Shown: one piece after another, positions 1 to 64,000 of the stretch
Position numbering within the stretch: position 1 is the first letter of the stretch
Layout of the letters: every line of letters begins with the position of its first letter
Assembly: GCA_934444365.1 (NCBI GenBank)
Contig: CAKSCM010000009.1
Location: 1-64,000 of the forward strand
DNA length: 64,000 nucleotides
Direction: 5' to 3'
Source: an uncultured Eubacteriales bacterium
GTDB taxonomy: Bacteria > Bacillota > Clostridia > Oscillospirales > Acutalibacteraceae
The notes under the pieces: model-generated
Database searches by the model: none
Told to the model about the DNA's origin: nothing
What the model saw: only the letters and a program-made list of their open reading frames with translations
Program-made: the position numbers and the translations under genes

Positions 1-270
1 TCCACCCGGATAACAGAATCATTTCCGGTCATTTTCAGCATGTATCCGTTGAGATCAAGAGTGACGGTACGGGTCACATTAAATGCCTCGTCGGTAACAA
101 TGTCTTTTGCCAGCCTGATGCTCGGTACGGCGTTGTCTGCCAGGGCATTTTTCAGTTCCGCCGCACTTGAGACATTCTTAAATGTCTCCCCCTCGGCAAA
201 TACGCCTGTCGGCACAATGCAGAACACCATACATAGGGCAAGCAGGATACTGATCAGTCGTTTCTTCATT
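1..270 (-). CDS. Secreted/lipoprotein-like hypothetical protein, 3' portion truncated by the window edge. N-terminal signal peptide MKKRLISILLALCMVFCIV.
   Basis: The reverse-strand ORF starts at ATG 268-270 and encodes a hydrophobic signal peptide followed by a polar domain. It runs off the window start. Confidence 0.5.
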
Positions 271-301
271 TCTTGCTACCTCCGTTTTCGTATATGTCGG
301 C

Positions 302-1693
302 TCAGTCAAGAGCGGTTATTGTAATGGTGCCGCTGAACCCCTCAAGAAGTGTATTGTATTCCGATTGCTCAAATAAAAATTTCAATGTTATATCTCTGGC
401 TGATGCGTCATACATTCTGTTGAAGTTAAAGAAATGATAGTCGTTACTATACGGAAGTTTTGTTCCATCTCTTTTTATGCGTGTAATATTCCTGCAAAAA
501 TCTGCATCCTCACTGCTGTCTGTCATTTGGATGCCATAAAAACCGCTGTTATCGGAAGCGTTTGAGCTGACTCCCAGAGAGCCGCTTATGGTGATATTGT
601 ATATATGTCCCTTTTTCAGTGTAATTTCATTTGCGGAAGCTGAAATCAAACCGCCTTTGTTTATTTTTGTGGTAAATTCAAATCTTGCGGCATGGTTTTG
701 AAGAAGAGCTGTCCCTATTGACGCTTTTGCATGAAAATACCCGGAGCTTCCGCCGTTCTGGCCGGTGTCGCCCTTGTCGCCTTTATCTCCTTTATCGCCT
801 TTGTCACCTTTTTCGCCGATGTCGCCTTTGTCACCTTTTTCGCCGATGTCGCCTTTGTCACCCTTTTCGCCGACTGTTCCGGCCGCCTTTACCCCGGTGT
901 CGATTTCTCCGATCCACCAGTTGCCGTTCTCACCGATGAAGGGGGTGTTTCCGTCTTTCCCGTCAGAGCCGTTTATGCCGTTTGCTCCGTCCTTACCGTT
1001 GGATCCGTCTTTACCGTCTATGCCGTCGGCACCTTTCAATGCGGTAAGGTCATACAGGTTCAGCCATATTTCATCGCCGACATAACGCCACTGCAGGGTG
1101 TTTTCGTTCACGCGGAACTCCGGCGTTTTTCCGTCAGAGCCGTCAGCGCCGTTCTGTCCGGCGGGGCCTGTGATATCGGCTATCGCAACAAGGTTCTGCC
1201 ACTCGCCGCCCTCGTAACGCCACTGTATGTGGGTTTCGGCTCGCTGCACCTCTATGTTTTTGGCGTTTATGCCGTCTTTACCGTCGATACCGTTTTTACC
1301 GTCAACGCCGTTTATGCCGTCTTTTCCGTTTGTGCCGGCAATTCCGTCCTTGCCGTCTTTTCCATCGGCTCCGTCTTTTCCGTTTGTACCGTTTGTACCG
1401 TTTATTCCGTTCTTGCCGTCGGTGCCGTTAGAGCCGTCTTTACCGTCTGTGCCGTTCTTTCCGTTTTCTCCGGCAGTACCCGTAAGCTCGGTAAGTGCCA
1501 CAAGGTCGCGCCAATCAGCTTCATCGCTGTATTTCCACTGGATTGCCGTGCCGCTGTTTCGCACCTCCGGCATTACGGCACTTCTATTTGCCGCCTTGCT
1601 CCATCCTGCGGCAAGCACGATGCAAAGTGACAAGAGCACGGCGCAAAGCGCCAAAAGCGTACCTGTGAAAAGTTTTTTCCCTGTTTTCATCAT
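302..1693 (-). CDS. Collagen-like triple-helix repeat protein. It has an N-terminal signal/TM segment, four short W-rich spacer modules, and a C-terminal C1q/BclA-like globular domain.
   Basis: The 463-aa ORF contains long Gly-X-Y runs (GKDGSNGTDGKNGINGTNG...; GEKGDKGDIGEKGDKGD...). These are interrupted by three repeated ~25-aa 'QW(K/R)Y..W..L..L.G' modules. The ~150-aa non-collagenous C-terminus resembles a BclA/C1q-type jelly-roll domain. Confidence 0.75.
   Translation of the reverse strand: MMKTGKKLFTGTLLALCAVLLSLCIVLAAGWSKAANRSAVMPEVRNSGTAIQWKYSDEADWRDLVALTELTGTAGENGKNGTDGKDGSNGTDGKNGINGTNGTNGKDGADGKDGKDGIAGTNGKDGINGVDGKNGIDGKDGINAKNIEVQRAETHIQWRYEGGEWQNLVAIADITGPAGQNGADGSDGKTPEFRVNENTLQWRYVGDEIWLNLYDLTALKGADGIDGKDGSNGKDGANGINGSDGKDGNTPFIGENGNWWIGEIDTGVKAAGTVGEKGDKGDIGEKGDKGDIGEKGDKGDKGDKGDKGDTGQNGGSSGYFHAKASIGTALLQNHAARFEFTTKINKGGLISASANEITLKKGHIYNITISGSLGVSSNASDNSGFYGIQMTDSSEDADFCRNITRIKRDGTKLPYSNDYHFFNFNRMYDASARDITLKFLFEQSEYNTLLEGFSGTITITALD
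768..874. repeat. 27-bp tandem repeat array (about 3 to 4 copies) encoding GEKGDKGDI collagen repeats.
   Basis: Units at 794-820, 821-847 and 848-874 are near-identical to gtcgcctttgtcacctttttcgccgat. A degenerate copy precedes them. Confidence 0.8.
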
Positions 1694-1769
1694 CTTTCCT
1701 CCGTTCGGAATTGTTTATCACGGCGGAGTTTTGCGCCGCTGCCCACGCCGTAAATGAGCGGCGGTCGGC

Positions 1770-2363
1770 TTATGCTTGGTTTGCTTTGTACTTATCCAGA
1801 AACAGGGCAACTCCCTGCCTTAAGACATCCATCTGGGTTTTCAGGTAATACTCGTCCTCAAACATGGCATAGTGTACACAGGCGCGGACGAATATAAAGA
1901 TAAGAGGCGTGATGACCGTATAGGGAATACCGATCTTCGGCTCCAGCCGCTTGGCATACTCGGTATAGCGCTCGTTGACGCCTTCGAAAAATTTCTTGCC
2001 GTGCTCGATATACTTCGGGTGCGTATAGATCTGATACATCAGCCGATATTTCTTGCCGTGCTTTTTGGCCGTCCAATAAGGTACTTCTTTTATGAATCGG
2101 ACAACATCCTTTGGGTCTGTGGGAGCCATCTCCATGAAATCGTCCTCGAGCTTTTCCATACAGTATGCCGTTGACTCGATAATCAGCTCGTCAAGGTTTT
2201 TGAAATACGAATACAGGTTTGCCTTTGTGCAGCCGCACGCATCGGCAAGCGCTTTGATTCCCGTACCCGTCAGACCGTTTTCGGCATAGCATTCAAAGCA
2301 TTCCTCCATCATTTCGCGCTTGCGCGCGTTGTGCCGCTCCTCTGTCGCTCTCATATACGCCAC
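1770..2363 (-). CDS. TetR/AcrR-family transcriptional regulator.
   Basis: N-terminal TetR HTH (ECFECYAENGLTGTGIKALADACGCTKANLYSYFKNLDEL). Size 197 aa. Confidence 0.85.
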   Translation of the reverse strand: MAYMRATEERHNARKREMMEECFECYAENGLTGTGIKALADACGCTKANLYSYFKNLDELIIESTAYCMEKLEDDFMEMAPTDPKDVVRFIKEVPYWTAKKHGKKYRLMYQIYTHPKYIEHGKKFFEGVNERYTEYAKRLEPKIGIPYTVITPLIFIFVRACVHYAMFEDEYYLKTQMDVLRQGVALFLDKYKANQA

Positions 2364-2376
2364 CTCCTTTTTGATA

Positions 2377-2392
2377 ACTAAACGTTCAGTTA
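2377..2392. promoter_or_regulatory. Imperfect 16-bp palindrome (aactaaacgttcagtt) immediately upstream of the TetR start. Putative autoregulatory operator.
   Basis: Palindrome seen in sequence, 14 bp upstream of the TetR start codon. Assignment as operator is inference. Confidence 0.35.
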
Positions 2393-2948
2393 ATTATAAT
2401 ATAGTATAGTGTAGCATAGAATTATGACAAATTCAAGAACCAACTGCAAAACGATGCAAAAAAAGCGGGACAGCCGCAATAAATCGACTTTCCCGCCGTC
2501 CGTTATTTTCGGAGCGCTAAAAATTTTTGTTTACAACCGTAGTGCCGGTAACGGCGCCAACATAATAAATGCACGACTCTTTTTGTCAGTAATCCCATTT
2601 AAGCCTGATTTTGCTATTCCTGCTCAGCTAAAATCTGTTGCGATGTCTTCCTTGTCAACCTTCGTGCAACCTGTGCAGAAACAAAAGCCGCCATTCGGTT
2701 TATCCTGATTTTTCGAATAACATTTTACAAGGGGCAGTCTGTCAATTTATAATTTTCGCTCGGAATATCGCCTCCAGTTTCGTTTTTCACTTAAAAGAAG
2801 TGCATCTTCTCTTACCTTTTTTAATCGGTAAGAAAAGACGCTTTCTTTACATTTCGAGACACGATTTTAAGCAATATCGTCGGTTTAAGTCCTGTTACAC
2901 CGATAAACCCGCGATTTTAGCCATGAAAGATGAATTCAGAATGATAAA

Positions 2949-2990
2949 CAAAAAAACGGTGACCCCCCTTGAAAATCAAGGGGGGTCACC
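2949..2990 (-). terminator. Rho-independent terminator for tRNA-Gly.
   Basis: Perfect 13-bp stem ggtgacccccctt / aaggggggtcacc with a 6-nt loop. On the minus strand it is followed by a U-run (A-run 2949-2956 on plus). Confidence 0.8.
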
Positions 2991-3016
2991 GTATGTTCCA
3001 CATCGTGGAGTAATGA

Positions 3017-3091
3017 TGGAGCGGGAAACGGGGATCGAACCCGCGACATCCGGCTTGGGAAGCCGACGTTCTACCGCTGAACTACTCCCGC
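3017..3091 (-). tRNA. tRNA-Gly (anticodon CCC).
   Basis: The reverse complement folds as a cloverleaf: acceptor GCGGGAG, D-arm GTTC/GAAC, anticodon loop UUCCCAA, T-loop GGGTTCGATCC, encoded CCA. Confidence 0.85.
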
Positions 3092-3106
3092 ATAAATTGC
3101 TTTGTG

Positions 3107-3135
3107 ATTATACCACAATTAATTTAAAAAATCAA
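3107..3135 (-). promoter_or_regulatory. Sigma-A-type promoter for tRNA-Gly.
   Basis: Read on the minus strand: TTGATT, 17-bp spacer, TATAAT. It lies ~10 to 35 nt upstream of the tRNA 5' end. Confidence 0.55.
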
Positions 3136-3710
3136 TACCTTGTTACGGGAATTGCTGTTATCAGGTGCAATTTGACCCTATGTTCGCTACCGGAAAGCCG
3201 ATAACTGTCACATATGTGATTTATTTGCCTTTTTACAAAATGTAAAGCTGATAATATACAAAAAAGGAATTATTTGGCTGGGGTTTTATTTACATAATTT
3301 AATCAGTATATTTTTTATACCGACCGTTATTCCACATTTTCCACAGAGTTTTCAACAGCCCTCAATCATGCATTATTACTATACTTTTGGCGTTTTTGTG
3401 ATTTTTGACCACGCTCCGCGATCGAATATTCGGTTAATTTCCGTAATTTAAAATGATTTACATAATCTGATTTTTTGTAATTTTCTTCTATGCAAATATT
3501 ACAAATAGTATTATTGGATTTCAGGTCAAAAAATACGGTTTTCAGGTCAAAAAAACAGTACAGTCGCCTGAAAAAATCAAGTGACCGTACTATTAAAATA
3601 TGACCTTGTATTTTTGGCCTTACAAAAGAGCCCTTAGTCGGCTCGGATTGGCAAAATCAGGTTAAATCGAGCGCGTTGAGTCGAGCCGTTCTGAGTTAAG
3701 CCGAACTGAC

Positions 3711-4673
3711 TCAACCTATCTTTCCCTGCATCATCGCCGCGCGTTTTGCTATTCTTATATCGTTGCCGCTAAAGCAGAACATATCGTAATAATACGCTAT
3801 ACGGGAAACAATCCGGTCGGTATACCGTGCGCGCAAGCCATCTGTAGTCAGATTTGTGCTGATAATGGTCGGCAAGGTATTCAGTATTCTGGTATTTATT
3901 ATGTCGTAAACGACCGATGTGTTAAACTGGCTTTGAAATTCCGTCCCCAAATCGTCGAGCACCAAAAGCTCGCATCTGTATATTTCGCCCAAGGTATCGG
4001 AATCCGACCGGCCGAAATGCTCATCCTCGATCTGCTTTATAAGACTTTGAGCCGAGGCATATATAACATAAAAGCCTTTTTTGGCGATCTCGGAGGCGAT
4101 GGCCACCGACAAATGCGTTTTGCCGAGTCCTGTGCTTCCGAGCATAAGCATGCTTCGCGAATTATGCGAAAAATCTCCGGCATATTCTCTGCAATGCTCA
4201 AGCAAAGCGCTCATTCGCGGCCTTTCGCTCTCGGGATAATATCCGACCGAAAAATTTTCAAAGCTGCAATCCTTATAAACGTCGGAAATTTTAAAGAGGT
4301 TACTTATTATTCTGTCGGTAAGCTTTTTAAGACATTCGCAATCCTCGCCCGCAAAAACGCCGGTATCGTTACATTTATCGCATGTATAGTGCGGCTTTGC
4401 TACATCGCTGCTGCCGTAATACGTTTTAAGCAGTTCGTTTATCTTTAACTGAATATCGTCAAGCTTGGCTTTAAGATCATCGCAATTACCGTCGGAAAGG
4501 GTGGCCTCAAGCAAACGTCCCCTTAGTTCATTCTTTTCTTTTTGGAGCTTTAAAAGGTCGGGATGCTCCAAATAAATTTCATCACAAATCGACAAAGCCT
4601 TACTTTCGGCGGCGCATTTGCGGTTAAATATAATCTGTTTTGCGCGCTGGCGCGCCTTTGTACGCACGTTCAA
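3711..4673 (-). CDS. dnaI: Primosomal helicase loader DnaI (IstB/DnaC-like AAA+ ATPase with an N-terminal Cys-rich zinc-binding domain).
   Basis: Walker A GSTGLGKTHL and Walker B LLVLDDLG. N-terminal CDKC..CEC zinc motif typical of Firmicute DnaI. Lies directly downstream of the DnaD-domain gene. Confidence 0.7.
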   Translation of the reverse strand: MNVRTKARQRAKQIIFNRKCAAESKALSICDEIYLEHPDLLKLQKEKNELRGRLLEATLSDGNCDDLKAKLDDIQLKINELLKTYYGSSDVAKPHYTCDKCNDTGVFAGEDCECLKKLTDRIISNLFKISDVYKDCSFENFSVGYYPESERPRMSALLEHCREYAGDFSHNSRSMLMLGSTGLGKTHLSVAIASEIAKKGFYVIYASAQSLIKQIEDEHFGRSDSDTLGEIYRCELLVLDDLGTEFQSQFNTSVVYDIINTRILNTLPTIISTNLTTDGLRARYTDRIVSRIAYYYDMFCFSGNDIRIAKRAAMMQGKIG

Positions 4674-4790
4674 AATTCAAGGCTCCTATCACTTTATATT
4701 AATCCACGTTGTAATCGGTATTTAAAATGACCTTTATACACCTTATAAAGGCAAAACAATCAAGCCGTTATTTTTATTTCCGGTACAAAA

Positions 4791-5915
4791 TTAAGCCTTG
4801 TCGGGCTGCCAGAAAAGACCGCTTATGTCACTGGTTTCGAATGACTCCTTGCGCATACCGTCCTCGGCCGTCTTTTTTGACTTTGACTGTCGCTTTTCGG
4901 CAGATACCCTATCTGCATCCTCCGGCGTTTTAACGCCCGCATCATGCCATGCCGAGAGCACCTTATCTATGTAGCTCATGTTCATTTTGCCGGTAGCGTC
5001 GATACAAACGTCGTACGCTTTTCTGAGCAGCTTTTGGGAGAAATGCCACTGCCCTATCCACCGTTCGGCATATATCTGCTCGCGGTTCGACGGACGTCTG
5101 AATTCCAGCGAAAAAGCCGACAGCACCTTCCGCCAATATCCGCCTAAAATCTCAACGCGCTTCAAATGCGCCTCGGCCTTTTCGACCGTGTCGATCTCAT
5201 CGCTCAGCCATTGCGCCGCAACCGACGAGATATATCGCATATTGCAGTGATCACTCGCTGAGGCATATTCTATTATCATGAGTATAACGGCGCACGGCAA
5301 ACCGTCGTTTATATGCAGCGCCACTAAATTTACCGTTTCTGAGGATGAAAGCGGACGTGCAAACCGCACCTGAGCCTCCTTTAAAAGCCAGGCCGTTTCG
5401 GGATCGTTCATAGCAAATTTTATTGCCTCTGCTCTGGTGAGGGTCCTTTTGGCATTTTCCGAAACCACCGCATTTATCGGTTTTTCAGCGCCTTCAGACC
5501 CTTCTTCCCCGTCATTTCGGTCGGACAGCGGCGATGTTTTTGCTTTTTTAAACTCATTGCCGCCGGCAGTACCGCCGTTATCATTCGCCTCGGCGGTATT
5601 CGGACTTATTTTCGCACTTGAAACGCCGTTTGTTTCCTGTATGCCTTCTTTTGCGGAAAAGACATCAGCCCTGTCTTCACAAGCGAAAACAAGGCCGTTA
5701 TCAATCCAATATTGCATGGCGTCGCACACGTCCCCCCGGGAAAGACCGAGAACGCGGGACAATTCCTCATCGTCACAGCTTTCTCCGGAATGGTAAAGGA
5801 GCCAAAGCAGCGCCTTTAGTTGCGCAGCTCCTGCCAGACGCAAATGCTTTTCAACCAGAACGCCGGGAACGGCAAAAACCTTGCCGTAAAGTGAAGAATT
5901 AAAACCGTAATTCAC
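4791..5915 (-). CDS. DnaD/DnaB-family replication initiation and membrane attachment protein.
   Basis: 374 aa. C-terminal DnaD-like DDBH2 region (SYIDKVLSAWHDAGVKTPEDADRV). Operonic with dnaI. Confidence 0.6.
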   Translation of the reverse strand: MNYGFNSSLYGKVFAVPGVLVEKHLRLAGAAQLKALLWLLYHSGESCDDEELSRVLGLSRGDVCDAMQYWIDNGLVFACEDRADVFSAKEGIQETNGVSSAKISPNTAEANDNGGTAGGNEFKKAKTSPLSDRNDGEEGSEGAEKPINAVVSENAKRTLTRAEAIKFAMNDPETAWLLKEAQVRFARPLSSSETVNLVALHINDGLPCAVILMIIEYASASDHCNMRYISSVAAQWLSDEIDTVEKAEAHLKRVEILGGYWRKVLSAFSLEFRRPSNREQIYAERWIGQWHFSQKLLRKAYDVCIDATGKMNMSYIDKVLSAWHDAGVKTPEDADRVSAEKRQSKSKKTAEDGMRKESFETSDISGLFWQPDKA

Positions 5916-5945
5916 TTTTTACTCCCCGCCCGTTCTGATATATAT

Positions 5946-6335
5946 TTATTCGTTTTCCTGTTCCTTTTGCTTGTCAAGCAGTTGTCTTGCGCGCTTTGAA
6001 AGCTCGCTTTGCGACGCGTCGTTTAGTTGACGGTAGATCATTATAAGATCCTGCTCGTCCCTGAAAAGACGGTTGACCGGCAAGGTCTGCTCAGACTTGG
6101 TATAGTAGCCTACCTCATCACCGTGCATTGATGAATCGGTATTATAATCAATAAGAGTATATAACTCAACACCGAACATGGCCGACAGCTTTACAAGTGT
6201 ATCTACGCTCGGAGTGGTTTTACCCGTCTCGTAGTAAGAATAAGTAGAACGGTCAATACCAAGCGCATTCGCAACCTGGTCCTGATGGAGCGAACACATC
6301 TTTCTGTAGGTCCTGAGATTGTTTGAAATCGACAT
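5946..6335 (-). CDS. XRE-family HTH transcriptional regulator.
   Basis: HTH QDQVANALGIDRSTYSYYETGKTTPSVDTLVKLSAMFGV. Start chosen at the ATG with AAGGAAGGG RBS (M13 of the tracked ORF). Confidence 0.7.
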   Translation of the reverse strand: MSISNNLRTYRKMCSLHQDQVANALGIDRSTYSYYETGKTTPSVDTLVKLSAMFGVELYTLIDYNTDSSMHGDEVGYYTKSEQTLPVNRLFRDEQDLIMIYRQLNDASQSELSKRARQLLDKQKEQENE

Positions 6336-6588
6336 TGGAATCCCTTCCTTCATTTTCTGTAAATACCGCATTGCGGATATCGTAACCCATGGTGATTATA
6401 ACTCAAACAAAAAAATCTGTCAACTGTTTTTTATTTTTTGTCGTATCACGGGAGTTATACCGTAAAAGCCTTGAATAACATAGAATTAAGCGGAGTTTTA
6501 TTCACCTGAAACATCTTTCTTAAACTGAAAAAAGCGCACCCGTCCACAAACATGACGGATGCGCTTTTACATTTTTAATGAGTAATCC

Positions 6589-7650
6589 TTACTTCGGATT
6601 AAAAATCTCCATTATGTCTATATCGTCTCCCAAATCGTCCGAAGACGTGTTGGAGAAGATATCGCTGTTTGCTGAAGATTTACGCGAAGCATCTTTATCA
6701 TTGGCACCCGTAGCTATAACGGTTACACGGATTTCATCCTCAAGGCTGTCGTCAATTGCAGCACCCCAGATTATGTTGGCATCCTCGTGAGCGGCCTTGG
6801 TAACAATTGCGGAAGCGCTCTCGACCTCTTCGAGTCCGATATCGGGCGAGCCGATAATGTTAACAATAACACCGTGGGCTCCGTCCATAGAGGTTTCGAT
6901 AAGCGGGCTTGTAATAGCCGCATTCGCCGCAATTTCAGCCTTATCCTTACCCTGCGCAACACCGACACCCATATGTGCATAACCTGCATCCTTCATGACC
7001 GACGTAACATCGGCGAAGTCAAGGTTAACAAGAGCCGGCATCTTAATAAGCTCGGATATGCTCTGAACGCCCTGACGGAGAACATCGTCCGCTATGTTAA
7101 AGGCATTGGTAAAGGTTATCTTCTGCTCGGAAACAAATTTTAGCTTTTCGTTCGGGATAACAACAAGGCTATCCACATGCTCTCTTAAAGCAGCTATTCC
7201 GATCTCGGCCTGCTCCATACGGCGCTTACCCTCAAAAGCAAAGGGCTTTGTAACAATACCTACGGTAAGTATGTTAAGACCCTTGGCAAGCTCGGCAACT
7301 ATGGGAGCTGCACCGGTTCCGGTACCGCCGCCCATACCGCTGGTTATAAACACCATATCGGCATCCTTTATGGCATTGACTATTTCATCCTTGGATTCCT
7401 CGGCAGCCTTTGCTCCGACATCGGGATTAGCGCCGGCACCCTGGCCTCTTGTGACCTTCTCGCCTATCTGAATCTTTACATCGGCATTCGAATTATAAAG
7501 GGCCATGCGGTCTGTGTTTATGGCTATAAATTCAACGCCCTTAACACCGGTAGAAACCATACGGTTAACGGCGTTGCCGCCGCCGCCGCCGACACCTATT
7601 ACCTTGATATTAACTACGTCGCCGATATCCTGCGATACATCAAACGGCAT
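6589..7650 (-). CDS. ftsZ: Cell division GTPase FtsZ.
   Basis: GGGTGTG tubulin signature ([12 protein letters not shown]). AGGAGG RBS 8 nt upstream of the second in-frame ATG. Confidence 0.95.
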
Positions 7651-7913
7651 TTGACATTCCTCCTGCATTTTATACTTCTATATACGCGGCCGTATATTAT
7701 GTCGTGATTAGCATTTCACATATATATTGTGATTTTACCACGTTTAAAAAATAAATTCAATATCTATATTCATTTTTTATTCTGATTTTTATCAGTTTTT
7801 TTAATTTTTTTCGCTTTTATCTGTATTTTTACCGTGTTTTTGTTGCAATACCGACACAAAAAGCCGATAATTGTCGATTTAAGCATTAAAGCTCATTATT
7901 AACCGTCGCGCGA

Positions 7914-8954
7914 TTAATCGGACGTACCGTCGGAATCATCCGATGACGAAGATGTATCCGATAAATCGCTTTGAGCATCATCGCCGTCATTATCACCGGA
8001 TTCACCTTCGCCGCCCTCCAAAACGGTTTGATCGGCCGATAAATCCGCCGAAGAATCGGCAGGCGGCTCAGCTACGGTATCGCTTGAGGGGAAGTATTTA
8101 TCCATATACGAATTTATCGAACGGTTACGCGAGCGTATGCTCGGGTCATCCTTGCTGTAATCGCTCAAATCAAGTGTCCCTATAAAATCGCCCGGCATAT
8201 TCTCCCCCGAGCTGCAAACCGTATACGCGAAGGCCAGCTTTTTTTCGGCGTCGGCAGTATCGCCTATCTTCCAGACTATGCGCGAATCGTATATAAGATT
8301 TATTCCGCCGTTTTCATCCTCAAAAATATGGGTTATCCCGCTTATTTTTGACGATGATACAAGTTCGTTTATAAGATCGAAGATTTCTTTTTGATCGCTG
8401 TCTGCAAAGGAAATATAGCTCCCCTGAACACTCTCGCCCTCAAGCGGAATGTTGACCATTATATAGCTTTGAGGATCTGGCGACTGCACCGCGTCGAAGA
8501 TTTTCAGTTGCTCCGACGCGACAAGATAAATCCCGTCTTTGTAAAAAGCGAAGTTATTCTGCACCGGCTCGACCTTTATAATAACCTTATTGGGTATTTT
8601 AATGGTAACGCTCGCCGAATCTATGTACATTAGCTTCTCGGTTATATCCGAAGCCGCTTTCTCTTTATCGATAGAAATAAGCTTATCCCCCGTCGATATT
8701 CCGGCAGCCGCAATTATCTCATCGCCCGAATAAACCGAATCGCCCGACACCTCTATATTGCTCACCCTGAACCATACGGTGCACACAAGGGTCGCCGCAA
8801 CCGATAGTATTACAACCAGAAGCACAAAGGTAAGAAGTATTTTCCTGCTTTTTTTAGCCCTCTCGCCGGACGAACGCTTTTTGGCTTTTTCGCGCTCGGC
8901 GGCACGCCGGGCAAGTATTTCCCTTTGTTTCGGTGTCAGATCATCCTGATACAT
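7914..8954 (-). CDS. ftsQ: Cell division protein FtsQ/DivIB (POTRA domain).
   Basis: N-terminal Lys-rich cytoplasmic tail, a single TM, then a POTRA-like region. Sits directly upstream of ftsZ. Confidence 0.7.
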   Translation of the reverse strand: MYQDDLTPKQREILARRAAEREKAKKRSSGERAKKSRKILLTFVLLVVILSVAATLVCTVWFRVSNIEVSGDSVYSGDEIIAAAGISTGDKLISIDKEKAASDITEKLMYIDSASVTIKIPNKVIIKVEPVQNNFAFYKDGIYLVASEQLKIFDAVQSPDPQSYIMVNIPLEGESVQGSYISFADSDQKEIFDLINELVSSSKISGITHIFEDENGGINLIYDSRIVWKIGDTADAEKKLAFAYTVCSSGENMPGDFIGTLDLSDYSKDDPSIRSRNRSINSYMDKYFPSSDTVAEPPADSSADLSADQTVLEGGEGESGDNDGDDAQSDLSDTSSSSDDSDGTSD

Positions 8955-9132
8955 AAGCTTAATTTCAGTTCCTTTATATTTTTACTTGAAGTTTTTCTAT
9001 TGACCTGCCGTTTTTGCAATGCTTAATGTAGAACCGGTTTTTTACCGGATTTTTATCCGGCGGCCAACCCGTGTGTTTTTTTAAAAGCCTTAGTATTATA
9101 CATCACGACTGTTAAAAGGCTGTTTTCTCTTC

Positions 9133-10380
9133 TCATCTGATATCGGCGCCAAGCGAATAGAGTGTTCCGGTTATATCCTCATATCCGCGCATTATATGCT
9201 TGGTTTCGCTTAAAACGGTCTCCCCTTCGGCGGCAAGAGCCGCTACGCAAAGAGCCGCACCGCCCCTTAAATCGGTAGCCTTGACAGCAGCTCCGGTCAG
9301 TCTATCCACACCTTCGACCACCGCAACCTTGCCCTCGACCTTTATTTTCGCCCCCAGGCGCATAAGCTCTCCGGCATGTTTAAAGCGGTTATCAAAGATA
9401 TTCTCCACAAAAACGCTGGTTCCGGGTGCCACCGTACACATCGCCATTACCGGCGGCTGAGCGTCGGTCGGAAATCCGGGATAAGCAAGGGTCCTGACCG
9501 TCTTTATCCTTTTAGGACCGTACACCGCCGTTAAGGAAAGCTCCCTGTCCTTAACCGATATTTCGCATCCGGCCTCTAAAAAGGCCGGTATTACCGGATA
9601 CACATGGGCAGGAATCATATTTTTAACGGTTACGTCTCCCCTTGTAATGGCTGCGGCCGCCATGTATGTCGCTGCCGCTATACGATCAGGTATGACCGTA
9701 TGCTCGGTGCCGTAAAGCTCGCTTACGCCGTCTATGACGATGGTGCTTTCTCCGGCGCCTCTTATTTTTGCGCCGGCCCGATTTAAAAAGTCCGCAAGAT
9801 CGCTTATTTCGGGCTCCCTTGCGGCATTTCTCAAAACAGTCCGTCCCTTTGCGGTCACGGCGGCGAGCATTATGTTCTCGGTAGCGCCGACGCTCGGCAA
9901 AATAAGGGTAATATCGGCGCCTTTCAGTCCGTCGGGAGCAAAGCATTCAAGAGTCCCGTGCTCTTCGTTTATAACCGCACCAAGGCTCCTCATTCCCGAA
10001 AGATGGAGATCGATAGGACGCGACCCCAGCTCACAGCCGCCCGGATATGATATCACCGCACTTAAGCATCTTGCAAGTATCGGCCCGAGAAAAACCACGG
10101 ATGATCTCATCTCGCGCATTAATTCGTCAGGTATGACCGTACAGTTTATGTTATCGGTATTGACCGTTACGGTATGCCCTTCGCGTAAAACGCTGCAGCC
10201 TATTGCCCGTAAAATGTCCACAGCCGCGTCGACGTCGCTTAAAACGGGGCAGTTATGTAACACGCTCGTTCCCTTACAAAGAAGGGTGGCCGCCATAAGC
10301 GGCAGCGCGCTGTTTTTAGAACCCTGTAAATATATTTCTCCCGAAAGGCGTTTTTGACCCCTTATTGTTATCGATGACAT
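9133..10380 (-). CDS. murA: UDP-N-acetylglucosamine 1-carboxyvinyltransferase MurA.
   Basis: EPSP-synthase-fold signature ...QGSKNSALP... 415 aa. RBS-supported start. Confidence 0.9.
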   Translation of the reverse strand: MSSITIRGQKRLSGEIYLQGSKNSALPLMAATLLCKGTSVLHNCPVLSDVDAAVDILRAIGCSVLREGHTVTVNTDNINCTVIPDELMREMRSSVVFLGPILARCLSAVISYPGGCELGSRPIDLHLSGMRSLGAVINEEHGTLECFAPDGLKGADITLILPSVGATENIMLAAVTAKGRTVLRNAAREPEISDLADFLNRAGAKIRGAGESTIVIDGVSELYGTEHTVIPDRIAAATYMAAAAITRGDVTVKNMIPAHVYPVIPAFLEAGCEISVKDRELSLTAVYGPKRIKTVRTLAYPGFPTDAQPPVMAMCTVAPGTSVFVENIFDNRFKHAGELMRLGAKIKVEGKVAVVEGVDRLTGAAVKATDLRGGAALCVAALAAEGETVLSETKHIMRGYEDITGTLYSLGADIR

Positions 10381-10578
10381 TGAGTGCACTCCTTACGAAT
10401 CGGTTTTCGGCCGCTTATAATTTCATAGTATGCCGAAATGATCCATTGAGTGCGAGGTCGCAATACGACCGTCTTATAACAAAAAGCCGTATCACATCAG
10501 TCACAAATAACAAAACAGCTTTTAAAGCCGGCACCGCATTTGCGGGACTTGCGACGGTTTTATTTTAATTATAATCTT

Positions 10579-11694
10579 TTATTTTTTTGCAAGCTGCTTT
10601 AAGGCGCGGAAAATCCGCTCATTGGAATTTATAACAGCCATTTTTTTTGCCGCAACGCTCATTTTTAAAAGCTCTTCCCCGTCCGACAGCAGTCGATCGA
10701 TCTCGCCTTTTAGCCTTTCGGGTGTCAGATCCTTTTCTTCAATTATTGCCGCTGCACCCCTTTCTACAAGGGTCATGGCGTTGTGGTACTGGTGATTTTC
10801 CGCAACGTTCGGCGACGGAATAAGTATCGACGGCTTACCCTGAACCTCAAGCTCGCTTAAGGTTATGGCCCCCGAACGGCAGATCACAAGATCGGCCGCC
10901 GACATCATGACGTCCATATTGTCTATATATTCGTACAGTCTTAAATTTTCGTCGGTTATATCCACGCCCTTACTTTCAAGCAGCTCGGGCATCCATTTCG
11001 CCCCATATGAGCCCATTGCATGAAAATGGCGGTATTTCCCATCTTTTAAATCCTCGGCTATAACGTCGGCCATAACCTCGTTTATGCGCCTTGCCCCGAG
11101 ACTGCCGCCGTATGAAAGTATCATTGGACGTTCGTCTAAACCGAGGGCCTTGCGGGAAGCTTCCCTTTTAGCCTTTATTACCGACAGTCTTACGGGATTG
11201 CCGGTATCTACATATATTCTCTCAGGCAGATATCTTTTCGCCTGTGGCATTGCCAGCATAACCGTATCGACGTATCTTGAAAGCATTTTTGTGGTTATTC
11301 CAGGATATGCGTTTTGTTCGTGCGTTGCAGTTTTATAGCCCATTTTATGAGCCTTTCTCAACACCGGACCGCTTACATATCCGCCTGTACCCATTACGAC
11401 ATCGGGTTTAAACTCGCCTAAAATTTTCTTTATATCCTTACCGGCCGAAACGGCAAGACCGACGGCCTTTACATCGTCCATCAGCTTTTTCGGGGTAAGT
11501 CCCCTTTGAAATCCTGCGACCTTTATAGGATAAAATTTATACCCGGCCTTTTTGACAAGGGTCGCCTCCATACCAGTCTTATTCCCCACAAAAGCGATCA
11601 CGCTTTCGGGATCTTTTTCTTTTATGTATCCTGCAACGGCAAGGGCCGGATTGATATGCCCGCCCGTACCGCCGCATGCAAACAACACCTTCAT
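10579..11694 (-). CDS. murG: Undecaprenyldiphospho-muramoylpentapeptide beta-N-acetylglucosaminyltransferase MurG.
   Basis: N-terminal MKVLFACGGTGGHINPALAV glycosyltransferase-28 motif. Dcw context. Confidence 0.9.
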   Translation of the reverse strand: MKVLFACGGTGGHINPALAVAGYIKEKDPESVIAFVGNKTGMEATLVKKAGYKFYPIKVAGFQRGLTPKKLMDDVKAVGLAVSAGKDIKKILGEFKPDVVMGTGGYVSGPVLRKAHKMGYKTATHEQNAYPGITTKMLSRYVDTVMLAMPQAKRYLPERIYVDTGNPVRLSVIKAKREASRKALGLDERPMILSYGGSLGARRINEVMADVIAEDLKDGKYRHFHAMGSYGAKWMPELLESKGVDITDENLRLYEYIDNMDVMMSAADLVICRSGAITLSELEVQGKPSILIPSPNVAENHQYHNAMTLVERGAAAIIEEKDLTPERLKGEIDRLLSDGEELLKMSVAAKKMAVINSNERIFRALKQLAKK

Positions 11695-11732
11695 GCCGCT
11701 TTACTCCTTATATTATTATAGCTGATTCTTTA

Positions 11733-12914
11733 CTACGACTTGCTTACACCGCTGCACCGCGACACCGAAAGCACAATCCCCATTTCACCCATTATCATGA
11801 GCAGCGCCGTACCGCCGTAGCTGAAAAACGGAAGGCTTATACCGGTATTCGGAATGGTGTTGGTAACAACGAGAATATTAAGAAGCATCTGCAGTCCGAC
11901 CTGGAACACAATTCCTATAACAAGCATTGAGCCGAACCTGTTCGGACAGCGAATCGCTATTAAGACACCGCGCCAAATAAGCACACCGAAGGCCGCGACT
12001 ATGCAAAGCGCTCCTACAAAGCCAAGCTCCTCGCACACTATACTGAAAATAAAGTCGTTTTGAGGCTCGGGCACCCAAAGATATTTCTGACGTGACATCC
12101 CGAGTCCTCTGCCCCAGAATCCGCCCGAGCCGATAGCGAGCAGCGACTGTATGGTCTGATACCCCTTGCCGGTTGCGTCGGCCCACGGATCGATCCAGTA
12201 TTTTATACGGTCGCTTCCGTATCCGACAACACCCGAAAGTATTGCTACGGCGCCTATAACCACCGTTCCTCCGCCGGCGAGAACGAGCCATCTGAGCTTT
12301 ATTCCGCCGACGATTAAAAGAACGATCGATATAAGAAGTATAAGTATTGTAGCCGAAAGATGCGGTTCCACAACCACAAGACCGCACGTCACGGCTAGTA
12401 TTCCCAAAAAGGGCAGTATACCGTACTTAAAGGTACCCATTTTTTTGACCCCGAACTTGGAGGCGAGGTAGGATATGATAAGTATTACGGCAAATTTCGC
12501 AATTTCGGAGGGCTGAAAGGTAAAGGAACCTATTTTGATCCATCGCTTATAATCGAACCCCTCACTCATGGGCGGCAATATAAGCACCACAGCCAAAAGC
12601 GCAAGCGAAAAAAAGAAGAGTATCCAGGGTAATTTGTACTTTGCATAAAAATTAAAATCGATATAAGAAATACCGACCATTGCAACAACGCCGATAACGG
12701 CATATTTTGCCTGATTAAGGATAAAAAGATAGCTGTTGCCGTAATTGTAATAGGCAAAGGCATAGCTTGCCGACGCCAGCATTATAAGTCCCGTTGTAAG
12801 CAACACAAGCACCATTATAAAGAAGACAAGATCCATGCGTCCGCGCCTTGTACGTTTTTCGGACGACACTCGCCTTTGCGCCTGTTCCATTAATTCATTT
12901 TCGGGCGAATACAT
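11733..12914 (-). CDS. SEDS-family peptidoglycan glycosyltransferase FtsW/SpoVE.
   Basis: Polytopic membrane protein, 393 aa, with SEDS-like conserved C-terminal region. Lies between mraY and murG. Confidence 0.85.
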   Translation of the reverse strand: MYSPENELMEQAQRRVSSEKRTRRGRMDLVFFIMVLVLLTTGLIMLASASYAFAYYNYGNSYLFILNQAKYAVIGVVAMVGISYIDFNFYAKYKLPWILFFFSLALLAVVLILPPMSEGFDYKRWIKIGSFTFQPSEIAKFAVILIISYLASKFGVKKMGTFKYGILPFLGILAVTCGLVVVEPHLSATILILLISIVLLIVGGIKLRWLVLAGGGTVVIGAVAILSGVVGYGSDRIKYWIDPWADATGKGYQTIQSLLAIGSGGFWGRGLGMSRQKYLWVPEPQNDFIFSIVCEELGFVGALCIVAAFGVLIWRGVLIAIRCPNRFGSMLVIGIVFQVGLQMLLNILVVTNTIPNTGISLPFFSYGGTALLMIMGEMGIVLSVSRCSGVSKS

Positions 12915-12989
12915 AAGACTGTCTCCTTTACGTTTTTATCGATTCGGCCCATCGGGCAATTATCCGGCAATTGTACGGCGCTTCGTTTT

Positions 12990-14048
12990 TTAAAGCGATG
13001 CGGCCGCCATAAGCAGCCCCCCGGCTATAACTCCGCCGATAAGGGTGATTGCCGAAAAAACAACGACGATTTTATTCTCACTCCAGCCGGACATTTCAAA
13101 ATGATGATGGATCGGCGACATTTTAAACAGACGCTTGCGGGTTTTTTTGTAGTAAATAACCTGCAAAATGACCGAAAACGCCTCCATAAGATATACGATT
13201 CCGACCAGCAGCAAAAGTATCGGATATCCGCTTGCAAAGGCCATTGCAACGACCGTTCCGCCGAGGAACAGCGACCCGGTATCGCCCATAAACACCTTTG
13301 CCGGTTTTAAATTCCAGACTAAAAATCCCGAGCAGCCTCCGGCCGAAGCACATGAGAAAATGTTAAGCGCAGTATATCCGTTGAGTGATGAAAAAATCAT
13401 ATAAAAGAAGGATACCGCCAGGGTTACCGAGGAGCAAAGCCCGTCAATTCCGTCGGTAAGATTTACCGAATTTACAAATCCGTATATAAACACAAGGGCA
13501 ATCGGCCAGAAAATAATTCCGGCGCCGCTTGTAACGTTTACCTGTCCTACAAAGGGGATAAATGTAAAGGTATATCCGCACATATAAAGGCTGAAAAGAT
13601 ACACCGCCGCAATTACAAGCTGCAAAAGGGTCTTTTGCCGGGCGGTAAGGCCGAGATTACGCTTTTTAACTACCTTTATGTAGTCGTCGGTAAAACCGAC
13701 AAAGCCGTTGGCAAGAGCCATCAAAAGACCCAAAAGAACGCTGGTTGTACGTATACCGTTCTGGGAGGCAGGATCGGTTACCATGCATGAAAGCTTTTGA
13801 AATTCGAGATCCGACAGCAAGAATTTAGAAAGTATAACCGTAAGTATGACCGATAAAAAAATGCCTATTATAAACATTATTCCGCCCATTACGGGGGTTC
13901 CTTTTTTATCGGCATGCCATTTGGGCCCTATTTCAAGTATAGTTTGCCCGAAATGCAGCCTTTTAAGCAGCGGTATAAAATAAAACCCCAAAACCGCCGT
14001 TATCAAAAAGGCAAGAATAAGCCCGAGTATCGGTATAAACGTCTCCAT
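12990..14048 (-). CDS. mraY: Phospho-N-acetylmuramoyl-pentapeptide transferase MraY.
   Basis: Polytopic membrane protein with MraY motifs (DDxxD-like TDDYIKV; HHHFE). Confidence 0.9.
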   Translation of the reverse strand: METFIPILGLILAFLITAVLGFYFIPLLKRLHFGQTILEIGPKWHADKKGTPVMGGIMFIIGIFLSVILTVILSKFLLSDLEFQKLSCMVTDPASQNGIRTTSVLLGLLMALANGFVGFTDDYIKVVKKRNLGLTARQKTLLQLVIAAVYLFSLYMCGYTFTFIPFVGQVNVTSGAGIIFWPIALVFIYGFVNSVNLTDGIDGLCSSVTLAVSFFYMIFSSLNGYTALNIFSCASAGGCSGFLVWNLKPAKVFMGDTGSLFLGGTVVAMAFASGYPILLLLVGIVYLMEAFSVILQVIYYKKTRKRLFKMSPIHHHFEMSGWSENKIVVVFSAITLIGGVIAGGLLMAAASL

Positions 14049-14051
14049 TTT

Positions 14052-15506
14052 TTACTTCCTTTCGCCGTGTTTTGCCTTAATTTCGGCCGCTACCCGCGCG
14101 ACTATCTCACGCTCGTCGAGATGAACGGCAGAGGTGCCGATTATCTGGTAGGTTTCATGACCCTTTCCGGCAAGCAGTACAATATCGTCGGTTCTTGCAT
14201 TTTTTATGGCATATTCTACTGCCTGCTCGCGGTTTTCAATAACCTTATAAGGCACCGAATGGCCCTTAACTCCGGCCATTATATCGCTTATTATCTCACC
14301 GGGATTTTCGGTACGGGGATTATCCGAGGTAACAATAACGTAATCGGAATTTTCGGCTGCAATTCTCCCCATTTCGGGGCGTTTGCCCTTGTCGCGGTCG
14401 CCTCCGCAGCCGAAAAGGGTTATAAGCCTGCCCTTTTTAAGTGCGTTTAAGGCGCTTATTATATTTTTAAGTCCGTCGGGAGTATGAGCATAATCGATAA
14501 TCACTGTAAAATCAAGACCGGTAGGAACCACCTCTGCTCTGCCCTTTACACCCGGAGCCTTGGCGAGCCCCTCAAGGCAGCCGTTAAAGCTAAATCCGAG
14601 GGCTATTACCGTAACGGCGGCCGCAAGGGCATTGTAGACCGAAAAGCTGCCCGGTGTATTTGCGTGAGCACGGCCTATCACCCCGTCACCCACCAGCTCA
14701 AAATCCACACCGTGGGGCAAATAACGTATATTTTTGGCCGAAAAACTGGAATTATCGCTCTTGGCCGAGTAGGTAAAAACCTCGCCGTCCGAAGCATTTA
14801 TAAATTCATCGGCATATTTATCGTCAAGATTTATAACCGATTTTTTGCAGCGATAGAATATCTTCTTCTTGGTTTCGAGGTAATTTTCCATGGTATGGTG
14901 ATAATCAAGGTGATCCTGGGTTAAATTTGTAAACACGCATACGGCGAATTCGAGACCGTACACCCTATCCTGATCTATCGCATGTGACGATACCTCCATA
15001 ACGACATAATCGCACCCCGCCTTAAGCATAAGGGCAAAAAGGGAATGAAGCTCAAAGGCGTCGGGCGTTGTGCTTTTGGCAGGCAGAACATCCTCGCCGA
15101 CCATATTCTGAACCGTACCTATAAGTCCTACCTTACAGCCCTGCGATTCCAAAATGCTTTTTATAAGGGTAGTAGTGGTTGTCTTTCCGTTGGTACCCGT
15201 AACCCCTATAATCTCCAGCTTTTCGGCAGGATGGCCGAAAAACGCAGCGCACATAAGGGCGTAGGTCTGGCGACAGTTTTCAACTATTATCTGATTTTCA
15301 AGTCCGGTGTCCTTTTCGGCAATTATTACCGACGCGCCGCTTTTTACGGCACTCGCCGCAAATTTATGTCCGTCGACCTTAACACCGTCAATGCAAACAA
15401 AGGCATAATCCTCACGTACCACCCTTGAGTCACAGGTAACGCCCTTTATATCAAGCTCACCTAACGGATGATTTTCCTCAAGCGATATAAGTTCCCTTAA
15501 TTTCAT
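14052..15506 (-). CDS. murE: UDP-N-acetylmuramoyl-L-alanyl-D-glutamate--2,6-diaminopimelate ligase MurE.
   Basis: Mur ligase P-loop GTNGKTTT and the MurE-specific DNPR motif (SDNPRTE). Confidence 0.85.
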   Translation of the reverse strand: MKLRELISLEENHPLGELDIKGVTCDSRVVREDYAFVCIDGVKVDGHKFAASAVKSGASVIIAEKDTGLENQIIVENCRQTYALMCAAFFGHPAEKLEIIGVTGTNGKTTTTTLIKSILESQGCKVGLIGTVQNMVGEDVLPAKSTTPDAFELHSLFALMLKAGCDYVVMEVSSHAIDQDRVYGLEFAVCVFTNLTQDHLDYHHTMENYLETKKKIFYRCKKSVINLDDKYADEFINASDGEVFTYSAKSDNSSFSAKNIRYLPHGVDFELVGDGVIGRAHANTPGSFSVYNALAAAVTVIALGFSFNGCLEGLAKAPGVKGRAEVVPTGLDFTVIIDYAHTPDGLKNIISALNALKKGRLITLFGCGGDRDKGKRPEMGRIAAENSDYVIVTSDNPRTENPGEIISDIMAGVKGHSVPYKVIENREQAVEYAIKNARTDDIVLLAGKGHETYQIIGTSAVHLDEREIVARVAAEIKAKHGERK

Positions 15507-15529
15507 ACTCTTCTCCTTCGCCTACTGTA

Positions 15530-17803
15530 TTATTCAACGCTGTCGCTGTATCTGAAATATACCGTAACCACTGTTCCGGCCTCAACCTCGGTGCCCGGTT
15601 CTACGCTTTGTTTGTACGACACCGAGCCGCTTTCTCCGCTTACCACACCGGACATTTCAAGGTTAACGCCGGCTGTTTTCGCAGCGGATTTAACCTCTGA
15701 AACGCTTAAATTCTTTAAATCCGGAACCGTAACGGTAGCCGCCGACTGCGACTCATCGGTGTATATTACAACGGTCGAGCCGGTCGGTGCGGTCTGGGAT
15801 GCAAGCGGCATTTGTCTTACAACCGCCGTTCCCTCTCCCACCGTCTTGACCTTAAAGCCGCTGCCTTCAAGCTGAGCCTTCGCCTCATCAATGCTGCTGC
15901 CTATAACCGACGGAACCTTAACGTTAAGGGCCGTATATTCGTCCTCGGTGTATATCGGCTCTATACCGAGATACGGCAACGCCTCCGACATTATAGACGC
16001 CGCAACCGGTGCCGAAACCTTACTTCCGTATATCGAATCGCCGTGCGGCTCATCGACCATTACAAATACGGCGATTTCCGGATCGTCGGCCGGAGCAAAT
16101 CCGCAGAATGAAGCGATATAAAGCATTTGTCCGGTCTCTTTTTTCTTATCGACCTTTTGGCTTGTTCCGGTTTTTCCGGCCATACGATATCCGGCAACAT
16201 ATCCGTTTTTACCGGTGCCGTTCGCAACGACCGATTCAAGCATACCGCATATTTTTTTAGAGGTCGATTCCGAAATAACCTGACGTTTTACATCGGTATC
16301 ATAGCTTTTTACAATATTACCGTCGGTATCGATTATCTGTTTTACCATGTGGGGCTTTACAAGATATCCGCCGTTAGCCGCCGCACATACCGCCGTTATC
16401 ATCTGTATGGGGGTTATTCTGAAGGTCTGGCCGAAGGACTCGGAGGCGAGCTCTACCGGGCCCATATTTTCCGAGGTATAGTAAATTCCGGTCGCCTCTC
16501 CGGGCAGATCTATATTTGTCATGGTTGTAAAGCCGAAGGACTTAAAATAGCTGTAAAAAAGGTCGACGCCGAGGCGCTGTCCTATTTCTATAAAGGCCGG
16601 GTTGCAGGAATTTTCAAATATCTGGGTCAAATTCTGAGTCCCGTGTCCCGACGTAACATGACAGTTATATTTTGTATCGTATATGCTTATATATCCCGGG
16701 CAATTAAAGGTCGAATCCATGCTGACCTTGCCCTCTTCAAGACCGGCCGAACCGGTGATTATCTTAAAAACCGATCCGGGCTCATAGGTGTCGGATATCG
16801 CCTTGTTACGCCACTGCTCCTGCAGCGCCGCACTGTATTTTTCGGTATATTCGTCGCCGCTGTAGTTTTTAAGTTCCTCGGCTACGGCAGAATCGGCTAT
16901 CGTAAAGGGTGAATTCGGATCGTAGTCGCCTTTGGTAGTCATGGCAAGTATCTCGCCGGTATTTACATTCATTACTATACAGCAGCCGCGATTGCTCGCC
17001 GAATTCGACTGCACCGCCTCTTCAAGATACTTTTCGGCATAGTGCTGTATATATTCGTCCAGGGTCGAAACAACCGAATATCCCGGCTGGGACTCGACCA
17101 TGGTCTCGTATTTAAAGGGCATGTCGCTGCCTCGGGCATTCTTTGAGGATACGGTCTTTCCGGGAATTCCGGTCAAATCGCTGTCGTACTGATATTCAAG
17201 TCCGGCAAGACCCTGGTTGTCGTCGCCGACAAATCCGAGCACCGTCGATCCGAGGGTTCCGTTCGGATAATAACGCTTGCTCGCCTTATCAAGACCTACC
17301 ACCGAACCGAGCTTATTATCGCTTATAAAGGCCCTTACCTCATCCGCCAAATTCTGCTCGACCCGTTGCTTTATCTTCTCATAGGCCGTATTTTTTTGTG
17401 TTTTTAAATAAACAGCCTCCTCGTCAAGCTCCAAAAGTTGGGACAGTCCCGAGGCAATAAGCCTTGCTTCCTCATCGTCTTCGATATTCTTAGGCGTAAC
17501 ATATACGGTATAAACGGTAGCGCTCGTCGCAAGAATGTTCATGTTCCGGTCGTAAATGTTTCCGCGCTGAGCGGCAACGGTGGTGGTCGTAAGCTGCTGT
17601 TCGGTGGCGATTTTCGAGTAATAACCGCCGTTTATCAGCATAATATCAGCAAGCCGTACCCCTATTGTGCCGAAACCGACAACGAGTACAGCCATCATTA
17701 ACCAGAACATTCTTTTCCACATTGATCTCGGAGTTACGCTTTTCAAAACCGCACCGACCCTTCTTCTCTCCAAAGCTCCGCCTTTGATACTATGAAAAAT
17801 CAA
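15530..17803 (-). CDS. Class B penicillin-binding protein (FtsI/PBP2B/SpoVD-type transpeptidase) with C-terminal PASTA domains.
   Basis: 757 aa. N-terminal TM, dimerisation and transpeptidase domains (SxxK, SxN, KTG motifs), and two C-terminal PASTA-like repeats. Confidence 0.85.
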   Translation of the reverse strand: MIFHSIKGGALERRRVGAVLKSVTPRSMWKRMFWLMMAVLVVGFGTIGVRLADIMLINGGYYSKIATEQQLTTTTVAAQRGNIYDRNMNILATSATVYTVYVTPKNIEDDEEARLIASGLSQLLELDEEAVYLKTQKNTAYEKIKQRVEQNLADEVRAFISDNKLGSVVGLDKASKRYYPNGTLGSTVLGFVGDDNQGLAGLEYQYDSDLTGIPGKTVSSKNARGSDMPFKYETMVESQPGYSVVSTLDEYIQHYAEKYLEEAVQSNSASNRGCCIVMNVNTGEILAMTTKGDYDPNSPFTIADSAVAEELKNYSGDEYTEKYSAALQEQWRNKAISDTYEPGSVFKIITGSAGLEEGKVSMDSTFNCPGYISIYDTKYNCHVTSGHGTQNLTQIFENSCNPAFIEIGQRLGVDLFYSYFKSFGFTTMTNIDLPGEATGIYYTSENMGPVELASESFGQTFRITPIQMITAVCAAANGGYLVKPHMVKQIIDTDGNIVKSYDTDVKRQVISESTSKKICGMLESVVANGTGKNGYVAGYRMAGKTGTSQKVDKKKETGQMLYIASFCGFAPADDPEIAVFVMVDEPHGDSIYGSKVSAPVAASIMSEALPYLGIEPIYTEDEYTALNVKVPSVIGSSIDEAKAQLEGSGFKVKTVGEGTAVVRQMPLASQTAPTGSTVVIYTDESQSAATVTVPDLKNLSVSEVKSAAKTAGVNLEMSGVVSGESGSVSYKQSVEPGTEVEAGTVVTVYFRYSDSVE

Positions 17804-17882
17804 AGCAGATTATTCTGCTTTCATTGCTGCGTCCGGGGGTTTTCCTTCCTCCGGACGCAACACTTTACTGTTTTTCAAATCC

Positions 17883-18371
17883 TTAAAACCAATCGGCAAA
17901 AACCGAGAAGATTCCGTCGCCGGAATTATCTATAACAACACCGGTATCATCCTCGCCGCCGTTTACATATACGGTCTGGGACACCTCGCGCTTTTGCATG
18001 CCGAGCTCCTTGGCGGCAGCCTCTATGTTATCGTACGCAACGAGGTTTTCAAGCTCCATCGAAAGCCTCGTCTCTTCGCTTTTAAGCTCGGTAAGCTGAT
18101 TTTTCGCCTTATCTATCTGGGCGGTCAGCTCGGTTCCGACCAGATTGCTGTAAAGCTGAAATCCTATAAAGGCCAGCACCATCGCCGTAACACATAAAAT
18201 GCTTATGACTTTCCTCAGCGGCATGGCCGATTTTTCTAAAGAAGCGGCCGAATCTTCGCGCATTACGTTTTTCCTCGTTTTAAGCTCGACCACCTCGCCC
18301 CTTTTTTCCTTGGGTGCGAAGAGGTCAAAATCATATGCAAGGTTATTGTTATAATTCTGCATTTTCGGCAC
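17883..18371 (-). CDS. ftsL: Cell division protein FtsL (septum formation initiator).
   Basis: Small bitopic protein with a TM segment and coiled coil. Lies between rsmH and the PBP gene. Confidence 0.65.
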   Translation of the reverse strand: MPKMQNYNNNLAYDFDLFAPKEKRGEVVELKTRKNVMREDSAASLEKSAMPLRKVISILCVTAMVLAFIGFQLYSNLVGTELTAQIDKAKNQLTELKSEETRLSMELENLVAYDNIEAAAKELGMQKREVSQTVYVNGGEDDTGVVIDNSGDGIFSVFADWF

Positions 18372-18476
18372 TTCCTTTGTTTTTTATGTCAGATATCGGC
18401 AATCAGCCGGTAAAATAATGTTTCCGGCCGGTTGGCCGACCTTGTTTTTCGTTATAAAAACTCTGCTTTCGGTTTT

Positions 18477-19487
18477 CTATTCCTTTATCCGCCGCACGGC
18501 CCTTAGCTTTGCGCTCCTGCTTCTCGGGTTTAATCCAAGCTCTTCATCCGTCGCCGTAACCGGTTTTTTTGTAACCTTTTCGGCAAAGGGCGTTTTGTGG
18601 CAAACACAAACGGGAAATTCCGGCGGACAGGTACATCCTTTGCAAAGTTCAATAAAGCACTGCTTTACTATTCTGTCCTCAAGCGAATGGAAGGTGATAA
18701 CCGCGAGCACACCGCCGACATTTAAAAGTCCGGCCGCCGCTTTAAGCCCTTCTTTCAAAGCGTCGAGCTCTCCGTTTACGGCTATTCTTATCGCCTGAAA
18801 GGTCTGTCTTGCGGGATGGCCGCCCTTTCGCGCCGCTGCCGGATAAGCCTCGGCTGCAATCATAGCCAGCCGGCCGGTTGTATCAATAGGCGATTTCTGT
18901 CGCTCGGCAACAATGCGCGCCGCTATTCTTCTTGCAAATTTCTCCTCCGAATACTCATAAAGTATTCTTGCAAGCTCGTCCTCATCGGCTGTGTTTACAA
19001 TATCGGCCGCCGTAGGGCCCTGCTTTGACATCCGCATATCAAGCGGAGCGTCGGCGTGAAAGGAAAATCCCCGCTCGGCGCAATCAAGCTGAAAGGACGA
19101 AACGCCGATGTCGAGAAGTATTCCGTCGGCACCGGTGATTCCGGCCGCATTTGCAAGTTCGGTCATCTCGGAAAAATTCCCTCTTGCAAATGTTACGTTT
19201 TTATATTTTTCGAGCCGATTTTTCGAAAACTCCAAGGCGTCGGGATCCCTGTCAATACACAAAAGACGGCCGCTTGCCGAAAGTCTTTCGGCAATAAGAC
19301 TGCTGTGTCCGCCAAAACCGACCGTACCGTCTATATAAGTCCCGTTTTCACGGATATTAAGCGCCGCTATCGTCTCTCTTGCCAAAACCGGAATGTGCGG
19401 CGTTTTCGCCTGCCAATCGGTTTCGCAATCGCTGATCTTCGCACCGTTTATATTTGTAACAATGTCCGAATTGTCAGTTTCCTTCAT
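18477..19487 (-). CDS. rsmH: 16S rRNA (cytosine1402-N4)-methyltransferase RsmH/MraW.
   Basis: HIPVLARE...DGTVGFGGHS SAM-MTase motif. Follows mraZ. Confidence 0.9.
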   Translation of the reverse strand: MKETDNSDIVTNINGAKISDCETDWQAKTPHIPVLARETIAALNIRENGTYIDGTVGFGGHSSLIAERLSASGRLLCIDRDPDALEFSKNRLEKYKNVTFARGNFSEMTELANAAGITGADGILLDIGVSSFQLDCAERGFSFHADAPLDMRMSKQGPTAADIVNTADEDELARILYEYSEEKFARRIAARIVAERQKSPIDTTGRLAMIAAEAYPAAARKGGHPARQTFQAIRIAVNGELDALKEGLKAAAGLLNVGGVLAVITFHSLEDRIVKQCFIELCKGCTCPPEFPVCVCHKTPFAEKVTKKPVTATDEELGLNPRSRSAKLRAVRRIKE

Positions 19488-19505
19488 AATATCCGACCCC
19501 CTTTA

Positions 19506-19934
19506 TCAAAAATGGAAATCGATATTCTCAAAGGCCTGTTCGATATTCTCGTTGTCAATGGCGTTATTGCTCTTCTCCCATTTTTCGGCGCTCCAGACCT
19601 CAGCGCGGTTGGAAACGCCCGTTATATACGACGCACCGGCAAGTCCGGCATAATCGCGCAAATGCTGAGGGATAACTATTCTGCCCTGCTTATCGGTTTC
19701 GGCAACGGCAGCTCCTGCCAAAAAGTATCTGGTGATGTCGCGGTTTTCCTTGGTCATCGGAAGGGCCTTAAGCGCCGTTACAAAGCGCTCCCATTCGTCA
19801 AGAGGAAAAAGGAACAAACAGCCGTCAAGTCCTTTGCACATACAAAAACGCTCTCCGAGGTCCGAGCGGAACTCCGAGGGGATTATAAGACGTCCCTTTG
19901 CATCGATATTATGTTGATGTGTACCGAGAAGCAC
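19506..19934 (-). CDS. mraZ: Transcriptional regulator MraZ.
   Basis: Duplicated MraZ/SpoVT-AbrB fold (LLGTHQHNIDAKGRLIIPSEFR). First gene of the dcw cluster. Confidence 0.9.
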   Translation of the reverse strand: MLLGTHQHNIDAKGRLIIPSEFRSDLGERFCMCKGLDGCLFLFPLDEWERFVTALKALPMTKENRDITRYFLAGAAVAETDKQGRIVIPQHLRDYAGLAGASYITGVSNRAEVWSAEKWEKSNNAIDNENIEQAFENIDFHF

Positions 19935-20087
19935 CGCTGTTCACCCCTTTCTCAAAAGCATTTATATAAAATCAACGGCAATCGCCCGGATTTAATCACA
20001 TGATTTAATACATGATCTGCCTTGCAACGCAAAAACAGAGCATAAAACCCGTAAAAACCTCCCGAAACCTCGCCACTTTATGATATT

Positions 20088-20120
20088 TTTGCTCCACTTT
20101 GTGGAACTACGCTCCAATTA
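20088..20120. promoter_or_regulatory. Putative MraZ operator. 10-bp-phased GTGGAGC/TTCCACA/TTGGAGC repeats ~150 bp upstream of mraZ.
   Basis: Repeats seen in sequence. MraZ is known to bind phased direct repeats upstream of its own operon. Assignment is inferential. Confidence 0.3.
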
Positions 20121-20616
20121 TAAATAATATTCAATTAAATTTCAATAGCAAAAATAAATTTTTTTACTTAAAATTAAAATTTTTTTGCCCTCTTGTGTAC
20201 CAAACCGCTTTCACCACCTATATATAGTATACGAACATTCGTTCTATTAAGATAAACAAAAACCCAGTCACACTGCCGGAAAACGGGCTCTATATCAGAA
20301 CGGTTGTTCCGTTTTAACCCCAAAAAACGAAAATCCGCAATAAAACAATTTTGCCGTAATTTTTTGTCACATCATGTTTTCTCATTCCGCTTAACTTTTA
20401 ATAGATTTCATATCACCGCTTTCAGGCGGTATTTGTTAAGCGGATAAAGAGAAATTATAAGCGGCACGCCATCGTCTCCGATCAAACCGGCAGTTTCCGT
20501 AGCAAATAAAAATGCGGCACACGATTTCTCGCATACCGCATTATAAGCTATTATTCTTTTGTCTTTATCAGCCGCATATAAAAGCCTTTTTCAAATTCAA
20601 AGCCTTTATGACAGCC

Positions 20617-22005
20617 TTATTCTCCGGTCTGTTCGTCTAAAAGCAGCAGTTTAACCTCGGTCACCTGTCGTCTTACCGACTCCGGTGCCGGTCCGCCGGG
20701 CACAACACGTCCGTTAACACAATATTCGGGTGATATCTTCTCATAAATATCCTCATCGAACAGGTCGCTTTTGAGTCTATACTCCTCTATCGGAAGATCG
20801 TCAAGACAGGTATCAAGCTCAATGCACCGCTTGACCAACTCGCCGGTTAAGCGATAGGCATCCCTAAACGGCAGTCCCTTAGCCACCAGATAATCGGCCA
20901 CATCGGTGGCATTTATAAAGCCGAACGAGGCGTTCCTTCGCATATTCTCCTTCCTTACGGTCATGGTATTAACCATCGGAGTAAAGGCGTCAAGACACAT
21001 TTTAACCGTATCAACGGCGTCGAAAACAGCCTCCTTATCCTCCTGCATATCCTTGTTGTAAGCAAGCGGCAACCCCTTCATAACGCAAAGCAGCGCATTA
21101 AGGTCACCGAACACCCTGCCAGATTTTCCCCTTACAAGCTCGGCTATATCGGGATTTTTCTTCTGAGGCATTATGCTCGAACCGGTAGAAAATGCGTCGT
21201 CCAGGGTAACATAAGAAAACTCGCCCGAGCACCAGAGTATTATCTCCTCCGAAAATCTCGAAAGATGTACCATTATAAGGGAAAGGGCACTAAGCAGCTC
21301 TATAACAAAATCCCTGTCGGAGACCCCGTCAAGGCTGTTTGCGGTTATCCCGTCCATACTTAACAGCTCGGCAACGCGTTCGCGGTTTATCGGGTAGGTC
21401 GTACCGGCAAGCGCGCCGCTGCCGAGCGGAGAAATATTCATCCGTTTTTTGCAGTCGTCGATACGTCCGGCGTCGCGAACAAGCATATATGCGTACGCCA
21501 TTAAATGATGACCGAAGGTAATGGGTTGAGCACGCTGCAGATGGGTGTATCCGCACATCACGGTATCGGCATATTTTTCGCTTAAATCACACAGCACCCC
21601 AATGAGCTTTACGACTCGTGATTTAATTTCGTCCGCCTCGCGCAACAGATAAAGCCGTAAATCGAGCGCCACCTGATCGTTCCGGCTTCTGGCGGTATGC
21701 AGGCGTTTTCCGGCGTCGCCTATGCGAGCGGTAAGCTCACCCTCAACAAAGGAATGTATATCCTCGCTGGTCATATCGATCTTAAGCTTTCCCTCTTCAA
21801 TCTCTTTTAGTATATTTTTAAGGGTAGCGACTATCAGTTCGGAATCCTTCTTCTCGATTATACCGCATTCGCCGAGCATTGTGGCGTGCGCCATGCTGCC
21901 GAGTATATCCTCCTTGTACATTCTGCAATCGAATGATATTGACGAATTAAAATGATCGGTCACCTCGTCGAGCTTACCGTGATAAGCTCCTGCCCAAAGC
22001 TTCAT
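20617..22005 (-). CDS. argH: Argininosuccinate lyase ArgH.
   Basis: Fumarate-lyase signature GSSIMPQKKNPD. Start set at the conserved MKLWAG. Confidence 0.9.
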   Translation of the reverse strand: MKLWAGAYHGKLDEVTDHFNSSISFDCRMYKEDILGSMAHATMLGECGIIEKKDSELIVATLKNILKEIEEGKLKIDMTSEDIHSFVEGELTARIGDAGKRLHTARSRNDQVALDLRLYLLREADEIKSRVVKLIGVLCDLSEKYADTVMCGYTHLQRAQPITFGHHLMAYAYMLVRDAGRIDDCKKRMNISPLGSGALAGTTYPINRERVAELLSMDGITANSLDGVSDRDFVIELLSALSLIMVHLSRFSEEIILWCSGEFSYVTLDDAFSTGSSIMPQKKNPDIAELVRGKSGRVFGDLNALLCVMKGLPLAYNKDMQEDKEAVFDAVDTVKMCLDAFTPMVNTMTVRKENMRRNASFGFINATDVADYLVAKGLPFRDAYRLTGELVKRCIELDTCLDDLPIEEYRLKSDLFDEDIYEKISPEYCVNGRVVPGGPAPESVRRQVTEVKLLLLDEQTGE

Positions 22006-22420
22006 GCTTAAAACCACCTTGTTTTTCTTAGACTTGGCCGCTATACGGCAGCGAACAAAAGGGGTTTTAAAAATCCCCATTAACATCGCACCTTAAACGT
22101 ATATATAATATACTCCAAAAAGCTCCTGAATGGAAGTGTTTTTTAATAGTCTATATTGTAAATTAAACTATTCGGCTTATCTTTCGGTCTTTTAAGCAGC
22201 TTAAATAAGCAAACGGGATACAGAATCCCTGCCAAAACCCACACCGTAAACAATAAAAGCGCACGGTATACCATTTAATAACAGGATATACAGTGCGCTT
22301 TTTGCTTTTCCTTAACAGTACCGAGCAGACAAAAGGCGTACCGAACGAAATTCTGACGGTATTTTCCCGATTTTGCCGCTTTCGTGGTGTATTTATCAAG
22401 CAATTACTATATCAAAAGGA

Positions 22421-23680
22421 TCAGAACTTTCCGCCGCCACCGCCGTGCGTTGTACCCGACGATGAGGTATGTGTGCTGCTTCCGCCGGAGCTTGAGGAAT
22501 CATTATCCTTCGGCTTAGCCGTACGGCTGACCGTAGAATAAAGGAACATATCACGGCTCTCGCGGACATTCATGCTGCCGGGCTTTACATAGCTGTCGGC
22601 CGCCGCCGCAAAGCTAACGCTCCTTAACTTGCTCTTCATACCGCCGACAACCGCCGACGCAATAAGAATCCCTACGACAAGGGAGATCGGTATCCATATG
22701 AGTGAGAGCGGATCATGCGGTAAGTTGCCGACATCGTACGGCTTTCCGGTTTCGACCGCATTTGTCACAAAACGATCTACCTCGTTTGCATATATCCTGA
22801 AGGCCTCGGCATAATCGCCGTCGGAAAGATAACCGGTAAATTTGTCGGCAATATACTCCCTTCCGGCATCGGTAATGGCGGCAATTCCGTAGCCGGTAGT
22901 GGTAATATACCAATCCCTGTCCTCCATGCTTATAAGAAAGAGCACACCGTCCTTGTTTTCGCCGAACCCGAATCCGCTGTAATCATAAAGATCGTCGGCA
23001 TACTCTCTGGGCGTTTTCCCCGAGAGGGAATTGACGGTGGCTATAACAACGTCGAACTTCTGGCGCTCGCTTATCTCGTCAAGCTTGGCCTTTATTTCGG
23101 CCGCTTCGTCACTGCTGAGCAAGCCTGCCTCGTCCATAAGTCTCGGATATGTGCTTTGCGACACCTTGCTTTGAGCACCCGAGGTTACACTGCCGGTTCC
23201 GGCTGCAGACGAACGGGAAATTATGCTTTTTGCCGAGTTCAGATACGCCGTAAATCCGTCGGCATAGCTCATCTCATAGTTATATGCATCCCAAAAGCCT
23301 TCACAGTCGGCATTTGTAAACATACCGTCGCATTTGCCGGTTTTCCGAACAACGTATTCACCCTCATCCTCGTTAAGGACAAGCATAACGGAGTCCTGTT
23401 TACTAATACCTATTCCGCCGTAATTTTCGGCATATTTTCCGAGGCTGTTCGCTCCCTGATGATAGTCGTCGGTTATGAGCATTAAAACCTCAATACCGTA
23501 CTCGTCATATATGTCGTCGGCAAGCTCGTTTGCAGCGTCAAGAGCGGCATCCGGCGCATTCATGGTCTCATCGATAAAATACTTTGCCCCGTCGGCGCCT
23601 GTCATCACCGAAAAAGACGCAAGCGAGACGAGCACCGCAACCAAAAGGATAAAAATTGATTTAAGCTTTTTACCGGTCAT
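22421..23680 (-). CDS. TPM-domain (DUF477) membrane protein, YdjH/YgcG-like, with tandem TPM regions and a Gly/Ser-rich C-terminal tail.
   Basis: Signal/TM N-terminus, two TPM-like blocks, a C-terminal TM, then a GGSSTHTSSSGTTHGGGGG tail. GGAGG RBS at the chosen start. Confidence 0.65.
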   Translation of the reverse strand: MTGKKLKSIFILLVAVLVSLASFSVMTGADGAKYFIDETMNAPDAALDAANELADDIYDEYGIEVLMLITDDYHQGANSLGKYAENYGGIGISKQDSVMLVLNEDEGEYVVRKTGKCDGMFTNADCEGFWDAYNYEMSYADGFTAYLNSAKSIISRSSAAGTGSVTSGAQSKVSQSTYPRLMDEAGLLSSDEAAEIKAKLDEISERQKFDVVIATVNSLSGKTPREYADDLYDYSGFGFGENKDGVLFLISMEDRDWYITTTGYGIAAITDAGREYIADKFTGYLSDGDYAEAFRIYANEVDRFVTNAVETGKPYDVGNLPHDPLSLIWIPISLVVGILIASAVVGGMKSKLRSVSFAAAADSYVKPGSMNVRESRDMFLYSTVSRTAKPKDNDSSSSGGSSTHTSSSGTTHGGGGGKF

Positions 23681-23694
23681 ATTTTCATCCTCCC

Positions 23695-24789
23695 TTAAAG
23701 TATTCCGGCAAGCCAGAGCAGCCATGCTATTAAATATGTAGCGCCGCCGGCGATAAGGGTTACAAGCCACCGCCATTTTCTTGCGGCCGCTTTATCCACC
23801 GGGAGGTTGCCAACAAATTTGCCGGTTTGACCGTTCATGGCGAAAATGTACCTTTCGCCCTTCCATGTGGTGTTAAGAATCCACACCGGATACAGCGCAT
23901 ATCGCGCGTGGCCGTTGCTCAGGGATATACCCGAGCTTTCCGGAACAACGCTCGAATACCCCTGCACCGTTTTTTGAAACGCCTGCTCGGTCGAGTGTTT
24001 TACACGCTCGTCGGCACGGGTTATGCTCTGCTCGGACGAAACGTCGTATTTATCCGCCATGTAACCGGCAAGATAGGCCGTCTGGAACTCCTTTACGTCG
24101 GCAAAATCATACGGCTCAACCGATTCCATAAGATCATCCGGCATTTTCGACGAGCCGTCAACCGGAACATGCTCAAAGCTGATACTACCGGCCCTATGCA
24201 CAAGAAAATAGCTGGTTTCGGTGTAATCGTAATCGCTGTCGCTCCAAAACCTAACCTTGGTCGCACGGTAGCGTATGGTCGCATCCGCATCGGTATCAAA
24301 AAGCCAGAACGGAACATATACACCCTTTATCTCGTCAATGTGGTTTTCATCCTTAAAGACCTTAGGCAAAAGCCTCTTGCCCTTAAGATGATTGGAAAAT
24401 CCAGCCTTGGCGGCATTTTTATCGAGTTTAAACGGAATTATAAAATCCGGTTTCAGCGCACCCGAAAGCTTACCGGTCATAACCACCGGATTCGAGCAAT
24501 ACGGGCAGGTTGACGCCGCCGTATTTTCGTCGCACACAATTTCGCCGCCGCATGAATTACAAACATAGGTACAAAGCCCGTCGGCCTCGCCCGAAGACCA
24601 CTGTGCGCCCGGGGTATTCTCCCAGTTCATGTTATCCGAGATATCGTTTTTCAACTCGGCATCGTAATTCTTAAGCGTTTCAAGCTCAAATTCGGTGTCG
24701 CAATAAGGACACTTCATTTTTTGCAGCGCACTGTCAAACGCAATCGCACCGCCGCAACACGGGCACTTGTACTCCAGTAAATCGGACAT
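23695..24789 (-). CDS. Double-zinc-ribbon membrane-anchored protein (YdjG-like).
   Basis: Two N-terminal CxxC...CxxC ribbons (CPCCGG..CPYCD; CNSCGG..CPYCS), a central globular region, and a C-terminal TM helix. 14-bp gap to the TPM gene. Confidence 0.6.
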   Translation of the reverse strand: MSDLLEYKCPCCGGAIAFDSALQKMKCPYCDTEFELETLKNYDAELKNDISDNMNWENTPGAQWSSGEADGLCTYVCNSCGGEIVCDENTAASTCPYCSNPVVMTGKLSGALKPDFIIPFKLDKNAAKAGFSNHLKGKRLLPKVFKDENHIDEIKGVYVPFWLFDTDADATIRYRATKVRFWSDSDYDYTETSYFLVHRAGSISFEHVPVDGSSKMPDDLMESVEPYDFADVKEFQTAYLAGYMADKYDVSSEQSITRADERVKHSTEQAFQKTVQGYSSVVPESSGISLSNGHARYALYPVWILNTTWKGERYIFAMNGQTGKFVGNLPVDKAAARKWRWLVTLIAGGATYLIAWLLWLAGIL

Positions 24790-25056
24790 CTGCATATCCC
24801 CTTTTCAAAAAAACTAAATGCTGCACCAACCATAAAAACGTCAAAAGCTCAGGTGTTTTCTGAACGCATGACGGTCCTTCTCCTTCACGATACAGCATAA
24901 TGACCGCAAATATAAACCATATAAATTATATTCGCGGCCATTTGATCTGATTAATGTAGTTAAGTATTGCACCCGAATTAAGTATATCGCCCAAAAAATA
25001 AGCTTTTTCGGATAAACGGTATTCTCCTTTTTCAGATGCAACAAAAATATTTTAAA

Positions 25057-26397
25057 TTACTGTTTGTCGTTATCGTCGAAAACGTCGCCGCACTCAGGGC
25101 AGAACTTCGGCGGATGGGTGGGATCCTCCGGCTGCCAGCCGCATTTATCGCAGCGGTAAAGCGGTGCGCCTTCAGGCTTTTTAGCTCCGCAATTCTGGCA
25201 GAACTTGCCTTTATTGACTGCTCCGCACGAGCAGGTCCATCCTTCTTCGGCCGGTTTTTTTGCTCCGCATTCGGTGCAGAAATTACCCGTCGCCACAGCG
25301 CCGCACGAGCATTTCCAGCCGCCCGGCTGATTAGCTGCCGGCGCGCTCTTTGCGGCCGATTGCTGTGCAGCCGCCTGCTGTGCCGCTTGCTGCTGGCTCA
25401 TAGCGTAAAGATCCTGTGCATTAACGCCGCCGGTATTCATGGCCATCCCCATGCCCATAAATCCGGTAAAAGCACCTGCTTCATTCGATGCTGCCGCCTT
25501 CATGGCGTCGGCCTGAGCGCCGACCAGGGTTGCAGCAGCCATGCCGGGATCGCGCATCATACCGGTGCGCTGCGCCTGCTTTATCATATCGGCGTCTTCC
25601 TGCGGCAAATCGACATTGCTCAGCGCAATGCTCACTATCTTAAGACCTCTGAGCTCGCCCCATTTGTTTGAGAGCGTCTCGTTCATCGCATCTTCCAGCT
25701 CGGCATTATGCGCGGCGATTTGATTCGGACGCATTTCAAGCTCCGACAGCTTTGCAAGAGCCGGACGCAAAGCGCTTATGAATTCTGATTTGAGCTGTTT
25801 ATCAAGCTCCTCGCGGCGGTATTCGTCGCTGACATTACCGCAGACGTTGGTGTAAAAGAGTATCGGGTCGGCAATACGGTAAGAATAAACACCCGAGCAG
25901 CGTACCGAAACATCGACATCGAGACCTATTTTCGAATCGACCACACGGAAAGGAACGGGACTCGGAGTGCCGAAAAGATTTTCAAGCAGCTCCTTGGTGT
26001 TGAAGTAATAAACCCTCTGATCCTTGGCGGTATCTCCTCCGTAGGTAAAGCGCTTACCGATGGTTTTAAAGGTGTTTATTATCCCCTGTCCGAGTTTGCC
26101 GGCAAAAAGGCTCGGCTCGGTAGAAGAATCATATGTATACTCACCCGGCTCGGCGCAAAACTCAACCACCTTACCCTGTTCGACTATTATCATACACTGG
26201 CCGTCGGCAACGGCAATGCCCGAACCTCTCGAAATTATGTTGTCGTTGCCCTTGGTATTGGACGAACGGCCGCTTATCTGTTTACGGCCCTTTACCATAA
26301 GCACTTCCTTGTCAAGCGCCTCACAATAGAAAAATTCCTTCCACTGGTCGGCAAGGGTACCGCCTAAGGCTCCGACTCCGGCTTTTATAAGACCCAT
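25057..26397 (-). CDS. SPFH/Band-7 domain protein (COG4260 'virion core protein'-like, YdjI-like). It has a Gln/Ala-rich linker and four C-terminal zinc ribbons.
   Basis: N-terminal SPFH-like region and a QQAAQQAAAQQ linker. Then CSCG..CTECG, CSCG..CQNCG and CDKCG..CPECG ribbons. Confidence 0.65.
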   Translation of the reverse strand: MGLIKAGVGALGGTLADQWKEFFYCEALDKEVLMVKGRKQISGRSSNTKGNDNIISRGSGIAVADGQCMIIVEQGKVVEFCAEPGEYTYDSSTEPSLFAGKLGQGIINTFKTIGKRFTYGGDTAKDQRVYYFNTKELLENLFGTPSPVPFRVVDSKIGLDVDVSVRCSGVYSYRIADPILFYTNVCGNVSDEYRREELDKQLKSEFISALRPALAKLSELEMRPNQIAAHNAELEDAMNETLSNKWGELRGLKIVSIALSNVDLPQEDADMIKQAQRTGMMRDPGMAAATLVGAQADAMKAAASNEAGAFTGFMGMGMAMNTGGVNAQDLYAMSQQQAAQQAAAQQSAAKSAPAANQPGGWKCSCGAVATGNFCTECGAKKPAEEGWTCSCGAVNKGKFCQNCGAKKPEGAPLYRCDKCGWQPEDPTHPPKFCPECGDVFDDNDKQ

Positions 26398-26567
26398 AAT
26401 AAATACTCCTTTCAGATAAAAAACCGCCGAAAAAAGTCAAAACGGTTCTATATATGGTAATTGTAACACATAAATCCGGTTTAGTACAGCAAAAATTTAT
26501 ATTTTTAAGTATATTCGCAAAACCCGGCATGTCATTCGCATTCAAAAGGATGTTTAAAAAAAATCAA

Positions 26568-26610
26568 AGCAAAAAAATTAAAACCGGAAAACCCGCAACG
26601 GGCTTCCCGG
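26568..26610 (-). terminator. Rho-independent terminator downstream of jag.
   Basis: Hairpin ccgggaagcccg-ttgc-gggttttccgg followed by a U-run on the minus strand. Confidence 0.5.
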
Positions 26611-26694
26611 TCATTAAATCAAATTAAATTAACTGTTATAATCCGCAACAAAAGCAGATTAAAAAGCTAAACAAACCCTCTGTTTTTGTTAAGC

Positions 26695-27753
26695 TTATGC
26701 TTTTTTATCGATCCGGCCGTACAGCGGCGCCGTATCCATGTCCTTTTTCTGCTCGCGGTCAGGAGCGGATGTGGTGACCGGTCTGTCATTGCGCGGCCTG
26801 CGCTGATAGGAACGTCCTCTTGAATAAGAGCCGCCCCTCGAATCGCGGCGTCCCGAATCACGTCGGTTGTTGTAGGTTATATGGCCGTCCTTCGATGTAC
26901 CGATTACAACACGGCGATAAGGCTCGCTGCCTATTGACCATGAGGTTATTCCCTCAATGTCATGCACCGTCATGTGTATTATGCGGCGCTCGTAGGGATT
27001 CATCGGCTCAAGTGCGATATTCTTGCCGCTTTTAAGAGCCTGTGAAGCAATCCTCGAGGCTAAGGTCTGCAACGCCTTCTGGCGCTTGTTACGGTAGTCG
27101 CCGGTATTAAGCAGAATTCTCTGATAAGCGGTCTCGGAACCGTTTGCGGCAAGCACAGTAAGGTACTGAAGCGCATCAAGGGTCTCGCCTCTTCTTCCGA
27201 CAACGGCGCCTATGTTATCACCCTCAAGGGTTATTTCTATTCCGCCGTCGTAATCGCTCATGGAAATCTCGGCTTCTATATCCATGCAGGACAAAACCTT
27301 GGTGAGATATTCCTCGGCGCGCCGTGCGGTTTTAAGCTTTTCCTCGTCGGTGATGGGCCGTTTTTCGAATATATCGGCCTTTTCGCCGTCGGTTGTATCC
27401 TGAGTCTGAGAATCAGCCGGCTTTTCATTTTCCTTTTTATCTGCTTTCTCAGCCTTTTCGGCACGGACGGGTCTCGAGCTTCTTTGTGGCTTAAGGTCCT
27501 TTTTTCTATCGCGCTCGGGCGCGGCGGCACCGACCGGCTTTGTACCTGCCGGGTCTGCCTTCACCTCGTCCTCAAGCTCAATATACGCCCTTACCTTAGC
27601 CGGGCAACCGCCGAAAAGACCAAGGGTCTTTTTCTGCGGCATGTCGATTATCTCATATTTTACATCATCATCAATACCGGCGCCGAGCAATAATGCGGCG
27701 GCCTCGCGGGCCTCATCGACGGTAGCGCCGGTGGCGATAGCTTCCTTTATCAA
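26695..27753 (-). CDS. khpB: RNA-binding protein Jag/KhpB (Jag-N, KH and R3H domains).
   Basis: Domain order and the conserved position downstream of yidC. Confidence 0.8.
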   Translation of the reverse strand: MIKEAIATGATVDEAREAAALLLGAGIDDDVKYEIIDMPQKKTLGLFGGCPAKVRAYIELEDEVKADPAGTKPVGAAAPERDRKKDLKPQRSSRPVRAEKAEKADKKENEKPADSQTQDTTDGEKADIFEKRPITDEEKLKTARRAEEYLTKVLSCMDIEAEISMSDYDGGIEITLEGDNIGAVVGRRGETLDALQYLTVLAANGSETAYQRILLNTGDYRNKRQKALQTLASRIASQALKSGKNIALEPMNPYERRIIHMTVHDIEGITSWSIGSEPYRRVVIGTSKDGHITYNNRRDSGRRDSRGGSYSRGRSYQRRPRNDRPVTTSAPDREQKKDMDTAPLYGRIDKKA

Positions 27754-27787
27754 GGTTACACCTCCGAATATTTGAGCGAGACGAAAA

Positions 27788-28729
27788 CTACGCCTCGGTA
27801 CTTTCGATTATTTTCTTTTCTCTTTCCCTACGTAAATTCACGGTTTTCACTTCGCCGCGGGCTATTATCTTATAGGGCGACATATGCTTGTTGAGCAGCA
27901 CCTGAATGAGCATTCCGAGAAGATTCGAGCACATCCAGTAAAATCCTACCGCACCCGGTACTATAAAGGAAATGTAAAGCGACATAAAGGGCATAAGGAA
28001 CATCATGCAGCCCATATTTGCCGCTGCTTCGGGATTGGTCTTTTTCTGCATTCTCGTGGTTATCCACGACGAAAGGAAGGCCGAAGCAAAGGATGCCAGC
28101 GGAATAAGCCACAACAGCAGATCCGCTCCGGTAAGCTCCGAAAAACGCAAGGTAAACTTCGGCGTCTGGGTAAGATCGATACCGAAAAGGTTAAAGTCCA
28201 TTCCCCTTACACCGTCTACAATAGGCGCATATTCTGGATCGGTAAGTCCGGAAACGTTATGAATTACATCAAGCTCGGTTATCTGAGCGACCGTTTTGCC
28301 GAGGGTGTTCGCCACGGACTCCATAGCCTTGGAAATAAGCTCGGAATTTATATGCAGAATGTAAGAAAGCGGACTTCTTATAGCCATCCACACACCCCAC
28401 AAAAACGGAAGGGTTATCAGCTGAGGCAAACAACCGCCCATAAGCTTTACACCCTCACGGCGGTAAAGCTCCTGCATTTCCATATTATATTTCTGCTTGT
28501 CGTCGCCGCATCTTTCCTTAAGAGCATCAAGCTTGGGCCTTACGGCGGTCTGCTTGGCCGTGGCCTTTTGCTGATTTATGTTAACCGGTAAAAAAACCAG
28601 TTTTACAAGCAATGTAAATACTATTATCGCAACGGCGTAATTTCCGAGTGGGCTCCATATCGAACCGAGCAGATTATAAAGCTGCTCGAGCACCCAACCC
28701 ATGGCGCTGTAAATATACTTCAAAATCAA
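27788..28729 (-). CDS. yidC: Membrane protein insertase YidC/SpoIIIJ.
   Basis: Polytopic 60-kDa-IMP family protein in the rnpA-yidC-jag context. Confidence 0.9.
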   Translation of the reverse strand: MILKYIYSAMGWVLEQLYNLLGSIWSPLGNYAVAIIVFTLLVKLVFLPVNINQQKATAKQTAVRPKLDALKERCGDDKQKYNMEMQELYRREGVKLMGGCLPQLITLPFLWGVWMAIRSPLSYILHINSELISKAMESVANTLGKTVAQITELDVIHNVSGLTDPEYAPIVDGVRGMDFNLFGIDLTQTPKFTLRFSELTGADLLLWLIPLASFASAFLSSWITTRMQKKTNPEAAANMGCMMFLMPFMSLYISFIVPGAVGFYWMCSNLLGMLIQVLLNKHMSPYKIIARGEVKTVNLRREREKKIIESTEA

Positions 28730-28818
28730 TTCCTCCGGCCGTAATCGCGGCCATCATCAAAAAAATCCTTGGTTTAAGGCTCTGATGCCTTTTGTTTTGG
28801 GTTATTTTGGTATTGGGA

Positions 28819-29076
28819 TTATTCCGGCTTTTCAGGTTTTCCCGGCTGCTTTTTTTCCGCCGTTTTTTCGGGCACCGGATCATATCCGCCTGCATGGAAC
28901 GGATGACATTTCAGTATCCGTCTTAAAGCAAGCCAACCGCCCTTAATTGCCCCAAAACGCTCAATTGCAGTGAGCGCATACTCCGAGCATGTCGGCGTAA
29001 AACGGCAACACGGCGGTTTTAAAGGGGATATTCCCTTTCTGTAGGCGGTTATGAGAAAAATAAGTAGCTTTTTCAT
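28819..29076 (-). CDS. yidD: Membrane protein insertion efficiency factor YidD.
   Basis: 85 aa with the conserved [10 protein letters not shown] and HPxxxGGYDPVP motifs. Confidence 0.85.
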
Positions 29077-29128
29077 TTTTTACTGCCGGTTTCATGCTTT
29101 TTGTCCGGCCGTTTACGGCGCTTAACCG

Positions 29129-29491
29129 CTATTCACATATGACATTAAGCTTTAAAAGCTGCCGCCGCATCTCCCGTGCGACATCGTTCATATTAACCGA
29201 TGCCGTCCTCGTTCGCGCGACAAAAACAAGGTCATAGCTACCCGTTATTTCGGGATACAGCGCTCTGAAGGCTTCCCTTATAACCCTTTTGGAGCGGTTG
29301 CGCTCGACGGCGCCGCCGACCTTTTTGCCGGCGGTAATTCCGTAACGAACGGCATTGCCTTTGCCTTTTGTACAATAGGTTACAAGCGTAGATCCGACAA
29401 TATACTTTCCACGTGAATATAACCGGCGAAAATCATGGTTTTCCTTTAATACAACAGGCTTCAAAGGTAATCCCCCGTTCAGGTAAAACAA
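29129..29491 (-). CDS. rnpA: Ribonuclease P protein component RnpA.
   Basis: Basic 120-aa protein with an RNR-like motif (KRVIRE). Sits between rpmH and yidD. Confidence 0.85.
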   Translation of the reverse strand: MFYLNGGLPLKPVVLKENHDFRRLYSRGKYIVGSTLVTYCTKGKGNAVRYGITAGKKVGGAVERNRSKRVIREAFRALYPEITGSYDLVFVARTRTASVNMNDVAREMRRQLLKLNVICE

Positions 29492-29505
29492 GATACTCAG
29501 CGCTT

Positions 29506-29640
29506 TTACGCGCTAAGTACCTTGCGGCCCCTTGCTCTGCGACGAGCCAAAACCTTGCGGCCGTCTGCGGTGGACATTCTTTTACGGAAACCGTGCACCT
29601 TGCTGCGATGACGCTTTTTAGGCTGATAAGTTCTGATCAC
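29506..29640 (-). CDS. rpmH: 50S ribosomal protein L34 (GTG start).
   Basis: My own translation gives [52 protein letters not shown]. It was not in the ORF track because it is under 60 aa. Confidence 0.9.
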
Positions 29641-29949
29641 ATCAATACACTCCTTTCAAAACGCAGGGCTAAATATAATAAAATACATAACACAAATTGC
29701 TGTCCAACACAAAAAGGACGCGACCCTGCGAATTTAAATTTTACTATAAATCCAACGCAATGTCAACACAAAATTTCTCATTCTTTCAATTAAAGAGCTT
29801 AGAATCCATCCGCACTGTTTATAGTTATGATATTCTCCGAAAACCGCCTGAACCAAACAGGCCCTGCGACTTAAAATCAAGAAGCAGAGCCCGTTCGGTA
29901 TTGGAAGGAGATACAGTTACAAAACTGTGGAAATGTCGTAATTTTTATA

Positions 29950-31521
29950 TCAGCTGTTGGCCGTTCCGAGGGTTATTTTTACGGTGTAAAGCTTATTCTG
30001 CCTGTAAACCGTGAGGGATATCGTCTCACCCGGAGCATATTTCGCCTTTTCGCTGTTGTACATGGTAAGGCTGGTAATATCGGTGTTATTGAACTGGGTT
30101 ATTATGTCGCCGCGCTGTAATCCCGCCGACTCGGCCGGACTTCCTTCGCTTACCCTTTCGACTACAACACCCGACGGATATCCCATCATATTGAGACGTT
30201 CGGAGGTATAATAGCTGCTTATATCAAGTCCCAAATATGCCTGCGGCTCGTCGACGTTTTCGATTATTCTCTTGCAGATCGAAACAACGGTGTTTGACGG
30301 AATGGCAAAGCCCATTCCCTCGTATTCGGTAGAGGCAAGCTTTGCACTGTTAAGGCCGATAAGAAAACCGTTAGAGTTAACAAGCGCACCGCCCGAGTTG
30401 CCGGGGTTTATGGCTGCGTCGGTCTGAATAAGGTTTACATATTCGCCGGTGTTTTCCATCTGAATGGTACGGTTAAGGCCGCTTATTATTCCGGCGCTCA
30501 CCGAGCCCATAAACTGCAATCCGCCGGGATTTCCGACCGCGACGGCGGTGTTGCCGACCTTGACCTCGTCCGAGTCGCCGATCTCTATTGCGGTAAGACC
30601 GGTTTTTTCGATTTTTACCACGGCCAGATCGGCACTGACATCGTATCCTATAACCTTGGCATCAATAGCCGTTTGTGGATCGCTCGGCAAAAAGACCGAT
30701 ATGCTTCCGTTGTTTTCGACCGCTTCGGATATAACATGATAATTGGTCACTATATATCCGTCGGAGGAATATATGACCCCCGAGCCTTCGCCGCTTTTAT
30801 CGGTGGATCCGTAAAAGAAATAATTGACCGAGAAGGTGGTCCTTATCCCGACGACCGAAGGCGATACCTTTTCGGCAATGGCCTCAACGAGCGAATCCGA
30901 GCTGCTCTCGACTATATTTATCTGTTTTATTGCACTGTCCTCGGAGTCATATGACTCGGTCACCGATGTGTCGTTCCCGTCGCCGGTGACTATTCCGGTT
31001 TTTCCGGCCAGCATAAAGGCCATGGAGGTGCAAACACTCGATATTATAGCGCACACAAGTGCGATTGACACTATCATTCCCACCGTAACGTTGGTGGTTT
31101 TTTGGGTGTGCTTATGACCCTTGGGATTTTTACCGTCATGCAGCGAAACCGGAACCACCGGCTGATTGTCCTGATGAGAACCGTACCCCGGCATAAAGGT
31201 TATTTCCTTTTGAGGGGTAAAACTGTTGACCGTCGGCCCGGGATTCGGAGCGTTTTCAAAGCCGCTTTCGGCCGCCGTATTTGATGTAAAGCCGCCTGCC
31301 GGAGTATCGCTTGCTCCGTTTACCGCCGGATCGCTGCTGTCCCGGTATAAAAAACCTCCGTCGGCCGGATTAATATTATGATCGTTTTCCGATGATTCGG
31401 ACTGAATACCCGCAAATCCGGCGGATTCCTCCCGGCCGTCCGTTTTTTCCGAAAAGCCTTCTTTGCCGCCCATGATACCGTTTTCATTATTGATATTGTT
31501 TTTGTTATCAAAGCTATCCAT
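29950..31521 (-). CDS. HtrA/DegP-family trypsin-like serine protease with PDZ domain, an N-terminal disordered region and a TM anchor.
   Basis: Catalytic GNSGGAL motif, a C-terminal PDZ, and a TM helix (VGMIVSIALVCAIISSV). Start set at the RBS-supported second ATG. Confidence 0.85.
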   Translation of the reverse strand: MDSFDNKNNINNENGIMGGKEGFSEKTDGREESAGFAGIQSESSENDHNINPADGGFLYRDSSDPAVNGASDTPAGGFTSNTAAESGFENAPNPGPTVNSFTPQKEITFMPGYGSHQDNQPVVPVSLHDGKNPKGHKHTQKTTNVTVGMIVSIALVCAIISSVCTSMAFMLAGKTGIVTGDGNDTSVTESYDSEDSAIKQINIVESSSDSLVEAIAEKVSPSVVGIRTTFSVNYFFYGSTDKSGEGSGVIYSSDGYIVTNYHVISEAVENNGSISVFLPSDPQTAIDAKVIGYDVSADLAVVKIEKTGLTAIEIGDSDEVKVGNTAVAVGNPGGLQFMGSVSAGIISGLNRTIQMENTGEYVNLIQTDAAINPGNSGGALVNSNGFLIGLNSAKLASTEYEGMGFAIPSNTVVSICKRIIENVDEPQAYLGLDISSYYTSERLNMMGYPSGVVVERVSEGSPAESAGLQRGDIITQFNNTDITSLTMYNSEKAKYAPGETISLTVYRQNKLYTVKITLGTANS

Positions 31522-31653
31522 ATATGTCAACTCCCGTAGGGTTTTGTAAGACATTATTACGACATCTAAAACAAACGCTGTCTTTGTTTTTCTGATTGTA
31601 TTGTATTCCTATTATGTGAATAATTAATTAAGAAGGTTTGCATATTTCGTAAA

Positions 31654-32313
31654 TTACAAACGGCCGTTTTTTATTTCATATTGCACCGAAGCACAGGCTA
31701 TAAGCTCCGGATCATGTGTCGCCGCTATTACGGTTGTGCCATCTTTCCGCATTTTTTTCAAAAAGCCCGTAACAGCACCCGTGCTTTCTTTATCGAGGCT
31801 GGCGGTAGGCTCATCGGCAATAAGCAGCTCGGGCGCGTAAACTGCGGCACGCGCGAGTCCCACTCTTCTGAGCTGTCCGCCCGAAAGCTCAAACGGATAG
31901 CAGTTTTCTTTTCCGATAAGTCCGACGCCGCACAGAGCCTCAAGGGCTGCACTTTGTCTTTTTTTCGATGTTACTCCGCGGTATTTAAGCGGCATACAGA
32001 CATTTTCCAAAACGGTTATATTGCTTATAAGGGCATCCTCCTGCATTACAAAGCCTATTTGCCTTTTAAGATAAGTAGGCATACAACGCCCCTTTTTGAT
32101 CCTTCTGCCCTTGTAGGTGTAATCTCCGCTGTCTACTGTATCGATTCCGCCGATTATATTAAGCAGGGTGCTTTTCCCGATTCCCGATCTTCCCGAAAAA
32201 ACCGCAAATTCGCCCGTCCGAACCTTGAGCGAAAGGTTTTTCAGCACCTCGATTGTTTCGCCGTTTGCGCAGATGTATTTTTTGTTAATTTTTTCAAGCT
32301 TTACTATTTCCAT
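31654..32313 (-). CDS. ABC transporter ATP-binding protein (FtsE/LolD/MacB-like). No adjacent permease.
   Basis: Walker A GRSGIGKST, signature LSGGQ, Walker B LLIADEPT. Confidence 0.85.
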   Translation of the reverse strand: MEIVKLEKINKKYICANGETIEVLKNLSLKVRTGEFAVFSGRSGIGKSTLLNIIGGIDTVDSGDYTYKGRRIKKGRCMPTYLKRQIGFVMQEDALISNITVLENVCMPLKYRGVTSKKRQSAALEALCGVGLIGKENCYPFELSGGQLRRVGLARAAVYAPELLIADEPTASLDKESTGAVTGFLKKMRKDGTTVIAATHDPELIACASVQYEIKNGRL

Positions 32314-32569
32314 AATATCCGGCCGCTCCGAAAGTCATCCTGATTTTTATTAGTATTGTCAGCTTTTCGGTATAAAAACGTATTCGCTGCAGAAAATATT
32401 AAAAAGAAAAAGCAATAATTTTTCCGCAAATCGGCGTTTTAAGATAAAAACCATAATCAATGACAACGGCAAAACAAAAAGGCCGGCGGTCCTGGTTTTT
32501 ATCACACAGACACACCGTCTTAAAAGCCGTCCTTTACGGAAAGCTTATATTTAAAGGAGTAAGCCATTT

Positions 32570-33013
32570 ATGAGTTTTACAAATAAACAGTATTCCGAAA
32601 TGATCGACAAGGCCTCTCCCCCGTCGAGTGTTTTAAAGGACTGCATATGCGCCTTTCTTGTGGGCGGAGCCATCTGCCTGCTCGGGCAGGTACTTACCAA
32701 TCTTTTTGTATCGGCCGGAATAGAAGCCGAAACGGCAAAAACGGTCTCTACAATATCCCTCGTTTTTCTTTCGGCCCTTTCTACCGCCTGCCGTTTTTAC
32801 GATAATATTGCACGCCATGCCGGCGCCGGAACCCTCGTCCCCATTACCGGCTTTGCCAACGCCATAGTCTCCCCTGCCATGGAGTTCAAAAGCGAAGGAC
32901 TTGTAATAGGCACGGGTGTAAAGATGTTTAATATAGCAGGCCCCGTAATAGTTTACGGTACCACCGCAAGCGTAATTTACGGAATAATCCTCTGGATCAT
33001 CGGTATGTTTTAA
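32570..33013 (+). CDS. spoVAC: Stage V sporulation protein AC.
   Basis: SpoVAC/SpoVAEB-family membrane protein, 147 aa. Precedes spoVAD. Confidence 0.85.
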   Translation: MSFTNKQYSEMIDKASPPSSVLKDCICAFLVGGAICLLGQVLTNLFVSAGIEAETAKTVSTISLVFLSALSTACRFYDNIARHAGAGTLVPITGFANAIVSPAMEFKSEGLVIGTGVKMFNIAGPVIVYGTTASVIYGIILWIIGMF

Positions 33014-33065
33014 AAATAAAAGCAACGTAAATCTGTCGGGATACATCACAAAAGGAGAAAATGCA

Positions 33066-34085
33066 ATGCCCTCACGCATAGGTAATTACACATTAAAGCT
33101 TGAAAAAGCCCCCTACATTTCGGGATACGGCTCGTGCGCCGGAGAAAAGGAGGCGGCAGGCCCCATAGGCAAGGAATTCGACCTTACCTTTGACGACCCC
33201 TATTTAGGACAAGCCACCTGGGAAAAGGCCGAAAGCGAAATGCTCCGCATAGCAATACAGTATGCCCTTGACAAAAGCGGACTTAAAAGCAGCGATATAA
33301 ACTATCTTTTTGCCGGCGATCTGCTTAATCAGTGCACCGGCTCGACCTTCGGCGCAATCGGATTTAACATTCCTCATATCGGACTTTTCGGCGCATGCTC
33401 TACAATGGCACTTTCCTTAGGTCTTGCTGCCTGCTTTACCGACGCCGGACTCGCAAAAAATGCGCTTGCCGCCACCTCGTCGCATTTTTGCACGGCCGAA
33501 AGACAGTTTCGCTATCCGCTCGAATACGGCGGACAGCGCACCCCGACCGCCCAGTGGACCGCAACGGCGGCCGGCGCCATGACGGTATCGGCCGAAAAAA
33601 CCGGAATTTCAAAGGTCCGCATAAGCGATGTTACCTTCGGCAGAATAACCGACAAGGATGTAAAGGACCCTAACAACATGGGCGCCGCCATGGCCCCGGC
33701 CGCATGCGACACAATATGCAATTTCCTGCGGGACACGGGTACCGCTCCCGATGATTACGACGTTATAATAACCGGCGACCTCGGACGGGTAGGCTCAAAT
33801 CTGCTTTACGAGCTTTTGGCCGCCGACGGTTACGATATAACCGAAAATCACGCCGATTGCGGATTGCTGATATTCTCACCGCAAACTCAGGACGTTCACT
33901 CCGGAGGCTCGGGGTGCGGCTGCTCGGCTAGCGTTTTGTGCTCAAGGATAATGCACAATATGGAAATGCAAAAGCTTAAAAACGTCCTTTTCTGTGCGAC
34001 CGGAGCGCTCATGTCGCCGACCTCCCAGCAGCAAAAAAACAGCATTCCGGGTATTGCCCATTTAATACACATGACCACGATCTGA
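33066..34085 (+). CDS. spoVAD: Stage V sporulation protein AD (thiolase-like fold).
   Basis: 339 aa with a thiolase-like Cys region (FGACSTMAL). Follows spoVAC. Confidence 0.85.
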   Translation: MPSRIGNYTLKLEKAPYISGYGSCAGEKEAAGPIGKEFDLTFDDPYLGQATWEKAESEMLRIAIQYALDKSGLKSSDINYLFAGDLLNQCTGSTFGAIGFNIPHIGLFGACSTMALSLGLAACFTDAGLAKNALAATSSHFCTAERQFRYPLEYGGQRTPTAQWTATAAGAMTVSAEKTGISKVRISDVTFGRITDKDVKDPNNMGAAMAPAACDTICNFLRDTGTAPDDYDVIITGDLGRVGSNLLYELLAADGYDITENHADCGLLIFSPQTQDVHSGGSGCGCSASVLCSRIMHNMEMQKLKNVLFCATGALMSPTSQQQKNSIPGIAHLIHMTTI

Positions 34086-34115
34086 CATCTGTCCCCCGGC
34101 AAAAAAGGAGAAAAA

Positions 34116-34280
34116 ATGGATAAAATAGTACACTATTCAAGAACCGGCCGCAAGACCAGGCGCACATTGCACATTATATTAAAAGCATTACTGCTTACCC
34201 TTTGCGCGGCAGGTCTCGTAATTATAGGTTATCTTTTAGCCTTTATTGTAAGCACCTCGGCCGCTCTTGTGTTTATGTAA
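34116..34280 (+). CDS. Small hydrophobic ORF (54 aa). Possibly a truncated SpoVAEb-like remnant.
   Basis: AAAGGAG RBS 6 nt upstream. The segment ILKALLLTLCAAGLVIIGYLL resembles the SpoVAEb N-terminal helix (FLKAFLVGG.ICV.GQ.L). A full SpoVAEb is ~116 aa. Confidence 0.35.
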   Translation: MDKIVHYSRTGRKTRRTLHIILKALLLTLCAAGLVIIGYLLAFIVSTSAALVFM

Positions 34281-34883
34281 CCTTGAAAAACATCCCAAAC
34301 ACCGCCGACAACAAGCGGAATAACCGCTCCGTTATCCCGCCGCCAAACGCACCGATCCGTCGCCGCCTCATTTGTCGGGCGCGTATTCTTCCGGGCGGCA
34401 ATAAGACTGTCGGCAATCCGATCCGCCTCATTGTTATTCCCGTCAAAGTAGTACAAAAAAGTAAAAAACCGGCGGACAGCAACGCGTGTGCTGCACCGTC
34501 GGTTTTTCATTGTTGTTTCGGAAACCACCGGCTATGCCGGTGGAGGCATCCCGTAAAAAAAGCTTTAGCTTCAAGCATCGAGCGAAGCGAGTCGAGAATA
34601 ACAATCCAAAAAATTCGTATGCACTCGATAAAAACGCCTGATGCCCGTTTACGGGCGGCGGGGCATTTGATGCAAGTGAAAAATCATTCAGTGCATCTTT
34701 AGATGCCAGCCGGTAAAAAGCCATTCTAGGGCTTAATCAAGCCGCCGGCTTAGCCGGCGGTCATGACTTTATTATATTTTATTACGGCGCTTTTCGACAG
34801 CGGCTAAACCCGATTACGGGCAATGGCTCCGTACCCGGTTTCAGACGACAAAGCTTTGCCGTCAACAACCAGTATAATGCGTA

Positions 34884-35669
34884 TTACTCGCCGTCCCTTG
34901 CGTCGACAATAACTCCGCTGTCGCCCATTACGTTGGGCAGCTTTCCGTCCCATTTGTTCCATTTTACATACTCGACGTAATCCGGCGAGGCTGACAATGC
35001 GTCCTGAATGAGCTTTATGCTCTCGGCCTCGGCCTGAGCCTGGGTAACCTGCTGTTTGGCCTCAACCTCAATACGGGCTAAATCCTGCTCGGCCTTAAGA
35101 GCATTTTGCTGGGCAGTCTGCTTGGCCTCTACCGCGGCGTTGAATTCGTCGGAAAAATCGAAATTCACGATATTGAATATCTCTACGACAATTCCGTATT
35201 CGCCAATCTTTTCCGAAAGGGCGGATTTTATCTGATCACCCACGCTTTGCCGCTCGGTTATAAGCTCCTCGGCCGTATACTGAGCCGCGACCGCCTTAAT
35301 GCTTTCCTGTATGGCCGGCGAAATAATAACGTTGCTGTAATCGCCGCCGACATTTTTGTAAACCGAGGCCGAAGCGGTTGTATTAACGCGGTAGTTTACC
35401 GCGACAACATACGACACTATCTGCAAATCCTTCGAGGAGGCAGTGCCGTCGGTCTCGATCTTTTGGGTGCGGTTGTTAACCTGTATTACCTTCTGGACAA
35501 AGGGCGTTTTAAAATGAAGTCCCTCCGCAAGCACATTATCGGACACCGCTCCGAAGGTGGTAACAACGCCGGTATGACCCGACTCGACCACCGTAAAGCA
35601 GGACGATATAACAGCAATGACTATTACGGCCAACACCGCCCATAAGCCTATTTTTACCGGTTTTTTCAT
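34884..35669 (-). CDS. SPFH/Band-7 (prohibitin/stomatin-like) membrane protein.
   Basis: N-terminal TM, SPFH core, and a C-terminal coiled coil (EAKQTAQQNALKAEQDLARIEVEAKQQ). GGAGG RBS at the chosen start. Confidence 0.8.
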   Translation of the reverse strand: MKKPVKIGLWAVLAVIVIAVISSCFTVVESGHTGVVTTFGAVSDNVLAEGLHFKTPFVQKVIQVNNRTQKIETDGTASSKDLQIVSYVVAVNYRVNTTASASVYKNVGGDYSNVIISPAIQESIKAVAAQYTAEELITERQSVGDQIKSALSEKIGEYGIVVEIFNIVNFDFSDEFNAAVEAKQTAQQNALKAEQDLARIEVEAKQQVTQAQAEAESIKLIQDALSASPDYVEYVKWNKWDGKLPNVMGDSGVIVDARDGE

Positions 35670-36168
35670 AACTTCCTCCGAAAATATATTTTTCTGAAAC
35701 ATGTCAAGTATCGCACCCGATAGGTAAAAAACGATTCTTACCCTTTGTCGGTGCAGCACAAGGCGTAATTTCCGAAATACCGCTTTATTCAAAAAGACCC
35801 ATACACAAATCCGGAATTTGCGTATGAGTCTTATTCTTTAAGGACGGACCGAGGAGATTTATCAGTTCTCCCGTGATGACGATCCCATCCCGCGTATTCC
35901 GCGGAACTACTCCCTCATATTTCATTATTTACATATTACCACCTTTATTTTCTTTTGTCAAGATTTTTGTGTTGCCCGACCGATCTATAAGCACTCTTAT
36001 TTTGTCGTTTCTAAAAACAATTTCCGTTATTAAAGCACTTTTCTTTGCGTTTTTTGCACAAAAAAGTATTGTAATTACTCCCCCGCTGTGATACAACATA
36101 CCCGTCGATAATCCTATAAGCCGTTCACTCACCACAGACGTGACGGCTTCGACATTAAGGAGGGACAA

Positions 36169-37575
36169 TTGATGAAAGAAATAACCTATCCCATTCGCTC
36201 GCGCACATTAAAGGATATAGCGACCCAGGAGACCCTTGACAATCTTATAGCCCAGATTGAAAACTGGCAGCAGGGCGTCGGCAACTACGGACTTTTAAAT
36301 CTTCATTCCTGCTGGGGAAAAACGTCGGTCCTTGATAAACGTTATCAGGGCCAGACCGTAAGCAATTATCAAGGTCTCGCCGCCGTTTTTAAAAGACTTT
36401 ACGAAACCACAAAGAACCCTAAATGGTGGCATAAAACCAACGACGTAATAAGGAACGTACTTTATCTTCAGCAGCCCGACGGAGGATTCCGCCATGCAAG
36501 CTCCGAATTCGAGCCGACCTTCGACTCGCACGCTACCTGCCCTATCCACCAGGGGAAAGCAGCACTGACCCTGCTCGAATACTACGACTGGGAATATGCC
36601 GACAGTAAAATCAAGGAGCTTATAAAACCGGCAATAGACCGCCACTGGGAATATTTCAACGATTATTTCTGGTGCCTCGGCAACGCCGGAAGACGTCCTC
36701 ACCCTTACAAGGCCGGCTGGTGCGGCGTCACGAATCAGGATCTTGTAGCGGTGGCAATGCTGGCATATTATTATAAATGCTTCGGGGATAAAAGCAGGTA
36801 TGACGAATTCGGAAAGCCGACCCTCGACCTCATTCTCTCGGATGAATACTACTACAAGGATATGGGACTTTTCGAACGCGGCGACGGCGAGAATTTCACC
36901 GAACGCACCCCGTATTATGTTATAATAATACATATGCTCGAAACGATTTACTCGATAATGCACGACGAGCGCATCCCCGATGTAATCGACAATGTCGTCT
37001 GTCATTTATTCGACGCCGCTTACACCGGAGAGGACGGGCTTATTCACCTTGCCTGGGGAGCCAAAACCGACGAAAAGGACAAAAGCCATGTTACCGGCTG
37101 GATACAGACCCCAACGGTATTTGATTCATACATAGATATAATTAAGCTTATGGACAAATATCTTAAGAAACACCCCGACGAAGAAAAACAGAGAATTCTC
37201 GACTCCCTTACCGAGACATTTTGCGCTTACTTCTATTGCGACGGCACTATTCCGGCTGCTCTTTGGGGGAAAAATCCGATATTCGAAATTTTCGTAAGAC
37301 CCGGCCGCGACGGACTGATAATGCTTATCATGGACCTCCTCGGCGACAATGTACAGGATCCGAAACCGGCAGAACCGCTTTGCATTCACCGTAAATACGG
37401 CGAATATACCTTCAAGCAAAAGGATAAATACTGGGCTATCGAGGAAAACGGCAAGCGTCTTTACGGAGGATACACCCCCTGCGCTTTCGGAATCACCCAC
37501 GGAGACGAGGCTCCTGTTTTCGGGAACTTTGACCTGCTCGACACCCCCGATATCGTAGAAATTATAAAAGACTGA
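36169..37575 (+). CDS. Hypothetical alpha-helical (alpha/alpha-toroid-like) enzyme, Trp/Tyr-rich. It shares a P[NK]WWH N-terminal motif with the lyase-like protein at 61735..63540.
   Basis: 468-aa ORF with a strong terminator downstream. Rich in aromatic residues, as in carbohydrate-active alpha-toroid enzymes. No confident family assignment. Confidence 0.5.
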   Translation: MMKEITYPIRSRTLKDIATQETLDNLIAQIENWQQGVGNYGLLNLHSCWGKTSVLDKRYQGQTVSNYQGLAAVFKRLYETTKNPKWWHKTNDVIRNVLYLQQPDGGFRHASSEFEPTFDSHATCPIHQGKAALTLLEYYDWEYADSKIKELIKPAIDRHWEYFNDYFWCLGNAGRRPHPYKAGWCGVTNQDLVAVAMLAYYYKCFGDKSRYDEFGKPTLDLILSDEYYYKDMGLFERGDGENFTERTPYYVIIIHMLETIYSIMHDERIPDVIDNVVCHLFDAAYTGEDGLIHLAWGAKTDEKDKSHVTGWIQTPTVFDSYIDIIKLMDKYLKKHPDEEKQRILDSLTETFCAYFYCDGTIPAALWGKNPIFEIFVRPGRDGLIMLIMDLLGDNVQDPKPAEPLCIHRKYGEYTFKQKDKYWAIEENGKRLYGGYTPCAFGITHGDEAPVFGNFDLLDTPDIVEIIKD

Positions 37576-37607
37576 TTTTTCAAAACAAAACAAAACAAAC
37601 GACAAAA

Positions 37608-37652
37608 GACCTCCGGGACCGACTTTAACGTCAATCACGGAGGTTTTTTAAT
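37608..37652 (+). terminator. Rho-independent terminator after the gene at 36169..37575.
   Basis: Stem acctccg...cggaggt followed by TTTTTT. Preceded by an (AAAAC)n microsatellite. Confidence 0.6.
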
Positions 37653-37765
37653 TCAGTTTTAATATTATATTTTTTAAAAACTATATTCCCGATACGATAA
37701 AAACCGATACGGCATTTAAATAATATTCTTCTTATATGATGTTATCTATTTATCAAATAAATATA

Positions 37766-38947
37766 CTAATCCTTCTCCGTGTAAAGCTTTACGTATTTTT
37801 GAACGATGTCTGACATTACGGGCAGCTTTTTCTCTACATCTTCAACCAGTTTAAGCTGGGTTCTGGCCCTGTCGAGATTGTGGTTTTCACGGTGGACCTT
37901 AAAGTATACGTCGCCGTTTAAATAATCGGCAAGAAAACGCGTTCCGCACTCGTATGTAAGTATAAGCACCGACATCGGCAAAAGCTCAATTTCCGTTTCG
38001 GTCAGGCAATGTGCCGTCTGCTGCAAAAAGCCCTTGGTAAACTGCTCAAACTTTTCAAGATCAAACCAGATCTTATCGAGATCGGTCTCATCCTCCGCTC
38101 CGCTTGAAGCACCGAAACGAAGCGCATCACCGAAATCGAACAGCGCCGATCCCGGCATAACGGTATCGAGGTCTATTACGCAGGATTTTTCATTGTCGTC
38201 CTTATCAAACAGAATGTTGTTGAGCTTGGTGTCGTTGTGGGTTACCCTAAGCGGAACCGAGCCGTCGGCCATTCTATCGGTAATGCAGGAGGCATACTTG
38301 CTGAATTTCAAAGCCGCCTCTATTTCTTTTTTTGCATATTCGGCCCGGTTTGCCGCATTGTTTTCTATTGCGCATTCGAGCTGTTTAACCCTTTCGGGGG
38401 TGTTATGAAAATCCTTTATGGTTTCATGAAGAGTTTCGGCCGAAAAATCGCTTAGCATTGCCTGGAATTTACCGAACGCACGGCCGGCATAGTAAAGCTG
38501 TATAGGATTTTCAACCAGATCGTAGCTTACGGAATTTTCTATAAAATGATACATTCTGAAAACGTTTCCGTCATCAGCCTTATAACAGTTCTTTTTGTCC
38601 TTGGTATAAATAACCGTAAGGGTTTCGTTTTTCGGGTCACCGCCGTTTTTTGTGATTTTTTCAGAGAGAAAACGGGTCACATTTACGATGTTTTCCATCA
38701 CATTCTCCGGCTCTTTAAAGACATTCGTGTTTATCCGCTGAAGAATAAACTTCGGGTCGGTCTCACACAAATATGTATCGTTTATGTGGCCGTTTCCGTA
38801 GGACTGAATGTCTGTTTCTATATCAAACTGCGAACAAATTCCCCTTAAATCGAAGCTGTCGGTTGCCACTGTAATGACCCCTTCCGTTTTCTTTCGTTTT
38901 TTCTTACTAATACATATTATATCGGAAAAATTGAAATTCTCCATCAT
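37766..38947 (-). CDS. Phosphotransferase-family kinase (APH/choline-kinase fold). Resembles N-acetylhexosamine 1-kinase (NahK)-type sugar kinases.
   Basis: Brenner motif HNDTKLNNILFD and an IDLD metal-binding motif. 393 aa. Confidence 0.6.
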   Translation of the reverse strand: MMENFNFSDIICISKKKRKKTEGVITVATDSFDLRGICSQFDIETDIQSYGNGHINDTYLCETDPKFILQRINTNVFKEPENVMENIVNVTRFLSEKITKNGGDPKNETLTVIYTKDKKNCYKADDGNVFRMYHFIENSVSYDLVENPIQLYYAGRAFGKFQAMLSDFSAETLHETIKDFHNTPERVKQLECAIENNAANRAEYAKKEIEAALKFSKYASCITDRMADGSVPLRVTHNDTKLNNILFDKDDNEKSCVIDLDTVMPGSALFDFGDALRFGASSGAEDETDLDKIWFDLEKFEQFTKGFLQQTAHCLTETEIELLPMSVLILTYECGTRFLADYLNGDVYFKVHRENHNLDRARTQLKLVEDVEKKLPVMSDIVQKYVKLYTEKD

Positions 38948-39184
38948 TGCAGCAAATTAATCTTTTTTCGGATCAATCTTGCGAACATCATTTAATCTTT
39001 AATTAACAAATGCTCAAAAGGTTTGCAACAAGAACAAAATCCAAACATTTCACCGCTCGGTAAAAGGTTCGGATTCGCCATGACTGATACGAATAGCTGA
39101 TAGGGACCTGAAGGCTGAAAACGCGAGCATAAAGAAAACAATTTACTTTTATTTTCACACGCGAACCGCCTTAAGGTGCTTACC

Positions 39185-39271
39185 TGGTGCCGCTGACCGG
39201 ACTTGAACCGGTACGATATCGCTATCGAGGGATTTTAAGTCCCTTGTGTCTGCCTATTCCACCACAGCGGC
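39185..39271 (-). tRNA. tRNA-Leu (anticodon UAA).
   Basis: 87-nt cloverleaf. Anticodon stem AGGGA/TCCCT with loop CUUAAAA, a long variable arm, T-loop GGTTCAAGTCC, encoded CCA. Confidence 0.85.
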
Positions 39272-39323
39272 GAATTTTTGTTTCTGCTTAAAATCGGGAA
39301 AATTCTGACCCGTCAGCCTAACG

Positions 39324-39352
39324 ATTATAACCCATAAGACATCCCGTGTCAA
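39324..39352 (-). promoter_or_regulatory. Consensus sigma-A promoter for tRNA-Leu.
   Basis: Read on the minus strand: TTGACA, 17-bp spacer, TATAAT. It lies ~45 nt upstream of the tRNA 5' end. Confidence 0.6.
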
Positions 39353-39498
39353 TAATTAAGTTTTGCTCCTTTAAAGTTTTTTCTGCTTATATTCCGCACA
39401 TACTGTACCGGACAAAGACTCTTTTCCGGTAAATCACATGGCAAAATACAGATACTTTAAAGGAGCAAACACGATAAACAATTTAAGTGATTTTTTAC

Positions 39499-40683
39499 TT
39501 ACTCGGCCTTTTTGCGAACCCTTTTTATTATTATAAAGGCGGTCGCCGCAACAAGGGCCAAAGCGACTATCGCATAAACGAATGAGCTGATTTCGGTGCG
39601 CTTGACCTGACTCCAGCCGTCGTCCATTATTTTCTGGGTGTCGGCGTCAAGATATAAAAATTCCTCACCGCGCGAGAGAATTTCGGCCGACGGATAAACC
39701 ACCTCATCGTTGTAATAAGAGTACTCGGGATCCTGCTCAACCGAGGTTATCGGGCTTGAATAGCCTATCGTCTCGGCGTTTGCAAGGGCAATCTCATGCG
39801 AGCACATAAAATTGATATACTCCTCGGCCGCCGCCTTGTTTTTGGCCCCTTTGGGAATGCACATGGCATCCACAAAAACGTTGAAGCCTTCCTTCGGGAA
39901 AACAAATTCGAGGTCGGGATTATTGGCCTGCATGGTTTTAAAATCTCCGGCATAATACGGGGCGATCGCCGCCTCGCCGCTTTCCATTTTATTAAAGACC
40001 TCATCGGCAACATAGGCCTGTACAAGGGGCTTTTGCTCCTTTAACTTCTCGGTGGCAGCATCCCACTGAGCCTTATCGGTGGTGTTGTAGCTGTAACCGA
40101 GCAGAGAAAGCGCCACGGCATATGCGTCGCGCGGGTTGTTGAACATAAGTATTTTACCGGCATACTGTTCGTCCCACATATCGGCCCATCCCTCAAGAGG
40201 CGCCGAAACCATTGTTTTATTGTAAATAATGCCGGCGGTTCCCCATGTATAAGGCACCGAATATTCGCTGTTCGGATCGTACGAAAGCGAGGTTTTTATC
40301 ACCTTTTCGTCTACGCTCTTATAATTCGGAATGTTTGAAAAATCGAGCTTTTCAAGCATATCCTCCTTTATAAGACGGGAAATCATGTAATCCGACGGGG
40401 TTATAACGTCGTAATTGGCTCCGCCTGCTTTAAGCTTTGCATACATGGTCTCATTGGTGTCGTAATTTGAGTAATTTACGGTCATTTTAACGCCGTATTT
40501 CTGCTCGTAATACTTTTCAAATTCGGCGTTGACGTCGAGCGAATCCTCAGATCCGTCCGAGATATACTCGCCCCAGTTGAACACGTTGAGTGTAACCGGG
40601 TCGTTGTTGTCGGCACTTACCGCAACGCAAAGCGACGACAAAACCACAACAAGTACAGATAAAAATGACAAAAACCTTTTCAA
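39499..40683 (-). CDS. potD: Spermidine/putrescine-type ABC transporter substrate-binding protein (PotD-like). It has an N-terminal signal peptide and an unusual C-terminal TM anchor.
   Basis: SBP_bac_8-like (PotD/PotF) sequence features. The C-terminal helix is FVYAIVALALVAATAFIII followed by basic residues. Confidence 0.65.
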   Translation of the reverse strand: MKRFLSFLSVLVVVLSSLCVAVSADNNDPVTLNVFNWGEYISDGSEDSLDVNAEFEKYYEQKYGVKMTVNYSNYDTNETMYAKLKAGGANYDVITPSDYMISRLIKEDMLEKLDFSNIPNYKSVDEKVIKTSLSYDPNSEYSVPYTWGTAGIIYNKTMVSAPLEGWADMWDEQYAGKILMFNNPRDAYAVALSLLGYSYNTTDKAQWDAATEKLKEQKPLVQAYVADEVFNKMESGEAAIAPYYAGDFKTMQANNPDLEFVFPKEGFNVFVDAMCIPKGAKNKAAAEEYINFMCSHEIALANAETIGYSSPITSVEQDPEYSYYNDEVVYPSAEILSRGEEFLYLDADTQKIMDDGWSQVKRTEISSFVYAIVALALVAATAFIIIKRVRKKAE

Positions 40684-40717
40684 TTCCTTCGTTTCTCCTT
40701 AAATAAAGATTTTTTTA

Positions 40718-41575
40718 TCACATTGAAAACCTTTTAAGGTTTTCAAGTCCTACCCTTATGCTCTCGTCCACCGGCTCCATCCCCTCGAATTCGAGAGAAA
40801 TATATCCGTCGTATCCGGCGGCCTTTAAAATGTTTATACACTGCTTTACCGGAACGCAGCCGTGGCCCAAAACCGTACCGCGAAGGTAGTTTTGTCCCCG
40901 GGTTTTAAAAAAGCAAGCCCCGGGGTCCTCGCCCGATCCAGACTTATAAAGAAAATCCTTGGCATGGATATAAAAGGCATGAGGAGCAAGCCTTGATACC
41001 GCCTTTGACGGCTCCTCATCGACGCAAAGGAAATTGCCGATATCCACAAGCAGGCCGAAATTCTCATATCCGACGGCGTTAAAAAGCGCCTCTACGCGGT
41101 CGGAATCCTGGCATATAAACCCGTGGTTCTCGGTCATTGTGCGAACACCGCTGCCCTGTGCGTATTCGGCCACTCCGCGCACGCAATCGGCGACGGATTT
41201 AAGGCCTTGATCAAAGGAAGCGAAAAATCCCCCTGCCCCGAAAACGTCATGCCGCATGAGCTTCGAGCCCATCAAGGCGGCCGCATCGACGTAACGCTTT
41301 AACCGTTCAACCTCGTTGTGCCTGCCCTTTTCATCCTTGTTAAAATCGGCAGCTATTGCAAGGTTTGTAACCTCAAGGCCGAAGCTCCTTGCCCTTTTGC
41401 CGAATTCCTCCGCAAAACCAAGAATTTCCTTATCATCAATATATCCCGAAGGACTCAGTTCAATGCCGTCAAACCCGATATCCGCCGCTTTTTTCACACA
41501 ATCGGCAAGGGTCATCTCCCCATTTGCAATGCTCCTTGCAAAGCTGTAGGTCGTAACGGAATACTTCATCTGCAA
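40718..41575 (-). CDS. Xylose-isomerase-like TIM-barrel protein (sugar phosphate isomerase/epimerase family).
   Basis: 285 aa. AP-endonuclease-2/XI-like TIM-barrel features with metal-ligand His/Glu/Asp positions. Embedded between potC and potD. Confidence 0.7.
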   Translation of the reverse strand: MQMKYSVTTYSFARSIANGEMTLADCVKKAADIGFDGIELSPSGYIDDKEILGFAEEFGKRARSFGLEVTNLAIAADFNKDEKGRHNEVERLKRYVDAAALMGSKLMRHDVFGAGGFFASFDQGLKSVADCVRGVAEYAQGSGVRTMTENHGFICQDSDRVEALFNAVGYENFGLLVDIGNFLCVDEEPSKAVSRLAPHAFYIHAKDFLYKSGSGEDPGACFFKTRGQNYLRGTVLGHGCVPVKQCINILKAAGYDGYISLEFEGMEPVDESIRVGLENLKRFSM

Positions 41576-41619
41576 GTCCTCCTACCGCTGCACTGATACA
41601 GCCGGTTTGTTATCGGCCG

Positions 41620-42435
41620 TTATTTCCCGGATGCGGAATTTGTCTTTAGCTTTTTCTCGTTGCGATTCTGCCGGACATTTATCAGTATAAGCAGCACGAG
41701 CACCACGACAAAAAGTATTGTCGAAAGGGCGTTTATGTCCGGACGAACACGTTTTTTGGTCATGGAATAAATCCTAAGCGGAAGGGTCTGAAAGCCCGGA
41801 CCGCTGACAAAATAGCTTATTACAAAATCATCGATCGAAAGGGTAAACGACATTATAAATCCGGTGATTATTCCCGGTACGACCGACGGCAAAACCGCCT
41901 TAAAAAAGGCCTTTATAGGGGTGCAGCCGAGGTCCTGAGCCGCCTCGGACAAATACCTGTCGGAGGCCTTAAGCATCGGCAGCACCGAAAAAATAACGTA
42001 GGGTAAATTAAAGGTTATATGAGCTATAAGCACGGTTACAAATCCGAGGGTCGAGGTGTTTTTAAACAGCACACCCACAAAAACAAACAGCAGCATAAGC
42101 GAAACGCCGGTTACTATGTCGGGGTTCATAAGCGGTATATTGGTAACCGCACTGACCGCTTTTTTCTGCCAGCGGTGCATATAGGATATTCCGACCGCCG
42201 CCGCCGTGCCGAGCACCGTTGCGATAACGGCCGACAAAACGGCCACTATAAGGGTGTTGTACAGCGAGCCGATGGTCTGCCTGTCGCGAAAAAGCTCGGC
42301 ATACCATTTAAACGAAAATCCCGTAAAAACTCCGGTGGAATCGCCTTTGTTAAATGAAAAGAAAATCATGACAAGGATAGGAGCATACATCAGGAAAAAA
42401 ATTATGAAAAGATATATCTTAGAGGCTTTTTTCAT
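41620..42435 (-). CDS. potC: ABC transporter permease (PotC-like).
   Basis: Six-TM BPD-transport permease. Its start overlaps the potB stop by 4 bp. Confidence 0.75.
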   Translation of the reverse strand: MKKASKIYLFIIFFLMYAPILVMIFFSFNKGDSTGVFTGFSFKWYAELFRDRQTIGSLYNTLIVAVLSAVIATVLGTAAAVGISYMHRWQKKAVSAVTNIPLMNPDIVTGVSLMLLFVFVGVLFKNTSTLGFVTVLIAHITFNLPYVIFSVLPMLKASDRYLSEAAQDLGCTPIKAFFKAVLPSVVPGIITGFIMSFTLSIDDFVISYFVSGPGFQTLPLRIYSMTKKRVRPDINALSTILFVVVLVLLILINVRQNRNEKKLKTNSASGK

Positions 42436-43256
42436 ACGACCATCGTCTCCCCTTCCCCGTCGGTATACTGGTTCATTATGGCTATGCATATAAAGATCAT
42501 GACCATAAGCACCAGCGACAGCGCCGCGCCGACATTGTAGTTATACTCCCAGTTGAACTTTGTGTCGATAACATCGCCTATAAGCATGAGGTTTCCGCCG
42601 AGCTTCTGGGAAATATAAAAGGTACTTACCGACGGAACAAACACCATGGTAACGCCCGAGGCGATTCCCGGAACACTAAGCGGCAGCACCACTCTTTTAA
42701 AAACCGACATGGCCGAGCCGCCCAGATCCTGAGCCGCCTCGATAAGGTTTTTGTCGATCTTGGTCATGACGGTATAAAGCGGCAGTATCATATACGGAAT
42801 AAAGTTGTAAACCATACCTATAACGACGGCCGCACGGGTGTTTATAACGTGTATAGGACCTATACCGATATACGAAAGCAGGCTGTTTATTATACCGGTA
42901 TCCTCCAGAATGGTCATAAGCGCATAGGTCCTCAGTATAAGATTCATCCACATCGGCAGCATGACAAGCACTATCATTATACGCTGCTTCGATTGCGGCA
43001 TTCGCGATATCATATAGGCTATCGGATATGCGATAACAAGGCTTATAACGGTAGCTACCGCACCCAGCCACACCGACAGCAAAAGGGTGTCGCCGTAATC
43101 CGCAATGGCCGAAATGTTGTTAAGCGTGAAGGCCCCATCGCTGTCGGTAAAGGCATAATAAGCCACCACGCCTAAAGGCACGACTATAAATATTACCGAC
43201 CACAAAAGGTAGGGCGCCGCGCATAGGCGCTGAGCCAAAGTGCGTTTAGCCTTCAA
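42432..43256 (-). CDS. potB: ABC transporter permease (PotB-like).
   Basis: Six-TM BPD-transport permease. Its start overlaps the potA stop. Confidence 0.75.
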
Positions 43257-44431
43257 TTCTTGTCATCCCCTTCGCTTTCTTCGCCCTCTTCGAAAATCTC
43301 GCTCGCTTCCTCCTCGGGAACGTAATCCGGATCGGAAAGATGATCCATTTCCTCGCTGAAGGTGCTGTAATCGCCGAACATTCCGGAATACTCCGATTTT
43401 TTCATAACATGTATATCCTCGGGATTAAGCACAATGCCTATATCATCCCCGACGTTTATACAGTCGGTGGTCTGTATCATCCATTTAAAGCCCTTTATAT
43501 CCACTATTACCTCATAATGGACACCCTTGAAGGTCGATCCGGTAACAATACCCGACAGATGTCCCTTTTCCGGAACGGTAACGTCTATATCCTCGGGACG
43601 TATTACTATGTCGACCGGCTCGTCCTTATCAAAGCCCTTATCGACGCAATCGAAGACCTTGCCGGCAAATTCGCACTTATAATCCTCGCGCATAATGCCG
43701 TCTAAAATATTGCTGTCCCCTATAAAATCGGCGACAAAGGCATTCTCCGGCTCGTTGTAAATATCCTGAGGGGTTCCTATCTGCTGAATTAACCCCTTAT
43801 CCATAACCACAACGCGATCGGACATGGAAAGCGCCTCTTCCTGATCGTGGGTTACGAAAATAAAGGTTATTTTAAGCCGCTGCTGTATTTTTTTAAGCTC
43901 AACCTGCATATCCTTGCGAAGCTTTAAATCAAGGGCTGCAAGCGGCTCGTCAAGAAGCAGTACCTTGGGACTTGTAACCAAAGCGCGGGCTATTGCAACA
44001 CGCTGCTGCTGACCTCCCGAAAGGGTGGCGATCCGCCGCTTTTCAAAGCCCTTTAAGCCGACAAGCTCTATCATCTCGCCGACCTTGCTTTTTATCTCCT
44101 TTTCGGGGAGCTTGCGCACCCTCAGTCCGAAGGCGACGTTCTCGAAAACGTTAAGATGCTCAAACAGCGCATAACGCTGAAATATCGTACATACCTCGCG
44201 CTTATACGGAGGAAGATCGTTGATATTCCGTCCGTCAAAAAAAACATCGCCGCTGTTCTGACTTACAAAACCCGCAATTATCCGAAGGGTAGTGGTTTTG
44301 CCGCAGCCGGAGGGGCCGAGCAATGTAACAAATTCCCCGTCTTTTATTGAAAGACTGATATCGCGAAGAATGGGTTCCGAGTCGAATTCGACGACAATAT
44401 TTTTAAGCTCTATTAAATTTTTGTCGGACAT
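43253..44431 (-). CDS. potA: ABC transporter ATP-binding protein (PotA-like) with an acidic C-terminal tail.
   Basis: Walker [18 protein letters not shown], Walker B LLLDEP. It has a C-terminal TOBE-like domain followed by an [18 protein letters not shown] tail. Confidence 0.8.
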
Positions 44432-44911
44432 TTATGCACCCACCTTTTTTATATCGGCGCGGTGCAAAAACGCACAAAACGCCACAATATTTTTTATTTC
44501 ATATCAATGATACAAATAATATATATTTTCGAGCAAAAAGTCAATAGCAATGCGAAAAAATCGGCATTTTTTTAATCTGCCGACGAATATTTTACATTTT
44601 TCCCGATAACTTGAATAATAAGTGAGGTCTTTTGCTATAATTTACATAATTGAGCCATCCAATCAAAGCCCGTTTCAAGCGGATGCGCTCGCATTCCGCA
44701 AGGGCGAAAACACTGCTTTCCATAAGCATATTTGCTTTAAGCTTTGCGGTATTGCATATAATGATATTATATGTTATTATCATTAAGATATTTTATACTT
44801 ATGCTGCACCGGACATCGCCTTTCAACCCTAATCGGAACATGACAGCGCCTTTTTCGAGGTCGATCATCCGTTATGCGGTGCAGCGCCAAAGGGAGAAAA
44901 TGTAATCCGCT

Positions 44912-46192
44912 ATGAATATACTTATAAAAGATGCCGACCGGCTGCTTTTTGAAAACGGGGCCTTTACCGTGTCACGTGGTGATATCTGCATATCAAACGG
45001 TAAAATAACGTCGCTCGATTCGGAATCGGATAATTTTAGGGCCGACAAAATCCTCTCCGGCGACGACCGATTGGTCATTCCCGGTCTTATAAACGCTCAC
45101 ACCCATTCGTATATGGATCTTTTCCGCAACTGTGCCGACGACCTTACCTTTTCCGACTGGCTGTTCGGCAGGGTTATGCCCCTTGAGGACAAGCTGACCT
45201 TTGACGACTGCTATACCGGCGCGCTTCTTGCCTGCGCCGAGATGATAAAAAGCGGTACAACCTGTTTTCTCGATATGCATCCCTTTAAAAACCAGACCGC
45301 AAAGGCAGCGAGGGACACGGGACTGAGAGCGGTAATATCAAGAGGGCTTACCGATTCGCTCGGCGAACAGGCCGGTCTTGACCGTCTTGCCCAGGCCAAA
45401 GAGGAAATGGAAAACTTCAAGGATGAGGAGCTCATAACCTTCATGGCCGCTCCCCACGCCGTTTATACCTGCAGTAAGGAATATCTTATAAAAATACGCG
45501 ATTTTGCCCTTTATGAGAATCTGCCCATAAACATGCATTTAAGCGAGACCGTCGACGAGGTAAAAGGTATCGCTGAGCAGTACGGCTGCTCGCCGGTGGA
45601 ATATGTCGAAAGTCTCGGTCTTTTTGACATTCACACGGTCGCTGCCCATTGCGTTCAGCTGAGCGACCGGGATATATCAATACTGGCCGAAAAAGGCGTT
45701 TATGTCGCCACCAACCCAAAAAGCAATTTAAAGCTTGCCAACGGAATAGCCCCTGTCGACGCACTGCTCAAAAAGGGCGCAAAGGTATGTATAGGAACCG
45801 ATTCGGCGGCCAGCAACAACACCCTTGATATGTTTGAAGAAATGCGATTTGCCGCCCTTTTGCAAAAGGGGGTCACGCACGATCCGACCTCGGCCGACGC
45901 ACAAAGCATTCTAAAAGCCGCAACAATAACCGGCGCCGAGGCGCTCGGCGTAAATTCGGGCGAAATCGCCGTCGGCAAAAACGCCGATTTGGTTATGCTT
46001 GATACATCCGCAATCCCGTTTTGTCCTAAGAGCAATCCCGTATCGGCTCTTGTCTATTCGGTCTCAAAGAGCGAGGTAAAAACGGTCATTGTAAACGGAA
46101 ATATCCTCATGCTCGACGGAGTGCTTACCACAATAGACGAGGCCGCCGTCAAGGAAAAATGCAACAGAATATACGAAAGGATAAACGGTTAA
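44912..46192 (+). CDS. mtaD: 5-methylthioadenosine/S-adenosylhomocysteine deaminase (amidohydrolase) MtaD.
   Basis: Metal-binding INAHTHSYMD motif. 426 aa. Adjacent to ahcY. Confidence 0.8.
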   Translation: MNILIKDADRLLFENGAFTVSRGDICISNGKITSLDSESDNFRADKILSGDDRLVIPGLINAHTHSYMDLFRNCADDLTFSDWLFGRVMPLEDKLTFDDCYTGALLACAEMIKSGTTCFLDMHPFKNQTAKAARDTGLRAVISRGLTDSLGEQAGLDRLAQAKEEMENFKDEELITFMAAPHAVYTCSKEYLIKIRDFALYENLPINMHLSETVDEVKGIAEQYGCSPVEYVESLGLFDIHTVAAHCVQLSDRDISILAEKGVYVATNPKSNLKLANGIAPVDALLKKGAKVCIGTDSAASNNTLDMFEEMRFAALLQKGVTHDPTSADAQSILKAATITGAEALGVNSGEIAVGKNADLVMLDTSAIPFCPKSNPVSALVYSVSKSEVKTVIVNGNILMLDGVLTTIDEAAVKEKCNRIYERING

Positions 46193-46196
46193 ATAA

Positions 46197-47435
46197 ATGA
46201 AAAGCGAAATAAAAGACAAAGGACTTTTCGAAAGCGGAGAGCTTAAAATAAAATGGGCATACGATCATATGCCGCTGCTTAAAAGCATTGAAAAGGATTT
46301 TGCGAAAGACAAGCCCTTTGACGGCAAAAAAATCGCCCTTTCGGTACATCTTGAAGCTAAAACGGCCGTTTTGTGCCGGGTGCTCGCCACAGGCGGCGCC
46401 GAGATGTACGTCACGGGCAGCAACCCCCTTTCAACCCAGGATGATATTGCGGCCGCTCTCGTAAAGGGCGGAATGAATGTGTTTGCACTCCACGGTGCAA
46501 CCGATGAGCAATATGAGCGCCATATGAGGGAGGTTTTATCGGTCGGCCCCGACATAATAATCGATGACGGCGGCGACCTCGTCCATTTAATGCATACACG
46601 GTTCAGGGAGCTGTTGCCCAAGGTTTTGGGCGGATGCGAGGAGACGACCACCGGAATAACAAGGCTTAAAAAAATGCAGAAAAACGGCGAGCTTGAGTTC
46701 CCGATGATGAACGTAAACGACGCCGACTGCAAGCATCTTTTCGACAACCGATACGGAACCGGCCAGTCGGTCTTTGACGGAATCGACAGAACCACCAACC
46801 TCATAATAGCCGGAAAAACCGTTGTTGTCGCCGGATACGGATGGTGCGGCAAAGGCGTCGCCATGAGGGCAAAGGGACTGGGCGCCTCGGTAGTAGTCAC
46901 CGAAATCGACCCGATAAAGGCAATCGAAGCGGTTATGGACGGCTTTAAGGTAATGTCGATGGATGACGCCGCCGTAATAGGCGATCTTTTTATAACGGTC
47001 ACCGGCTGCTGCTCGGTAATAACAAGCCGGCATTTTGAAAAAATGAAGGATTCGGCAATACTCTGCAACGCCGGCCATTTTGACGTTGAGGTCGATGCGG
47101 CCGCTTTAAGAAAAGCGGCGAAGGACCGCTACGAGGCAAGACAGAATATCGAATGCTTTGTAATGCCAAACGGCAACAAGCTTTATCTTCTGGCCGGAGG
47201 ACGGCTCGTAAACCTTGCCGCCGGCGACGGCCATCCGGCCGAAATAATGGATATGAGCTTTGCCATACAGGCCCTTTGCGCCGAATACATAGCAAAGAGC
47301 AAGGCCGGCGGACGTCCGGGCGTTCACAGCGTTCCGCATGAAATCGACCAAAAGGTCGCCTCATTAAAGCTCGGCTTTCTCGGGGCAAAAACCGATATAT
47401 TAACGCCCGAGCAAGCCGAATATCTCGGTCTTTAA
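46197..47435 (+). CDS. ahcY: Adenosylhomocysteinase.
   Basis: SAH hydrolase NAD-binding region (GYGWCGKG). 412 aa. Confidence 0.9.
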   Translation: MKSEIKDKGLFESGELKIKWAYDHMPLLKSIEKDFAKDKPFDGKKIALSVHLEAKTAVLCRVLATGGAEMYVTGSNPLSTQDDIAAALVKGGMNVFALHGATDEQYERHMREVLSVGPDIIIDDGGDLVHLMHTRFRELLPKVLGGCEETTTGITRLKKMQKNGELEFPMMNVNDADCKHLFDNRYGTGQSVFDGIDRTTNLIIAGKTVVVAGYGWCGKGVAMRAKGLGASVVVTEIDPIKAIEAVMDGFKVMSMDDAAVIGDLFITVTGCCSVITSRHFEKMKDSAILCNAGHFDVEVDAAALRKAAKDRYEARQNIECFVMPNGNKLYLLAGGRLVNLAAGDGHPAEIMDMSFAIQALCAEYIAKSKAGGRPGVHSVPHEIDQKVASLKLGFLGAKTDILTPEQAEYLGL

Positions 47436-47711
47436 TCCGTTTTTCGGATAATGGTTTTATAACAAAAATACCGGTACTCACCGTCGGCCGACATAAGGTT
47501 TCAACACCTTACGACCGGCGGTAAATACAGCAAAAACCGCTCTTCGCGTTTTTTCGTCAGGATATCCGTTTAAAGGACAAATTACGGATAATTGCTCCCC
47601 CGTAAAAACGACAGAAACATCCGTTTTTAAAGCTCTCGAAAAACGGCTTTAAAAACCTGGTAAAGACCGGGTGATTTTTGCGGCACCGTAAAAAAATAAA
47701 AGAGGTAGAAA

Positions 47712-48650
47712 ATGAATAAAAAGAGCTTTGTAAGCAGTATGCTGCTGTTACTGGCGGCGCTGATATGGGGCTTTGCTTTTACAGCCCAAAGTCTTTGTAC
47801 AGATTATATAGGACCCTTTACATACGGCACCGTACGTTTTTTCATCGGCGGAACGGTGCTTTTGCCGATGATACCGATTTACGCAAAAATCGAAAAAAAA
47901 CAGGCAGATGCCTCGGACAAAAATCCGTCCGATCGGCCGAAAAGCCTTAAAAAGCTGTTTATCGGCGGTATACTTTGCGGAGTTTTTCTTTGTGCGGCTT
48001 CGGTCCTGCAGCAAGCCGGAATTGAAACCACGACCCCCGGAAAAGCCGGATTTATAACCGCACTGTACGTCGTCTTAGTCCCCGTATTCGGCATTTTTTT
48101 ACGCAGAAAAACTCCGCTGATAGTATGGATATCGGTCTGCCTTGCCGTTCCCGGACTCTATCTTTTGTGTGTGAGCAGCGGATTTTCCATTGCAAAAGGC
48201 GATCTTCTTATACTGGGATCAGCGCTGCTTTTTGCTTTTCACATACTTATTATCGATCATTTTTCGCCGCTTGTTAACAGCGTCGCACTCTCCTGCATCC
48301 AGTTTTATACCGGCGCCGTATTTTCGGGCGTTCTGATGCTTATATACGAACAGCCCTCGATAAACGCGATAATGCAGTGTCTGGCGCCTATTTTATATAT
48401 AGGTGTTTTTTCGACCGGTGTTGCCTATACCCTGCAGGTAATAATGCAGAAAAACACAAACCCGACCGTCGCCTCGCTGCTTTTGAGCTTTGAGTCGGTC
48501 TTTTCGGTAATAGGCGGCTGGCTTATTCTGGGACAAACCCTCACCGCGCGAGAGCTGTGCGGATGTATTTTAATGTTTGCCGCCGTAATACTTTCCCAGC
48601 TTCCGCCCGATATTTTCCGTGTTTTCCGAAAAAAACGTGATAAAATATAA
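47712..48650 (+). CDS. DMT-superfamily (EamA) transporter.
   Basis: Ten predicted TM helices with duplicated EamA halves. Confidence 0.75.
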   Translation: MNKKSFVSSMLLLLAALIWGFAFTAQSLCTDYIGPFTYGTVRFFIGGTVLLPMIPIYAKIEKKQADASDKNPSDRPKSLKKLFIGGILCGVFLCAASVLQQAGIETTTPGKAGFITALYVVLVPVFGIFLRRKTPLIVWISVCLAVPGLYLLCVSSGFSIAKGDLLILGSALLFAFHILIIDHFSPLVNSVALSCIQFYTGAVFSGVLMLIYEQPSINAIMQCLAPILYIGVFSTGVAYTLQVIMQKNTNPTVASLLLSFESVFSVIGGWLILGQTLTARELCGCILMFAAVILSQLPPDIFRVFRKKRDKI

Positions 48651-48913
48651 GGAGTATTTGTAATTCCTTTTATATTTTTCGTCAAATAAGAACCTCTTCT
48701 TACGATTTATTGCATATTTCATCTTGAAAAAAAGCGTTTTTCGATATATAATGTTTGGTGTTGCCTGAATTTCCGAAAGAATACATAAAGGCGGCATAAA
48801 ATTCCTGCCGGTAACCGCCGATTCGGAGCCGACCGGCAGCGTATGCAATATACAGTGAAAAATACAATATGTTATTCATAATTCATAAAAACTGAAAGGT
48901 TTGTAATTACAGT

Positions 48914-50356
48914 ATGGCCGAACAAAAGAAAATGGTTGAAGACATAACCTCGATGGATGTCGACTTTACAAAATGGTATACCGACGTTGTGCGCAAGGCT
49001 GAGCTTGCGGATTACTCGAACGTCAGGGGATGTATGGTTGTACGTCCGTACGGATGCGCAATATGGGAGAACATTCACGACGAGCTTGACCGCCGTTTCA
49101 AGGAGACCGGTCACGAAAACGTCATGATGCCGATGTTTATTCCCGAAAGCCTGCTCCAAAAGGAAAAGGATCATGTTGAGGGCTTTGCTCCGGAGGTTGC
49201 ATGGGTAACCCACGGAGGCGATGAGGAATTAACCGAGCGTCTTTGCGTAAGACCCACCTCCGAAACCCTTTTCTGCGACCATTATAAGGACATAATCCAC
49301 TCCTGGCGCGATCTTCCCAAGCTCTACAATCAGTGGTGCTCGGTTGTCCGCTGGGAGAAAACCACCCGTCCGTTTTTGCGTACGATGGAATTCTGGTGGC
49401 AGGAAGGTCACACCATGCACGCCACCGCCGACGAGGCGAAGGAAGAAACCGAGCGCATGCTCGGAGTTTATGCCGATTTGTGCGAGAATGTTCTTGCTAT
49501 TCCCGTAGTAAAGGGCAAAAAGACCGATAAAGAAAAATTCGCCGGTGCCGAGGCCACCTATACGATAGAGGCCATGATGCATGACGGCAAGGCCCTTCAA
49601 AGCGGTACAAGCCATTATTTCGGCGACGGCTTTGCCCGTGCCTTCGGCATACAGTATACCGATAAAAACAACAAGCCCCGGTATCCGCATCAGACCTCCT
49701 GGGGAATGAGCACAAGAATTATAGGCGCCGTTATAATGACCCACGGCGACAATAACGGTCTGGTCCTCCCCCCGAGGATAGCCCCCGTTCAGGTGGTTAT
49801 AATTCCCGTCGCCGCACACAAACCCGGCGTTACCGAAAAGGCCGATGAAATTGCGGCGCGTTTAAAGAAGGTCTGCCGTGTAAGCGTTGATAAAACCGAG
49901 CAGTCGCCGGGCTGGAAATTTGCACAGCACGAAATGCGCGGTGTGCCTTTAAGGCTTGAAATAGGCCCGAAGGATATAGAAAAGAACCAGTGCGTTATCG
50001 CGCGGCGTGATACCGGCGAAAAGATCTTTGTATCGCTCGACGAGATTGAAGGAAAGATCCCCGAGCTGCTCGACGATGTCCACAATTCACTTTACAACCG
50101 CGCCCTTGCCCGCCGCGAAAGCATGACCTACGAAGCCAAGGACATGGATGAGCTTTGCCGTCTGGCCGACGAAAAGCCCGGATTTATAAAGGCTCTTTGG
50201 TGCGGCAAGCTTGAGTGTGAAGAAAAAATAAAGAACGACGCGGGACTAACCTCGCGCTGTATGCCCTTTGATGAACAAAACGGCGCCGAGGACGGAGTAT
50301 GTGCCTGCTGCGGCAAAAAATCCAAGGCTCTTGTCTACTGGGGTAAGGCATATTAA
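48914..50356 (+). CDS. proS: Proline--tRNA ligase (archaeal/eukaryotic-type class II ProRS).
   Basis: Class II aaRS motifs. 480 aa with a C-terminal zinc-binding domain (CACCGKK). Confidence 0.9.
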
Positions 50357-50496
50357 AAGAATTACACCGGGAACTGTACCGGGCAAAATCAATCCGCTTA
50401 ATAAAGCGTCTGACAAGCGCCCTTTCCCCTCTATATTCAGCCGGAAATCCCGAAATTCCGGTGCGAAGTAAGCCGAAAATAAAGTTTTAAAAAAGG

Positions 50497-51363
50497 ATGT
50501 TTTCACTTATGCGTAAAAGTGTATCCGTATTAACCGCCGCGCTTATAATAATATCCCTGCTTGTGTCAGGGGCAATTTATTCGCTTGCAACCGAAAGCTC
50601 AGTCTCGTCCGAGACCGAGCCGAGCGAAACCTCGAGCGAGATTTCCGACGTAAGCTCGGATGATAACGGTTCCGACACAAGCTCCGATGACAATAATTCA
50701 AGTGATACCGACCCGTCCGACACATCATCCGACAACACTTCGGATGATGAATCCTCGCACACCTCAAGCGAGAGCAGTTCGAGAACATCCTCACGCGAAG
50801 AGCCGTCCGAGACCTCCTCGCGCCACTCATCGAGCAATCAAAGCTCATCGTCTTCAAGGAGCAACAGCAGCACCACATCCTCAAGGAGCGATTCGGGACG
50901 CACCGAAACCTCCTCTGATGACGACGATGACGAGTATTCGAGAAACACCTCCTCGCGCACCTCGTCAAAAAAGAATAAATCCTCCAAAACGCCATCCTCT
51001 GCCCCCGAGGAATCCTCGGCAGTTGAGAGCAACGTCAAGAATATATCCGACTACGGAAAAACCGGCAAAACAATGCTTCTGATATCGGCCATTGTTGCGG
51101 TAGCCGCAGCGGCCGCGCTTATTTACATCAACCTCACGGCGCACAAAAGAATAGTTGAGGCACGCAATCGTGCACAAAGAAAGGCGAAAATCGCCGCATA
51201 TAACGCCCGCGCCCAGAAGGAAACAAAGCAGAAAAAGTCCGACGATTATGATTTCGACGGTTATAATACCGACAATTCCTCCGATGATGGACGTTTCAGC
51301 ATGAATCAGAATGACTTTGACTTCGGCGACGATTTCCTTATAAATAAGGATAAGAAAAAATAA
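50497..51363 (+). CDS. Ser/Asp-rich low-complexity membrane-anchored protein (hypothetical).
   Basis: Signal/TM N-terminus and ~150 aa of S/D/T/E repeats. Then a second TM and a basic/acidic C-terminal tail. An alternative start lies at 50509. Confidence 0.5.
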   Translation: MFSLMRKSVSVLTAALIIISLLVSGAIYSLATESSVSSETEPSETSSEISDVSSDDNGSDTSSDDNNSSDTDPSDTSSDNTSDDESSHTSSESSSRTSSREEPSETSSRHSSSNQSSSSSRSNSSTTSSRSDSGRTETSSDDDDDEYSRNTSSRTSSKKNKSSKTPSSAPEESSAVESNVKNISDYGKTGKTMLLISAIVAVAAAAALIYINLTAHKRIVEARNRAQRKAKIAAYNARAQKETKQKKSDDYDFDGYNTDNSSDDGRFSMNQNDFDFGDDFLINKDKKK

Positions 51364-51496
51364 AAACGATTACCGGGACAGGTACTAAAAACACGAAAAG
51401 AACTTAACGCTTTTGTACCGACCCCGGTATTTCCATGTACGCATACGATAATCGATCGTCCTTGCGCATTCGACATGAAAGGTATGATGTAAAAAA

Positions 51497-52552
51497 ATGA
51501 GTTTTGTTGAATTTATCAATATGTGCATAAGCCAACCGGCATTGCTTATAACCGTGCTGCTTACCTTGGGCGTGGTTTTTGTAAACGGCTGGACCGATGC
51601 TCCGAACGCCATTGCAACCTGCGTTTCGACGCGCTCAATGGGCGCTCGTGCGGCGGTGCTTATGGCGGCAGCATTCAACTTTTTGGGTGTTCTTGTCTTT
51701 TCGATGTTCAGCAAGAGCGTTGCCGAAACCATTTATAACATGGTGGACTTCAGCAAGGTGACCATAACCTCAAACGAAAACCCGGCCCTCATTGCCCTGT
51801 GTGCGGCCATGTTCGCAATTGTCGTATGGGCGGTTGTCGCCTGGTGGTTCGGCATTCCCACAAGCGAGAGCCATGCGCTCATAGCCGGTATCTCCGGTGC
51901 GGCGATAGTGATGGGCGGCTTCGGCGGAATCCACTGGGGCGAATGGATAAAGGTAATTTACGGACTTGTCCTTTCGACCGTTTTAGGCTTTGTTTTGGGA
52001 TACATAACCGTAAAACTCGTCGAGCTGATCTTCAAAGGCGTAACCAGAAGAAAGGCCAACAGCTTTTTCAGGGGAGCACAAATTGCCGGCGGTGCCGCAA
52101 TGGCATTCATGCACGGCGCTCAGGACGGTCTTAAATTTATAGGCGTGTTCCTGCTTGGAATAAATCTCTCAACCGGAACCACAACCGGCAATACCGATAT
52201 TTCGCTGTGGCTGATGCTGCTTATCTCCCTTACAATGGGTATAGGCACCTCGATAGGTGGCTACCGCATAATAAAGGCGGTCGGAATGGATATGGTAAAG
52301 CTTGAAAAATACCAGGGCTTCTCGGCCGACGTAGCAGGCGCTATTTGCCTGTTGCTCGCATCTGTAACAAGTATTCCGGTAAGTACGACCCATACCAAAA
52401 CCACCGCTATAATGGGCGTCGGCGCCGCAAAGCGCTTGTCGTCGGTAAACTGGAACGTAGTTAAAGAAATGATGTATGCCTGGATATTCACCTTCCCCGG
52501 ATGTGCTCTTATAAGCGCACTTATGACATTTTTGTTCTTACTTATATTCTGA
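51497..52552 (+). CDS. Inorganic phosphate transporter, PiT family.
   Basis: PHO4 signature GWTDAPNAIAT... and an internal repeat. Confidence 0.85.
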   Translation: MSFVEFINMCISQPALLITVLLTLGVVFVNGWTDAPNAIATCVSTRSMGARAAVLMAAAFNFLGVLVFSMFSKSVAETIYNMVDFSKVTITSNENPALIALCAAMFAIVVWAVVAWWFGIPTSESHALIAGISGAAIVMGGFGGIHWGEWIKVIYGLVLSTVLGFVLGYITVKLVELIFKGVTRRKANSFFRGAQIAGGAAMAFMHGAQDGLKFIGVFLLGINLSTGTTTGNTDISLWLMLLISLTMGIGTSIGGYRIIKAVGMDMVKLEKYQGFSADVAGAICLLLASVTSIPVSTTHTKTTAIMGVGAAKRLSSVNWNVVKEMMYAWIFTFPGCALISALMTFLFLLIF

Positions 52553-52648
52553 TTTAAGGCTTCAAAAACGCATTAATCCGGCAGGTATTATTAATACATA
52601 GCAGTAAAATTTAAAAGAAAACCTTGAAATTTTTCGGAGGAGTTTAAT

Positions 52649-53269
52649 ATGGCTAAGAAAAAGGAAGTTAATTATTTCGATTTATTTGTTGACGCTATAG
52701 ACTGTTCACAGCGTGCGGCCGTTATGCTAAGGGATATGCTCAGGGAAAATAACATAAAAATCGACGACATAATGAAGCTGCACGGGATTGAGCACGAGGG
52801 CGACCTTATACGCCATCAGATAGTTTCCGAGTTATCCCGCGCGTTTATAACCCCCATCGAGCGCGAGGATATACTTGAGCTCTCCCGCTGTATCGATGAT
52901 CTTACCGATTCCATAGAGGACATAGCGACCCGTATAGACATGTTCAACATAACCTCTATCCGTCCCGAGGCGATCGAGTTCATAAACCTTATAGTCGACG
53001 CTGCCGACGCCACGAAGGAAGCCCTTGTTGAGTTTAAAAACTTCAAAAAATCAAAGACCATAAACTCCATGATAATCAATATAAACAAGCTCGAGGAGGA
53101 CGGCGACAAGCTCTATCACGATTCGGTCCGCCGGCTGTTTGTTGAGGAAGAGGGCAATATCCTCGAAATAATCCGTTGGCGCGAGGCCTTTGAGATAATG
53201 GAGCATTGCTGCGATGCATTTGAGGATGTCGCCGACATTATCGAAGGCATAATAATGAAGAATTCCTGA
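52649..53269 (+). CDS. DUF47-family phosphate-transport regulator (PiT accessory, PhoU-like).
   Basis: 206-aa helical protein adjacent to the PiT gene. Confidence 0.75.
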   Translation: MAKKKEVNYFDLFVDAIDCSQRAAVMLRDMLRENNIKIDDIMKLHGIEHEGDLIRHQIVSELSRAFITPIEREDILELSRCIDDLTDSIEDIATRIDMFNITSIRPEAIEFINLIVDAADATKEALVEFKNFKKSKTINSMIININKLEEDGDKLYHDSVRRLFVEEEGNILEIIRWREAFEIMEHCCDAFEDVADIIEGIIMKNS

Positions 53270-53303
53270 GTTTTCACACCGAAAATATCAGCGAAAAAAT
53301 ATT

Positions 53304-53340
53304 AACGGGTCCGTTTATTTTAAAAACGGGCCCGTTTTTG
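53304..53340. terminator. Bidirectional terminator region with two near-palindromic hairpins (acgggtccgt; acgggcccgt followed by TTTTT).
   Basis: Seen in sequence between the convergent DUF47 and TIM-barrel genes. Confidence 0.55.
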
Positions 53341-53405
53341 TTATATAACCATGACTTTCTCATCCGAACACTTGTCGGTTTTTAAGGCAATGCGAAAAAA
53401 TTCAA

Positions 53406-54149
53406 TTATTCAACCAACTGCTTTATGCAATCGATATCCTTTATAAAATTATCGTCCTCGTCGTCCTTTACAAACTCGAGAATAAAATTGCACTCATCAT
53501 GCGCTGCCTTTACTCGGCTTATGAATTTCTGCCATTTTTCGGTTCCCTCGCTCATGAGAAAACGCTGTCCCCTATCGTCCCAGTTAAAAACGTGCACCGT
53601 TACGATATAGTCGAGGACCTTCGATAAATTCTTGTCGTCGGTCCCGTCGGAAAAAGGCTGCCAGTAGGTCTTAACATTCGGTTTATTAACCTTGTTTATA
53701 AGACGGACGGTGTTCTCTCCGCAATCGTTAAAGGTAACGTGGTGGAACTCAAAGCCGATAGTTACAGAATACTTTTGCGCAATATCGGCCATTCGCGAGA
53801 CCTCATCGCACAGCGCGAGAAATTCTTCCTCGCTTGTTTCGGCAGAGGCTTTAAGCCCGAGCCAGACGCGAACGATTCTCGCTCCCAGTATATCGGCCGT
53901 TTTGCAAACCCTTTCAAAGGCGGCCATGTCGTTAAAGCCTACCCTGTAGTAGCTGCCATAGGAAACGCTCTTTATGCCGGCCGCATCGCAAAGTGCGCGT
54001 ACGCGCTTCGCGTTTTCCTCGTTATCGGGCGGAACATGAACGTCTCCTCCCCATTCAATGCAGTTTATTCCGGCTTTTTTTGCAATATCAATTATTTCCT
54101 CAACGCTTTTTTTTCTGAAGGTAACGGTCGTAAAGCCTATGTTGTACAT
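53406..54149 (-). CDS. Xylose-isomerase-like TIM-barrel protein (sugar phosphate isomerase/epimerase).
   Basis: 247 aa with XI/AP-endonuclease-2-like TIM-barrel features. Confidence 0.7.
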   Translation of the reverse strand: MYNIGFTTVTFRKKSVEEIIDIAKKAGINCIEWGGDVHVPPDNEENAKRVRALCDAAGIKSVSYGSYYRVGFNDMAAFERVCKTADILGARIVRVWLGLKASAETSEEEFLALCDEVSRMADIAQKYSVTIGFEFHHVTFNDCGENTVRLINKVNKPNVKTYWQPFSDGTDDKNLSKVLDYIVTVHVFNWDDRGQRFLMSEGTEKWQKFISRVKAAHDECNFILEFVKDDEDDNFIKDIDCIKQLVE

Positions 54150-54185
54150 ATTTTTCTCCTCCTTGATTGAGCCTTTGCGGTTTTG

Positions 54186-55181
54186 TCAGGCCATGGTTTT
54201 AAGCATGTCTAAAGTAACCGAATATTTAGGCTCTCCCCCAGATGTTATGCGCAAAAACTCATCGATCATCCAGTCGGCCAGACGGTTGCGCTCGTTACCG
54301 ATGCTGCCGGCTATATGTGGCGTGATTATAACGTTCGGGCATTCGCAAAGCGGGCTGTCTTTTTTAACGGGCTCGGGCCATGTAACGTCAAGAAGGGCTG
54401 TCAGCGACGGGTTTTTCTTCATAGCCTCAGCTAAATCCGCCTCGTTCACCTGAGCGCCCCGACCAGTGTTTATAAAGGTCGAGCAGGGCTTCATTCTTGA
54501 AAAAAGCGACAGATTATATATGCCGTTTAGTTCCTGCTTGTTGGCGAGATGGTTGGTTATGACGTCGCAGCTTTCGAATATTTCCTCAAGGCTTACAAGG
54601 GTGATGCCAAGTTCATCGGCGCGCTCCTTCGGTAAGAATTTATCAAAGGCATACACCTCACACTCGGTGCTCTTAAGCCGCTCGCACACCATTGAGCCTA
54701 TGGCGCCGACTCCGCATACGCCGACTTTGGCCTTGTATGATCCCTTTAAATCGTAATCGAAGCCGGCGGGAAATACGTTGTGCTTCGGGTAGTTCTGGGT
54801 GCTGAAAAAGCCTTTTAGCGCCAGCATTATCTGAGCAAAGGTATATTCGGCTACCGGTATTCCGTTTGCAACCCATGCGCTCGACACGAAAATTCCGTTT
54901 TCCAAAAACTCCTTTGCAAAGCCCTGAACACTGCCGGCGGCATAAAGCACCGCTTTAAGGTTCGGGAAGCATTTTTTTATTTCCTCGTCCGAAAAACGCG
55001 GCATACCCCAGGTTGAAAACAGATACTCGGTATCGGCCGATATCGACGGATCGTGCATGAGCTCGCTCTTTGTGTAAACGCCGTCGCAAAGCTCGCTGTT
55101 CGCCTGCAGCCTGCCTACCTGAGCCTTTGCGTAAACGGCTTTTGCCGCGTCCTTATTATCGGAAAAAATCATGGTTTTCAT
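54186..55181 (-). CDS. D-isomer-specific 2-hydroxyacid dehydrogenase family (NAD-dependent).
   Basis: Rossmann segment GVCGVGAIGSMV and the catalytic TPHIAGS region. Confidence 0.8.
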   Translation of the reverse strand: MKTMIFSDNKDAAKAVYAKAQVGRLQANSELCDGVYTKSELMHDPSISADTEYLFSTWGMPRFSDEEIKKCFPNLKAVLYAAGSVQGFAKEFLENGIFVSSAWVANGIPVAEYTFAQIMLALKGFFSTQNYPKHNVFPAGFDYDLKGSYKAKVGVCGVGAIGSMVCERLKSTECEVYAFDKFLPKERADELGITLVSLEEIFESCDVITNHLANKQELNGIYNLSLFSRMKPCSTFINTGRGAQVNEADLAEAMKKNPSLTALLDVTWPEPVKKDSPLCECPNVIITPHIAGSIGNERNRLADWMIDEFLRITSGGEPKYSVTLDMLKTMA

Positions 55182-55386
55182 TTTTTATTCCTCTTTTCCC
55201 AAAATAAAAAGCTCAAAGTATTGTACCGGCAAAACCGCTGTTCTCCTGAAAAAATATTGTTTTTAGTCAGACGTGCCGAAAAAACAGATATGCTGCCGCA
55301 TTTCAAAGTTTTTTAGGGGCGTATGACGGAAAAAGAACGATTCTTGAGAGGTTTATCCCTACGCGGTACAACACAAGACTTAAAAC

Positions 55387-57351
55387 TCAATAAACGTTTC
55401 GGTTTTCGCGGTAGCCGCGCCAGACATTCTCAAAAAAGCCTCCGCCGTCGGGAAGGGCTCTTACATCCCGCCATCCGACAAATGCCTTAAGGTTTCCCTC
55501 TAAAGCCACCTGTTCCACCATTTTGTCAAGCGCGCCGTCGTCGGGGATGAATCTGAATATATCCTCAAGTCCGTCCGGCTTTACGCCGTTTTCGTTTGTG
55601 TAAAGGGCCGAGCCGCGCGACTTTCCGCCCTTTTCGGAATATCCGGCAAAGGCCGTAAGATAAACATACTGAGCCGCCAGCGTGTCACGCAAACGATAAA
55701 GCATTCTGAGTGCTTCGGGCGAGCTTACTCCGGCGTTATCAAGTAAAACGAGCTCCTCTTTTACCTTAACGGCATATTCGCCGATGGCTTTGGGCGAACG
55801 TATGGCCCCGGCACATTCGCTCATTGATTTGCGTGCCTTTTTAAGCTTCATTACGGCGCTGTCGCCGCCGTTTTCAAGCACCCTTTCGCAAAGCGCAATA
55901 TGAAATCTTAACTTTTTATCGGCGGCGGCGAAAAATTCATCGTCGCGCGACGGCTCATTGGGCCTTGCGGCGATGTATGAGGCCGCTCTTAATGATCCGA
56001 CCTGACCGGCGTTAAGAGCGCTTCCGCCCGGACGGTATACACCGTGTGTTCCGGCACATTCTCCGGCCGCAAAAAGCCCCTTTATATCGGTCTGCCACCA
56101 CATATCAACCGCTATTCCGCCGTTATTATGCTGTGCGCAAAGCGAAATTTCAAGCGGCTGCCTCGTTATATCGACTCCCTTCGATCTGTAAAGCTCGACC
56201 GCCGGCATATTCATATGCGAAAGTCGCTCAATCGGAGTGCCGAAATCGGCTCCGGCATTTTTGAGATAATCCCTTGCCTCATCGCTTAAATCGCCAAAAG
56301 GAATCTCTTTGAGTCCGAACGGATTACGGGTGAAATCAAGAAATACCCTCCTGCCACGCATGAACACCTCGCGGTAAACAAGCAGATCTATAACCGACGA
56401 GCCGTTTTGCGCCTTTCGGCTGTCAAAGGGCCATTCATAGCCCTTTTTAAACACCATGGAAAGGGCCTTGGCGTCATCGGAATAGTATTCGCTTAAAAAC
56501 TCATATTCATTGCCCTGCTCGTCACGGGAGAAAAATCTCGGCAGTACCTGCATATAGGTTCCCGAAACATTCCAGCGCGGGGCGATTGATGCGAGTCCGT
56601 ACTGCCATTCGGTAAGATTCTGTCCCTTTGCTCCGGCCAAAAACGCCACTCCCGAGGCACCGGCATGTCCCACCGGATAAACGGTATCGCTGTAAATTCC
56701 GGCCGGTCCTCCGGTTGCATAGATTATATCATGCGCTTTAAAAAGGGTAAAGCGCGTGTTTTTATCGTCTGCCCCGTCCAAATTGAGACAAAGCACACCG
56801 AGCGCTTTGTTATTATCGGTTATAATCTCGATTACCTGCTGCTTGTCAAAAACGGTGACATCGCGGCGCAAGGCCTCCTTTTGCAGACATTCGGTCATCA
56901 TTTTAGAGGTAAGCGGACCCACCGACGTGGCTCTGGCCCGTGTATCGTGGTCGGTTTTATAGCCGACGTATTCGCCGAAGTTATTCACCGGGAAATCCAC
57001 CCCGAGCTCGCAAAGCGACAAAAAGCAGCGCACCGAATTGGCCGCTTCTGCAAGAGCATTGTCGCCGTCAACGCATTTGCCGGCAAAAAGCTCCGATGCC
57101 ATTGAGTGGGGAGAATCGTCGTCCGCCGCGCAAAGGTTCATTTTGTAGTAGGTCTGCTTGTCCGAACCGGTATTGCGCGAGGTTCCCATGTCGACCCCCT
57201 CGGTGATTATTGCAATATCGTCCACCCCGAGCTTTTTAAGCTGAACGGCCGCATTGTAGCCGGCGGCTCCCGTTCCGATTATTGCCGCGTCAAGGGTAAC
57301 GGTTTTTATGTTTATTCCGTCAAAGCTGTGTATTTCGGTCTTCATGTACAT
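55387..57351 (-). CDS. FAD-dependent oxidoreductase of the fumarate-reductase/succinate-dehydrogenase flavoprotein family, with a ~200-aa C-terminal extension.
   Basis: N-terminal dinucleotide fold IIGTGAAG. SdhA-like RPGGSALNAG motif. 654 aa. Confidence 0.7.
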   Translation of the reverse strand: MYMKTEIHSFDGINIKTVTLDAAIIGTGAAGYNAAVQLKKLGVDDIAIITEGVDMGTSRNTGSDKQTYYKMNLCAADDDSPHSMASELFAGKCVDGDNALAEAANSVRCFLSLCELGVDFPVNNFGEYVGYKTDHDTRARATSVGPLTSKMMTECLQKEALRRDVTVFDKQQVIEIITDNNKALGVLCLNLDGADDKNTRFTLFKAHDIIYATGGPAGIYSDTVYPVGHAGASGVAFLAGAKGQNLTEWQYGLASIAPRWNVSGTYMQVLPRFFSRDEQGNEYEFLSEYYSDDAKALSMVFKKGYEWPFDSRKAQNGSSVIDLLVYREVFMRGRRVFLDFTRNPFGLKEIPFGDLSDEARDYLKNAGADFGTPIERLSHMNMPAVELYRSKGVDITRQPLEISLCAQHNNGGIAVDMWWQTDIKGLFAAGECAGTHGVYRPGGSALNAGQVGSLRAASYIAARPNEPSRDDEFFAAADKKLRFHIALCERVLENGGDSAVMKLKKARKSMSECAGAIRSPKAIGEYAVKVKEELVLLDNAGVSSPEALRMLYRLRDTLAAQYVYLTAFAGYSEKGGKSRGSALYTNENGVKPDGLEDIFRFIPDDGALDKMVEQVALEGNLKAFVGWRDVRALPDGGGFFENVWRGYRENRNVY

Positions 57352-57359
57352 TCCCCTTT

Positions 57360-58127
57360 TTACAGCCGCTGAATATGGAAACCGCCGTCAACGTCTATCG
57401 ACTGGCCGGTAGTATATCCGAAACGATCCGAACAGAGGGCTCCTATAACCTTGGCAACGTCCTCGGGATATCCCCAGCGTTTTATCGGAAGGAGTCCGCC
57501 GTCAATAAGATCGTCATACTTTTTCTTTACGGTCGAGGTCATGCCGGTTGCGATTATGCCCGGTCTTATCTCGTTTACGATTATTCCCTCGCTTGCAAGA
57601 CGGTCGGCAAAAAGGGTGGTTATCATGGAAACGCCGGCTTTTGAGATGCAGTATTCTCCGCGGCTTACCGAGCTTGTATATGCCGACATGGACGATATGT
57701 TAACAATATATCCGTGAATATCTTCGGTTCGGGGTCTTTCAAGCATTTTCTTTGCGACCGCCTGGGTTAAAAACATGGTCGCCTTGGTGTTTACGCCCAT
57801 TACCCTGTCGTAGCTTTCCTCGGTCATTTCGAGGATATCGGCGCGCACCTTTGGCGCTATGCCGGCGACGTTTACAAGAGCGTCAATACGGCCGAATTTT
57901 TCCAAAGTACGGTCGATAAAGCGCTGTCTGTCGTCGGATTTTGAAAGATCGCCGACGGTATAAAGCACCCGGTCCTTCATTTCGCCTAAACGGTCGTTTG
58001 CCGTATTTTCGTCAAGCATATCAAAGGCCGATACGTCGTATCCGTCCGATATAAGCTGCTTTACGGCAGCAAATCCGATACCGCCCATAGCCCCCGTTAT
58101 CATTGCGCATTTTTTCATTTTTATCAT
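57360..58127 (-). CDS. Short-chain dehydrogenase/reductase (SDR).
   Basis: TGAMGGIG cofactor motif and the catalytic YxxxK (YCISK). Confidence 0.85.
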   Translation of the reverse strand: MIKMKKCAMITGAMGGIGFAAVKQLISDGYDVSAFDMLDENTANDRLGEMKDRVLYTVGDLSKSDDRQRFIDRTLEKFGRIDALVNVAGIAPKVRADILEMTEESYDRVMGVNTKATMFLTQAVAKKMLERPRTEDIHGYIVNISSMSAYTSSVSRGEYCISKAGVSMITTLFADRLASEGIIVNEIRPGIIATGMTSTVKKKYDDLIDGGLLPIKRWGYPEDVAKVIGALCSDRFGYTTGQSIDVDGGFHIQRL

Positions 58128-58194
58128 CCCTTTAAAAGAATTATGTAATCGTAAAATCTACAGTTAAACATTGTTCCTTTTGTATTGCAACAAA

Positions 58195-59511
58195 TTATTT
58201 TTTGCAGTACTGCTTGTAATAAGGCAAATACACCTCAGAATCGCGCACGACGCACCCGGCGACCGTACCGGCGCGCATGAGCTCGGTGCATTTACTGCAC
58301 GCGATGCAGCATTTTTTCTCATCGAAGCAGCCGTTTAAAATGTCGTTCGCGAACTGCTCGTAAGCAAAGGCCTCCCTGCCGAATCCCGCTATATCGGCTA
58401 TTCCCCGCTCTATTACAGCGGCGGCAAGATTGGGAGCGAATTTTCTAAGATAAGAATGTCCGGAGCTTATAACGGTTAAATCCGGATAGGCCTTTTTAAG
58501 GGCTTTAATGCAGTCGAACATCCTGGCAACTCCCTCAAGCGGATGCTCGGGCGGAACATATCCCCCCATATCAAACGGGCGGTTCACATGCGGATTAAAA
58601 TACGGATTTCCGATGGTGAAATCGAGCATTTTAATTCCGAGGTCGTTATGTATTATCCCCACAAGCTTAATCGGCTCGTCAAGATCGGGGGTAATGCTGC
58701 CGTCGTTTTTAACCCCGAATCCGTTCGGATAGGCGAATCCGTCGTAAAGATTAAGCCGCGATGTAATCTTAAAGCTATCATCCTGCTCGCTCAGTGCGTT
58801 TTTAAGGGCGGTAAGGTAAAGCCTTGTACGGTTTTCGAACGATCCGCCGTATTTTCCCGGCCTCTCGTAAGCGGAGCAAAGCTCGCTGAATAAATACCTG
58901 TGACAGCATTTTACATCGGCCGCATCGAAGCCGGCTTCCTTAGCCATGGCGGCCGCCGGACCGAAATGATCGGCCACCGAATCAAGATAATCGTCGCTGA
59001 CAATGGCGCTGTCATCAATAGGATTATTCTTTTCGAATACCGAATTGTGATAGGCTATAAGCGGCTGAGGATAGCCGTTCGGCTTGGCATACCGTCCCGA
59101 ATGGGTCAGCTGACATACAAGATACGGCTCAAAGCCGTTATGCCGCATACATTCCTCTTTAGTATCGTTTACAAGCTTTTTAAATGCGTCTAAATTATCC
59201 TTGTTGATATAAAGCTGGCGCGGATTGGCTCTGCCCTCCTTCATGACGGCGGTTGCCTCTCCCCATATAAGACCGGCGCCGCTTCTCGCAAAGCGCATAT
59301 AGCGCCTGAAGGTTAGCTCATCGGGTTTGCCGTCCGGCGTGCCGTCGCACCCTTCCATCGGCTGTATGGCTATGCGGTTTTTAATGTGCGGTTCGGGGAG
59401 TTCGTTTTTTAAAATGCCGGTATTCTCCGAAAGGGGAATATCCACCGACAGCCTTTGTATTTCGCTTTTTAATTCCTCGTATGTTTTGTAATGATACCGT
59501 TCAAAATTCAT
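58195..59511 (-). CDS. Old-Yellow-Enzyme-like FMN oxidoreductase carrying a FadH-type [4Fe-4S] Cys motif but no C-terminal reductase domain.
   Basis: OYE TIM-barrel motif QLTHSGR. CxxCxxC-x11-C motif (CIACSKCTELMRAGTVAGC). 438 aa. Confidence 0.75.
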   Translation of the reverse strand: MNFERYHYKTYEELKSEIQRLSVDIPLSENTGILKNELPEPHIKNRIAIQPMEGCDGTPDGKPDELTFRRYMRFARSGAGLIWGEATAVMKEGRANPRQLYINKDNLDAFKKLVNDTKEECMRHNGFEPYLVCQLTHSGRYAKPNGYPQPLIAYHNSVFEKNNPIDDSAIVSDDYLDSVADHFGPAAAMAKEAGFDAADVKCCHRYLFSELCSAYERPGKYGGSFENRTRLYLTALKNALSEQDDSFKITSRLNLYDGFAYPNGFGVKNDGSITPDLDEPIKLVGIIHNDLGIKMLDFTIGNPYFNPHVNRPFDMGGYVPPEHPLEGVARMFDCIKALKKAYPDLTVISSGHSYLRKFAPNLAAAVIERGIADIAGFGREAFAYEQFANDILNGCFDEKKCCIACSKCTELMRAGTVAGCVVRDSEVYLPYYKQYCKK

Positions 59512-60355
59512 TTAATCCATTGTTCTCCTTACTGTGTGCATTCCTGTATTCACGCGGGGTCAGCCCGGTGTCGTTCTTTAAATAACGCGAAAAATTCCCT
59601 CCGGTCGAAAAGCCGGTCTCCTCGGCGATCTTGGAGGCGCTGAGACTGGTCGAACAAAGCATATCCTTCGCAATCGACAGCCTGTGCTCCGATAAATATT
59701 CCATCACCCCGTAGCCCGTTATCTCCTTAAACAGATGGGAAAGATAGCTTTTTGAAACATGGTGTTTTTTTGCCAGAATGTCAAGGGAATAAAAGGCCGA
59801 ATAGTTATTTTCGAATTCCTTTTGTATATCCTCCACTATTGTGTTTTTTACCGTCGCCTTCATCGGAAAGCTCTCGGGCGAAAAACGGTAAAGGCGGATA
59901 AGCAGAATTCTAAGCAACGATTTTTGCATTTCGTCGACAAAAAGCCCCGACTCCGAATACTCCCTTGCAAGACATTTGAATACCCATTCGATGTCCTCCG
60001 CTATATCCGACACGTCAATAAGGTGATTAAAGAATTCCGGACGGTTCGAAAAAATTGAGCAGATCGTGCTGTTTTTTATCGCATACCGCACCGAAACCGG
60101 TGAAACCTGTATGCAATAGCGCTCGTAATCGTCGGTAAGCGGTTCGACCGAATGCTGTTCGAGATTGCTTATAAAAAATACGCTCTTTTCGCCGACGAAA
60201 TAATCCTTTCCCGAACAGCGGATATGGGCCTTCCCCCGGCGGATATAAAGAATTTCGTGACAATTATGATAATGCACGGCAAAACCGTTGCTTCCCGAAG
60301 CAAAATATGCGGTCTGTATAAGAGAGTTATCCATAACGTATTCCACCTTTTCCAT
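59501..60355 (-). CDS. AraC-family transcriptional regulator (N-terminal cupin sensor plus C-terminal HTH).
   Basis: C-terminal AraC HTH (…HHVSKSYLSHLFKEITG…LSASKIAEETGFSTGGNFSRYLK). Confidence 0.85.
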   Translation of the reverse strand: MEKVEYVMDNSLIQTAYFASGSNGFAVHYHNCHEILYIRRGKAHIRCSGKDYFVGEKSVFFISNLEQHSVEPLTDDYERYCIQVSPVSVRYAIKNSTICSIFSNRPEFFNHLIDVSDIAEDIEWVFKCLAREYSESGLFVDEMQKSLLRILLIRLYRFSPESFPMKATVKNTIVEDIQKEFENNYSAFYSLDILAKKHHVSKSYLSHLFKEITGYGVMEYLSEHRLSIAKDMLCSTSLSASKIAEETGFSTGGNFSRYLKNDTGLTPREYRNAHSKENNGLNEF

Positions 60356-60701
60356 AAAACGGGATCGTTTAACATACTCCTATGCCCATCCATCGTTTAC
60401 AGCATATCACTCGCCGCAACACAAATCAACAAAAAGATGTTTTGATAACAAAAATAGGCACTTTCAGGGCGGTATTGAGCAGTATTGATAATTTTTTTGG
60501 GTGTTTACGTCTTTAAAACCCAACGGGCTCCAAGCGGCCGATTTTGCCCTATAATAACCCGATATTGACATATTGCAAAACGGCAATTGACACACCGATC
60601 TTTATTTATTATATTACATTTAGCGTCATATCAAGCATGCTTTGATACCGGCATAAACAGCAACTAAATTCAATCTCTTTTTTAACGGAGGTAATTTAAA
60701 A

Positions 60702-61556
60702 ATGAGCAATTTTTCAATCGGCGTTTTACTCGATTCCTTCAGATGCGATTTCCCCTCGGCCATGAAAAAGGCCGCTTCGATGGGCATTACCGGTCTTCAG
60801 GTGTATGCCACCGGCGGCGATATGGCGCCCGAAAACATGACCGACGCCAAAATCAGGGACTTTTTGTCCGAGTGCAATGATAACGGACTGACCGTCTCGG
60901 CGCTGTGCGGAGACCTCGGCCAGGGCTTTTCCGACAAGGAGAAAAATCCGGCCCTTATAGCCCGTTCCAAGCTGATACTTGATCTGGCTAAAAAAATGGG
61001 CACCGATATAGTCACGACCCACATAGGCGTAGTGCCCGAGGACGAGCATTGCGACACCTACAAAATAATGCAAGAGGCCTGCTTTGAACTTAGCAGCTAT
61101 GCCGACAGCATCGGCTCGCATTTTGCGGTTGAGACCGGTCCCGAGCCGGCCGAGCGTCTTTGCAGATTTCTCGATACCCTCTCCTCCACCGGCGTTGCGG
61201 TAAATCTCGATCCTGCAAACCTTGTAATGGTAACCGGCGACGATCCCGTAAAGGCGGTATACACCCTTAAAAAATACATCGTTCACACCCACGCCAAGGA
61301 CGGCAAAATGTTAAAACGCACAAATGCAAACGAGATATACTCCGGCGACGCCCAAAGCGATCTCGAAGCACAGGGAGCGGCCTTTATAGAGCTGCCGCTC
61401 GGTCAGGGCGACGTCGATTATCCGGCCTATCTTGCCGCTCTTAAAAGCATAGGCTACAACGGATTTTTGACCATTGAGCGCGAGGTCGGCGAAAATCCCG
61501 ACGCCGACATACGTCTTGCCGCCGACTTCTTACGCGAAAAAATAAGCGAGATGTAA
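60702..61556 (+). CDS. Xylose-isomerase-like TIM-barrel protein (sugar phosphate isomerase/epimerase).
   Basis: 284 aa with XI-like TIM-barrel features. Divergent from the AraC gene. Confidence 0.7.
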   Translation: MSNFSIGVLLDSFRCDFPSAMKKAASMGITGLQVYATGGDMAPENMTDAKIRDFLSECNDNGLTVSALCGDLGQGFSDKEKNPALIARSKLILDLAKKMGTDIVTTHIGVVPEDEHCDTYKIMQEACFELSSYADSIGSHFAVETGPEPAERLCRFLDTLSSTGVAVNLDPANLVMVTGDDPVKAVYTLKKYIVHTHAKDGKMLKRTNANEIYSGDAQSDLEAQGAAFIELPLGQGDVDYPAYLAALKSIGYNGFLTIEREVGENPDADIRLAADFLREKISEM

Positions 61557-61734
61557 GGGTTAACTGCTTCCTGTTTTCCCGCAAAAGCAGTAATAAGTGC
61601 ACGATATGCAGTATATCGTGCACTTTTTTTGTGTTGTTTTCAAAAGGGCTTTGTGGTATTTTTAAATGGTATGAGTGTTGCGCCCGATAAATAAGAAGCA
61701 ATCATCCGGCGCAATACCAAGGAGGGTAAAATTA

Positions 61735-63540
61735 ATGACCGATCTCGAAAAAATAAAACTAAAATATACCGACTGTCTGTTTATATCCCAAAAGGGCACT
61801 TGCGACATTTTGCCGATAAAGGCGGAGGGCTCGCTTAAATTCGCCGATGTCGACTACGAGGACAAGACCCTTTCGGAATGGAAAACGCCCGAGCATTTGC
61901 GCCGCGCCTGCAAAATTGCGGCCTCAGGCGGAAAAGAAAAGCTTAAAAACGATAAGGAATTCCGGGATACAGTACTTTCCCTTTTTAATTTCTGGCTTAA
62001 AAACGATTTTACAAATCCCAACTGGTGGCATAATCAGATAGGAGTTCCCCGTCTTGTATCATATCTCTGCCTGTTTTTAAGGGATTATCTGAGTGACGAG
62101 CAAAAGGAAATGTGCGAAAAAATACTGCTTCGCGGCTCGCTCGGAGGAAACGCTGCAATAAACTCCTGGACCGGGGCCAACCTTATGTGGGGAATATTCG
62201 GGACGGTAAACCATGCGCTTATAAGTGATAACAGCGAGCTTTTAAAAACGGCCGTTGACCGCGCCATGCGCGAGGTTGATATAATGGATGGATTAAAAGA
62301 GGGAATAAAGCCCGATATGTCCTTTTATCAGCACGGACCGATGATATACACCTACGGATACGGACGGGATTTTACGCACGACTGCGCTCTGCTTTTTTAC
62401 ATTCTCTCCGGAACCGAATTCATGCCGTCACAGGAAAAGACCGGCCTGTTCGAGGATTTTATTCTCGACGGCAGCAGATGGTTCGCCTGCCATAGCTTCG
62501 CCGATTACATGACCGTAGGACGTGAGATATCAAGAAAAAATGCCCTGTCGCTTGAAAAAATCGCATTTGCCTTAAAGCTGATGACCGAAACCGCCGAATA
62601 TAAAAGGAAGGACGAGATTTCCTCCTTTTACCGGTCGCTTACCGATAAATCCGCCCCTCAGATAACCGGACTTCGCGAGTTTAAAAACTCATATATGATA
62701 GTTTCGAGAACGAATAACACCTACATGTCGGCCAAAGGGGCGCACAAGGACTATCTTTGCTGTGAAGCCGGCAACTACGAAAACTATCTTTCGGCAAACT
62801 ATTTTTCGGGACAAACCGTTTGCTTTATGTCAAAGGGCGACGAATACTTCAATTTATCGCCGGTATACGATTACTCGGTCATTCCCGGAGTAACCGCATT
62901 TTTGCAAAACGACGAAAAGCTGCTTGAGCGCATGGGTAATTACGCCCACTGGATCAACGAAAAAGGGAAAACCGACTGTTTCGGATTAAAATGCAAAAAC
63001 GGTATCGGCGTAATGGCAATGGAAATTGTAAACGACGGCATAACCGGTTATTGCTCGAGAATTACCAAAAACGGGAACATGCTTTTGCTCACAAGCTCAA
63101 TAAACGCCGGAAACGACTGCTGCCAGAATGTAGTAACGGCGGTCGATCAGTGCCGTCTGCGGGAAAACTGCACCGTAAAAACCGGCGAAAAACAGCTGAT
63201 TTTAAAGGGATCAAGCGTTACAAACGGAGCCTTTACCTATACAAATCTTTCGGATACGCCCCTTTTCGCCGAGGCAATAAATGCAAAGGGCAACTGGAAG
63301 CGCAACAATCTTGACATGACGACCGATCCGGTCGAAACCGGCGTTTTCAAGCTGTATTTCGAACACAAAAAGGCCCCGTCGAACGCCTCGTGTGCGGTTC
63401 TGGTAAGCGAAAACGGCAGTGAGATGCCGTTTGATGTATCGGATGTAACCCTCCTTCAAAACTGTCACTCGGTAAAAATTTCTCCCGATGTAAAAATCGA
63501 CATCGCTTTCGAAGGCGAGCAGTGTGAGATCAATTTTTAA
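61735..63540 (+). CDS. Polysaccharide-lyase-like protein (heparinase II/III or PL8-like). It has an N-terminal alpha-toroid with an NWWH motif and a C-terminal beta-sandwich region.
   Basis: Start set at the ATG with AAGGAGGG RBS. N-terminal helical region with PNWWHNQ. C-terminal beta-rich ~250 aa. Family assignment is tentative. Confidence 0.45.
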   Translation: MTDLEKIKLKYTDCLFISQKGTCDILPIKAEGSLKFADVDYEDKTLSEWKTPEHLRRACKIAASGGKEKLKNDKEFRDTVLSLFNFWLKNDFTNPNWWHNQIGVPRLVSYLCLFLRDYLSDEQKEMCEKILLRGSLGGNAAINSWTGANLMWGIFGTVNHALISDNSELLKTAVDRAMREVDIMDGLKEGIKPDMSFYQHGPMIYTYGYGRDFTHDCALLFYILSGTEFMPSQEKTGLFEDFILDGSRWFACHSFADYMTVGREISRKNALSLEKIAFALKLMTETAEYKRKDEISSFYRSLTDKSAPQITGLREFKNSYMIVSRTNNTYMSAKGAHKDYLCCEAGNYENYLSANYFSGQTVCFMSKGDEYFNLSPVYDYSVIPGVTAFLQNDEKLLERMGNYAHWINEKGKTDCFGLKCKNGIGVMAMEIVNDGITGYCSRITKNGNMLLLTSSINAGNDCCQNVVTAVDQCRLRENCTVKTGEKQLILKGSSVTNGAFTYTNLSDTPLFAEAINAKGNWKRNNLDMTTDPVETGVFKLYFEHKKAPSNASCAVLVSENGSEMPFDVSDVTLLQNCHSVKISPDVKIDIAFEGEQCEINF

Positions 63541-63676
63541 TCCTCGCTTTTTAATTTTGTAAAGCTCTTTAAATACACAAAAAATCCGGACGGCGTTTTT
63601 ATATCATGCCGTCCGGAGCTTTTATTTTTAGTTTTCATTTCGCATTGCGTTTTTGCTTTTCGTAGTAAAAAGGCAA

Positions 63677-64000
63677 TCAGACCTGCTCTTCTTGCCCTAT
63701 GTGCGGCAAATTGATCTTAAATACGGCCGCCACCATTCTTATCGCGAAAATCAGGGCGATACCGCTGATTATAACTATATCGTTATCAATTACGTTATAA
63801 AGATAGGCCACAAAAATCGCACCAGCAAGGGAAGCGCACGCATATATATGTTTTTTAAATATATAGGGCTTTTCTCCGGCTAAAAGGTCCCTCAGCACCC
63901 CGCCGCCGACGCCGGTTAATACGCTTACGAAGATTATAAGGAATCTATTGTTAAAACCGCACTGATAGGTATAAACGGCACCGGCCACCGTAAAGGAGGC
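63677..64000 (-). CDS. UPF0126/TRIC-type (YadS/YicG-like) membrane protein, N-terminal part beyond the window.
   Basis: Conserved GGG..RD motif (TGVGGGVLRDLLAG) of the glycine-transporter/TRIC family. The ORF remains open to the window edge. Confidence 0.6.
   Translation of the reverse strand, partial: ASFTVAGAVYTYQCGFNNRFLIIFVSVLTGVGGGVLRDLLAGEKPYIFKKHIYACASLAGAIFVAYLYNVIDNDIVIISGIALIFAIRMVAAVFKINLPHIGQEEQV

What the first reader, a model, noticed from the sequence alone, without database searches (positions are those of the whole stretch)
302..1693. Signal-peptide-bearing collagen-like protein with four W-rich spacer modules, a 27-bp tandem repeat tract and a C1q/BclA-like head
Gly-X-Y runs are interrupted three times by a conserved ~25-aa module: IQW(K/R)Y..(D/E).W..L.A(L/I).(E/D)(L/I)TG. 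A fourth WWIGEIDTG variant also occurs. The protein ends in a globular domain resembling the BclA/C1q jelly-roll used by exosporium filaments and phage tail fibres. Unlike BclA it has an N-terminal signal/TM segment. The GEKGDKGDI tract is encoded by near-perfect 27-bp tandem repeats at 768-874, which makes length variation by slippage likely. In a spore-former this could be an exosporium or surface filament protein with strain-variable length.
Basis: partly seen in the sequence, partly recalled or inferred. Interest (0 to 1): 0.55.

Follow-up and report, generated by a model that had tools for sequence, protein, structure and literature searches.

The report
Membrane-anchored collagen-like fibre with TNF-like head
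This gene from a human-gut Clostridia chromosome encodes a protein tethered to the cell membrane at one end, with a variable-length collagen-like stalk built from phage-tail-fibre-type modules and a TNF/C1q-shaped knob at the other end; it is most likely a cell-surface binding fibre rather than a spore-coat or phage part, and is an undescribed variant of a known kind of protein.

Summary
Window 302-1693 (minus strand) is a real 463-aa gene. It has an N-terminal hydrophobic anchor, 54 Gly-X-Y triplets in four tracts, three ~32-aa W-rich modules, one shorter WW module, a 27-bp repeat tract and a C-terminal globular domain.

The gene is not in a prophage. It lies next to a tRNA-Gly, dnaD/dnaI-like genes and the cell-division/wall cluster.

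About 100 distinct full-length relatives occur in human-gut Oscillospiraceae, including Ruminococcus bromii. Many carry a canonical lipoprotein lipobox where the window protein has Trp and a longer hydrophobic helix. The family is therefore membrane-tethered and exported, unlike BclA.

A TetR-family gene with a conserved sigma-70-type promoter sits directly upstream in most loci. A hypervariable adhesin-like gene follows.

Stalk length varies from 9 to 102 triplets across the family, and from 15 to 32 in one tract among near-identical alleles. The W modules also occur in genuine phage tail fibres.

Verdict: a cell-surface collagen-like fibre, probably a ligand-binding adhesin, and a new variant of a known kind. 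The exosporium reading is unlikely. Its function has not been tested.

The parts
302..1693 (-). Complete CDS of the collagen-like fibre protein (463 aa; stop codon at 302-304; the likely true start is the second ATG at 1690, giving MKTGKK as in relatives)
1604..1672 (-). N-terminal hydrophobic anchor (aa 8-30, LFTGTLLALCAVLLSLCIVLAAG, followed by W31). It is read as an uncleaved signal-anchor. The equivalent position in 31 of 82 distinct relatives' N-termini is a lipobox Cys.
1478..1573 (-). W module A (aa 41-72, MPEVRNSGTAIQWKYSDEADWRDLVALTELTG). Predicted as three beta strands plus a short helix, pLDDT about 80-85.
1265..1480 (-). Collagen tract 1 (aa 72-143, 24 Gly-X-Y triplets). This is the most length-variable tract among close alleles.
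1166..1258 (-). W module B (aa 146-176, NIEVQRAETHIQWRYEGGEWQNLVAIADITG)
1124..1168 (-). Collagen tract 2 (aa 176-190, GPAGQNGADGSDGKT, 5 triplets). Its length is nearly invariant: the B-linker-C unit is 76 aa in 69 of 81 distinct instances.
1031..1126 (-). W module C (aa 190-221, TPEFRVNENTLQWRYVGDEIWLNLYDLTALKG)
944..1033 (-). Collagen tract 3 (aa 221-250, 10 triplets)
878..946 (-). Module D (aa 250-272, TPFIGENGNWWIGEIDTGVKAAG). A shorter three-strand module that is also found in phage-fibre-like proteins.
746..880 (-). Collagen tract 4 (aa 272-316, 15 triplets, GEKGDKGD type, holding all nine KGD/KGE triplets of the stalk). It contains the 27-bp tandem repeat units at 764-871.
305..745 (-). 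C-terminal head (aa 317-463), predicted TNF/C1q-like jelly-roll. There is no C-terminal anchor; the protein ends ...ITITALD.
1770..2354 (-). TetR-family regulator gene (194 aa from the ATG at 2354), 76 nt upstream and co-directional. It is conserved next to the fibre gene in 22 of 32 genome loci at 69-93% aa identity.
2374..2436 (-). Conserved sigma-70-type promoter (-35 TTGAAT at 2431-2436, 17-nt spacer, -10 region), followed by a candidate dyad-symmetric operator TTAACTGAACGTTTAGTTAT at 2374-2393
   Evidence: the dyad's statistical support is weak
1..269 (-). Start of the downstream gene, cut by the window edge. It has a signal peptide MKKRLISILLALCMVFCIVPTGVFA. It is 60% identical over 87 aa to a 776-aa protein of a related locus that carries a pectate-lyase-like adhesive domain and Listeria-Bacteroides repeats.

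Best explanation
The gene encodes an exported, N-terminally membrane-tethered, homotrimeric collagen-like fibre of the vegetative cell envelope.

How it is built:
- The N-terminal hydrophobic helix holds the protein in the cytoplasmic membrane. In this genome it acts as a signal-anchor; in many relatives the tether is a lipid-modified Cys.
- Four proline-poor, charge-rich Gly-X-Y tracts form a triple-helical stalk of roughly 46 nm. That is long enough to cross a Gram-positive wall.
- Three ~32-aa W modules and one WW module are small three-stranded beta units of a type also used in phage tail-fibre shafts. They punctuate the stalk and probably act as trimeric registration or re-nucleation nodes, or as hinges.
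- The C-terminal TNF/C1q-like trimeric head nucleates trimer folding and is displayed distally as the ligand-binding tip. A glycan or another surface receptor is the most likely ligand.

How it is expressed and how it varies:
- The gene is probably transcribed together with the upstream TetR-family gene from a sigma-70-type promoter. This would make display of the fibre conditional on an unknown small-molecule signal.
- Stalk length drifts by gain and loss of 9-, 18- and 27-bp repeat units.
- The head diverges much faster than the regulator and the stalk modules.

Shown: the architecture, the fold prediction, conservation, chromosomal context and length variation.

Inferred: trimerisation, surface exposure, ligand binding, TetR control and the role of the W modules.
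For: Architecture and its conservation: (102 distinct full-length relatives; 88 have three W modules and 83 have module D).

Anchor: 31 of 82 distinct N-termini carry a canonical lipobox and 43 carry the long-helix W type. L081 and L094 are lipobox versions of a window-like N-terminus. AlphaFold predicts a helix at residues 9-36.

Head fold:
- The second model has head pLDDT about 90. Its Foldseek probability is 1.0 to 4-1BBL, BAFF, APRIL, the TNF-like lectins PLTL and BC2L-C, and BclA.

W modules:
- They are predicted as three strands plus a short helix, pLDDT 71-85.
- They are found in the annotated tail fibre gp33 of Erwinia phage Fifi011.
- They match phrog_19976 at E 6e-12.

Context:
- The neighbours are chromosomal: TetR, tRNA-Gly, DnaI/DnaD-like genes, FtsZ, FtsQ, MurA, MurG, FtsW and MraY.
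- TetR is conserved directly upstream, and the -35/-10 elements are conserved.
- The downstream gene is adhesin-like.

Length:
- Alleles whose non-collagen parts are 95-98% identical have 15-32 triplets in tract 1.
- The family-wide range is 9-102 triplets.

Stalk length estimate: 162 residues x 0.286 nm, consistent with the 0.28 nm/residue used for F-BclA (PMC12357932).
Against: - There is no experimental or expression evidence of any kind.
- Surface exposure is inferred from topology only.
- The window protein lacks the lipobox Cys, so cleavage by signal peptidase I and release from the cell cannot be excluded.
- The ligand is unknown. The head has no sequence-level match to any lectin or to any Pfam or NCBIfam model.
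- Both structure models are monomers, so trimerisation of the head and modules was not modelled.
- Statistical support for the candidate operator is weak: best dyad 6.1 of 8 against 5.7 in shuffles.
- 10 of 32 genome loci lack the TetR gene.
- Length differences come mostly from short-read assemblies, which can mis-assemble repeats.
Confidence: 0.55

Rival explanations
1. Spore-surface or exosporium hair, like BclA, C. difficile BclA1-3 or the F-BclA/L-BclA tip fibrils. In this reading the fibre is made during sporulation and decorates the spore.
For: - The layout is the same: a collagen stalk with a C-terminal C1q/TNF-like head. BclA and F-BclA are among the top structural matches.
- The stalk length is variable, as in BclA and F-BclA (PMC12357932).
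- The carrier lineage includes spore-formers. SpoVD-like and SpoVE-like genes lie in the window's cell-division/wall cluster, though both score below the NCBIfam cut-offs.
Against: - The family has a Sec-type N-terminus (lipobox or signal-anchor). BclA-type proteins are assembled in the mother-cell cytoplasm through an N-terminal exosporium leader or an ENA-docking motif, and no such motif is visible here.
- The stalk has 1 Pro and only 3 of 54 Thr in the Y position, so it is not GPT-rich.
- No glycosyltransferase lies in the conserved block.
- The promoter is sigma-70-like with an extended -10 and lies behind a TetR-family gene.
- There is no sequence-level match to BclA models.
Confidence: 0.1
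2. A phage-related element. It could be a remnant or domesticated prophage tail fibre. Its present role could be phage-related, for example masking or mimicking a phage receptor (superinfection exclusion), rather than adhesion.
For: - Every building block is of a phage-fibre type: collagen, the W module (Erwinia phage Fifi011 gp33; phrog_19976), module D (phrog_32509/9525) and the TNF-like tip.
- The head diverges fast while the regulator is conserved, as expected in an arms race.
- Membrane-anchored lipoproteins that block phage entry are known. This last point rests on my own background knowledge, not on a tool result.
Against: - There are no phage genes around the gene in the window or in related loci.
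- The head occurs in none of 50,697 phage records except MT838201.1. That record is a bacterial fragment (DapA, DapB, TetR and the fibre gene) mislabelled as phage.
- PADLOC gives no hits.
- The two family heads joined to phage-like N-termini (P0037, P0047) sit on 1.5-2.6x coverage contigs whose junction falls inside the collagen tract. They are probably assembly chimeras.
Confidence: 0.12
3. A self-directed structural or aggregation fibre. In this reading the head binds the bacterium's own wall or capsule polymers, or a neighbouring cell of the same species. The fibre then acts as an envelope spacer or a cell-to-cell clumping factor rather than binding host or dietary ligands.
For: - F-BclA and L-BclA tips promote spore-to-spore clustering (PMC12357932).
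- The gene sits in a locus of large variable surface proteins.
- Stalk length tracks lineage, which would fit tuning to envelope thickness.
Against: Nothing here separates this reading from binding to foreign ligands. The fast head divergence fits an external or antagonistic ligand at least as well.
Confidence: 0.15

Closest known systems
BclA-type exosporium and endospore-appendage collagen-like proteins (B. anthracis BclA; F-BclA/L-BclA tip fibrils; C. difficile BclA1-3)
   Different: - The N-terminus is a Sec signal-anchor or lipobox, not an exosporium leader or ENA-docking peptide.
- The stalk is Pro- and Thr-poor and K/D/N-rich.
- The stalk is interrupted by W modules.
- No glycosyltransferase is linked to the gene.
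- A TetR-family gene and a sigma-70-type promoter lie upstream.
- There is no sequence-level similarity of the head.
Phage collagen-like tail fibres and minor tail proteins with C1q/TNF-like tips (e.g. the cyanophage A-1(L) short fibre 8ke9; PHROG 'collagen like minor tail'; Erwinia phage Fifi011 gp33 for the W module)
   Same: It uses the same parts: collagen repeats, the W module, the NGNWWIG module and a jelly-roll tip.
   Different: - The gene is chromosomal and not in a tail module.
- The N-terminus is a membrane anchor rather than a virion-attachment domain.
- This particular head is absent from sequenced phage genomes.
Streptococcal Scl1/Scl2 and other anchored bacterial collagen-like adhesins (Lcl, PclA)
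   Same: The design logic is the same: a cell-anchored collagen stalk of variable length projects a variable globular domain away from the cell. This is the functional analogy I favour.
   Different: - The polarity is opposite. Scl proteins have an N-terminal V domain and a C-terminal LPXTG wall anchor. This protein has an N-terminal membrane anchor and a C-terminal head.
- The NCBIfam scores are far below the cut-offs (91.5 against 325; 71.7 against 400) and come from the collagen part only.
Ectodysplasin-A and other type II membrane TNF ligands; animal membrane collagens with interrupted triple helices (MACITs)
   Different: Sequence identity is 4-13% and no homology is detectable, so this is an analogy only. 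The relatives are mostly lipoproteins, and the W modules have no counterpart in EDA.
TNF-like bacterial lectins (Burkholderia BC2L-C N-terminal domain, Photorhabdus PLTL)
   Same: Both have a trimeric TNF-like jelly-roll. The Foldseek probability is 1.0. This suggests a glycan-binding tip.
   Different: Those lectins are soluble and have no collagen stalk. Their fucose-binding residues were not compared, and there is no sequence similarity.

Membership tests
BclA / exosporium collagen-like glycoproteins | C-terminal C1q/TNF-like jelly-roll trimerisation domain | tested here: met
BclA / exosporium collagen-like glycoproteins | Cytoplasmic N-terminal exosporium leader (or ENA-docking peptide) and no secretion signal | tested here: not met
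   The N-terminus is a 23-residue hydrophobic segment following MKTGKK. Relatives have lipoboxes. The definition of the leader is taken from PMC12357932.
BclA / exosporium collagen-like glycoproteins | Thr-rich (GPT/GXT) stalk that is O-glycosylated, with linked glycosyltransferase genes | tested here: not met
   There is 1 Pro in 162 stalk residues, and Thr occupies the Y position in 3 of 54 triplets. The conserved block (window ~186-2478) holds only the tetR-family gene, the fibre gene and the start of an adhesin-like gene. MurG and MraY in the window are peptidoglycan enzymes. Glycosylation itself cannot be tested here.
BclA / exosporium collagen-like glycoproteins | Sporulation-specific (mother-cell sigma factor) expression and location on the spore | not testable with these tools
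   The only indirect evidence is the conserved TTGAAT-17-TGnTATACT sigma-70-type promoter upstream of the tetR-fibre gene pair.
Scl1/Scl2-type LPXTG collagen-like adhesins | C-terminal LPXTG sortase signal, N-terminal V domain, and a family HMM score above the cut-off | tested here: not met
   The protein ends ...ITITALD with no LPXTG. NF038329 scores 91.5 against a cut-off of 325 and NF038330 scores 71.7 against 400, both on collagen stretches only.
Phage tail fibre / collagen-like minor tail protein | Encoded in a phage or prophage tail-gene module | tested here: not met
   The neighbours are TetR, tRNA-Gly, DnaI/DnaD-like genes and the cell-division/wall cluster. Related loci also lack phage genes. 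The only 'phage' record with this head is a mislabelled bacterial fragment.
Phage tail fibre / collagen-like minor tail protein | Shaft and tip modules shared with phage fibres | tested here: met
   PHROG tail-fibre families match at E down to 1e-27. The B-C module unit matches phrog_19976 at E 6e-12. W modules occur in Erwinia phage Fifi011 gp33. BFVD structure matches are collagen-plus-C1q minor tail proteins.
Bacterial lipoproteins (Lgt/Lsp substrates) | Lipobox [LVI][ASTVI][GAS]-C at the end of the signal peptide | tested here: not met
   The window protein reads LAAG-W, with TGG (Trp) at the Cys position. 31 of 82 distinct N-termini in the family do have a lipobox, and 43 are of the W type with a longer hydrophobic helix. 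The family is therefore ancestrally a lipoprotein family, but this member is not a lipoprotein.
TNF/C1q structural superfamily | Ten-strand jelly-roll that forms a trimer | tested here: met
   The fold is met in two independent models and two search methods. Trimer formation was not modelled because only monomer predictions were available.
TetR-family-repressor-controlled operon | TetR_N helix-turn-helix regulator adjacent to its target, with a dyad operator overlapping the promoter | tested here: inconclusive
   - TetR_N matches at E 3.3e-7, above the cut-off.
- The gene is conserved upstream in 22 of 32 loci.
- The promoter is conserved, with a dyad at -36 to -42 from the ATG in about 26 of 40 sequences.
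- The dyad score is barely above shuffles, 6.1 against 5.7.
- Binding and co-transcription are not testable here.
T4 fibritin foldon (considered as a relative of the W module) | Detectable sequence or profile similarity to the 27-aa foldon | tested here: not met
   The hhalign probability is 0.7%. The module profile finds no fibritin in the PDB at E up to 10. Any likeness is functional analogy only.

The most novel reading that the evidence does not exclude
The family may be a domesticated phage receptor-binding fibre. In this reading, abundant human-gut Oscillospiraceae, including the keystone starch degrader Ruminococcus bromii, have re-tethered a phage-type fibre (collagen, W module and TNF-like tip) to their own membrane with a lipid or signal anchor. 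They have placed it under a small-molecule-responsive TetR-family switch. They diversify its tip and length by recombination and repeat slippage. The fibre would then be a switchable, EDA-like 'bacterial TNF-ligand-shaped' probe for host, dietary or microbial glycans or receptors. The W modules would be natural in-register re-nucleation nodes that let a proline-free collagen fold in segments.
Probability: 0.15. Interest if true: 0.75.

Novelty: new variant of a known kind. Interest (0 to 1): 0.45.

Why it matters
Collagen-like stalks with C1q/TNF-like heads are known from Bacillus and Clostridioides spores and from phage and giant-virus fibres. A membrane-tethered version on the cell of human-gut commensals does not appear in Pfam, NCBIfam or the literature searched here.

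If the fibre is displayed on vegetative cells, it is a candidate adhesin or recognition organelle of Ruminococcus bromii-group bacteria. It would also be a likely target of phages or IgA, which would explain the fast-evolving tip and the variable length.

The W modules are an undescribed, structurally unsolved shaft module shared with phage tail fibres. They could interest collagen engineers as natural trimer-registration units for proline-free triple helices. The conserved TetR-family partner gives a direct handle for finding the inducing signal.

Tried and rejected
1. Sequence-level family assignment of the head. Pfam, NCBIfam and a PDB sequence search returned only collagen matches. An exhaustive HMM search of 1.84 billion representatives found only 55 relatives, all in the same family.

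2. W module against solved structures. Only chance hits to RNase H appeared, at E about 0.4.

3. W module against the T4 foldon. hhalign gave probability 0.7%, so homology is rejected.

4. Pfam CFSR ('collagen-flanked surface repeat'). It does not match the window protein, and it matched one distant phage-like protein only weakly.

5. Prophage hypothesis. It is rejected by the genomic context. The single hit in the phage collection is a mislabelled bacterial fragment.

6. Family heads on phage-like N-termini (P0037, P0047) as proof of exchange between phage and host. These are not relied on. They lie on contigs of 1.5-2.6x coverage whose junction falls inside the collagen tract.

7. Defence-system models (PADLOC): no hits.

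8. Exact-sequence look-ups of the window proteins, to identify the source genome or extend the left flank: nothing on record.

The B-linker-C unit was used instead; every listed hit is under 150 aa, mostly fragments of family members on short contigs, plus some unrelated small proteins.

10. The AlphaFold-database fold library was unavailable.

11. A quantitative dyad-symmetry test of the candidate operator gave only marginal excess over shuffles.

12. An Rfam scan of window 1-3400 found only the tRNA.

13. Literature searches for this family in Ruminococcus, Ruminococcaceae or as lipoprotein collagen-like proteins found nothing specific.
Full report
OBSERVATION. Window 302..1693 holds one 463-aa ORF on the minus strand. 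A GGAGG ribosome-binding site lies just upstream of two adjacent ATG codons.
- A basic N-terminus (MMKTGKK) is followed by a 23-residue hydrophobic segment, with a Kyte-Doolittle 19-mer mean of up to 2.6.
- Fifty-four Gly-X-Y triplets lie in four tracts: aa 72-143, 176-190, 221-250 and 272-316. Pfam Collagen matches at E 2.7e-23.
- There are three IQW(K/R)Y / LQWRY modules and one NGNWWIGEIDTG module.
- Tandem Repeats Finder reports a 27-bp repeat over 761-873, 4.2 copies at 86% matches. Its first two in-frame units (818-871) are 26/27 identical.

Two refinements apply. The first module precedes tract 1 rather than interrupting a Gly-X-Y run. The conserved unit is about 32 aa, because it includes an upstream strand (xPEVR / xIEVQR / TPEFR).

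A SMALL, COHERENT FAMILY IN HUMAN-GUT CLOSTRIDIA.
- The C-terminal 153 aa found only 35 relatives among 5.8 billion clustered proteins, all unnamed.
- A profile search that read all 1.84 billion representatives found only 55 relatives. Where the matched protein is complete, the domain is C-terminal.
- A scan of one genome per species gave 32 loci. Most are Oscillospiraceae-type gut MAGs and isolates, including Ruminococcus bromii ATCC 27255, Ruminococcoides intestinale, Hominimerdicola aceti and Candidatus Fimenecus. A few bins carry other labels.
- Human-gut metagenomes gave 80 more loci.
- Across 102 distinct full-length proteins the plan is constant: anchor, W module A, collagen, W module B, a short collagen linker, W module C, collagen, module D, collagen, head. 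Eighty-eight have three W modules and 83 have module D.

THE N-TERMINUS IS A MEMBRANE TETHER.
- Of 82 distinct N-termini, 31 end in a canonical lipoprotein lipobox (...FAGC, ...SAGC, ...LAGC).
- Forty-three are of the window's type. In these the Cys position is Trp (LAAGW / LAIGW) and the hydrophobic stretch is longer, about 23 residues.
- The most divergent family members almost all have lipoboxes, so lipid anchoring looks ancestral.
- L081 and L094 (MMKTGRKLFAGALLVLYIVLAAGCNS) are lipobox versions of a window-like N-terminus.
- AlphaFold predicts a helix over residues 9-36.

I read the window protein as an uncleaved signal-anchor, N-in and C-out. Cleavage by signal peptidase I after AAG or SKA cannot be excluded from sequence. 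Either way the protein is exported. That separates it from BclA-type proteins. Those use a cytoplasmic N-terminal exosporium leader or an ENA-docking peptide, and the source reports no secretion signal for them (PMC12357932).

THE STALK.
- The four tracts contain one proline in 162 residues. They are dominated by K, D and N (X position: K 13, D 9; Y position: D 19, N 16).
- Tract 4 is of the GEKGDKGD type and holds all nine KGD/KGE triplets.
- KGD and KGE triplets are the salt-bridge motifs reported to stabilise triple helices. They are especially frequent in viral collagen-like proteins (PMC11923368).
- At 0.286 nm per residue the collagen part alone is about 46 nm long.
- In the full-length AlphaFold model the collagen tracts have low confidence, as expected for a monomer model.
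- Each W module is predicted as three short beta strands plus a helical turn, pLDDT 71-85. Module D is a shorter three-strand unit, pLDDT about 77.
- The modules have no Pfam model.
- No relative of the W module was found in the PDB, and the W module shows no detectable similarity to the T4 foldon.
- The W modules are nevertheless genuine phage-fibre modules. The B-linker-C unit matches phrog_19976 at E 6e-12. The annotated tail fibre gp33 of Erwinia phage Fifi011 carries three of them, two in direct tandem without collagen.
- Module D recurs in small phage-like proteins and in PHROG tail-fibre families.
- The linker between modules B and C is 5 triplets (GP.GQ.G.DG..GK) in 69 of 81 distinct instances. 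The other tracts vary freely. This invariance is unexplained.

THE HEAD.
- A second model from a deeper alignment has head pLDDT of about 90. Foldseek then gave probability 1.0 to 4-1BBL, BAFF, APRIL, the TNF-like lectins PLTL and BC2L-C, and BclA.
- In the viral structure library the best matches are collagen-plus-C1q minor tail proteins and giant-virus fibrils.

Sequence identity to all of these structures is 3-16%.

CONTEXT.
- Upstream on the same strand lie a TetR-family gene (1770-2354), a tRNA-Gly with a strong terminator, DnaI-like and DnaD-like genes and an HTH gene. Beyond them lie FtsZ, FtsQ, MurA, MurG, FtsW/SpoVE-like, MraY and a SpoVD-like PBP. This is core chromosome, not a prophage.
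- The TetR-family gene lies directly upstream of the fibre gene in 22 of 32 genome loci, at 69-93% identity.
- In every locus except L001 the TetR-family protein is better conserved than the head. Examples are L016 (TetR 93%, head 61%), L024 (86%, 45%) and L027 (79%, 31%).
- DNA similarity between the window and other loci stops at about 2440-2480 on one side. On the other side it stops at about 186-209, inside the signal peptide of the downstream gene.
- The conserved block is therefore promoter, tetR, fibre gene and the start of the next gene. It sits in different surroundings in different genomes.
- Forty aligned tetR upstream regions share a sigma-70-type promoter (CTTGAAt, 17 nt, TGnTATACT), followed by a roughly dyad-symmetric element 36-42 nt before the ATG.
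- The dyad's excess over shuffled sequence is marginal, 6.1 against 5.7 of 8, so I call it only a candidate operator.
- No promoter-like site and no T-tailed terminator was found in the 76-nt gap between tetR and the fibre gene. Co-transcription is plausible but unproven.
- The downstream gene always begins with the same signal peptide (MKKR[IL][IL]SILL.LCM...). Its mature part differs between genomes: Listeria-Bacteroides repeats, DUF6273, FG-GAP, DUF4988 or a pectate-lyase-like adhesive domain.
- The window's own truncated copy is 60% identical over 87 aa to the pectate-lyase-like type.
- No glycosyltransferase belongs to the conserved block.

LENGTH VARIATION.
- Total triplets range from 9 to 102 across the family, with a median of 41. 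R. bromii has the longest stalk.
- Among loci whose heads are 97-99% identical to the window's, tract 1 has 7-26 triplets, tract 3 has 8-18 and tract 4 has 12-17. Tract 2 stays at 5.
- In one lineage the non-collagen residues are 95-98% identical (286-295 of 301). There tract 1 runs from 15 to 32 triplets through internal blocks of repeats, while the other tracts are constant.
The hot spot among close alleles is tract 1 rather than the 27-bp tract.
- Caveat: most alleles come from short-read assemblies. Several independent assemblies do give identical alleles, which argues against pure artefact.

MECHANISM.
- Shown: an exported protein with an N-terminal membrane tether, a segmented collagen-type stalk, phage-type shaft modules, a C-terminal TNF/C1q-fold domain, chromosomal location, a linked TetR-family gene with a sigma-70-type promoter, and variable length.
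- Inferred from established knowledge of collagen and TNF/C1q proteins: the head trimerises and nucleates C-to-N zipping of the triple helix. The W modules form small trimeric beta nodes that re-register or re-nucleate the helix after each interruption, or act as hinges. The roughly 50-60 nm rod spans the wall and presents the head outside. The head binds a ligand, most plausibly a glycan, by analogy with phage fibre tips, BclA-type tips and TNF-like lectins.
- Fast head divergence together with conserved stalk modules and regulator fits diversifying pressure from phages, antibodies or ligand switching.
- I put 0.55 on this reading as a whole. Confidence is higher for the architecture and topology and lower for the adhesin function.
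- The rivals are a spore-surface hair (0.10), a phage-related role (0.12) and a self-directed structural or aggregation fibre (0.15).

COMPARISON AND NOVELTY.
- The closest known kinds are BclA-type fibres, which have the same stalk-plus-head layout but different targeting, composition and regulation.
- Phage collagen-like fibres use the same parts but in a different genomic setting and with a different N-terminus.
- Scl-type adhesins follow the same logic with opposite polarity and a different anchor.
- As an analogy only, type II membrane TNF ligands such as ectodysplasin-A have the same order of anchor, interrupted collagen and TNF head.
- The protein fails defining features of each of these families, so it is not filed as a member of any.
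- Nothing in the curated libraries or the searched literature describes a lipoprotein- or signal-anchored collagen-like protein with a TNF-like head in gut Clostridia.

I rate it a new variant of a known kind, of moderate interest.

Noticed in passing
L050:4495-6363 and L039:3016-5169 (related loci, the gene directly downstream of the fibre gene): The secreted protein begins, right after its signal peptide, with a ubiquitin-family domain (Pfam PF00240, 52-54.5 bits against a cut-off of 25.4; [43 protein letters not shown]). DUF6273 and DUF4988 follow in both loci, and collagen repeats in L039. An exported ubiquitin-like domain in a gut Clostridia surface protein is unusual.
   Followed up: partly
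window 186-269 (minus strand) and the equivalent position in L002-L016, L050, L070 and L093: The signal-peptide-coding start of the downstream gene (MKKR[IL][IL]SILL.LCM...) is conserved at DNA level between genomes. The mature protein behind it is completely different from genome to genome. This looks like cassette exchange that uses the signal-peptide segment as a homology arm.
   Followed up: partly
L033:1695-4462 and L034:1848-4462: Two fibre-gene paralogues lie in tandem behind one tetR-family gene. The first has the W-type anchor and the second a different signal peptide (…IFSAECGK). The second carries a head 99% identical to the window's. This points to mosaic recombination between N-terminal parts and heads.
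   Followed up: partly
L115 (MT838201.1, 'UNVERIFIED: Bacteriophage sp.', human faeces): This record in the phage collection encodes DapA-like and DapB-like genes, the TetR-family gene and a family member. It is a bacterial chromosome fragment mislabelled as phage.
   Followed up: yes
P0047 (L113:253-1338), P0037 (L114:1277-2428), P0071, P0024, P0033: These metagenomic ORFs join the family head to unrelated N-termini: phage-like, conjugation-ATPase-like, or the downstream gene's signal peptide. For P0047 and P0037 the junctions lie inside collagen repeats on contigs of 1.5-2.6x coverage. They could be assembly chimeras or real recombinants.
   Followed up: partly
window 1124-1168 (aa 176-190, GPAGQNGADGSDGKT): The collagen linker between W modules B and C is fixed at 5 triplets, with a conserved sequence (GP.GQ.G.DG..GK) and the only proline of the stalk. 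It holds in 69 of 81 distinct instances, while all other tracts vary in length. This suggests a structural or binding constraint, which is unexplained.
   Followed up: partly
L116:1805-4183 (Erwinia phage Fifi011 tail fibre gp33): This fibre carries three W modules (…HLQWRVVGDAEWIDLIALADL…, …YIQWRPEGTTQWFNLVALADLQG, …AIQWRVVGSTAWTDLVLLSTLKG). Two of them are directly tandem, without collagen between them. This short shaft module is widespread in phage fibres but has no Pfam model, and no relative was found in the PDB.
   Followed up: partly
window 2480-3091: A tRNA-Gly(CCC) at 3017-3091 is followed by a 17-bp-stem terminator (2956-2992). A stretch of about 480 bp follows in which nothing convincing was identified: there is no Rfam hit, and the only ORFs are two plus-strand ones, one of which overlaps the tRNA. 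The conserved tetR promoter comes next. Similarity to related loci ends inside this stretch, so it may mark the edge of the conserved gene block.
   Followed up: partly
window 11733-12914 and 15530-17803: The FtsW/SpoVE-like and SpoVD-like genes of the cell-division/wall cluster score best against the sporulation models (335 and 622 bits). Both fall below the curated cut-offs (449 and 688). The genome's ability to sporulate is therefore not settled from this window.
   Followed up: no
window 22421-26397: Three long minus-strand ORFs (22421-23776, 23695-24795, 25057-26397) gave no NCBIfam match at E up to 1e-10. They were not examined further.
   Followed up: no

Follow-up and report, generated by a model that had tools for sequence, protein, structure and literature searches.

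A pspA-free SPFH, YdjG-type and TPM gene trio in Clostridia, homologous to the Bacillus subtilis ydjGHI module

The only studied example of the YdjG/YdjH/YdjI module is the pspA-ydjGHI (pspA-samGHI) operon of B. subtilis, which has mainly been interpreted as a PspA tether. What is such a module when no pspA is linked to it? The question is raised by three co-directional genes on the minus strand, at 22421-26397 of the 64-kb stretch of Clostridial DNA analysed here (the window). A first-pass annotation assigned these neighbouring genes to a ydjG/H/I-type module. The genes are present and the assignment holds, since BLASTP shows each product to be a direct homolog of its B. subtilis counterpart (YdjI, YdjG or YdjH) and the Pfam signature is identical. 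The same annotation called the family barely characterised, which overlooks two experimental studies in B. subtilis (PMC8581546; bioRxiv 10.64898/2026.02.06.704340). The B. subtilis-type reference operon was recovered via the published ydjG primer and then compared pairwise with the three genes, designated G1, G2 and G3. The features of G1 are as follows.

25057..26397, minus strand: G1, soluble SPFH protein of 446 aa, YdjI/SamI homolog (Pfam, hydropathy, BLASTP)
25567..26244, minus strand: SPFH (Band_7_1) domain of G1, residues 52-277 (best Pfam stretch)
25318..25551, minus strand: low-complexity linker of G1, Met/Gly-rich and then Gln/Ala-rich, about residues 283-360 (sequence)
25267..25311, minus strand: zinc ribbon 1 of G1 (CSC...CTEC), a type-A repeat unit (Cys knuckles)
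25189..25233, minus strand: zinc ribbon 2 of G1 (CSC...CQNC) (Cys knuckles)
25090..25152, minus strand: zinc ribbon 3 of G1 (CDKC...CPEC), a distinct terminal ribbon (Cys knuckles)

The SPFH domain of G1 was recovered by Pfam profiles above the gathering score, both with Band_7_1 (5.3e-19, 69.1 bits; cut-off 24) and with Band_7 (4e-6, 27.4 bits; cut-off 23.6). Hydropathy analysis found no hydrophobic segment in G1. In BLASTP, G1 and YdjI were colinear through the linker and ribbon (E 1e-13, 22% identity), and the linker of G1 aligned with the equivalent low-complexity region of YdjI. YdjI has already been described as having a low-complexity linker and a zinc ribbon at its C-terminus (PMC8581546, PMC11237479), and in Pfam it consists of Band_7_1 plus Zn_ribbon_3. 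G1 had been credited with a Q/A-rich linker and four C-terminal ribbons; linker and ribbons are present, but the ribbons number three, because six Cys knuckles were counted. DZR scored below the Pfam threshold in G1. Nor does this tail distinguish the protein, as had been proposed, given that YdjI already has the linker and one ribbon and that three is the modal count per SPFH protein in the surveyed Clostridial species (range 2-5). The copy number of the type-A unit differs among relatives of G1, and terminal ribbon 3 was retained in 7 of 7 close relatives (P0004-P0116). A separate classical Band_7 gene lies elsewhere in the window, at 34884-35702.

G2, the central gene, comprises the following.

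23695..24789, minus strand: G2, tail-anchored double-zinc-ribbon protein of 364 aa, YdjG/SamG homolog (BLASTP; gene calls)
24496..24765, minus strand: two N-terminal four-Cys ribbons of G2 (residues 9-30 and 77-98) with the intervening stretch (Cys positions)
23800..24462, minus strand: core of G2, about residues 110-330, two alpha+beta units of PepSY/cystatin/NTF2-like type
23698..23769, minus strand: single C-terminal TM helix of G2, residues 341-364 (hydropathy; helix 333-360 in the model)

G2 was 35% identical to YdjG over 357 aa (BLASTP, E 3e-78), and its length of 364 aa was returned by independent gene calls. The ribbon cysteines (C9/C12-C27/C30 and C77/C80-C95/C98) were invariant at 8 of 8 positions in a 37-sequence alignment; across phyla, seven were invariant and C27 was kept in at least 90%. 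No Pfam family matched the core, which is similar to YpeB/PepSY, and the YdjG core has likewise been published as YpeB/PepSY-like (PMC11237479). With its two N-terminal ribbons, YpeB/NTF2-like core, C-terminal TM helix and homology to YdjG, G2 fits the YdjG type. Its topology, as judged from hydropathy and Cys positions, predicts that the protein is cytoplasmic apart from the last helix, core included. The G2 family alone comprised 1,553 clusters of 50% identity at E <= 1e-30.

The third gene, G3, carries the features below.

22421..23680, minus strand: G3, type-I membrane protein of 419 aa with two TPM domains, YdjH/SamH homolog (Pfam, BLASTP)
23156..23605, minus strand: extra N-terminal TPM block of G3, residues 26-175 (28.9 bits alone with Pfam TPM)
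22721..23155, minus strand: canonical TPM domain of G3, residues 176-320, equivalent to that of YdjH (Pfam, 121.5 bits)
22625..22717, minus strand: TM helix of G3, about residues 322-352 (hydropathy)
22424..22483, minus strand: conserved C-terminal tail motif of G3, ...GSSTHTSSSGTTHGGGGGKF-COOH, predicted cytoplasmic (homolog alignment)

G3 starts with the ATG at position 23680, which is preceded by a GGGAGG ribosome-binding site and gives a protein of 419 aa; independent gene calls gave 419-420 aa. A start at 23776 in the ORF list was rejected as an over-extension overlapping G2. G3 matched Pfam TPM at 1.9e-41 in two stretches, and its residues 165-419 aligned with full-length YdjH (BLASTP, E 4e-14). 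The duplication of TPM blocks, suggested by the first reading of the locus, is real and rare. When scored separately against PF04536, each block exceeded the gathering score of 22.1; the two blocks were about 20% identical (self-comparison E 0.001), and homologous extra blocks were found in only 3 other species among 76 (L014, L042, L048). The Gly/Ser/His-rich tail is also present, but it is a conserved family motif and not a distinguishing trait. The predicted inside tail of about 70 residues is conserved and ends ...HGGGGGKF. Among 80 TPM-protein homologs, the terminal Phe was found in 75, His at -8 in 61 and His at -16 in 60, and the C-terminus of YdjH (...GSRGSF) ends in Phe as well. G3 fits the YdjH type (TPM, TM, tail and YdjH homology) with an additional TPM block. 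By its hydropathy-based topology it would be the sole component of the trio with a sizeable extracytoplasmic part, both TPM domains being predicted to lie outside the cell.

The gene neighbourhood was then compared across Clostridia, and the trio was found to be co-conserved. An SPFH gene stood upstream of the G2 homolog in 56 of 60 surveyed Clostridial species and a TPM gene directly downstream of it in 76 of 78, while the genes flanking the trio were unrelated between species. The SPFH-first order had been listed as a peculiarity of this locus; the order is true, but it is the same in those 56 species. The SPFH-G2 dyad is not confined to Clostridia: it was also found in Enterococcus, Vibrio, Comamonas and Tsukamurella, and adjacency and order are seen across four phyla. 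The TPM gene usually accompanies the dyad in the Firmicutes examples (Clostridia, Enterococcus), and in other phyla GYF or HTH domains replace the ribbons of the SPFH protein. Some loci carry accessory DUF4428/zinc-ribbon genes between the SPFH and G2 genes. At least four ribbons were present in 8 of 8 loci with such insertions versus 16 of 51 without (Fisher p = 3e-4), and the insertion loci occupy 6 separate places in the G2 tree.

PspA was sought with three seeds (PF04012 confirmed), which detect one another at 1e-12 to 1e-16, and with their profile. None was found: across the 64-kb window and the flanks of the 80 surveyed species loci, which extended up to 10 kb on either side, no match had an E value below 0.79. 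Linked PspA was also absent at the Enterococcus, Vibrio, Comamonas and Tsukamurella loci; linkage of pspA to the module was found solely in the Bacillus-type operon. The lack of an adjacent pspA, which had been read as setting this locus apart, is true but is the rule of the family, being seen at all 80 surveyed loci. Since the absence of pspA is normal in gut Clostridia, the locus is regarded as unremarkable within a family that is widespread and little studied.

Collectively, we consider it likely, with moderate confidence, that the locus is the Clostridial version of the YdjI/YdjG/YdjH module and serves as an autonomous envelope-stress sensing and scaffolding unit without linked PspA. It is judged autonomous because PspA is not a linked component here. 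In B. subtilis, the membrane foci of YdjI need YdjG and YdjH, and YdjH interacts with YdjI (PMC8581546). Recruitment of I to the membrane by G and H, and restraint of G/H signalling by I, are known from experiments in B. subtilis alone (PMC8581546; bioRxiv 10.64898/2026.02.06.704340). Going by genetic and two-hybrid results from that species, G2 and G3 would form a membrane platform, in which G3 would report the envelope state. G1 would be recruited to this platform, oligomerise and restrain G2/G3 signalling, and its ribbon array on a flexible linker would dock cytoplasmic clients, PspA being one of these in Bacillus. The extra TPM domain of G3 would enlarge the external sensing part.

A possible but doubtful alternative is that the trio is a PspA tether in trans, recruiting PspA/IM30 encoded elsewhere on the chromosome. 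PspA foci in B. subtilis require YdjI (PMC8581546), PspA is reported in most bacterial lineages, and PspA partners encoded in operons without pspA may draw on a PspA from elsewhere (PMC11237479). However, neither the 64 kb nor the flanks of the 80 related species, up to 10 kb on either side, contained a PspA by these searches, linkage was confined to the Bacillus-type operon, and SamGHI has phenotypes that are independent of PspA (bioRxiv 10.64898/2026.02.06.704340).

Three further features concern the transcription of the trio.

26508..26535, minus strand: promoter-like site ATGACA-16-TATACT upstream of G1 (consensus scan only; not evidence of function)
24796..25056, minus strand: species-specific 261-nt G1-G2 spacer; three long hairpins predicted (RNA fold)
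22248..22302, minus strand: intrinsic terminator after G3, a GC-rich hairpin then a U-tract (sequence; fold -27.1 kcal/mol, z -3.0)

The promoter-like site lies just downstream of the strong jag terminator (26582-26612), and G2 and G3 are spaced by 14 bp. The gap after the SPFH gene had been described as about 260 bp and promoter-like. Its length was confirmed at 261 bp, but its promoter-like nature was not, since a consensus scan of the spacer gave no match to a sigma-70 promoter or to a terminator. No Rfam match was found inside the spacer, whose sequence is single-copy in the window and dissimilar from other loci. Its predicted fold reached -77.1 kcal/mol (z = -4.75), with 0 of 200 shuffles as good. 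A strict sigma-W pattern (TGAAAC-N16/17-CGTA) gave one chance-level match, at 60101, far from the trio, and this pattern misses the reference locus too. The structured spacer may, speculatively, set the ratio of G1 to G2/G3 expression, and it could uncouple G1 from G2-G3 transcription. Taken further, the spacer might be thought to divide two unrelated transcription units, G1 and G2-G3, whose adjacency is incidental. For a gap of this family it is unusually long (<=150 bp in 42 species; 150-700 bp in 6 of 56), its sequence is highly structured, and G2-TPM pairs occur without an adjacent SPFH gene in 4 of 60 species. We nevertheless hold incidental adjacency to be very unlikely, given that adjacency and order are kept so widely, that the gap is devoid of promoter or terminator consensus, and that the B. 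subtilis proteins are physically and genetically interdependent (PMC8581546).

G3 could also be an extracytoplasmic phosphatase or nucleotidase, with the SPFH protein organising some unrelated client, for instance a protease, in the manner of HflK/C-FtsH or stomatin-NfeD. Work cited in PMC11237479 reports phosphatase or ATPase/ADPase activity for some TPM proteins, G3 matches the solved TPM structures 7tbr and 2kw7 by sequence, and SPFH proteins often cage proteases according to studies cited in bioRxiv 10.64898/2026.02.06.704340. This enzymatic role is extremely unlikely, as the trio has no linked protease or NfeD gene, either in the window or at the surveyed loci with gene calls, the conserved partner is a YdjG-type adaptor and not an enzyme, and the catalytic activity of TPM is disputed (PMC11237479). 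The trio is almost certainly not an anti-phage defence or mobile-element cargo module: its genomic context differs between species and at one locus the TPM gene is followed, about 2.9 kb downstream, by a recombinase, but PADLOC models matched none of the three proteins at E <= 0.01, no relatives were found on viral contigs, and the window flanks are housekeeping genes (jag, yidC, argH, dcw cluster).

The locus itself holds nothing surprising beyond what the survey shows; the tandem TPM and the 261-nt structured spacer are what is locally unusual. An SPFH gene paired with its YdjG-type partner, and without pspA, recurs in gut Clostridia, Enterococcus, Vibrio, Comamonas and Tsukamurella, and these loci, in agreement with the PspA-independent roles of SamGHI (bioRxiv 10.64898/2026.02.06.704340), suggest that Bacillus is the derived case. 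A broader and tentative proposal, rather unlikely to hold, is that the SPFH-YdjG-TPM trio, or the SPFH-YdjG dyad, is an ancient autonomous envelope-sensing platform to which PspA was coupled late in Bacillus. The ribbons of the SPFH tail would then form a modular rack for docking, on which extra type-A ribbons would accompany zinc-ribbon accessory clients (DUF4428 and related), and the conserved His-containing TPM tail would add another element for docking or metal binding. The natural variation in ribbon number, GYF/HTH replacements, single versus tandem TPM and optional accessory genes could guide experiments on the roles of ribbons, tail and TPM ectodomain.

Among known systems, HflK/C-FtsH and QmcA-YbbJ (stomatin-NfeD) offer a functional analogy, in that an SPFH oligomer organises or restrains an operon-encoded membrane partner (bioRxiv 10.64898/2026.02.06.704340). 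HflK/C and QmcA have their own membrane anchor and a classical Band_7 domain, whereas G1 has no anchor and a Band_7_1 domain, and the partners in those systems are unrelated to YdjG or TPM. E. coli PspABC resembles the proposed logic, again by analogy, as a membrane sensor pair checked by a peripheral regulator; it differs in that PspA is absent from this window, and SamGH and PspBC are not homologous (bioRxiv 10.64898/2026.02.06.704340). The B. subtilis pspA-ydjGHI operon shares with the locus the soluble Band_7_1 SPFH protein with its low-complexity linker and C-terminal zinc ribbon, the two-ribbon protein with a YpeB-like core and C-terminal TM, and the TPM protein with a TM and a Phe-ending tail. 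The G-then-H order and tight coupling are common to both (G and H are 14 bp apart here and overlap by 4 bp in the reference operon). Unlike that operon, which is sigma-W dependent, the locus has no linked pspA, the order I-G-H instead of G-H-I, three ribbons in G1 versus one in YdjI, an N-terminal TPM domain without counterpart in YdjH, and a structured spacer after the SPFH gene. The true nearest relatives are the SPFH/hypothetical/TPM trios of gut Clostridia and Enterococcus, known by database annotation only, to which G1 is 75-81% identical (68% for P0026) and G2 60-73%. Most of them differ from the present locus by having one TPM domain only (about 250-315 aa) and no more than 150 bp between the SPFH and G2 genes; the gene order, the absence of pspA, the type of ribbon tail and the TPM tail motif are shared.

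The locus is a YdjGHI/SamGHI trio typical of Clostridia, apart from a second TPM domain, which is rare. It consists of three co-directional genes on the minus strand: G1 (SPFH protein), G2 (YdjG homolog) and G3 (TPM protein). G1 is laid out as follows:

25057-26397 (-), G1, 446 aa, Pfam Band_7_1 at 5.3e-19, also Band_7
minus strand, past the SPFH domain of G1: a linker, Met/Gly- then Gln/Ala-rich, plus six Cys knuckles

The six knuckles make up three 4-Cys zinc ribbons, which corrects the four claimed in the first-pass annotation, and no hydrophobic segment was found in G1. In G2, two ribbons occupy the N-terminal part, and the only TM helix forms the extreme C-terminus. No Pfam family scored above threshold for G2, and its structure was modeled from a diverse alignment with a pLDDT of 88 (a model from a shallow 15-sequence alignment, pLDDT 50, was discarded). 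The start of G3 was placed at the ATG at 23680, with a GGGAGG site in front, 14 bp past the G2 stop, and a longer ORF from 23776 was rejected as an over-extension. Metagenome contigs with an identical G1 carry independent gene calls of 446, 364, and 419-420 aa. G3 begins with a signal-like segment, continues with two TPM blocks and a TM helix, and ends in a tail of roughly 70 residues. SPFH and TPM domains were recovered by the HMM check, and the duplication of the TPM block was borne out, with each block separately exceeding the Pfam gathering score (28.9 and 121.5 bits). The unit is bordered upstream by the jag terminator and a promoter-like site and downstream by a clean intrinsic terminator. 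Within 17883-31554, one side of the trio is occupied by the origin-proximal rnpA-yidD-yidC-jag genes and the other by argH, then the division/cell-wall cluster mraZ-rsmH-ftsL-pbp-murE. A further SPFH gene (34884-35702, minus strand, 272 aa; PF01145 2e-38) belongs to the classical, membrane-anchored Band_7 type and is some 8.5 kb distant from G1; related contigs have a 46-aa ORF call upstream of this gene.

For comparison with the B. subtilis operon, the exact 5' end of ydjG was taken from the primer table of Scholz et al. 2021 (PMC8581546), and the 30-mer was scanned over metagenome contigs, where two loci matched. The reference operon, L099, codes for PspA (227 aa), YdjG (341 aa), YdjH (254 aa), and YdjI (323 aa), for which Pfam returned PspA_IM30, Zn_Ribbon_TF, TPM, and Band_7_1 plus Zn_ribbon_3, respectively. 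YdjG, YdjH, and YdjI match the published primers at both termini, and PspA has one residue near its N-terminus unlike its primer. The proposed match to the ydjG/H/I module held for all three proteins in pairwise BLASTP: G2 and YdjG share 35% identity over 357 residues (E 3e-78), G1 and YdjI share 22% over 359 residues (E 1e-13) and are colinear including the linker and ribbon, and residues 165-419 of G3 align with the whole of YdjH at 24% (E 4e-14), indicating that the extra part of G3 is the N-terminal TPM block. No Bacillus relatives were reached with the cross-phylum homolog profile, whose listed matches were dominated by gut Clostridia; no Bacillus module was found in the plasmid collection with G2 and the G1 SPFH domain as queries, and the ydjG primer string had no match in viral contigs. 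A sigma-W promoter pattern is no guide here, since it misses the reference operon too.

Conservation of the trio was surveyed in the best 80 of at least 596 genome matches to the G2 alignment, drawn from species representatives, with neighbours scored by purpose-built HMMs and ORF lengths being upper bounds (first possible start codon taken). Of the 60 loci in this set that extend far enough upstream to be scored, 56 have a same-strand SPFH gene ahead of the G2-type gene, and in 76/78 a TPM gene comes directly after the G2-type gene, confirming co-conservation. In species with a G1 77% or 68% identical to that of the window, the flanks are entirely different, from which it follows that the trio moves as a unit. 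In relatives, the trio neighbours either Sua5/upp/cdd with a Tad pilus cluster or malQ with a pst-type transporter. More remote G2 homologs (22-30% identity) directly follow a Band_7_1 gene in Enterococcus, Vibrio, Comamonas, and Tsukamurella, and in Enterococcus TPM is the third gene. Among individual loci, a 484-kb Enterococcus gallinarum replicon labelled a plasmid (NZ_CP116511.1, L092) carries the trio; since it also holds dnaX, recR, tmk, holB, and ribosomal rplK, rplA, rplJ, and rplL, it looks like a chromosome fragment or chromid. The TPM gene of L008 (GCA_964261755.1, 12526-13319) is in two calls of 120 and 99 aa, against 264 aa in near-identical loci, probably through a frameshift or sequencing error. 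Two G2 homologs, P0121 (531 aa) and P0123 (485 aa), have an internal direct duplication of the core (about 120-170 residues), each on one metagenome contig, representing either an assembly artefact or a real duplication.

PspA was sought with seeds from E. coli, Niallia, and the B. subtilis-type operon, which detect one another at 1e-12 to 1e-16; the Niallia seed, a stand-alone PspA, was the only protein found by an E. coli PspA search of the plasmid collection. Neither the 64-kb window nor any surveyed locus gave anything better than E 0.79 with seeds and profile, unfiltered, in agreement with the earlier statement that no pspA is adjacent. Taken together with gene order, this leads to the conclusion that SPFH-first without pspA, earlier regarded as a special trait, is the usual layout, from which the Bacillus operon departs.

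The gap of about 260 bp noted between the SPFH gene and the other two was measured as 261 bp, at 24796-25056 on the minus strand, a length uncommon in the family: the 56 SPFH-G2 gaps are ≤150 bp in 42 loci, 150-700 bp in 6, and >700 bp in 8. A consensus scan of this spacer found neither promoter nor terminator, so that its description as promoter-like was not upheld. It folds at -77.1 kcal/mol (z -4.75 versus shuffled) into three long hairpins, one with a 16-17-bp stem at spacer positions 115-157. No Rfam match was found inside it, and two sub-threshold matches upstream of G1 (26472-26615) were at chance level. The three coding-strand frames contain no ORF, no copy of the spacer occurs elsewhere in the window, and an origin as a remnant of the accessory genes of other species was ruled out by comparison. 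Without similarity to the other loci, the spacer is unique to this species among those examined.

Tails of the SPFH protein with 2, 3, 4, and 5 ribbons occur in 4, 30, 20, and 1 species, respectively (best 80 of at least 596 loci), making the three of the window the modal number. The variable unit reads W-x-C-x-C-G...F-C-x-x-C-G-x-K-K-P and is followed by a constant terminal ribbon. Tandem-repeat DNA was rejected as the origin of the units, as TRF shows no array there, just a 12-nt linker repeat. In eight surveyed loci, the SPFH and YdjG-type genes are separated by one to six accessory genes:

L010, 11503-15349
L012, 6649-9687
L013, 5706-9971
L019, 4456-10001
L038, L049, L054, and L065

A DUF4428+DZR protein ('MGLFDKKYCDICGEK...') recurs among them; the other families are a 250-aa weak-DUF4428 protein, a TM+Zn_ribbon_3 protein, DUF3592-like single-TM proteins, and lipoproteins. 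Four or more ribbons are present at 8/8 insertion loci versus 16/51 without insertion (Fisher p = 3e-4, ignoring phylogeny), and the insertion loci occupy 6 separate positions of the G2 tree. Lineages differ in what the Band_7_1 partner carries at its C-terminus: zinc ribbons in Firmicutes, an HTH (by annotation) in Comamonas, and GYF_2 in Vibrio and Tsukamurella. A related SPFH protein of Monoglobus, with 44% identity, comes after a TIM44-like protein, not a YdjG-type one. The loci with these variants are:

L093, 4903-5994
L095, 4661-5809
L094, 4606-5706
L097, 4999-7251

The second TPM block of G3 is a rare form: a homologous extra N-terminal block was found only in L014, L042, and L048 among the surveyed loci, 24-27% identical to that of the window. 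Given that the two blocks of G3 are only about 20% identical to each other, the duplication is old, and a recent tandem duplication was ruled out. The Gly/Ser/His-rich tail, previously taken as a local distinction, turned out to be a conserved family motif, G-S-S-T-H-x-S-S-S-G-x-x-H-G-G-G-G-G-K-F-COOH, with two conserved His:

22424-22483 (-), conserved tail peptide of G3
L007 and L010-L090, the same peptide in TPM proteins where present
L092, 7119-7925, the same peptide

The terminal Phe is found in 75/80 TPM proteins and is common to Enterococcus (...GGGGRSF) and YdjH (...GSRGSF). Another conserved stretch, RD(L/M)FLY...R(T)AKPK, lies between the TM helix and the tail peptide. Judged from its sequence, the tail is more suggestive of a docking or metal-binding peptide than of unspecific low complexity.

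By predicted topology, G1 and G2 lie in the cytoplasm, apart from the last helix of G2; only G3 has domains outside the cell, namely its two TPM blocks, and its conserved tail is inside. In B. subtilis, YdjI membrane foci require both YdjG and YdjH, YdjH interacts with YdjI and YdjG, and PspA foci depend on YdjI (PMC8581546). By analogy, G2 and G3 would form a membrane platform on which G3 may sense the envelope; G1 would oligomerise there and damp the platform signal, and clients may dock via its ribbon array. Because pspA is unlinked here and in relatives, we consider it rather probable that the trio is an autonomous module. The main rival, in which the trio uses a distant PspA much as B. 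subtilis PspA and YdjI are coupled, seems unlikely to us. A defence or phage origin is disfavoured, since PADLOC gave no match for any of the three proteins and no G2 relatives were found on viral contigs.

The first-pass observation is therefore confirmed in part, and its reading partly supported: the homology to ydjGHI stands, whereas the number of ribbons and the specialness of most of the differences do not. No description of a PspA-free, SPFH-first module across phyla was found in the literature searched, and the pattern is of moderate interest for work on SPFH and Psp systems. Compared with pspA-ydjGHI, which includes pspA, the Clostridial trios are SPFH-first with no linked pspA, and YdjI has one ribbon, whereas G1 has three.

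Follow-up and report, generated by a model that had tools for sequence, protein, structure and literature searches.

In the 64-kb stretch of DNA analysed here (in the following the window), rpmH, rnpA, yidD, yidC and jag very probably form a self-contained operon of an uncultured, Acutalibacteraceae-like gut Clostridium that has been parted from dnaA and oriC by genome rearrangement, with no origin at or near rpmH. The evidence lies in the gene content, the absence of dnaA, a GC skew that does not flip and the distribution of the layout among relatives. The locus itself is an ordinary housekeeping operon posing no new mechanistic question. All gene calls of the block were confirmed by Pfam at the coordinates below, and all five genes lie on the minus strand. 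Together with their neighbours they are:

26695-27753, minus strand: jag/khpB (Jag_N, KH and R3H domains; Pfam), final gene of the block, a 352-aa call in 10 conspecific contigs
27788-28729, minus strand: yidC, membrane insertase (60KD_IMP; Pfam 4.3e-41)
28819-29076, minus strand: yidD, membrane protein insertion efficiency factor (Pfam 6e-33)
29129-29491, minus strand: rnpA, RNase P protein (Ribonuclease_P; Pfam 8.3e-26)
29506-29640, minus strand: rpmH, ribosomal protein L34, GTG start (Pfam Ribosomal_L34, full length 1-44/44, 2.1e-21)
29641-29949: rpmH-htrA spacer, 309 bp
29950-31554, minus strand: htrA, trypsin-like protease with PDZ domain (Pfam), in the slot expected for dnaA
31654-32313, minus strand: ABC_tran ATPase without a neighbouring permease (Pfam)
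32314-32569, no strand assigned: divergent spacer between the ABC ATPase gene and spoVAC, 63% AT, without a DnaA-box cluster
32570-34085, plus strand: spoVAC and spoVAD, sporulation genes (Pfam)

The initial annotation had described this block as lacking dnaA-dnaN beside rpmH, with rpmH starting at GTG and being followed on the same strand by htrA and an orphan ABC ATPase gene. Pfam and tblastn agree with all of these points, the position and start of rpmH being confirmed by the full-length L34 match; only the rpmH-htrA spacer, there given as 310 bp, has to be corrected to 309 bp. When compared to the canonical rnpA-rpmH-dnaA-dnaN region of Firmicutes such as B. subtilis and C. difficile, the window shares the rpmH-rnpA-(yidD)-yidC-jag operon, which is co-directional with replication and, according to Pfam, intact. 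The flanks differ. Directly upstream of rpmH no divergent dnaA-dnaN was found, htrA lying there in place of dnaA, and mnmE-mnmG-rsmG-(noc)-parA/parB were not found downstream of jag in the 71.5 kb searched; jag is followed by genes for SPFH, a hypothetical protein and TPM, by argH and by the dcw cluster. Furthermore, neither a skew flip nor a DnaA-box cluster is seen at rpmH. The 71.5 kb comprise the 64-kb window and a 7.5 kb extension, obtained by walking rightward along a 132-kb contig of the same species, and contain no match to DnaA, DnaN, MnmE, MnmG, RsmG or ParB at E<=1e-3. For DnaA, five proteins from relatives served as tblastn queries against the 64 kb. The sole match falls on the AAA+ core of an IstB/DnaC-like ORF (3711-4673), which is not DnaA.

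Because the organism is known from metagenome assemblies only, one might suspect the junction to be an assembly or binning artefact, in which a chimeric contig joins an origin-proximal fragment to unrelated DNA. We regard this as extremely improbable. The identical layout is present in at least ten independently assembled contigs with lengths up to about 132-133 kb, which argues against a misassembly, and the gene order over the rpmH-htrA junction is kept across different samples and assemblers (MEGAHIT, SPAdes, Logan), some of the contigs being 111-133 kb long. An identical Jag protein is encoded on an NCBI/ENA contig of 133,861 nt, and near-identical versions of it on contigs of 233-297 kb; the samples with this species include ERZ28615090 and ERZ15609737.

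In total 698 YidC homologues were found; the nearest one outside the species is about 60% identical, and among the matches listed the YidC proteins of GTDB representative genomes are at most 57% identical. The 80 best YidC matches, all of them on MAG contigs and Acutalibacteraceae-like, served as relatives. As seen by tblastn, every related genome examined has the complete five-gene block, save where a contig end cuts it. rpmH is present at 74 loci, 60 of which are informative, having at least 1.5 kb of upstream sequence. In this non-random taxonomic sample dnaA is adjacent to rpmH in four of the 60 informative loci (L029, L048, L079 and L084) and absent beside it in the other 56. The minority layout is dnaN-dnaA<->rpmH...jag-mnmE-mnmG-rsmG-parB; L029, with dnaN-dnaA upstream and mnmE-mnmG-rsmG-parB downstream, and L079 retain the full canonical Firmicutes arrangement. 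Because a minority of relatives still has it, the canonical layout is plausibly ancestral and was later broken. About nine out of ten related genomes sampled share the separation, which points to an ordinary, old rearrangement. The separation, which had been noted for this genome, is therefore real but not peculiar to it: with 56 of 60 related loci alike it is the norm of the family. Each of the nearest relatives (YidC identity 54-60%) has another context, for example comEC, spoIIIA with an AbrB-like gene, or a DUF5050 gene, and there is no synteny with the closest relatives outside the five-gene block. The adjacency of htrA and rpmH recurs once, in the distant relative L019.

GC skew amounts to -0.092 in the 8 kb to the left of rpmH and to -0.084 in the 8 kb to its right, in a genome whose skew is modest and near zero at 45-71 kb, where gene orientation confounds it. 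The genes on both sides of rpmH lie on the minus strand, and neither a divergence of gene orientation nor a change in the sign of the skew occurs at rpmH. In the canonical relatives L029 and L079, which served as positive controls, the skew goes from about -0.10 to -0.17 up to +0.10 to +0.16 exactly at dnaA. Since the sign is the same on both sides of rpmH and the controls flip at dnaA, there is no origin at rpmH. At 4-fold degenerate sites G and T are enriched on the minus strand over 0-71.5 kb, for genes of either strand, and this strand encodes 32 of the 35 genes in 1-44.4 kb. As the minus strand is leading throughout, the origin should lie to the right, at higher coordinates than rpmH and more than 42 kb away. 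The initial annotation had suggested that oriC and dnaA were parted from rpmH by rearrangement or that the origin lies elsewhere, and had proposed GC skew as a check. The missing flip at rpmH, the flips at dnaA in the controls and the persistence of a canonical minority speak in favour of it.

An origin on the right, as indicated by the polarity of the skew, would also be expected if a fairly recent insertion or inversion of tens of kilobases had come between rpmH and dnaA, so that dnaA and oriC lie just past the sequence examined, in the same neighbourhood. From 44.9 kb on, gene orientation is indeed mixed, with the plus strand prevailing, and L051, in which dnaA lies 8.7 kb past jag after mnmE-mnmG-rsmG-parB, shows that the origin region is subject to local inversions in the family. 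Nevertheless this explanation seems unlikely to us: the 42 kb to the right of rpmH contain no dnaA, the genes in between are housekeeping or sporulation genes without an integrase or transposase among them, mnmE and mnmG have also been lost on the jag side, and the linkage is missing even in the closest relatives, which indicates an old event.

The rpmH-htrA spacer contains three elements:

29738-29766, minus strand: putative sigma-70-type promoter, a promoter-like site TTGACA-17-TAAAAT (11/12)
29641-29731, minus strand: predicted 5' leader of rpmH, about 90 nt, from MFE folds and with its start deduced from the promoter
29852-29899, minus strand: long hairpin (16+4 bp), about 50 nt past the htrA stop codon (spacer fold z-score -2.8)

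At the corresponding position TTGACA-16..18 (mostly 18)-TATAAT is found in nearly all of those relatives whose promoter could be identified. The long hairpin, which is without a strong U tract, is probably the htrA terminator or an insulator.

Only weak DnaA-box-like 9-mers had been reported for this spacer and for the one between the ABC ATPase gene and spoVAC, and this holds. TTATCCACA with up to one mismatch has no match in 29641-29949 or 32314-32569, and with two mismatches there is one match per spacer, which is chance level against a background of 3.1/kb. Scanning with up to one mismatch gave 18 matches versus 12.7 expected, unclustered. As the classical box does not cluster in the canonical relatives either, such a scan is uninformative, and we relied on skew and gene content instead; the boxes are indeed missing, but on its own their absence is weak evidence. 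The family variant TTWTCMACA, absent from both spacers of the window, forms clusters between dnaA and dnaN in L029, L048 and L079. A relaxed box pattern clusters best in an AT-rich spacer close to tRNA-Gly and dnaI (2.9-3.4 kb); as the skew does not flip there, this site was rejected as the origin.

In some bacteria oriC is located away from dnaA (PMC4285127), and one of the two spacers could therefore be a functional oriC without adjacent dnaA. The rpmH-htrA spacer is moderately AT-rich, with 63% AT; the dnaA-flanking spacers reach 70-82% in L029, L048 and L079, and those of L084 have 56-61%. However, the skew keeps its sign at both spacers, without a divergence of the prevailing gene orientation, DnaA-box-like motifs with up to one mismatch and the variant TTWTCMACA are absent from both, and the 309 bp are mostly filled by the terminator-like hairpin, the promoter and the 90-nt leader. 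We give hardly any credit to this possibility.

According to the reading we prefer, a rearrangement would have separated the operon from dnaA and oriC in this lineage. The whole window would lie in one replichore with the minus strand leading, and the operon would still be transcribed along the direction of replication. Its expression may start from its own strong promoter (29766-29738) and proceed via the structured leader of about 90 nt, while the long hairpin might insulate it from htrA as a putative terminator. With its own promoter, leader and insulating hairpin the operon would function independently of a nearby dnaA. In canonical relatives the dnaA-dnaN spacer is where DnaA-box-like motifs cluster, and therefore the core of oriC probably lies in this spacer, on the dnaN side of dnaA, which would explain why the rpmH side could be removed without harm.

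The rnpA-rpmH-dnaA-dnaN context "appears to be conserved" in Firmicutes (bioRxiv 10.1101/2020.07.08.193532). The Acutalibacteraceae-like family is an exception to this, and the locus in the window represents a clear counter-example. The detachment of the rpmH operon from the dnaA origin is nevertheless a kind of event that is already known. In Zymobacter palmae the genes from mnmE to rpmH have been transposed off, whereas dnaA and the spacer were left in place (bioRxiv 10.1101/2025.08.05.668638). There the same kind of event concerns a single species, here it concerns most of a family (56/60 informative loci), with many differing neighbours. It is also known from many bacteria that oriC resides in another gene context, and the cluster is unnecessary for oriC function (reviewed in PMC4285127). 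For practical purposes, rpmH/rnpA is a wrong anchor for origin prediction or for the start coordinate of the genome in this organism and in most of its family; the origin of these genomes should instead be placed by dnaA-dnaN and GC skew.

The predicted leader forms a stem of CGCAGGG (29730-29724) and CCCUGCG (29668-29662) around an inner GUCC/GGAC hairpin, and is followed by the Shine-Dalgarno sequence UUUUGAAAGGAG. Analogous 5' hairpins are present in relatives. A covariance model built from the relatives (R1) matches the rpmH leader in 43 of their loci; its helix is 91.8% paired, both partners vary in four of seven pairs, and the observed score was reached by none of 500 shuffles. R1 does not match the window's own, divergent leader: a helix with compensatory changes between promoter and start codon is found in relatives, and the window has only the analogous predicted stem. 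Rfam detects two tRNAs and nothing more in the window at gathering thresholds, only chance-level matches in the spacer at E<=10, and no match at the rpmH leaders of four relatives.

From these sequence comparisons one could speculate, although we would rather doubt it, that the rpmH-rnpA-yidD-yidC-jag operon of Acutalibacteraceae is a portable module which was moved to many contexts, each time with a promoter that fits the consensus perfectly (TTGACA-18-TATAAT) as well as a conserved leader RNA, made of a covarying outer helix around an inner hairpin and absent from Rfam. The leader, of which the window would carry a divergent version, might then be a regulatory element, not described so far, that responds to L34 or to the RNase P protein. 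A conserved, structured 5' UTR of rpmH has been reported from streptococci (PMC6431027). The leader described here belongs to a different sequence family and is without an Rfam match; both are structured, lie between the promoter and rpmH and are conserved in sequence and fold, and for both a regulatory role is only suspected.

The five-gene block jag-yidC-yidD-rnpA-rpmH, as well as the htrA and ABC ATPase genes that follow it, had been called in the initial annotation, and these calls are upheld by the ORF list and Pfam. The reported layout of a spacer after rpmH and then htrA also stands, with a spacer of 309 bp instead of 310 bp.

3711-5915, minus strand: DnaB_2-domain (DnaD/DnaB-like) gene and IstB/DnaC-like AAA+ (DnaI-like) gene, immediately behind ftsZ, which closes the dcw cluster
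22421-26397, minus strand: TPM-domain gene, 366-aa zinc-ribbon-rich gene (no Pfam match) and 446-aa SPFH gene, in a row directly downstream of jag
26695-27753, minus strand: jag/khpB with Jag_N, KH and R3H domains (ORF list and Pfam scan)
27788-28729, minus strand: yidC (ORF list and Pfam scan)
28819-29076, minus strand: yidD (ORF list and Pfam scan)
29129-29491, minus strand: rnpA (ORF list and Pfam scan)
29506-29640, minus strand: rpmH, GTG start (L34 model matched over 1-44 of 44)
29641-29949: rpmH-htrA spacer
29950-31554, minus strand, as rpmH: HtrA, trypsin-PDZ
31654-32313, minus strand: ABC ATPase without adjoining permease

Plus-strand spoVAC and spoVAD genes are divergent from the ABC ATPase and htrA genes. 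The canonical mnmE-mnmG-rsmG-parAB genes do not follow jag; their place is taken by genes for an SPFH protein, a hypothetical protein and a TPM-domain protein, and by argH. After argH follows a complete dcw cell-division cluster (mraW, ftsL, pbp, murE, mraY, ftsW, murG, murA, ftsQ, ftsZ), and the rest of the window encodes metabolic enzymes and transporters. The DnaB_2 and IstB/DnaC-like pair probably represents the chromosomal helicase-loader pair.

No DnaA could be found in the window by tblastn with five DnaA proteins of related genomes; the sole match was to the AAA+ core in the IstB/DnaC-like ORF (3711-4673). In the window plus a further 7.5 kb from a conspecific 132.5-kb contig (13,299-nt overlap, 0 mismatches), DnaA, DnaN, MnmE, MnmG, RsmG and ParB gave no match at E<=1e-3, in agreement with the earlier statement that no dnaA is visible. 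An assembly artefact at the rpmH-htrA junction can be rejected because the gene order is repeated in at least 10 contigs from varied samples and assemblers, three of which are 111-133 kb long.

The host is an uncultured Oscillospirales/Acutalibacteraceae-like bacterium whose nearest YidC from outside the species shows only about 60% identity (54-57% for the best GTDB representative genomes among the matches listed). Comparing the 80 related loci with the best YidC matches reveals that rpmH-rnpA-yidD-yidC-jag is unbroken in all of them as far as the contigs reach. Of these loci 74 include rpmH; 60 extend 1.5 kb or more upstream of it, and 52 extend 3 kb or more. dnaA adjoins rpmH divergently in only four (L029, L048, L079, L084). 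L029 has the full ancestral layout dnaN-dnaA<->rpmH...jag-mnmE-mnmG-rsmG-parB, which L079 matches except for parB, not detected there. mnmE follows jag in nine loci, directly or with one short ORF between. In one further relative (L051) dnaA is found at 19573-20859 (+), 8.7 kb downstream of jag and co-oriented with the rpmH block, with mnmE-mnmG-rsmG-parB-parA-parB between; it looks as if the entire rpmH...parB segment is inverted relative to dnaA.

In other relatives the upstream neighbours of rpmH vary (SDR, radical-SAM, phosphomannose isomerase, GH123 hydrolase, spoIID and citrate synthase, DUF5050 protein), and in about 20 loci the region downstream of jag holds an EPSP-synthase-family gene, an MBL-fold gene and rlmH. 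The closest relatives, whose blocks lie deep in 76-220 kb contigs, differ again: comEC is upstream in one, the spoIIIA operon and an AbrB-like gene in two. Outside the five-gene block essentially no synteny links the window to these loci. There are two exceptions: L019, a distant relative, has htrA next to rpmH, and the far end of L013 holds a spoVAD homologue, in opposite relative orientation and about 9 kb upstream of rpmH. The uncoupling of rpmH and dnaA in this family is thus old and widespread, and the operon is a small island of conserved gene order amid heavily rearranged genomes.

GC skew is negative throughout the window and does not change sign at rpmH (-0.092 over 8 kb to the left vs -0.084 over 8 kb to the right), so the skew does not place an origin at this block. 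In the related loci L029 and L079, used as positive controls, it flips at dnaA, from about -0.10..-0.17 to +0.10..+0.16; the method therefore detects origins in the family and detects none at the window's rpmH. In order to separate out the effect of gene orientation we analysed 4-fold degenerate sites, where coding-strand GC and AT skews are -0.13 and -0.20 for minus-strand genes and -0.33 and 0.00 for plus-strand genes. G and T are thus enriched on the minus strand for genes of either strand, noisily per gene, which makes the minus strand the leading strand across 0-71.5 kb. Together with the orientation bias (32 of 35 genes within 1-44.4 kb are on the minus strand) this indicates that replication proceeds towards lower coordinates. 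An origin to the right of rpmH, more than 42 kb away, would follow, and the rpmH operon would remain co-directional with replication.

Five related loci (L044, L054, L066, L072, L075; rpmH near 9.2 kb of each locus) have every upstream gene divergent from rpmH and a GC skew going from -0.09 to -0.17 upstream to about 0 downstream, with no dnaA near. This skew change is partial, and the intergenic distance is small (about 200 bp).

The proposal that oriC/dnaA was separated from rpmH by rearrangement, with the origin elsewhere, therefore holds: dnaA is missing from the window, the skew does not flip and few relatives keep the canonical layout. Such a break is of a known kind and, in this family, the usual state. 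In many bacteria oriC lies in other gene contexts and the cluster is unnecessary for origin function (PMC4285127), and in Zymobacter palmae mnmE-rpmH was transposed away from dnaA (bioRxiv 10.1101/2025.08.05.668638). The origin context of Firmicutes was said to "appear conserved" (bioRxiv 10.1101/2020.07.08.193532), but the Acutalibacteraceae-like family is an exception; our literature search found no paper on its origin context. Because of this uncoupling rpmH must not serve as origin marker in this genome or in most of its family.

The rpmH-htrA and ABC-spoVAC spacers had been described as holding only weak DnaA-box-like 9-mers. Indeed, TTATCCACA does not occur in either at up to one mismatch and occurs once in each at two mismatches (background 3.1 per kb), in a scan of little power, as this classical box is unclustered in canonical relatives too. 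Three variants, TTATCAACA, TTTTCAACA and TTTTCCACA, do form clusters between dnaA and dnaN in L029, L048 and L079. This points to the dnaN side of dnaA as the place of the origin core, an arrangement that has been reported for B. subtilis and C. difficile (bioRxiv 10.1101/2020.07.08.193532). Such a position would leave the rpmH side dispensable.

Three tandem DnaA-box-like motifs, TTATTCCACA TTTTCCACA gag TTTTCAACA, are located at 3329-3357 (+) within a 1.35-kb intergenic region (2364-3710), about 240 nt ahead of tRNA-Gly and immediately past the 3' end of the dnaI-like gene. Exact TTWTCMACA occurs three times in the window, two of them here, 12 nt apart, and the variants seen also cluster in the relatives' dnaA-dnaN spacers. 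Because the skew keeps its sign at this site, the motifs may form a DnaA-binding cluster and not an origin. At about 3520-3556 a direct repeat, TTTCAGGTCAAAAAA, is present twice.

Ordinary expression signals, as predicted from the sequence, could fully account for the rpmH-htrA spacer:

29852-29899, minus strand: long hairpin, about 50 nt past the htrA stop codon
29766-29738, minus strand: promoter-like site TTGACA-17-TAAAAT (11/12 positions match)
after this site, minus strand: predicted leader of about 90 nt, leading to the Shine-Dalgarno sequence and GTG start

Just before the Shine-Dalgarno sequence and GTG start of rpmH, CGCAGGG (29730-29724) is predicted to pair with CCCUGCG (29668-29662), enclosing an inner hairpin.

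Nearly all relatives have a perfect TTGACA-18-TATAAT ahead of rpmH regardless of the upstream gene, followed by a conserved leader (aATYGATAGGYTATG...RTAACCGC). Among the related loci (L011-L090) they are found some 60-115 nt before rpmH, and the window counterpart is 29641-29766 (-). A covariance model made from 18 relatives' leaders matches the rpmH leader in 43 loci and has just one weak match outside these leaders in 1.13 Mb. In an alignment fitted to this model the outer helix, which encloses a variable inner hairpin, is well supported: it is 91.8% paired, four of seven pairs are changed on both sides (e.g. GGTTAT/ATAACC, GGCTAT/ATAGCC, GGTTGT/ACAACC), none of 500 shuffles attains the observed score, and sliding the 3' partners by 1-3 columns lowers pairing to 30-52%. 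Rfam gives no match for the leader, and the model does not detect the window's own, which is a divergent version. A conserved 5' UTR of rpmH is known from streptococci, where its function is unknown (PMC6431027).

The 446-aa SPFH protein carries zinc-ribbon repeats at its C-terminus, and another SPFH gene is found at 34884-35792. Conspecific contigs (L001 vs L002, L003 and L006) differ by strain-level indels: at about 37.6-37.77 kb, L002 and L003 have a 2.2-kb insert (TetR gene and two small ORFs) ahead of an APH-family gene, and in L003 and L006 a deletion of about 815 bp takes out much of the 446-aa SPFH gene (25057-26397). Contig ends of three independent assemblies fall within about 1.3 kb of a collagen-triple-helix repeat protein gene (302-1693, minus strand), which suggests that these repeats break assemblies.
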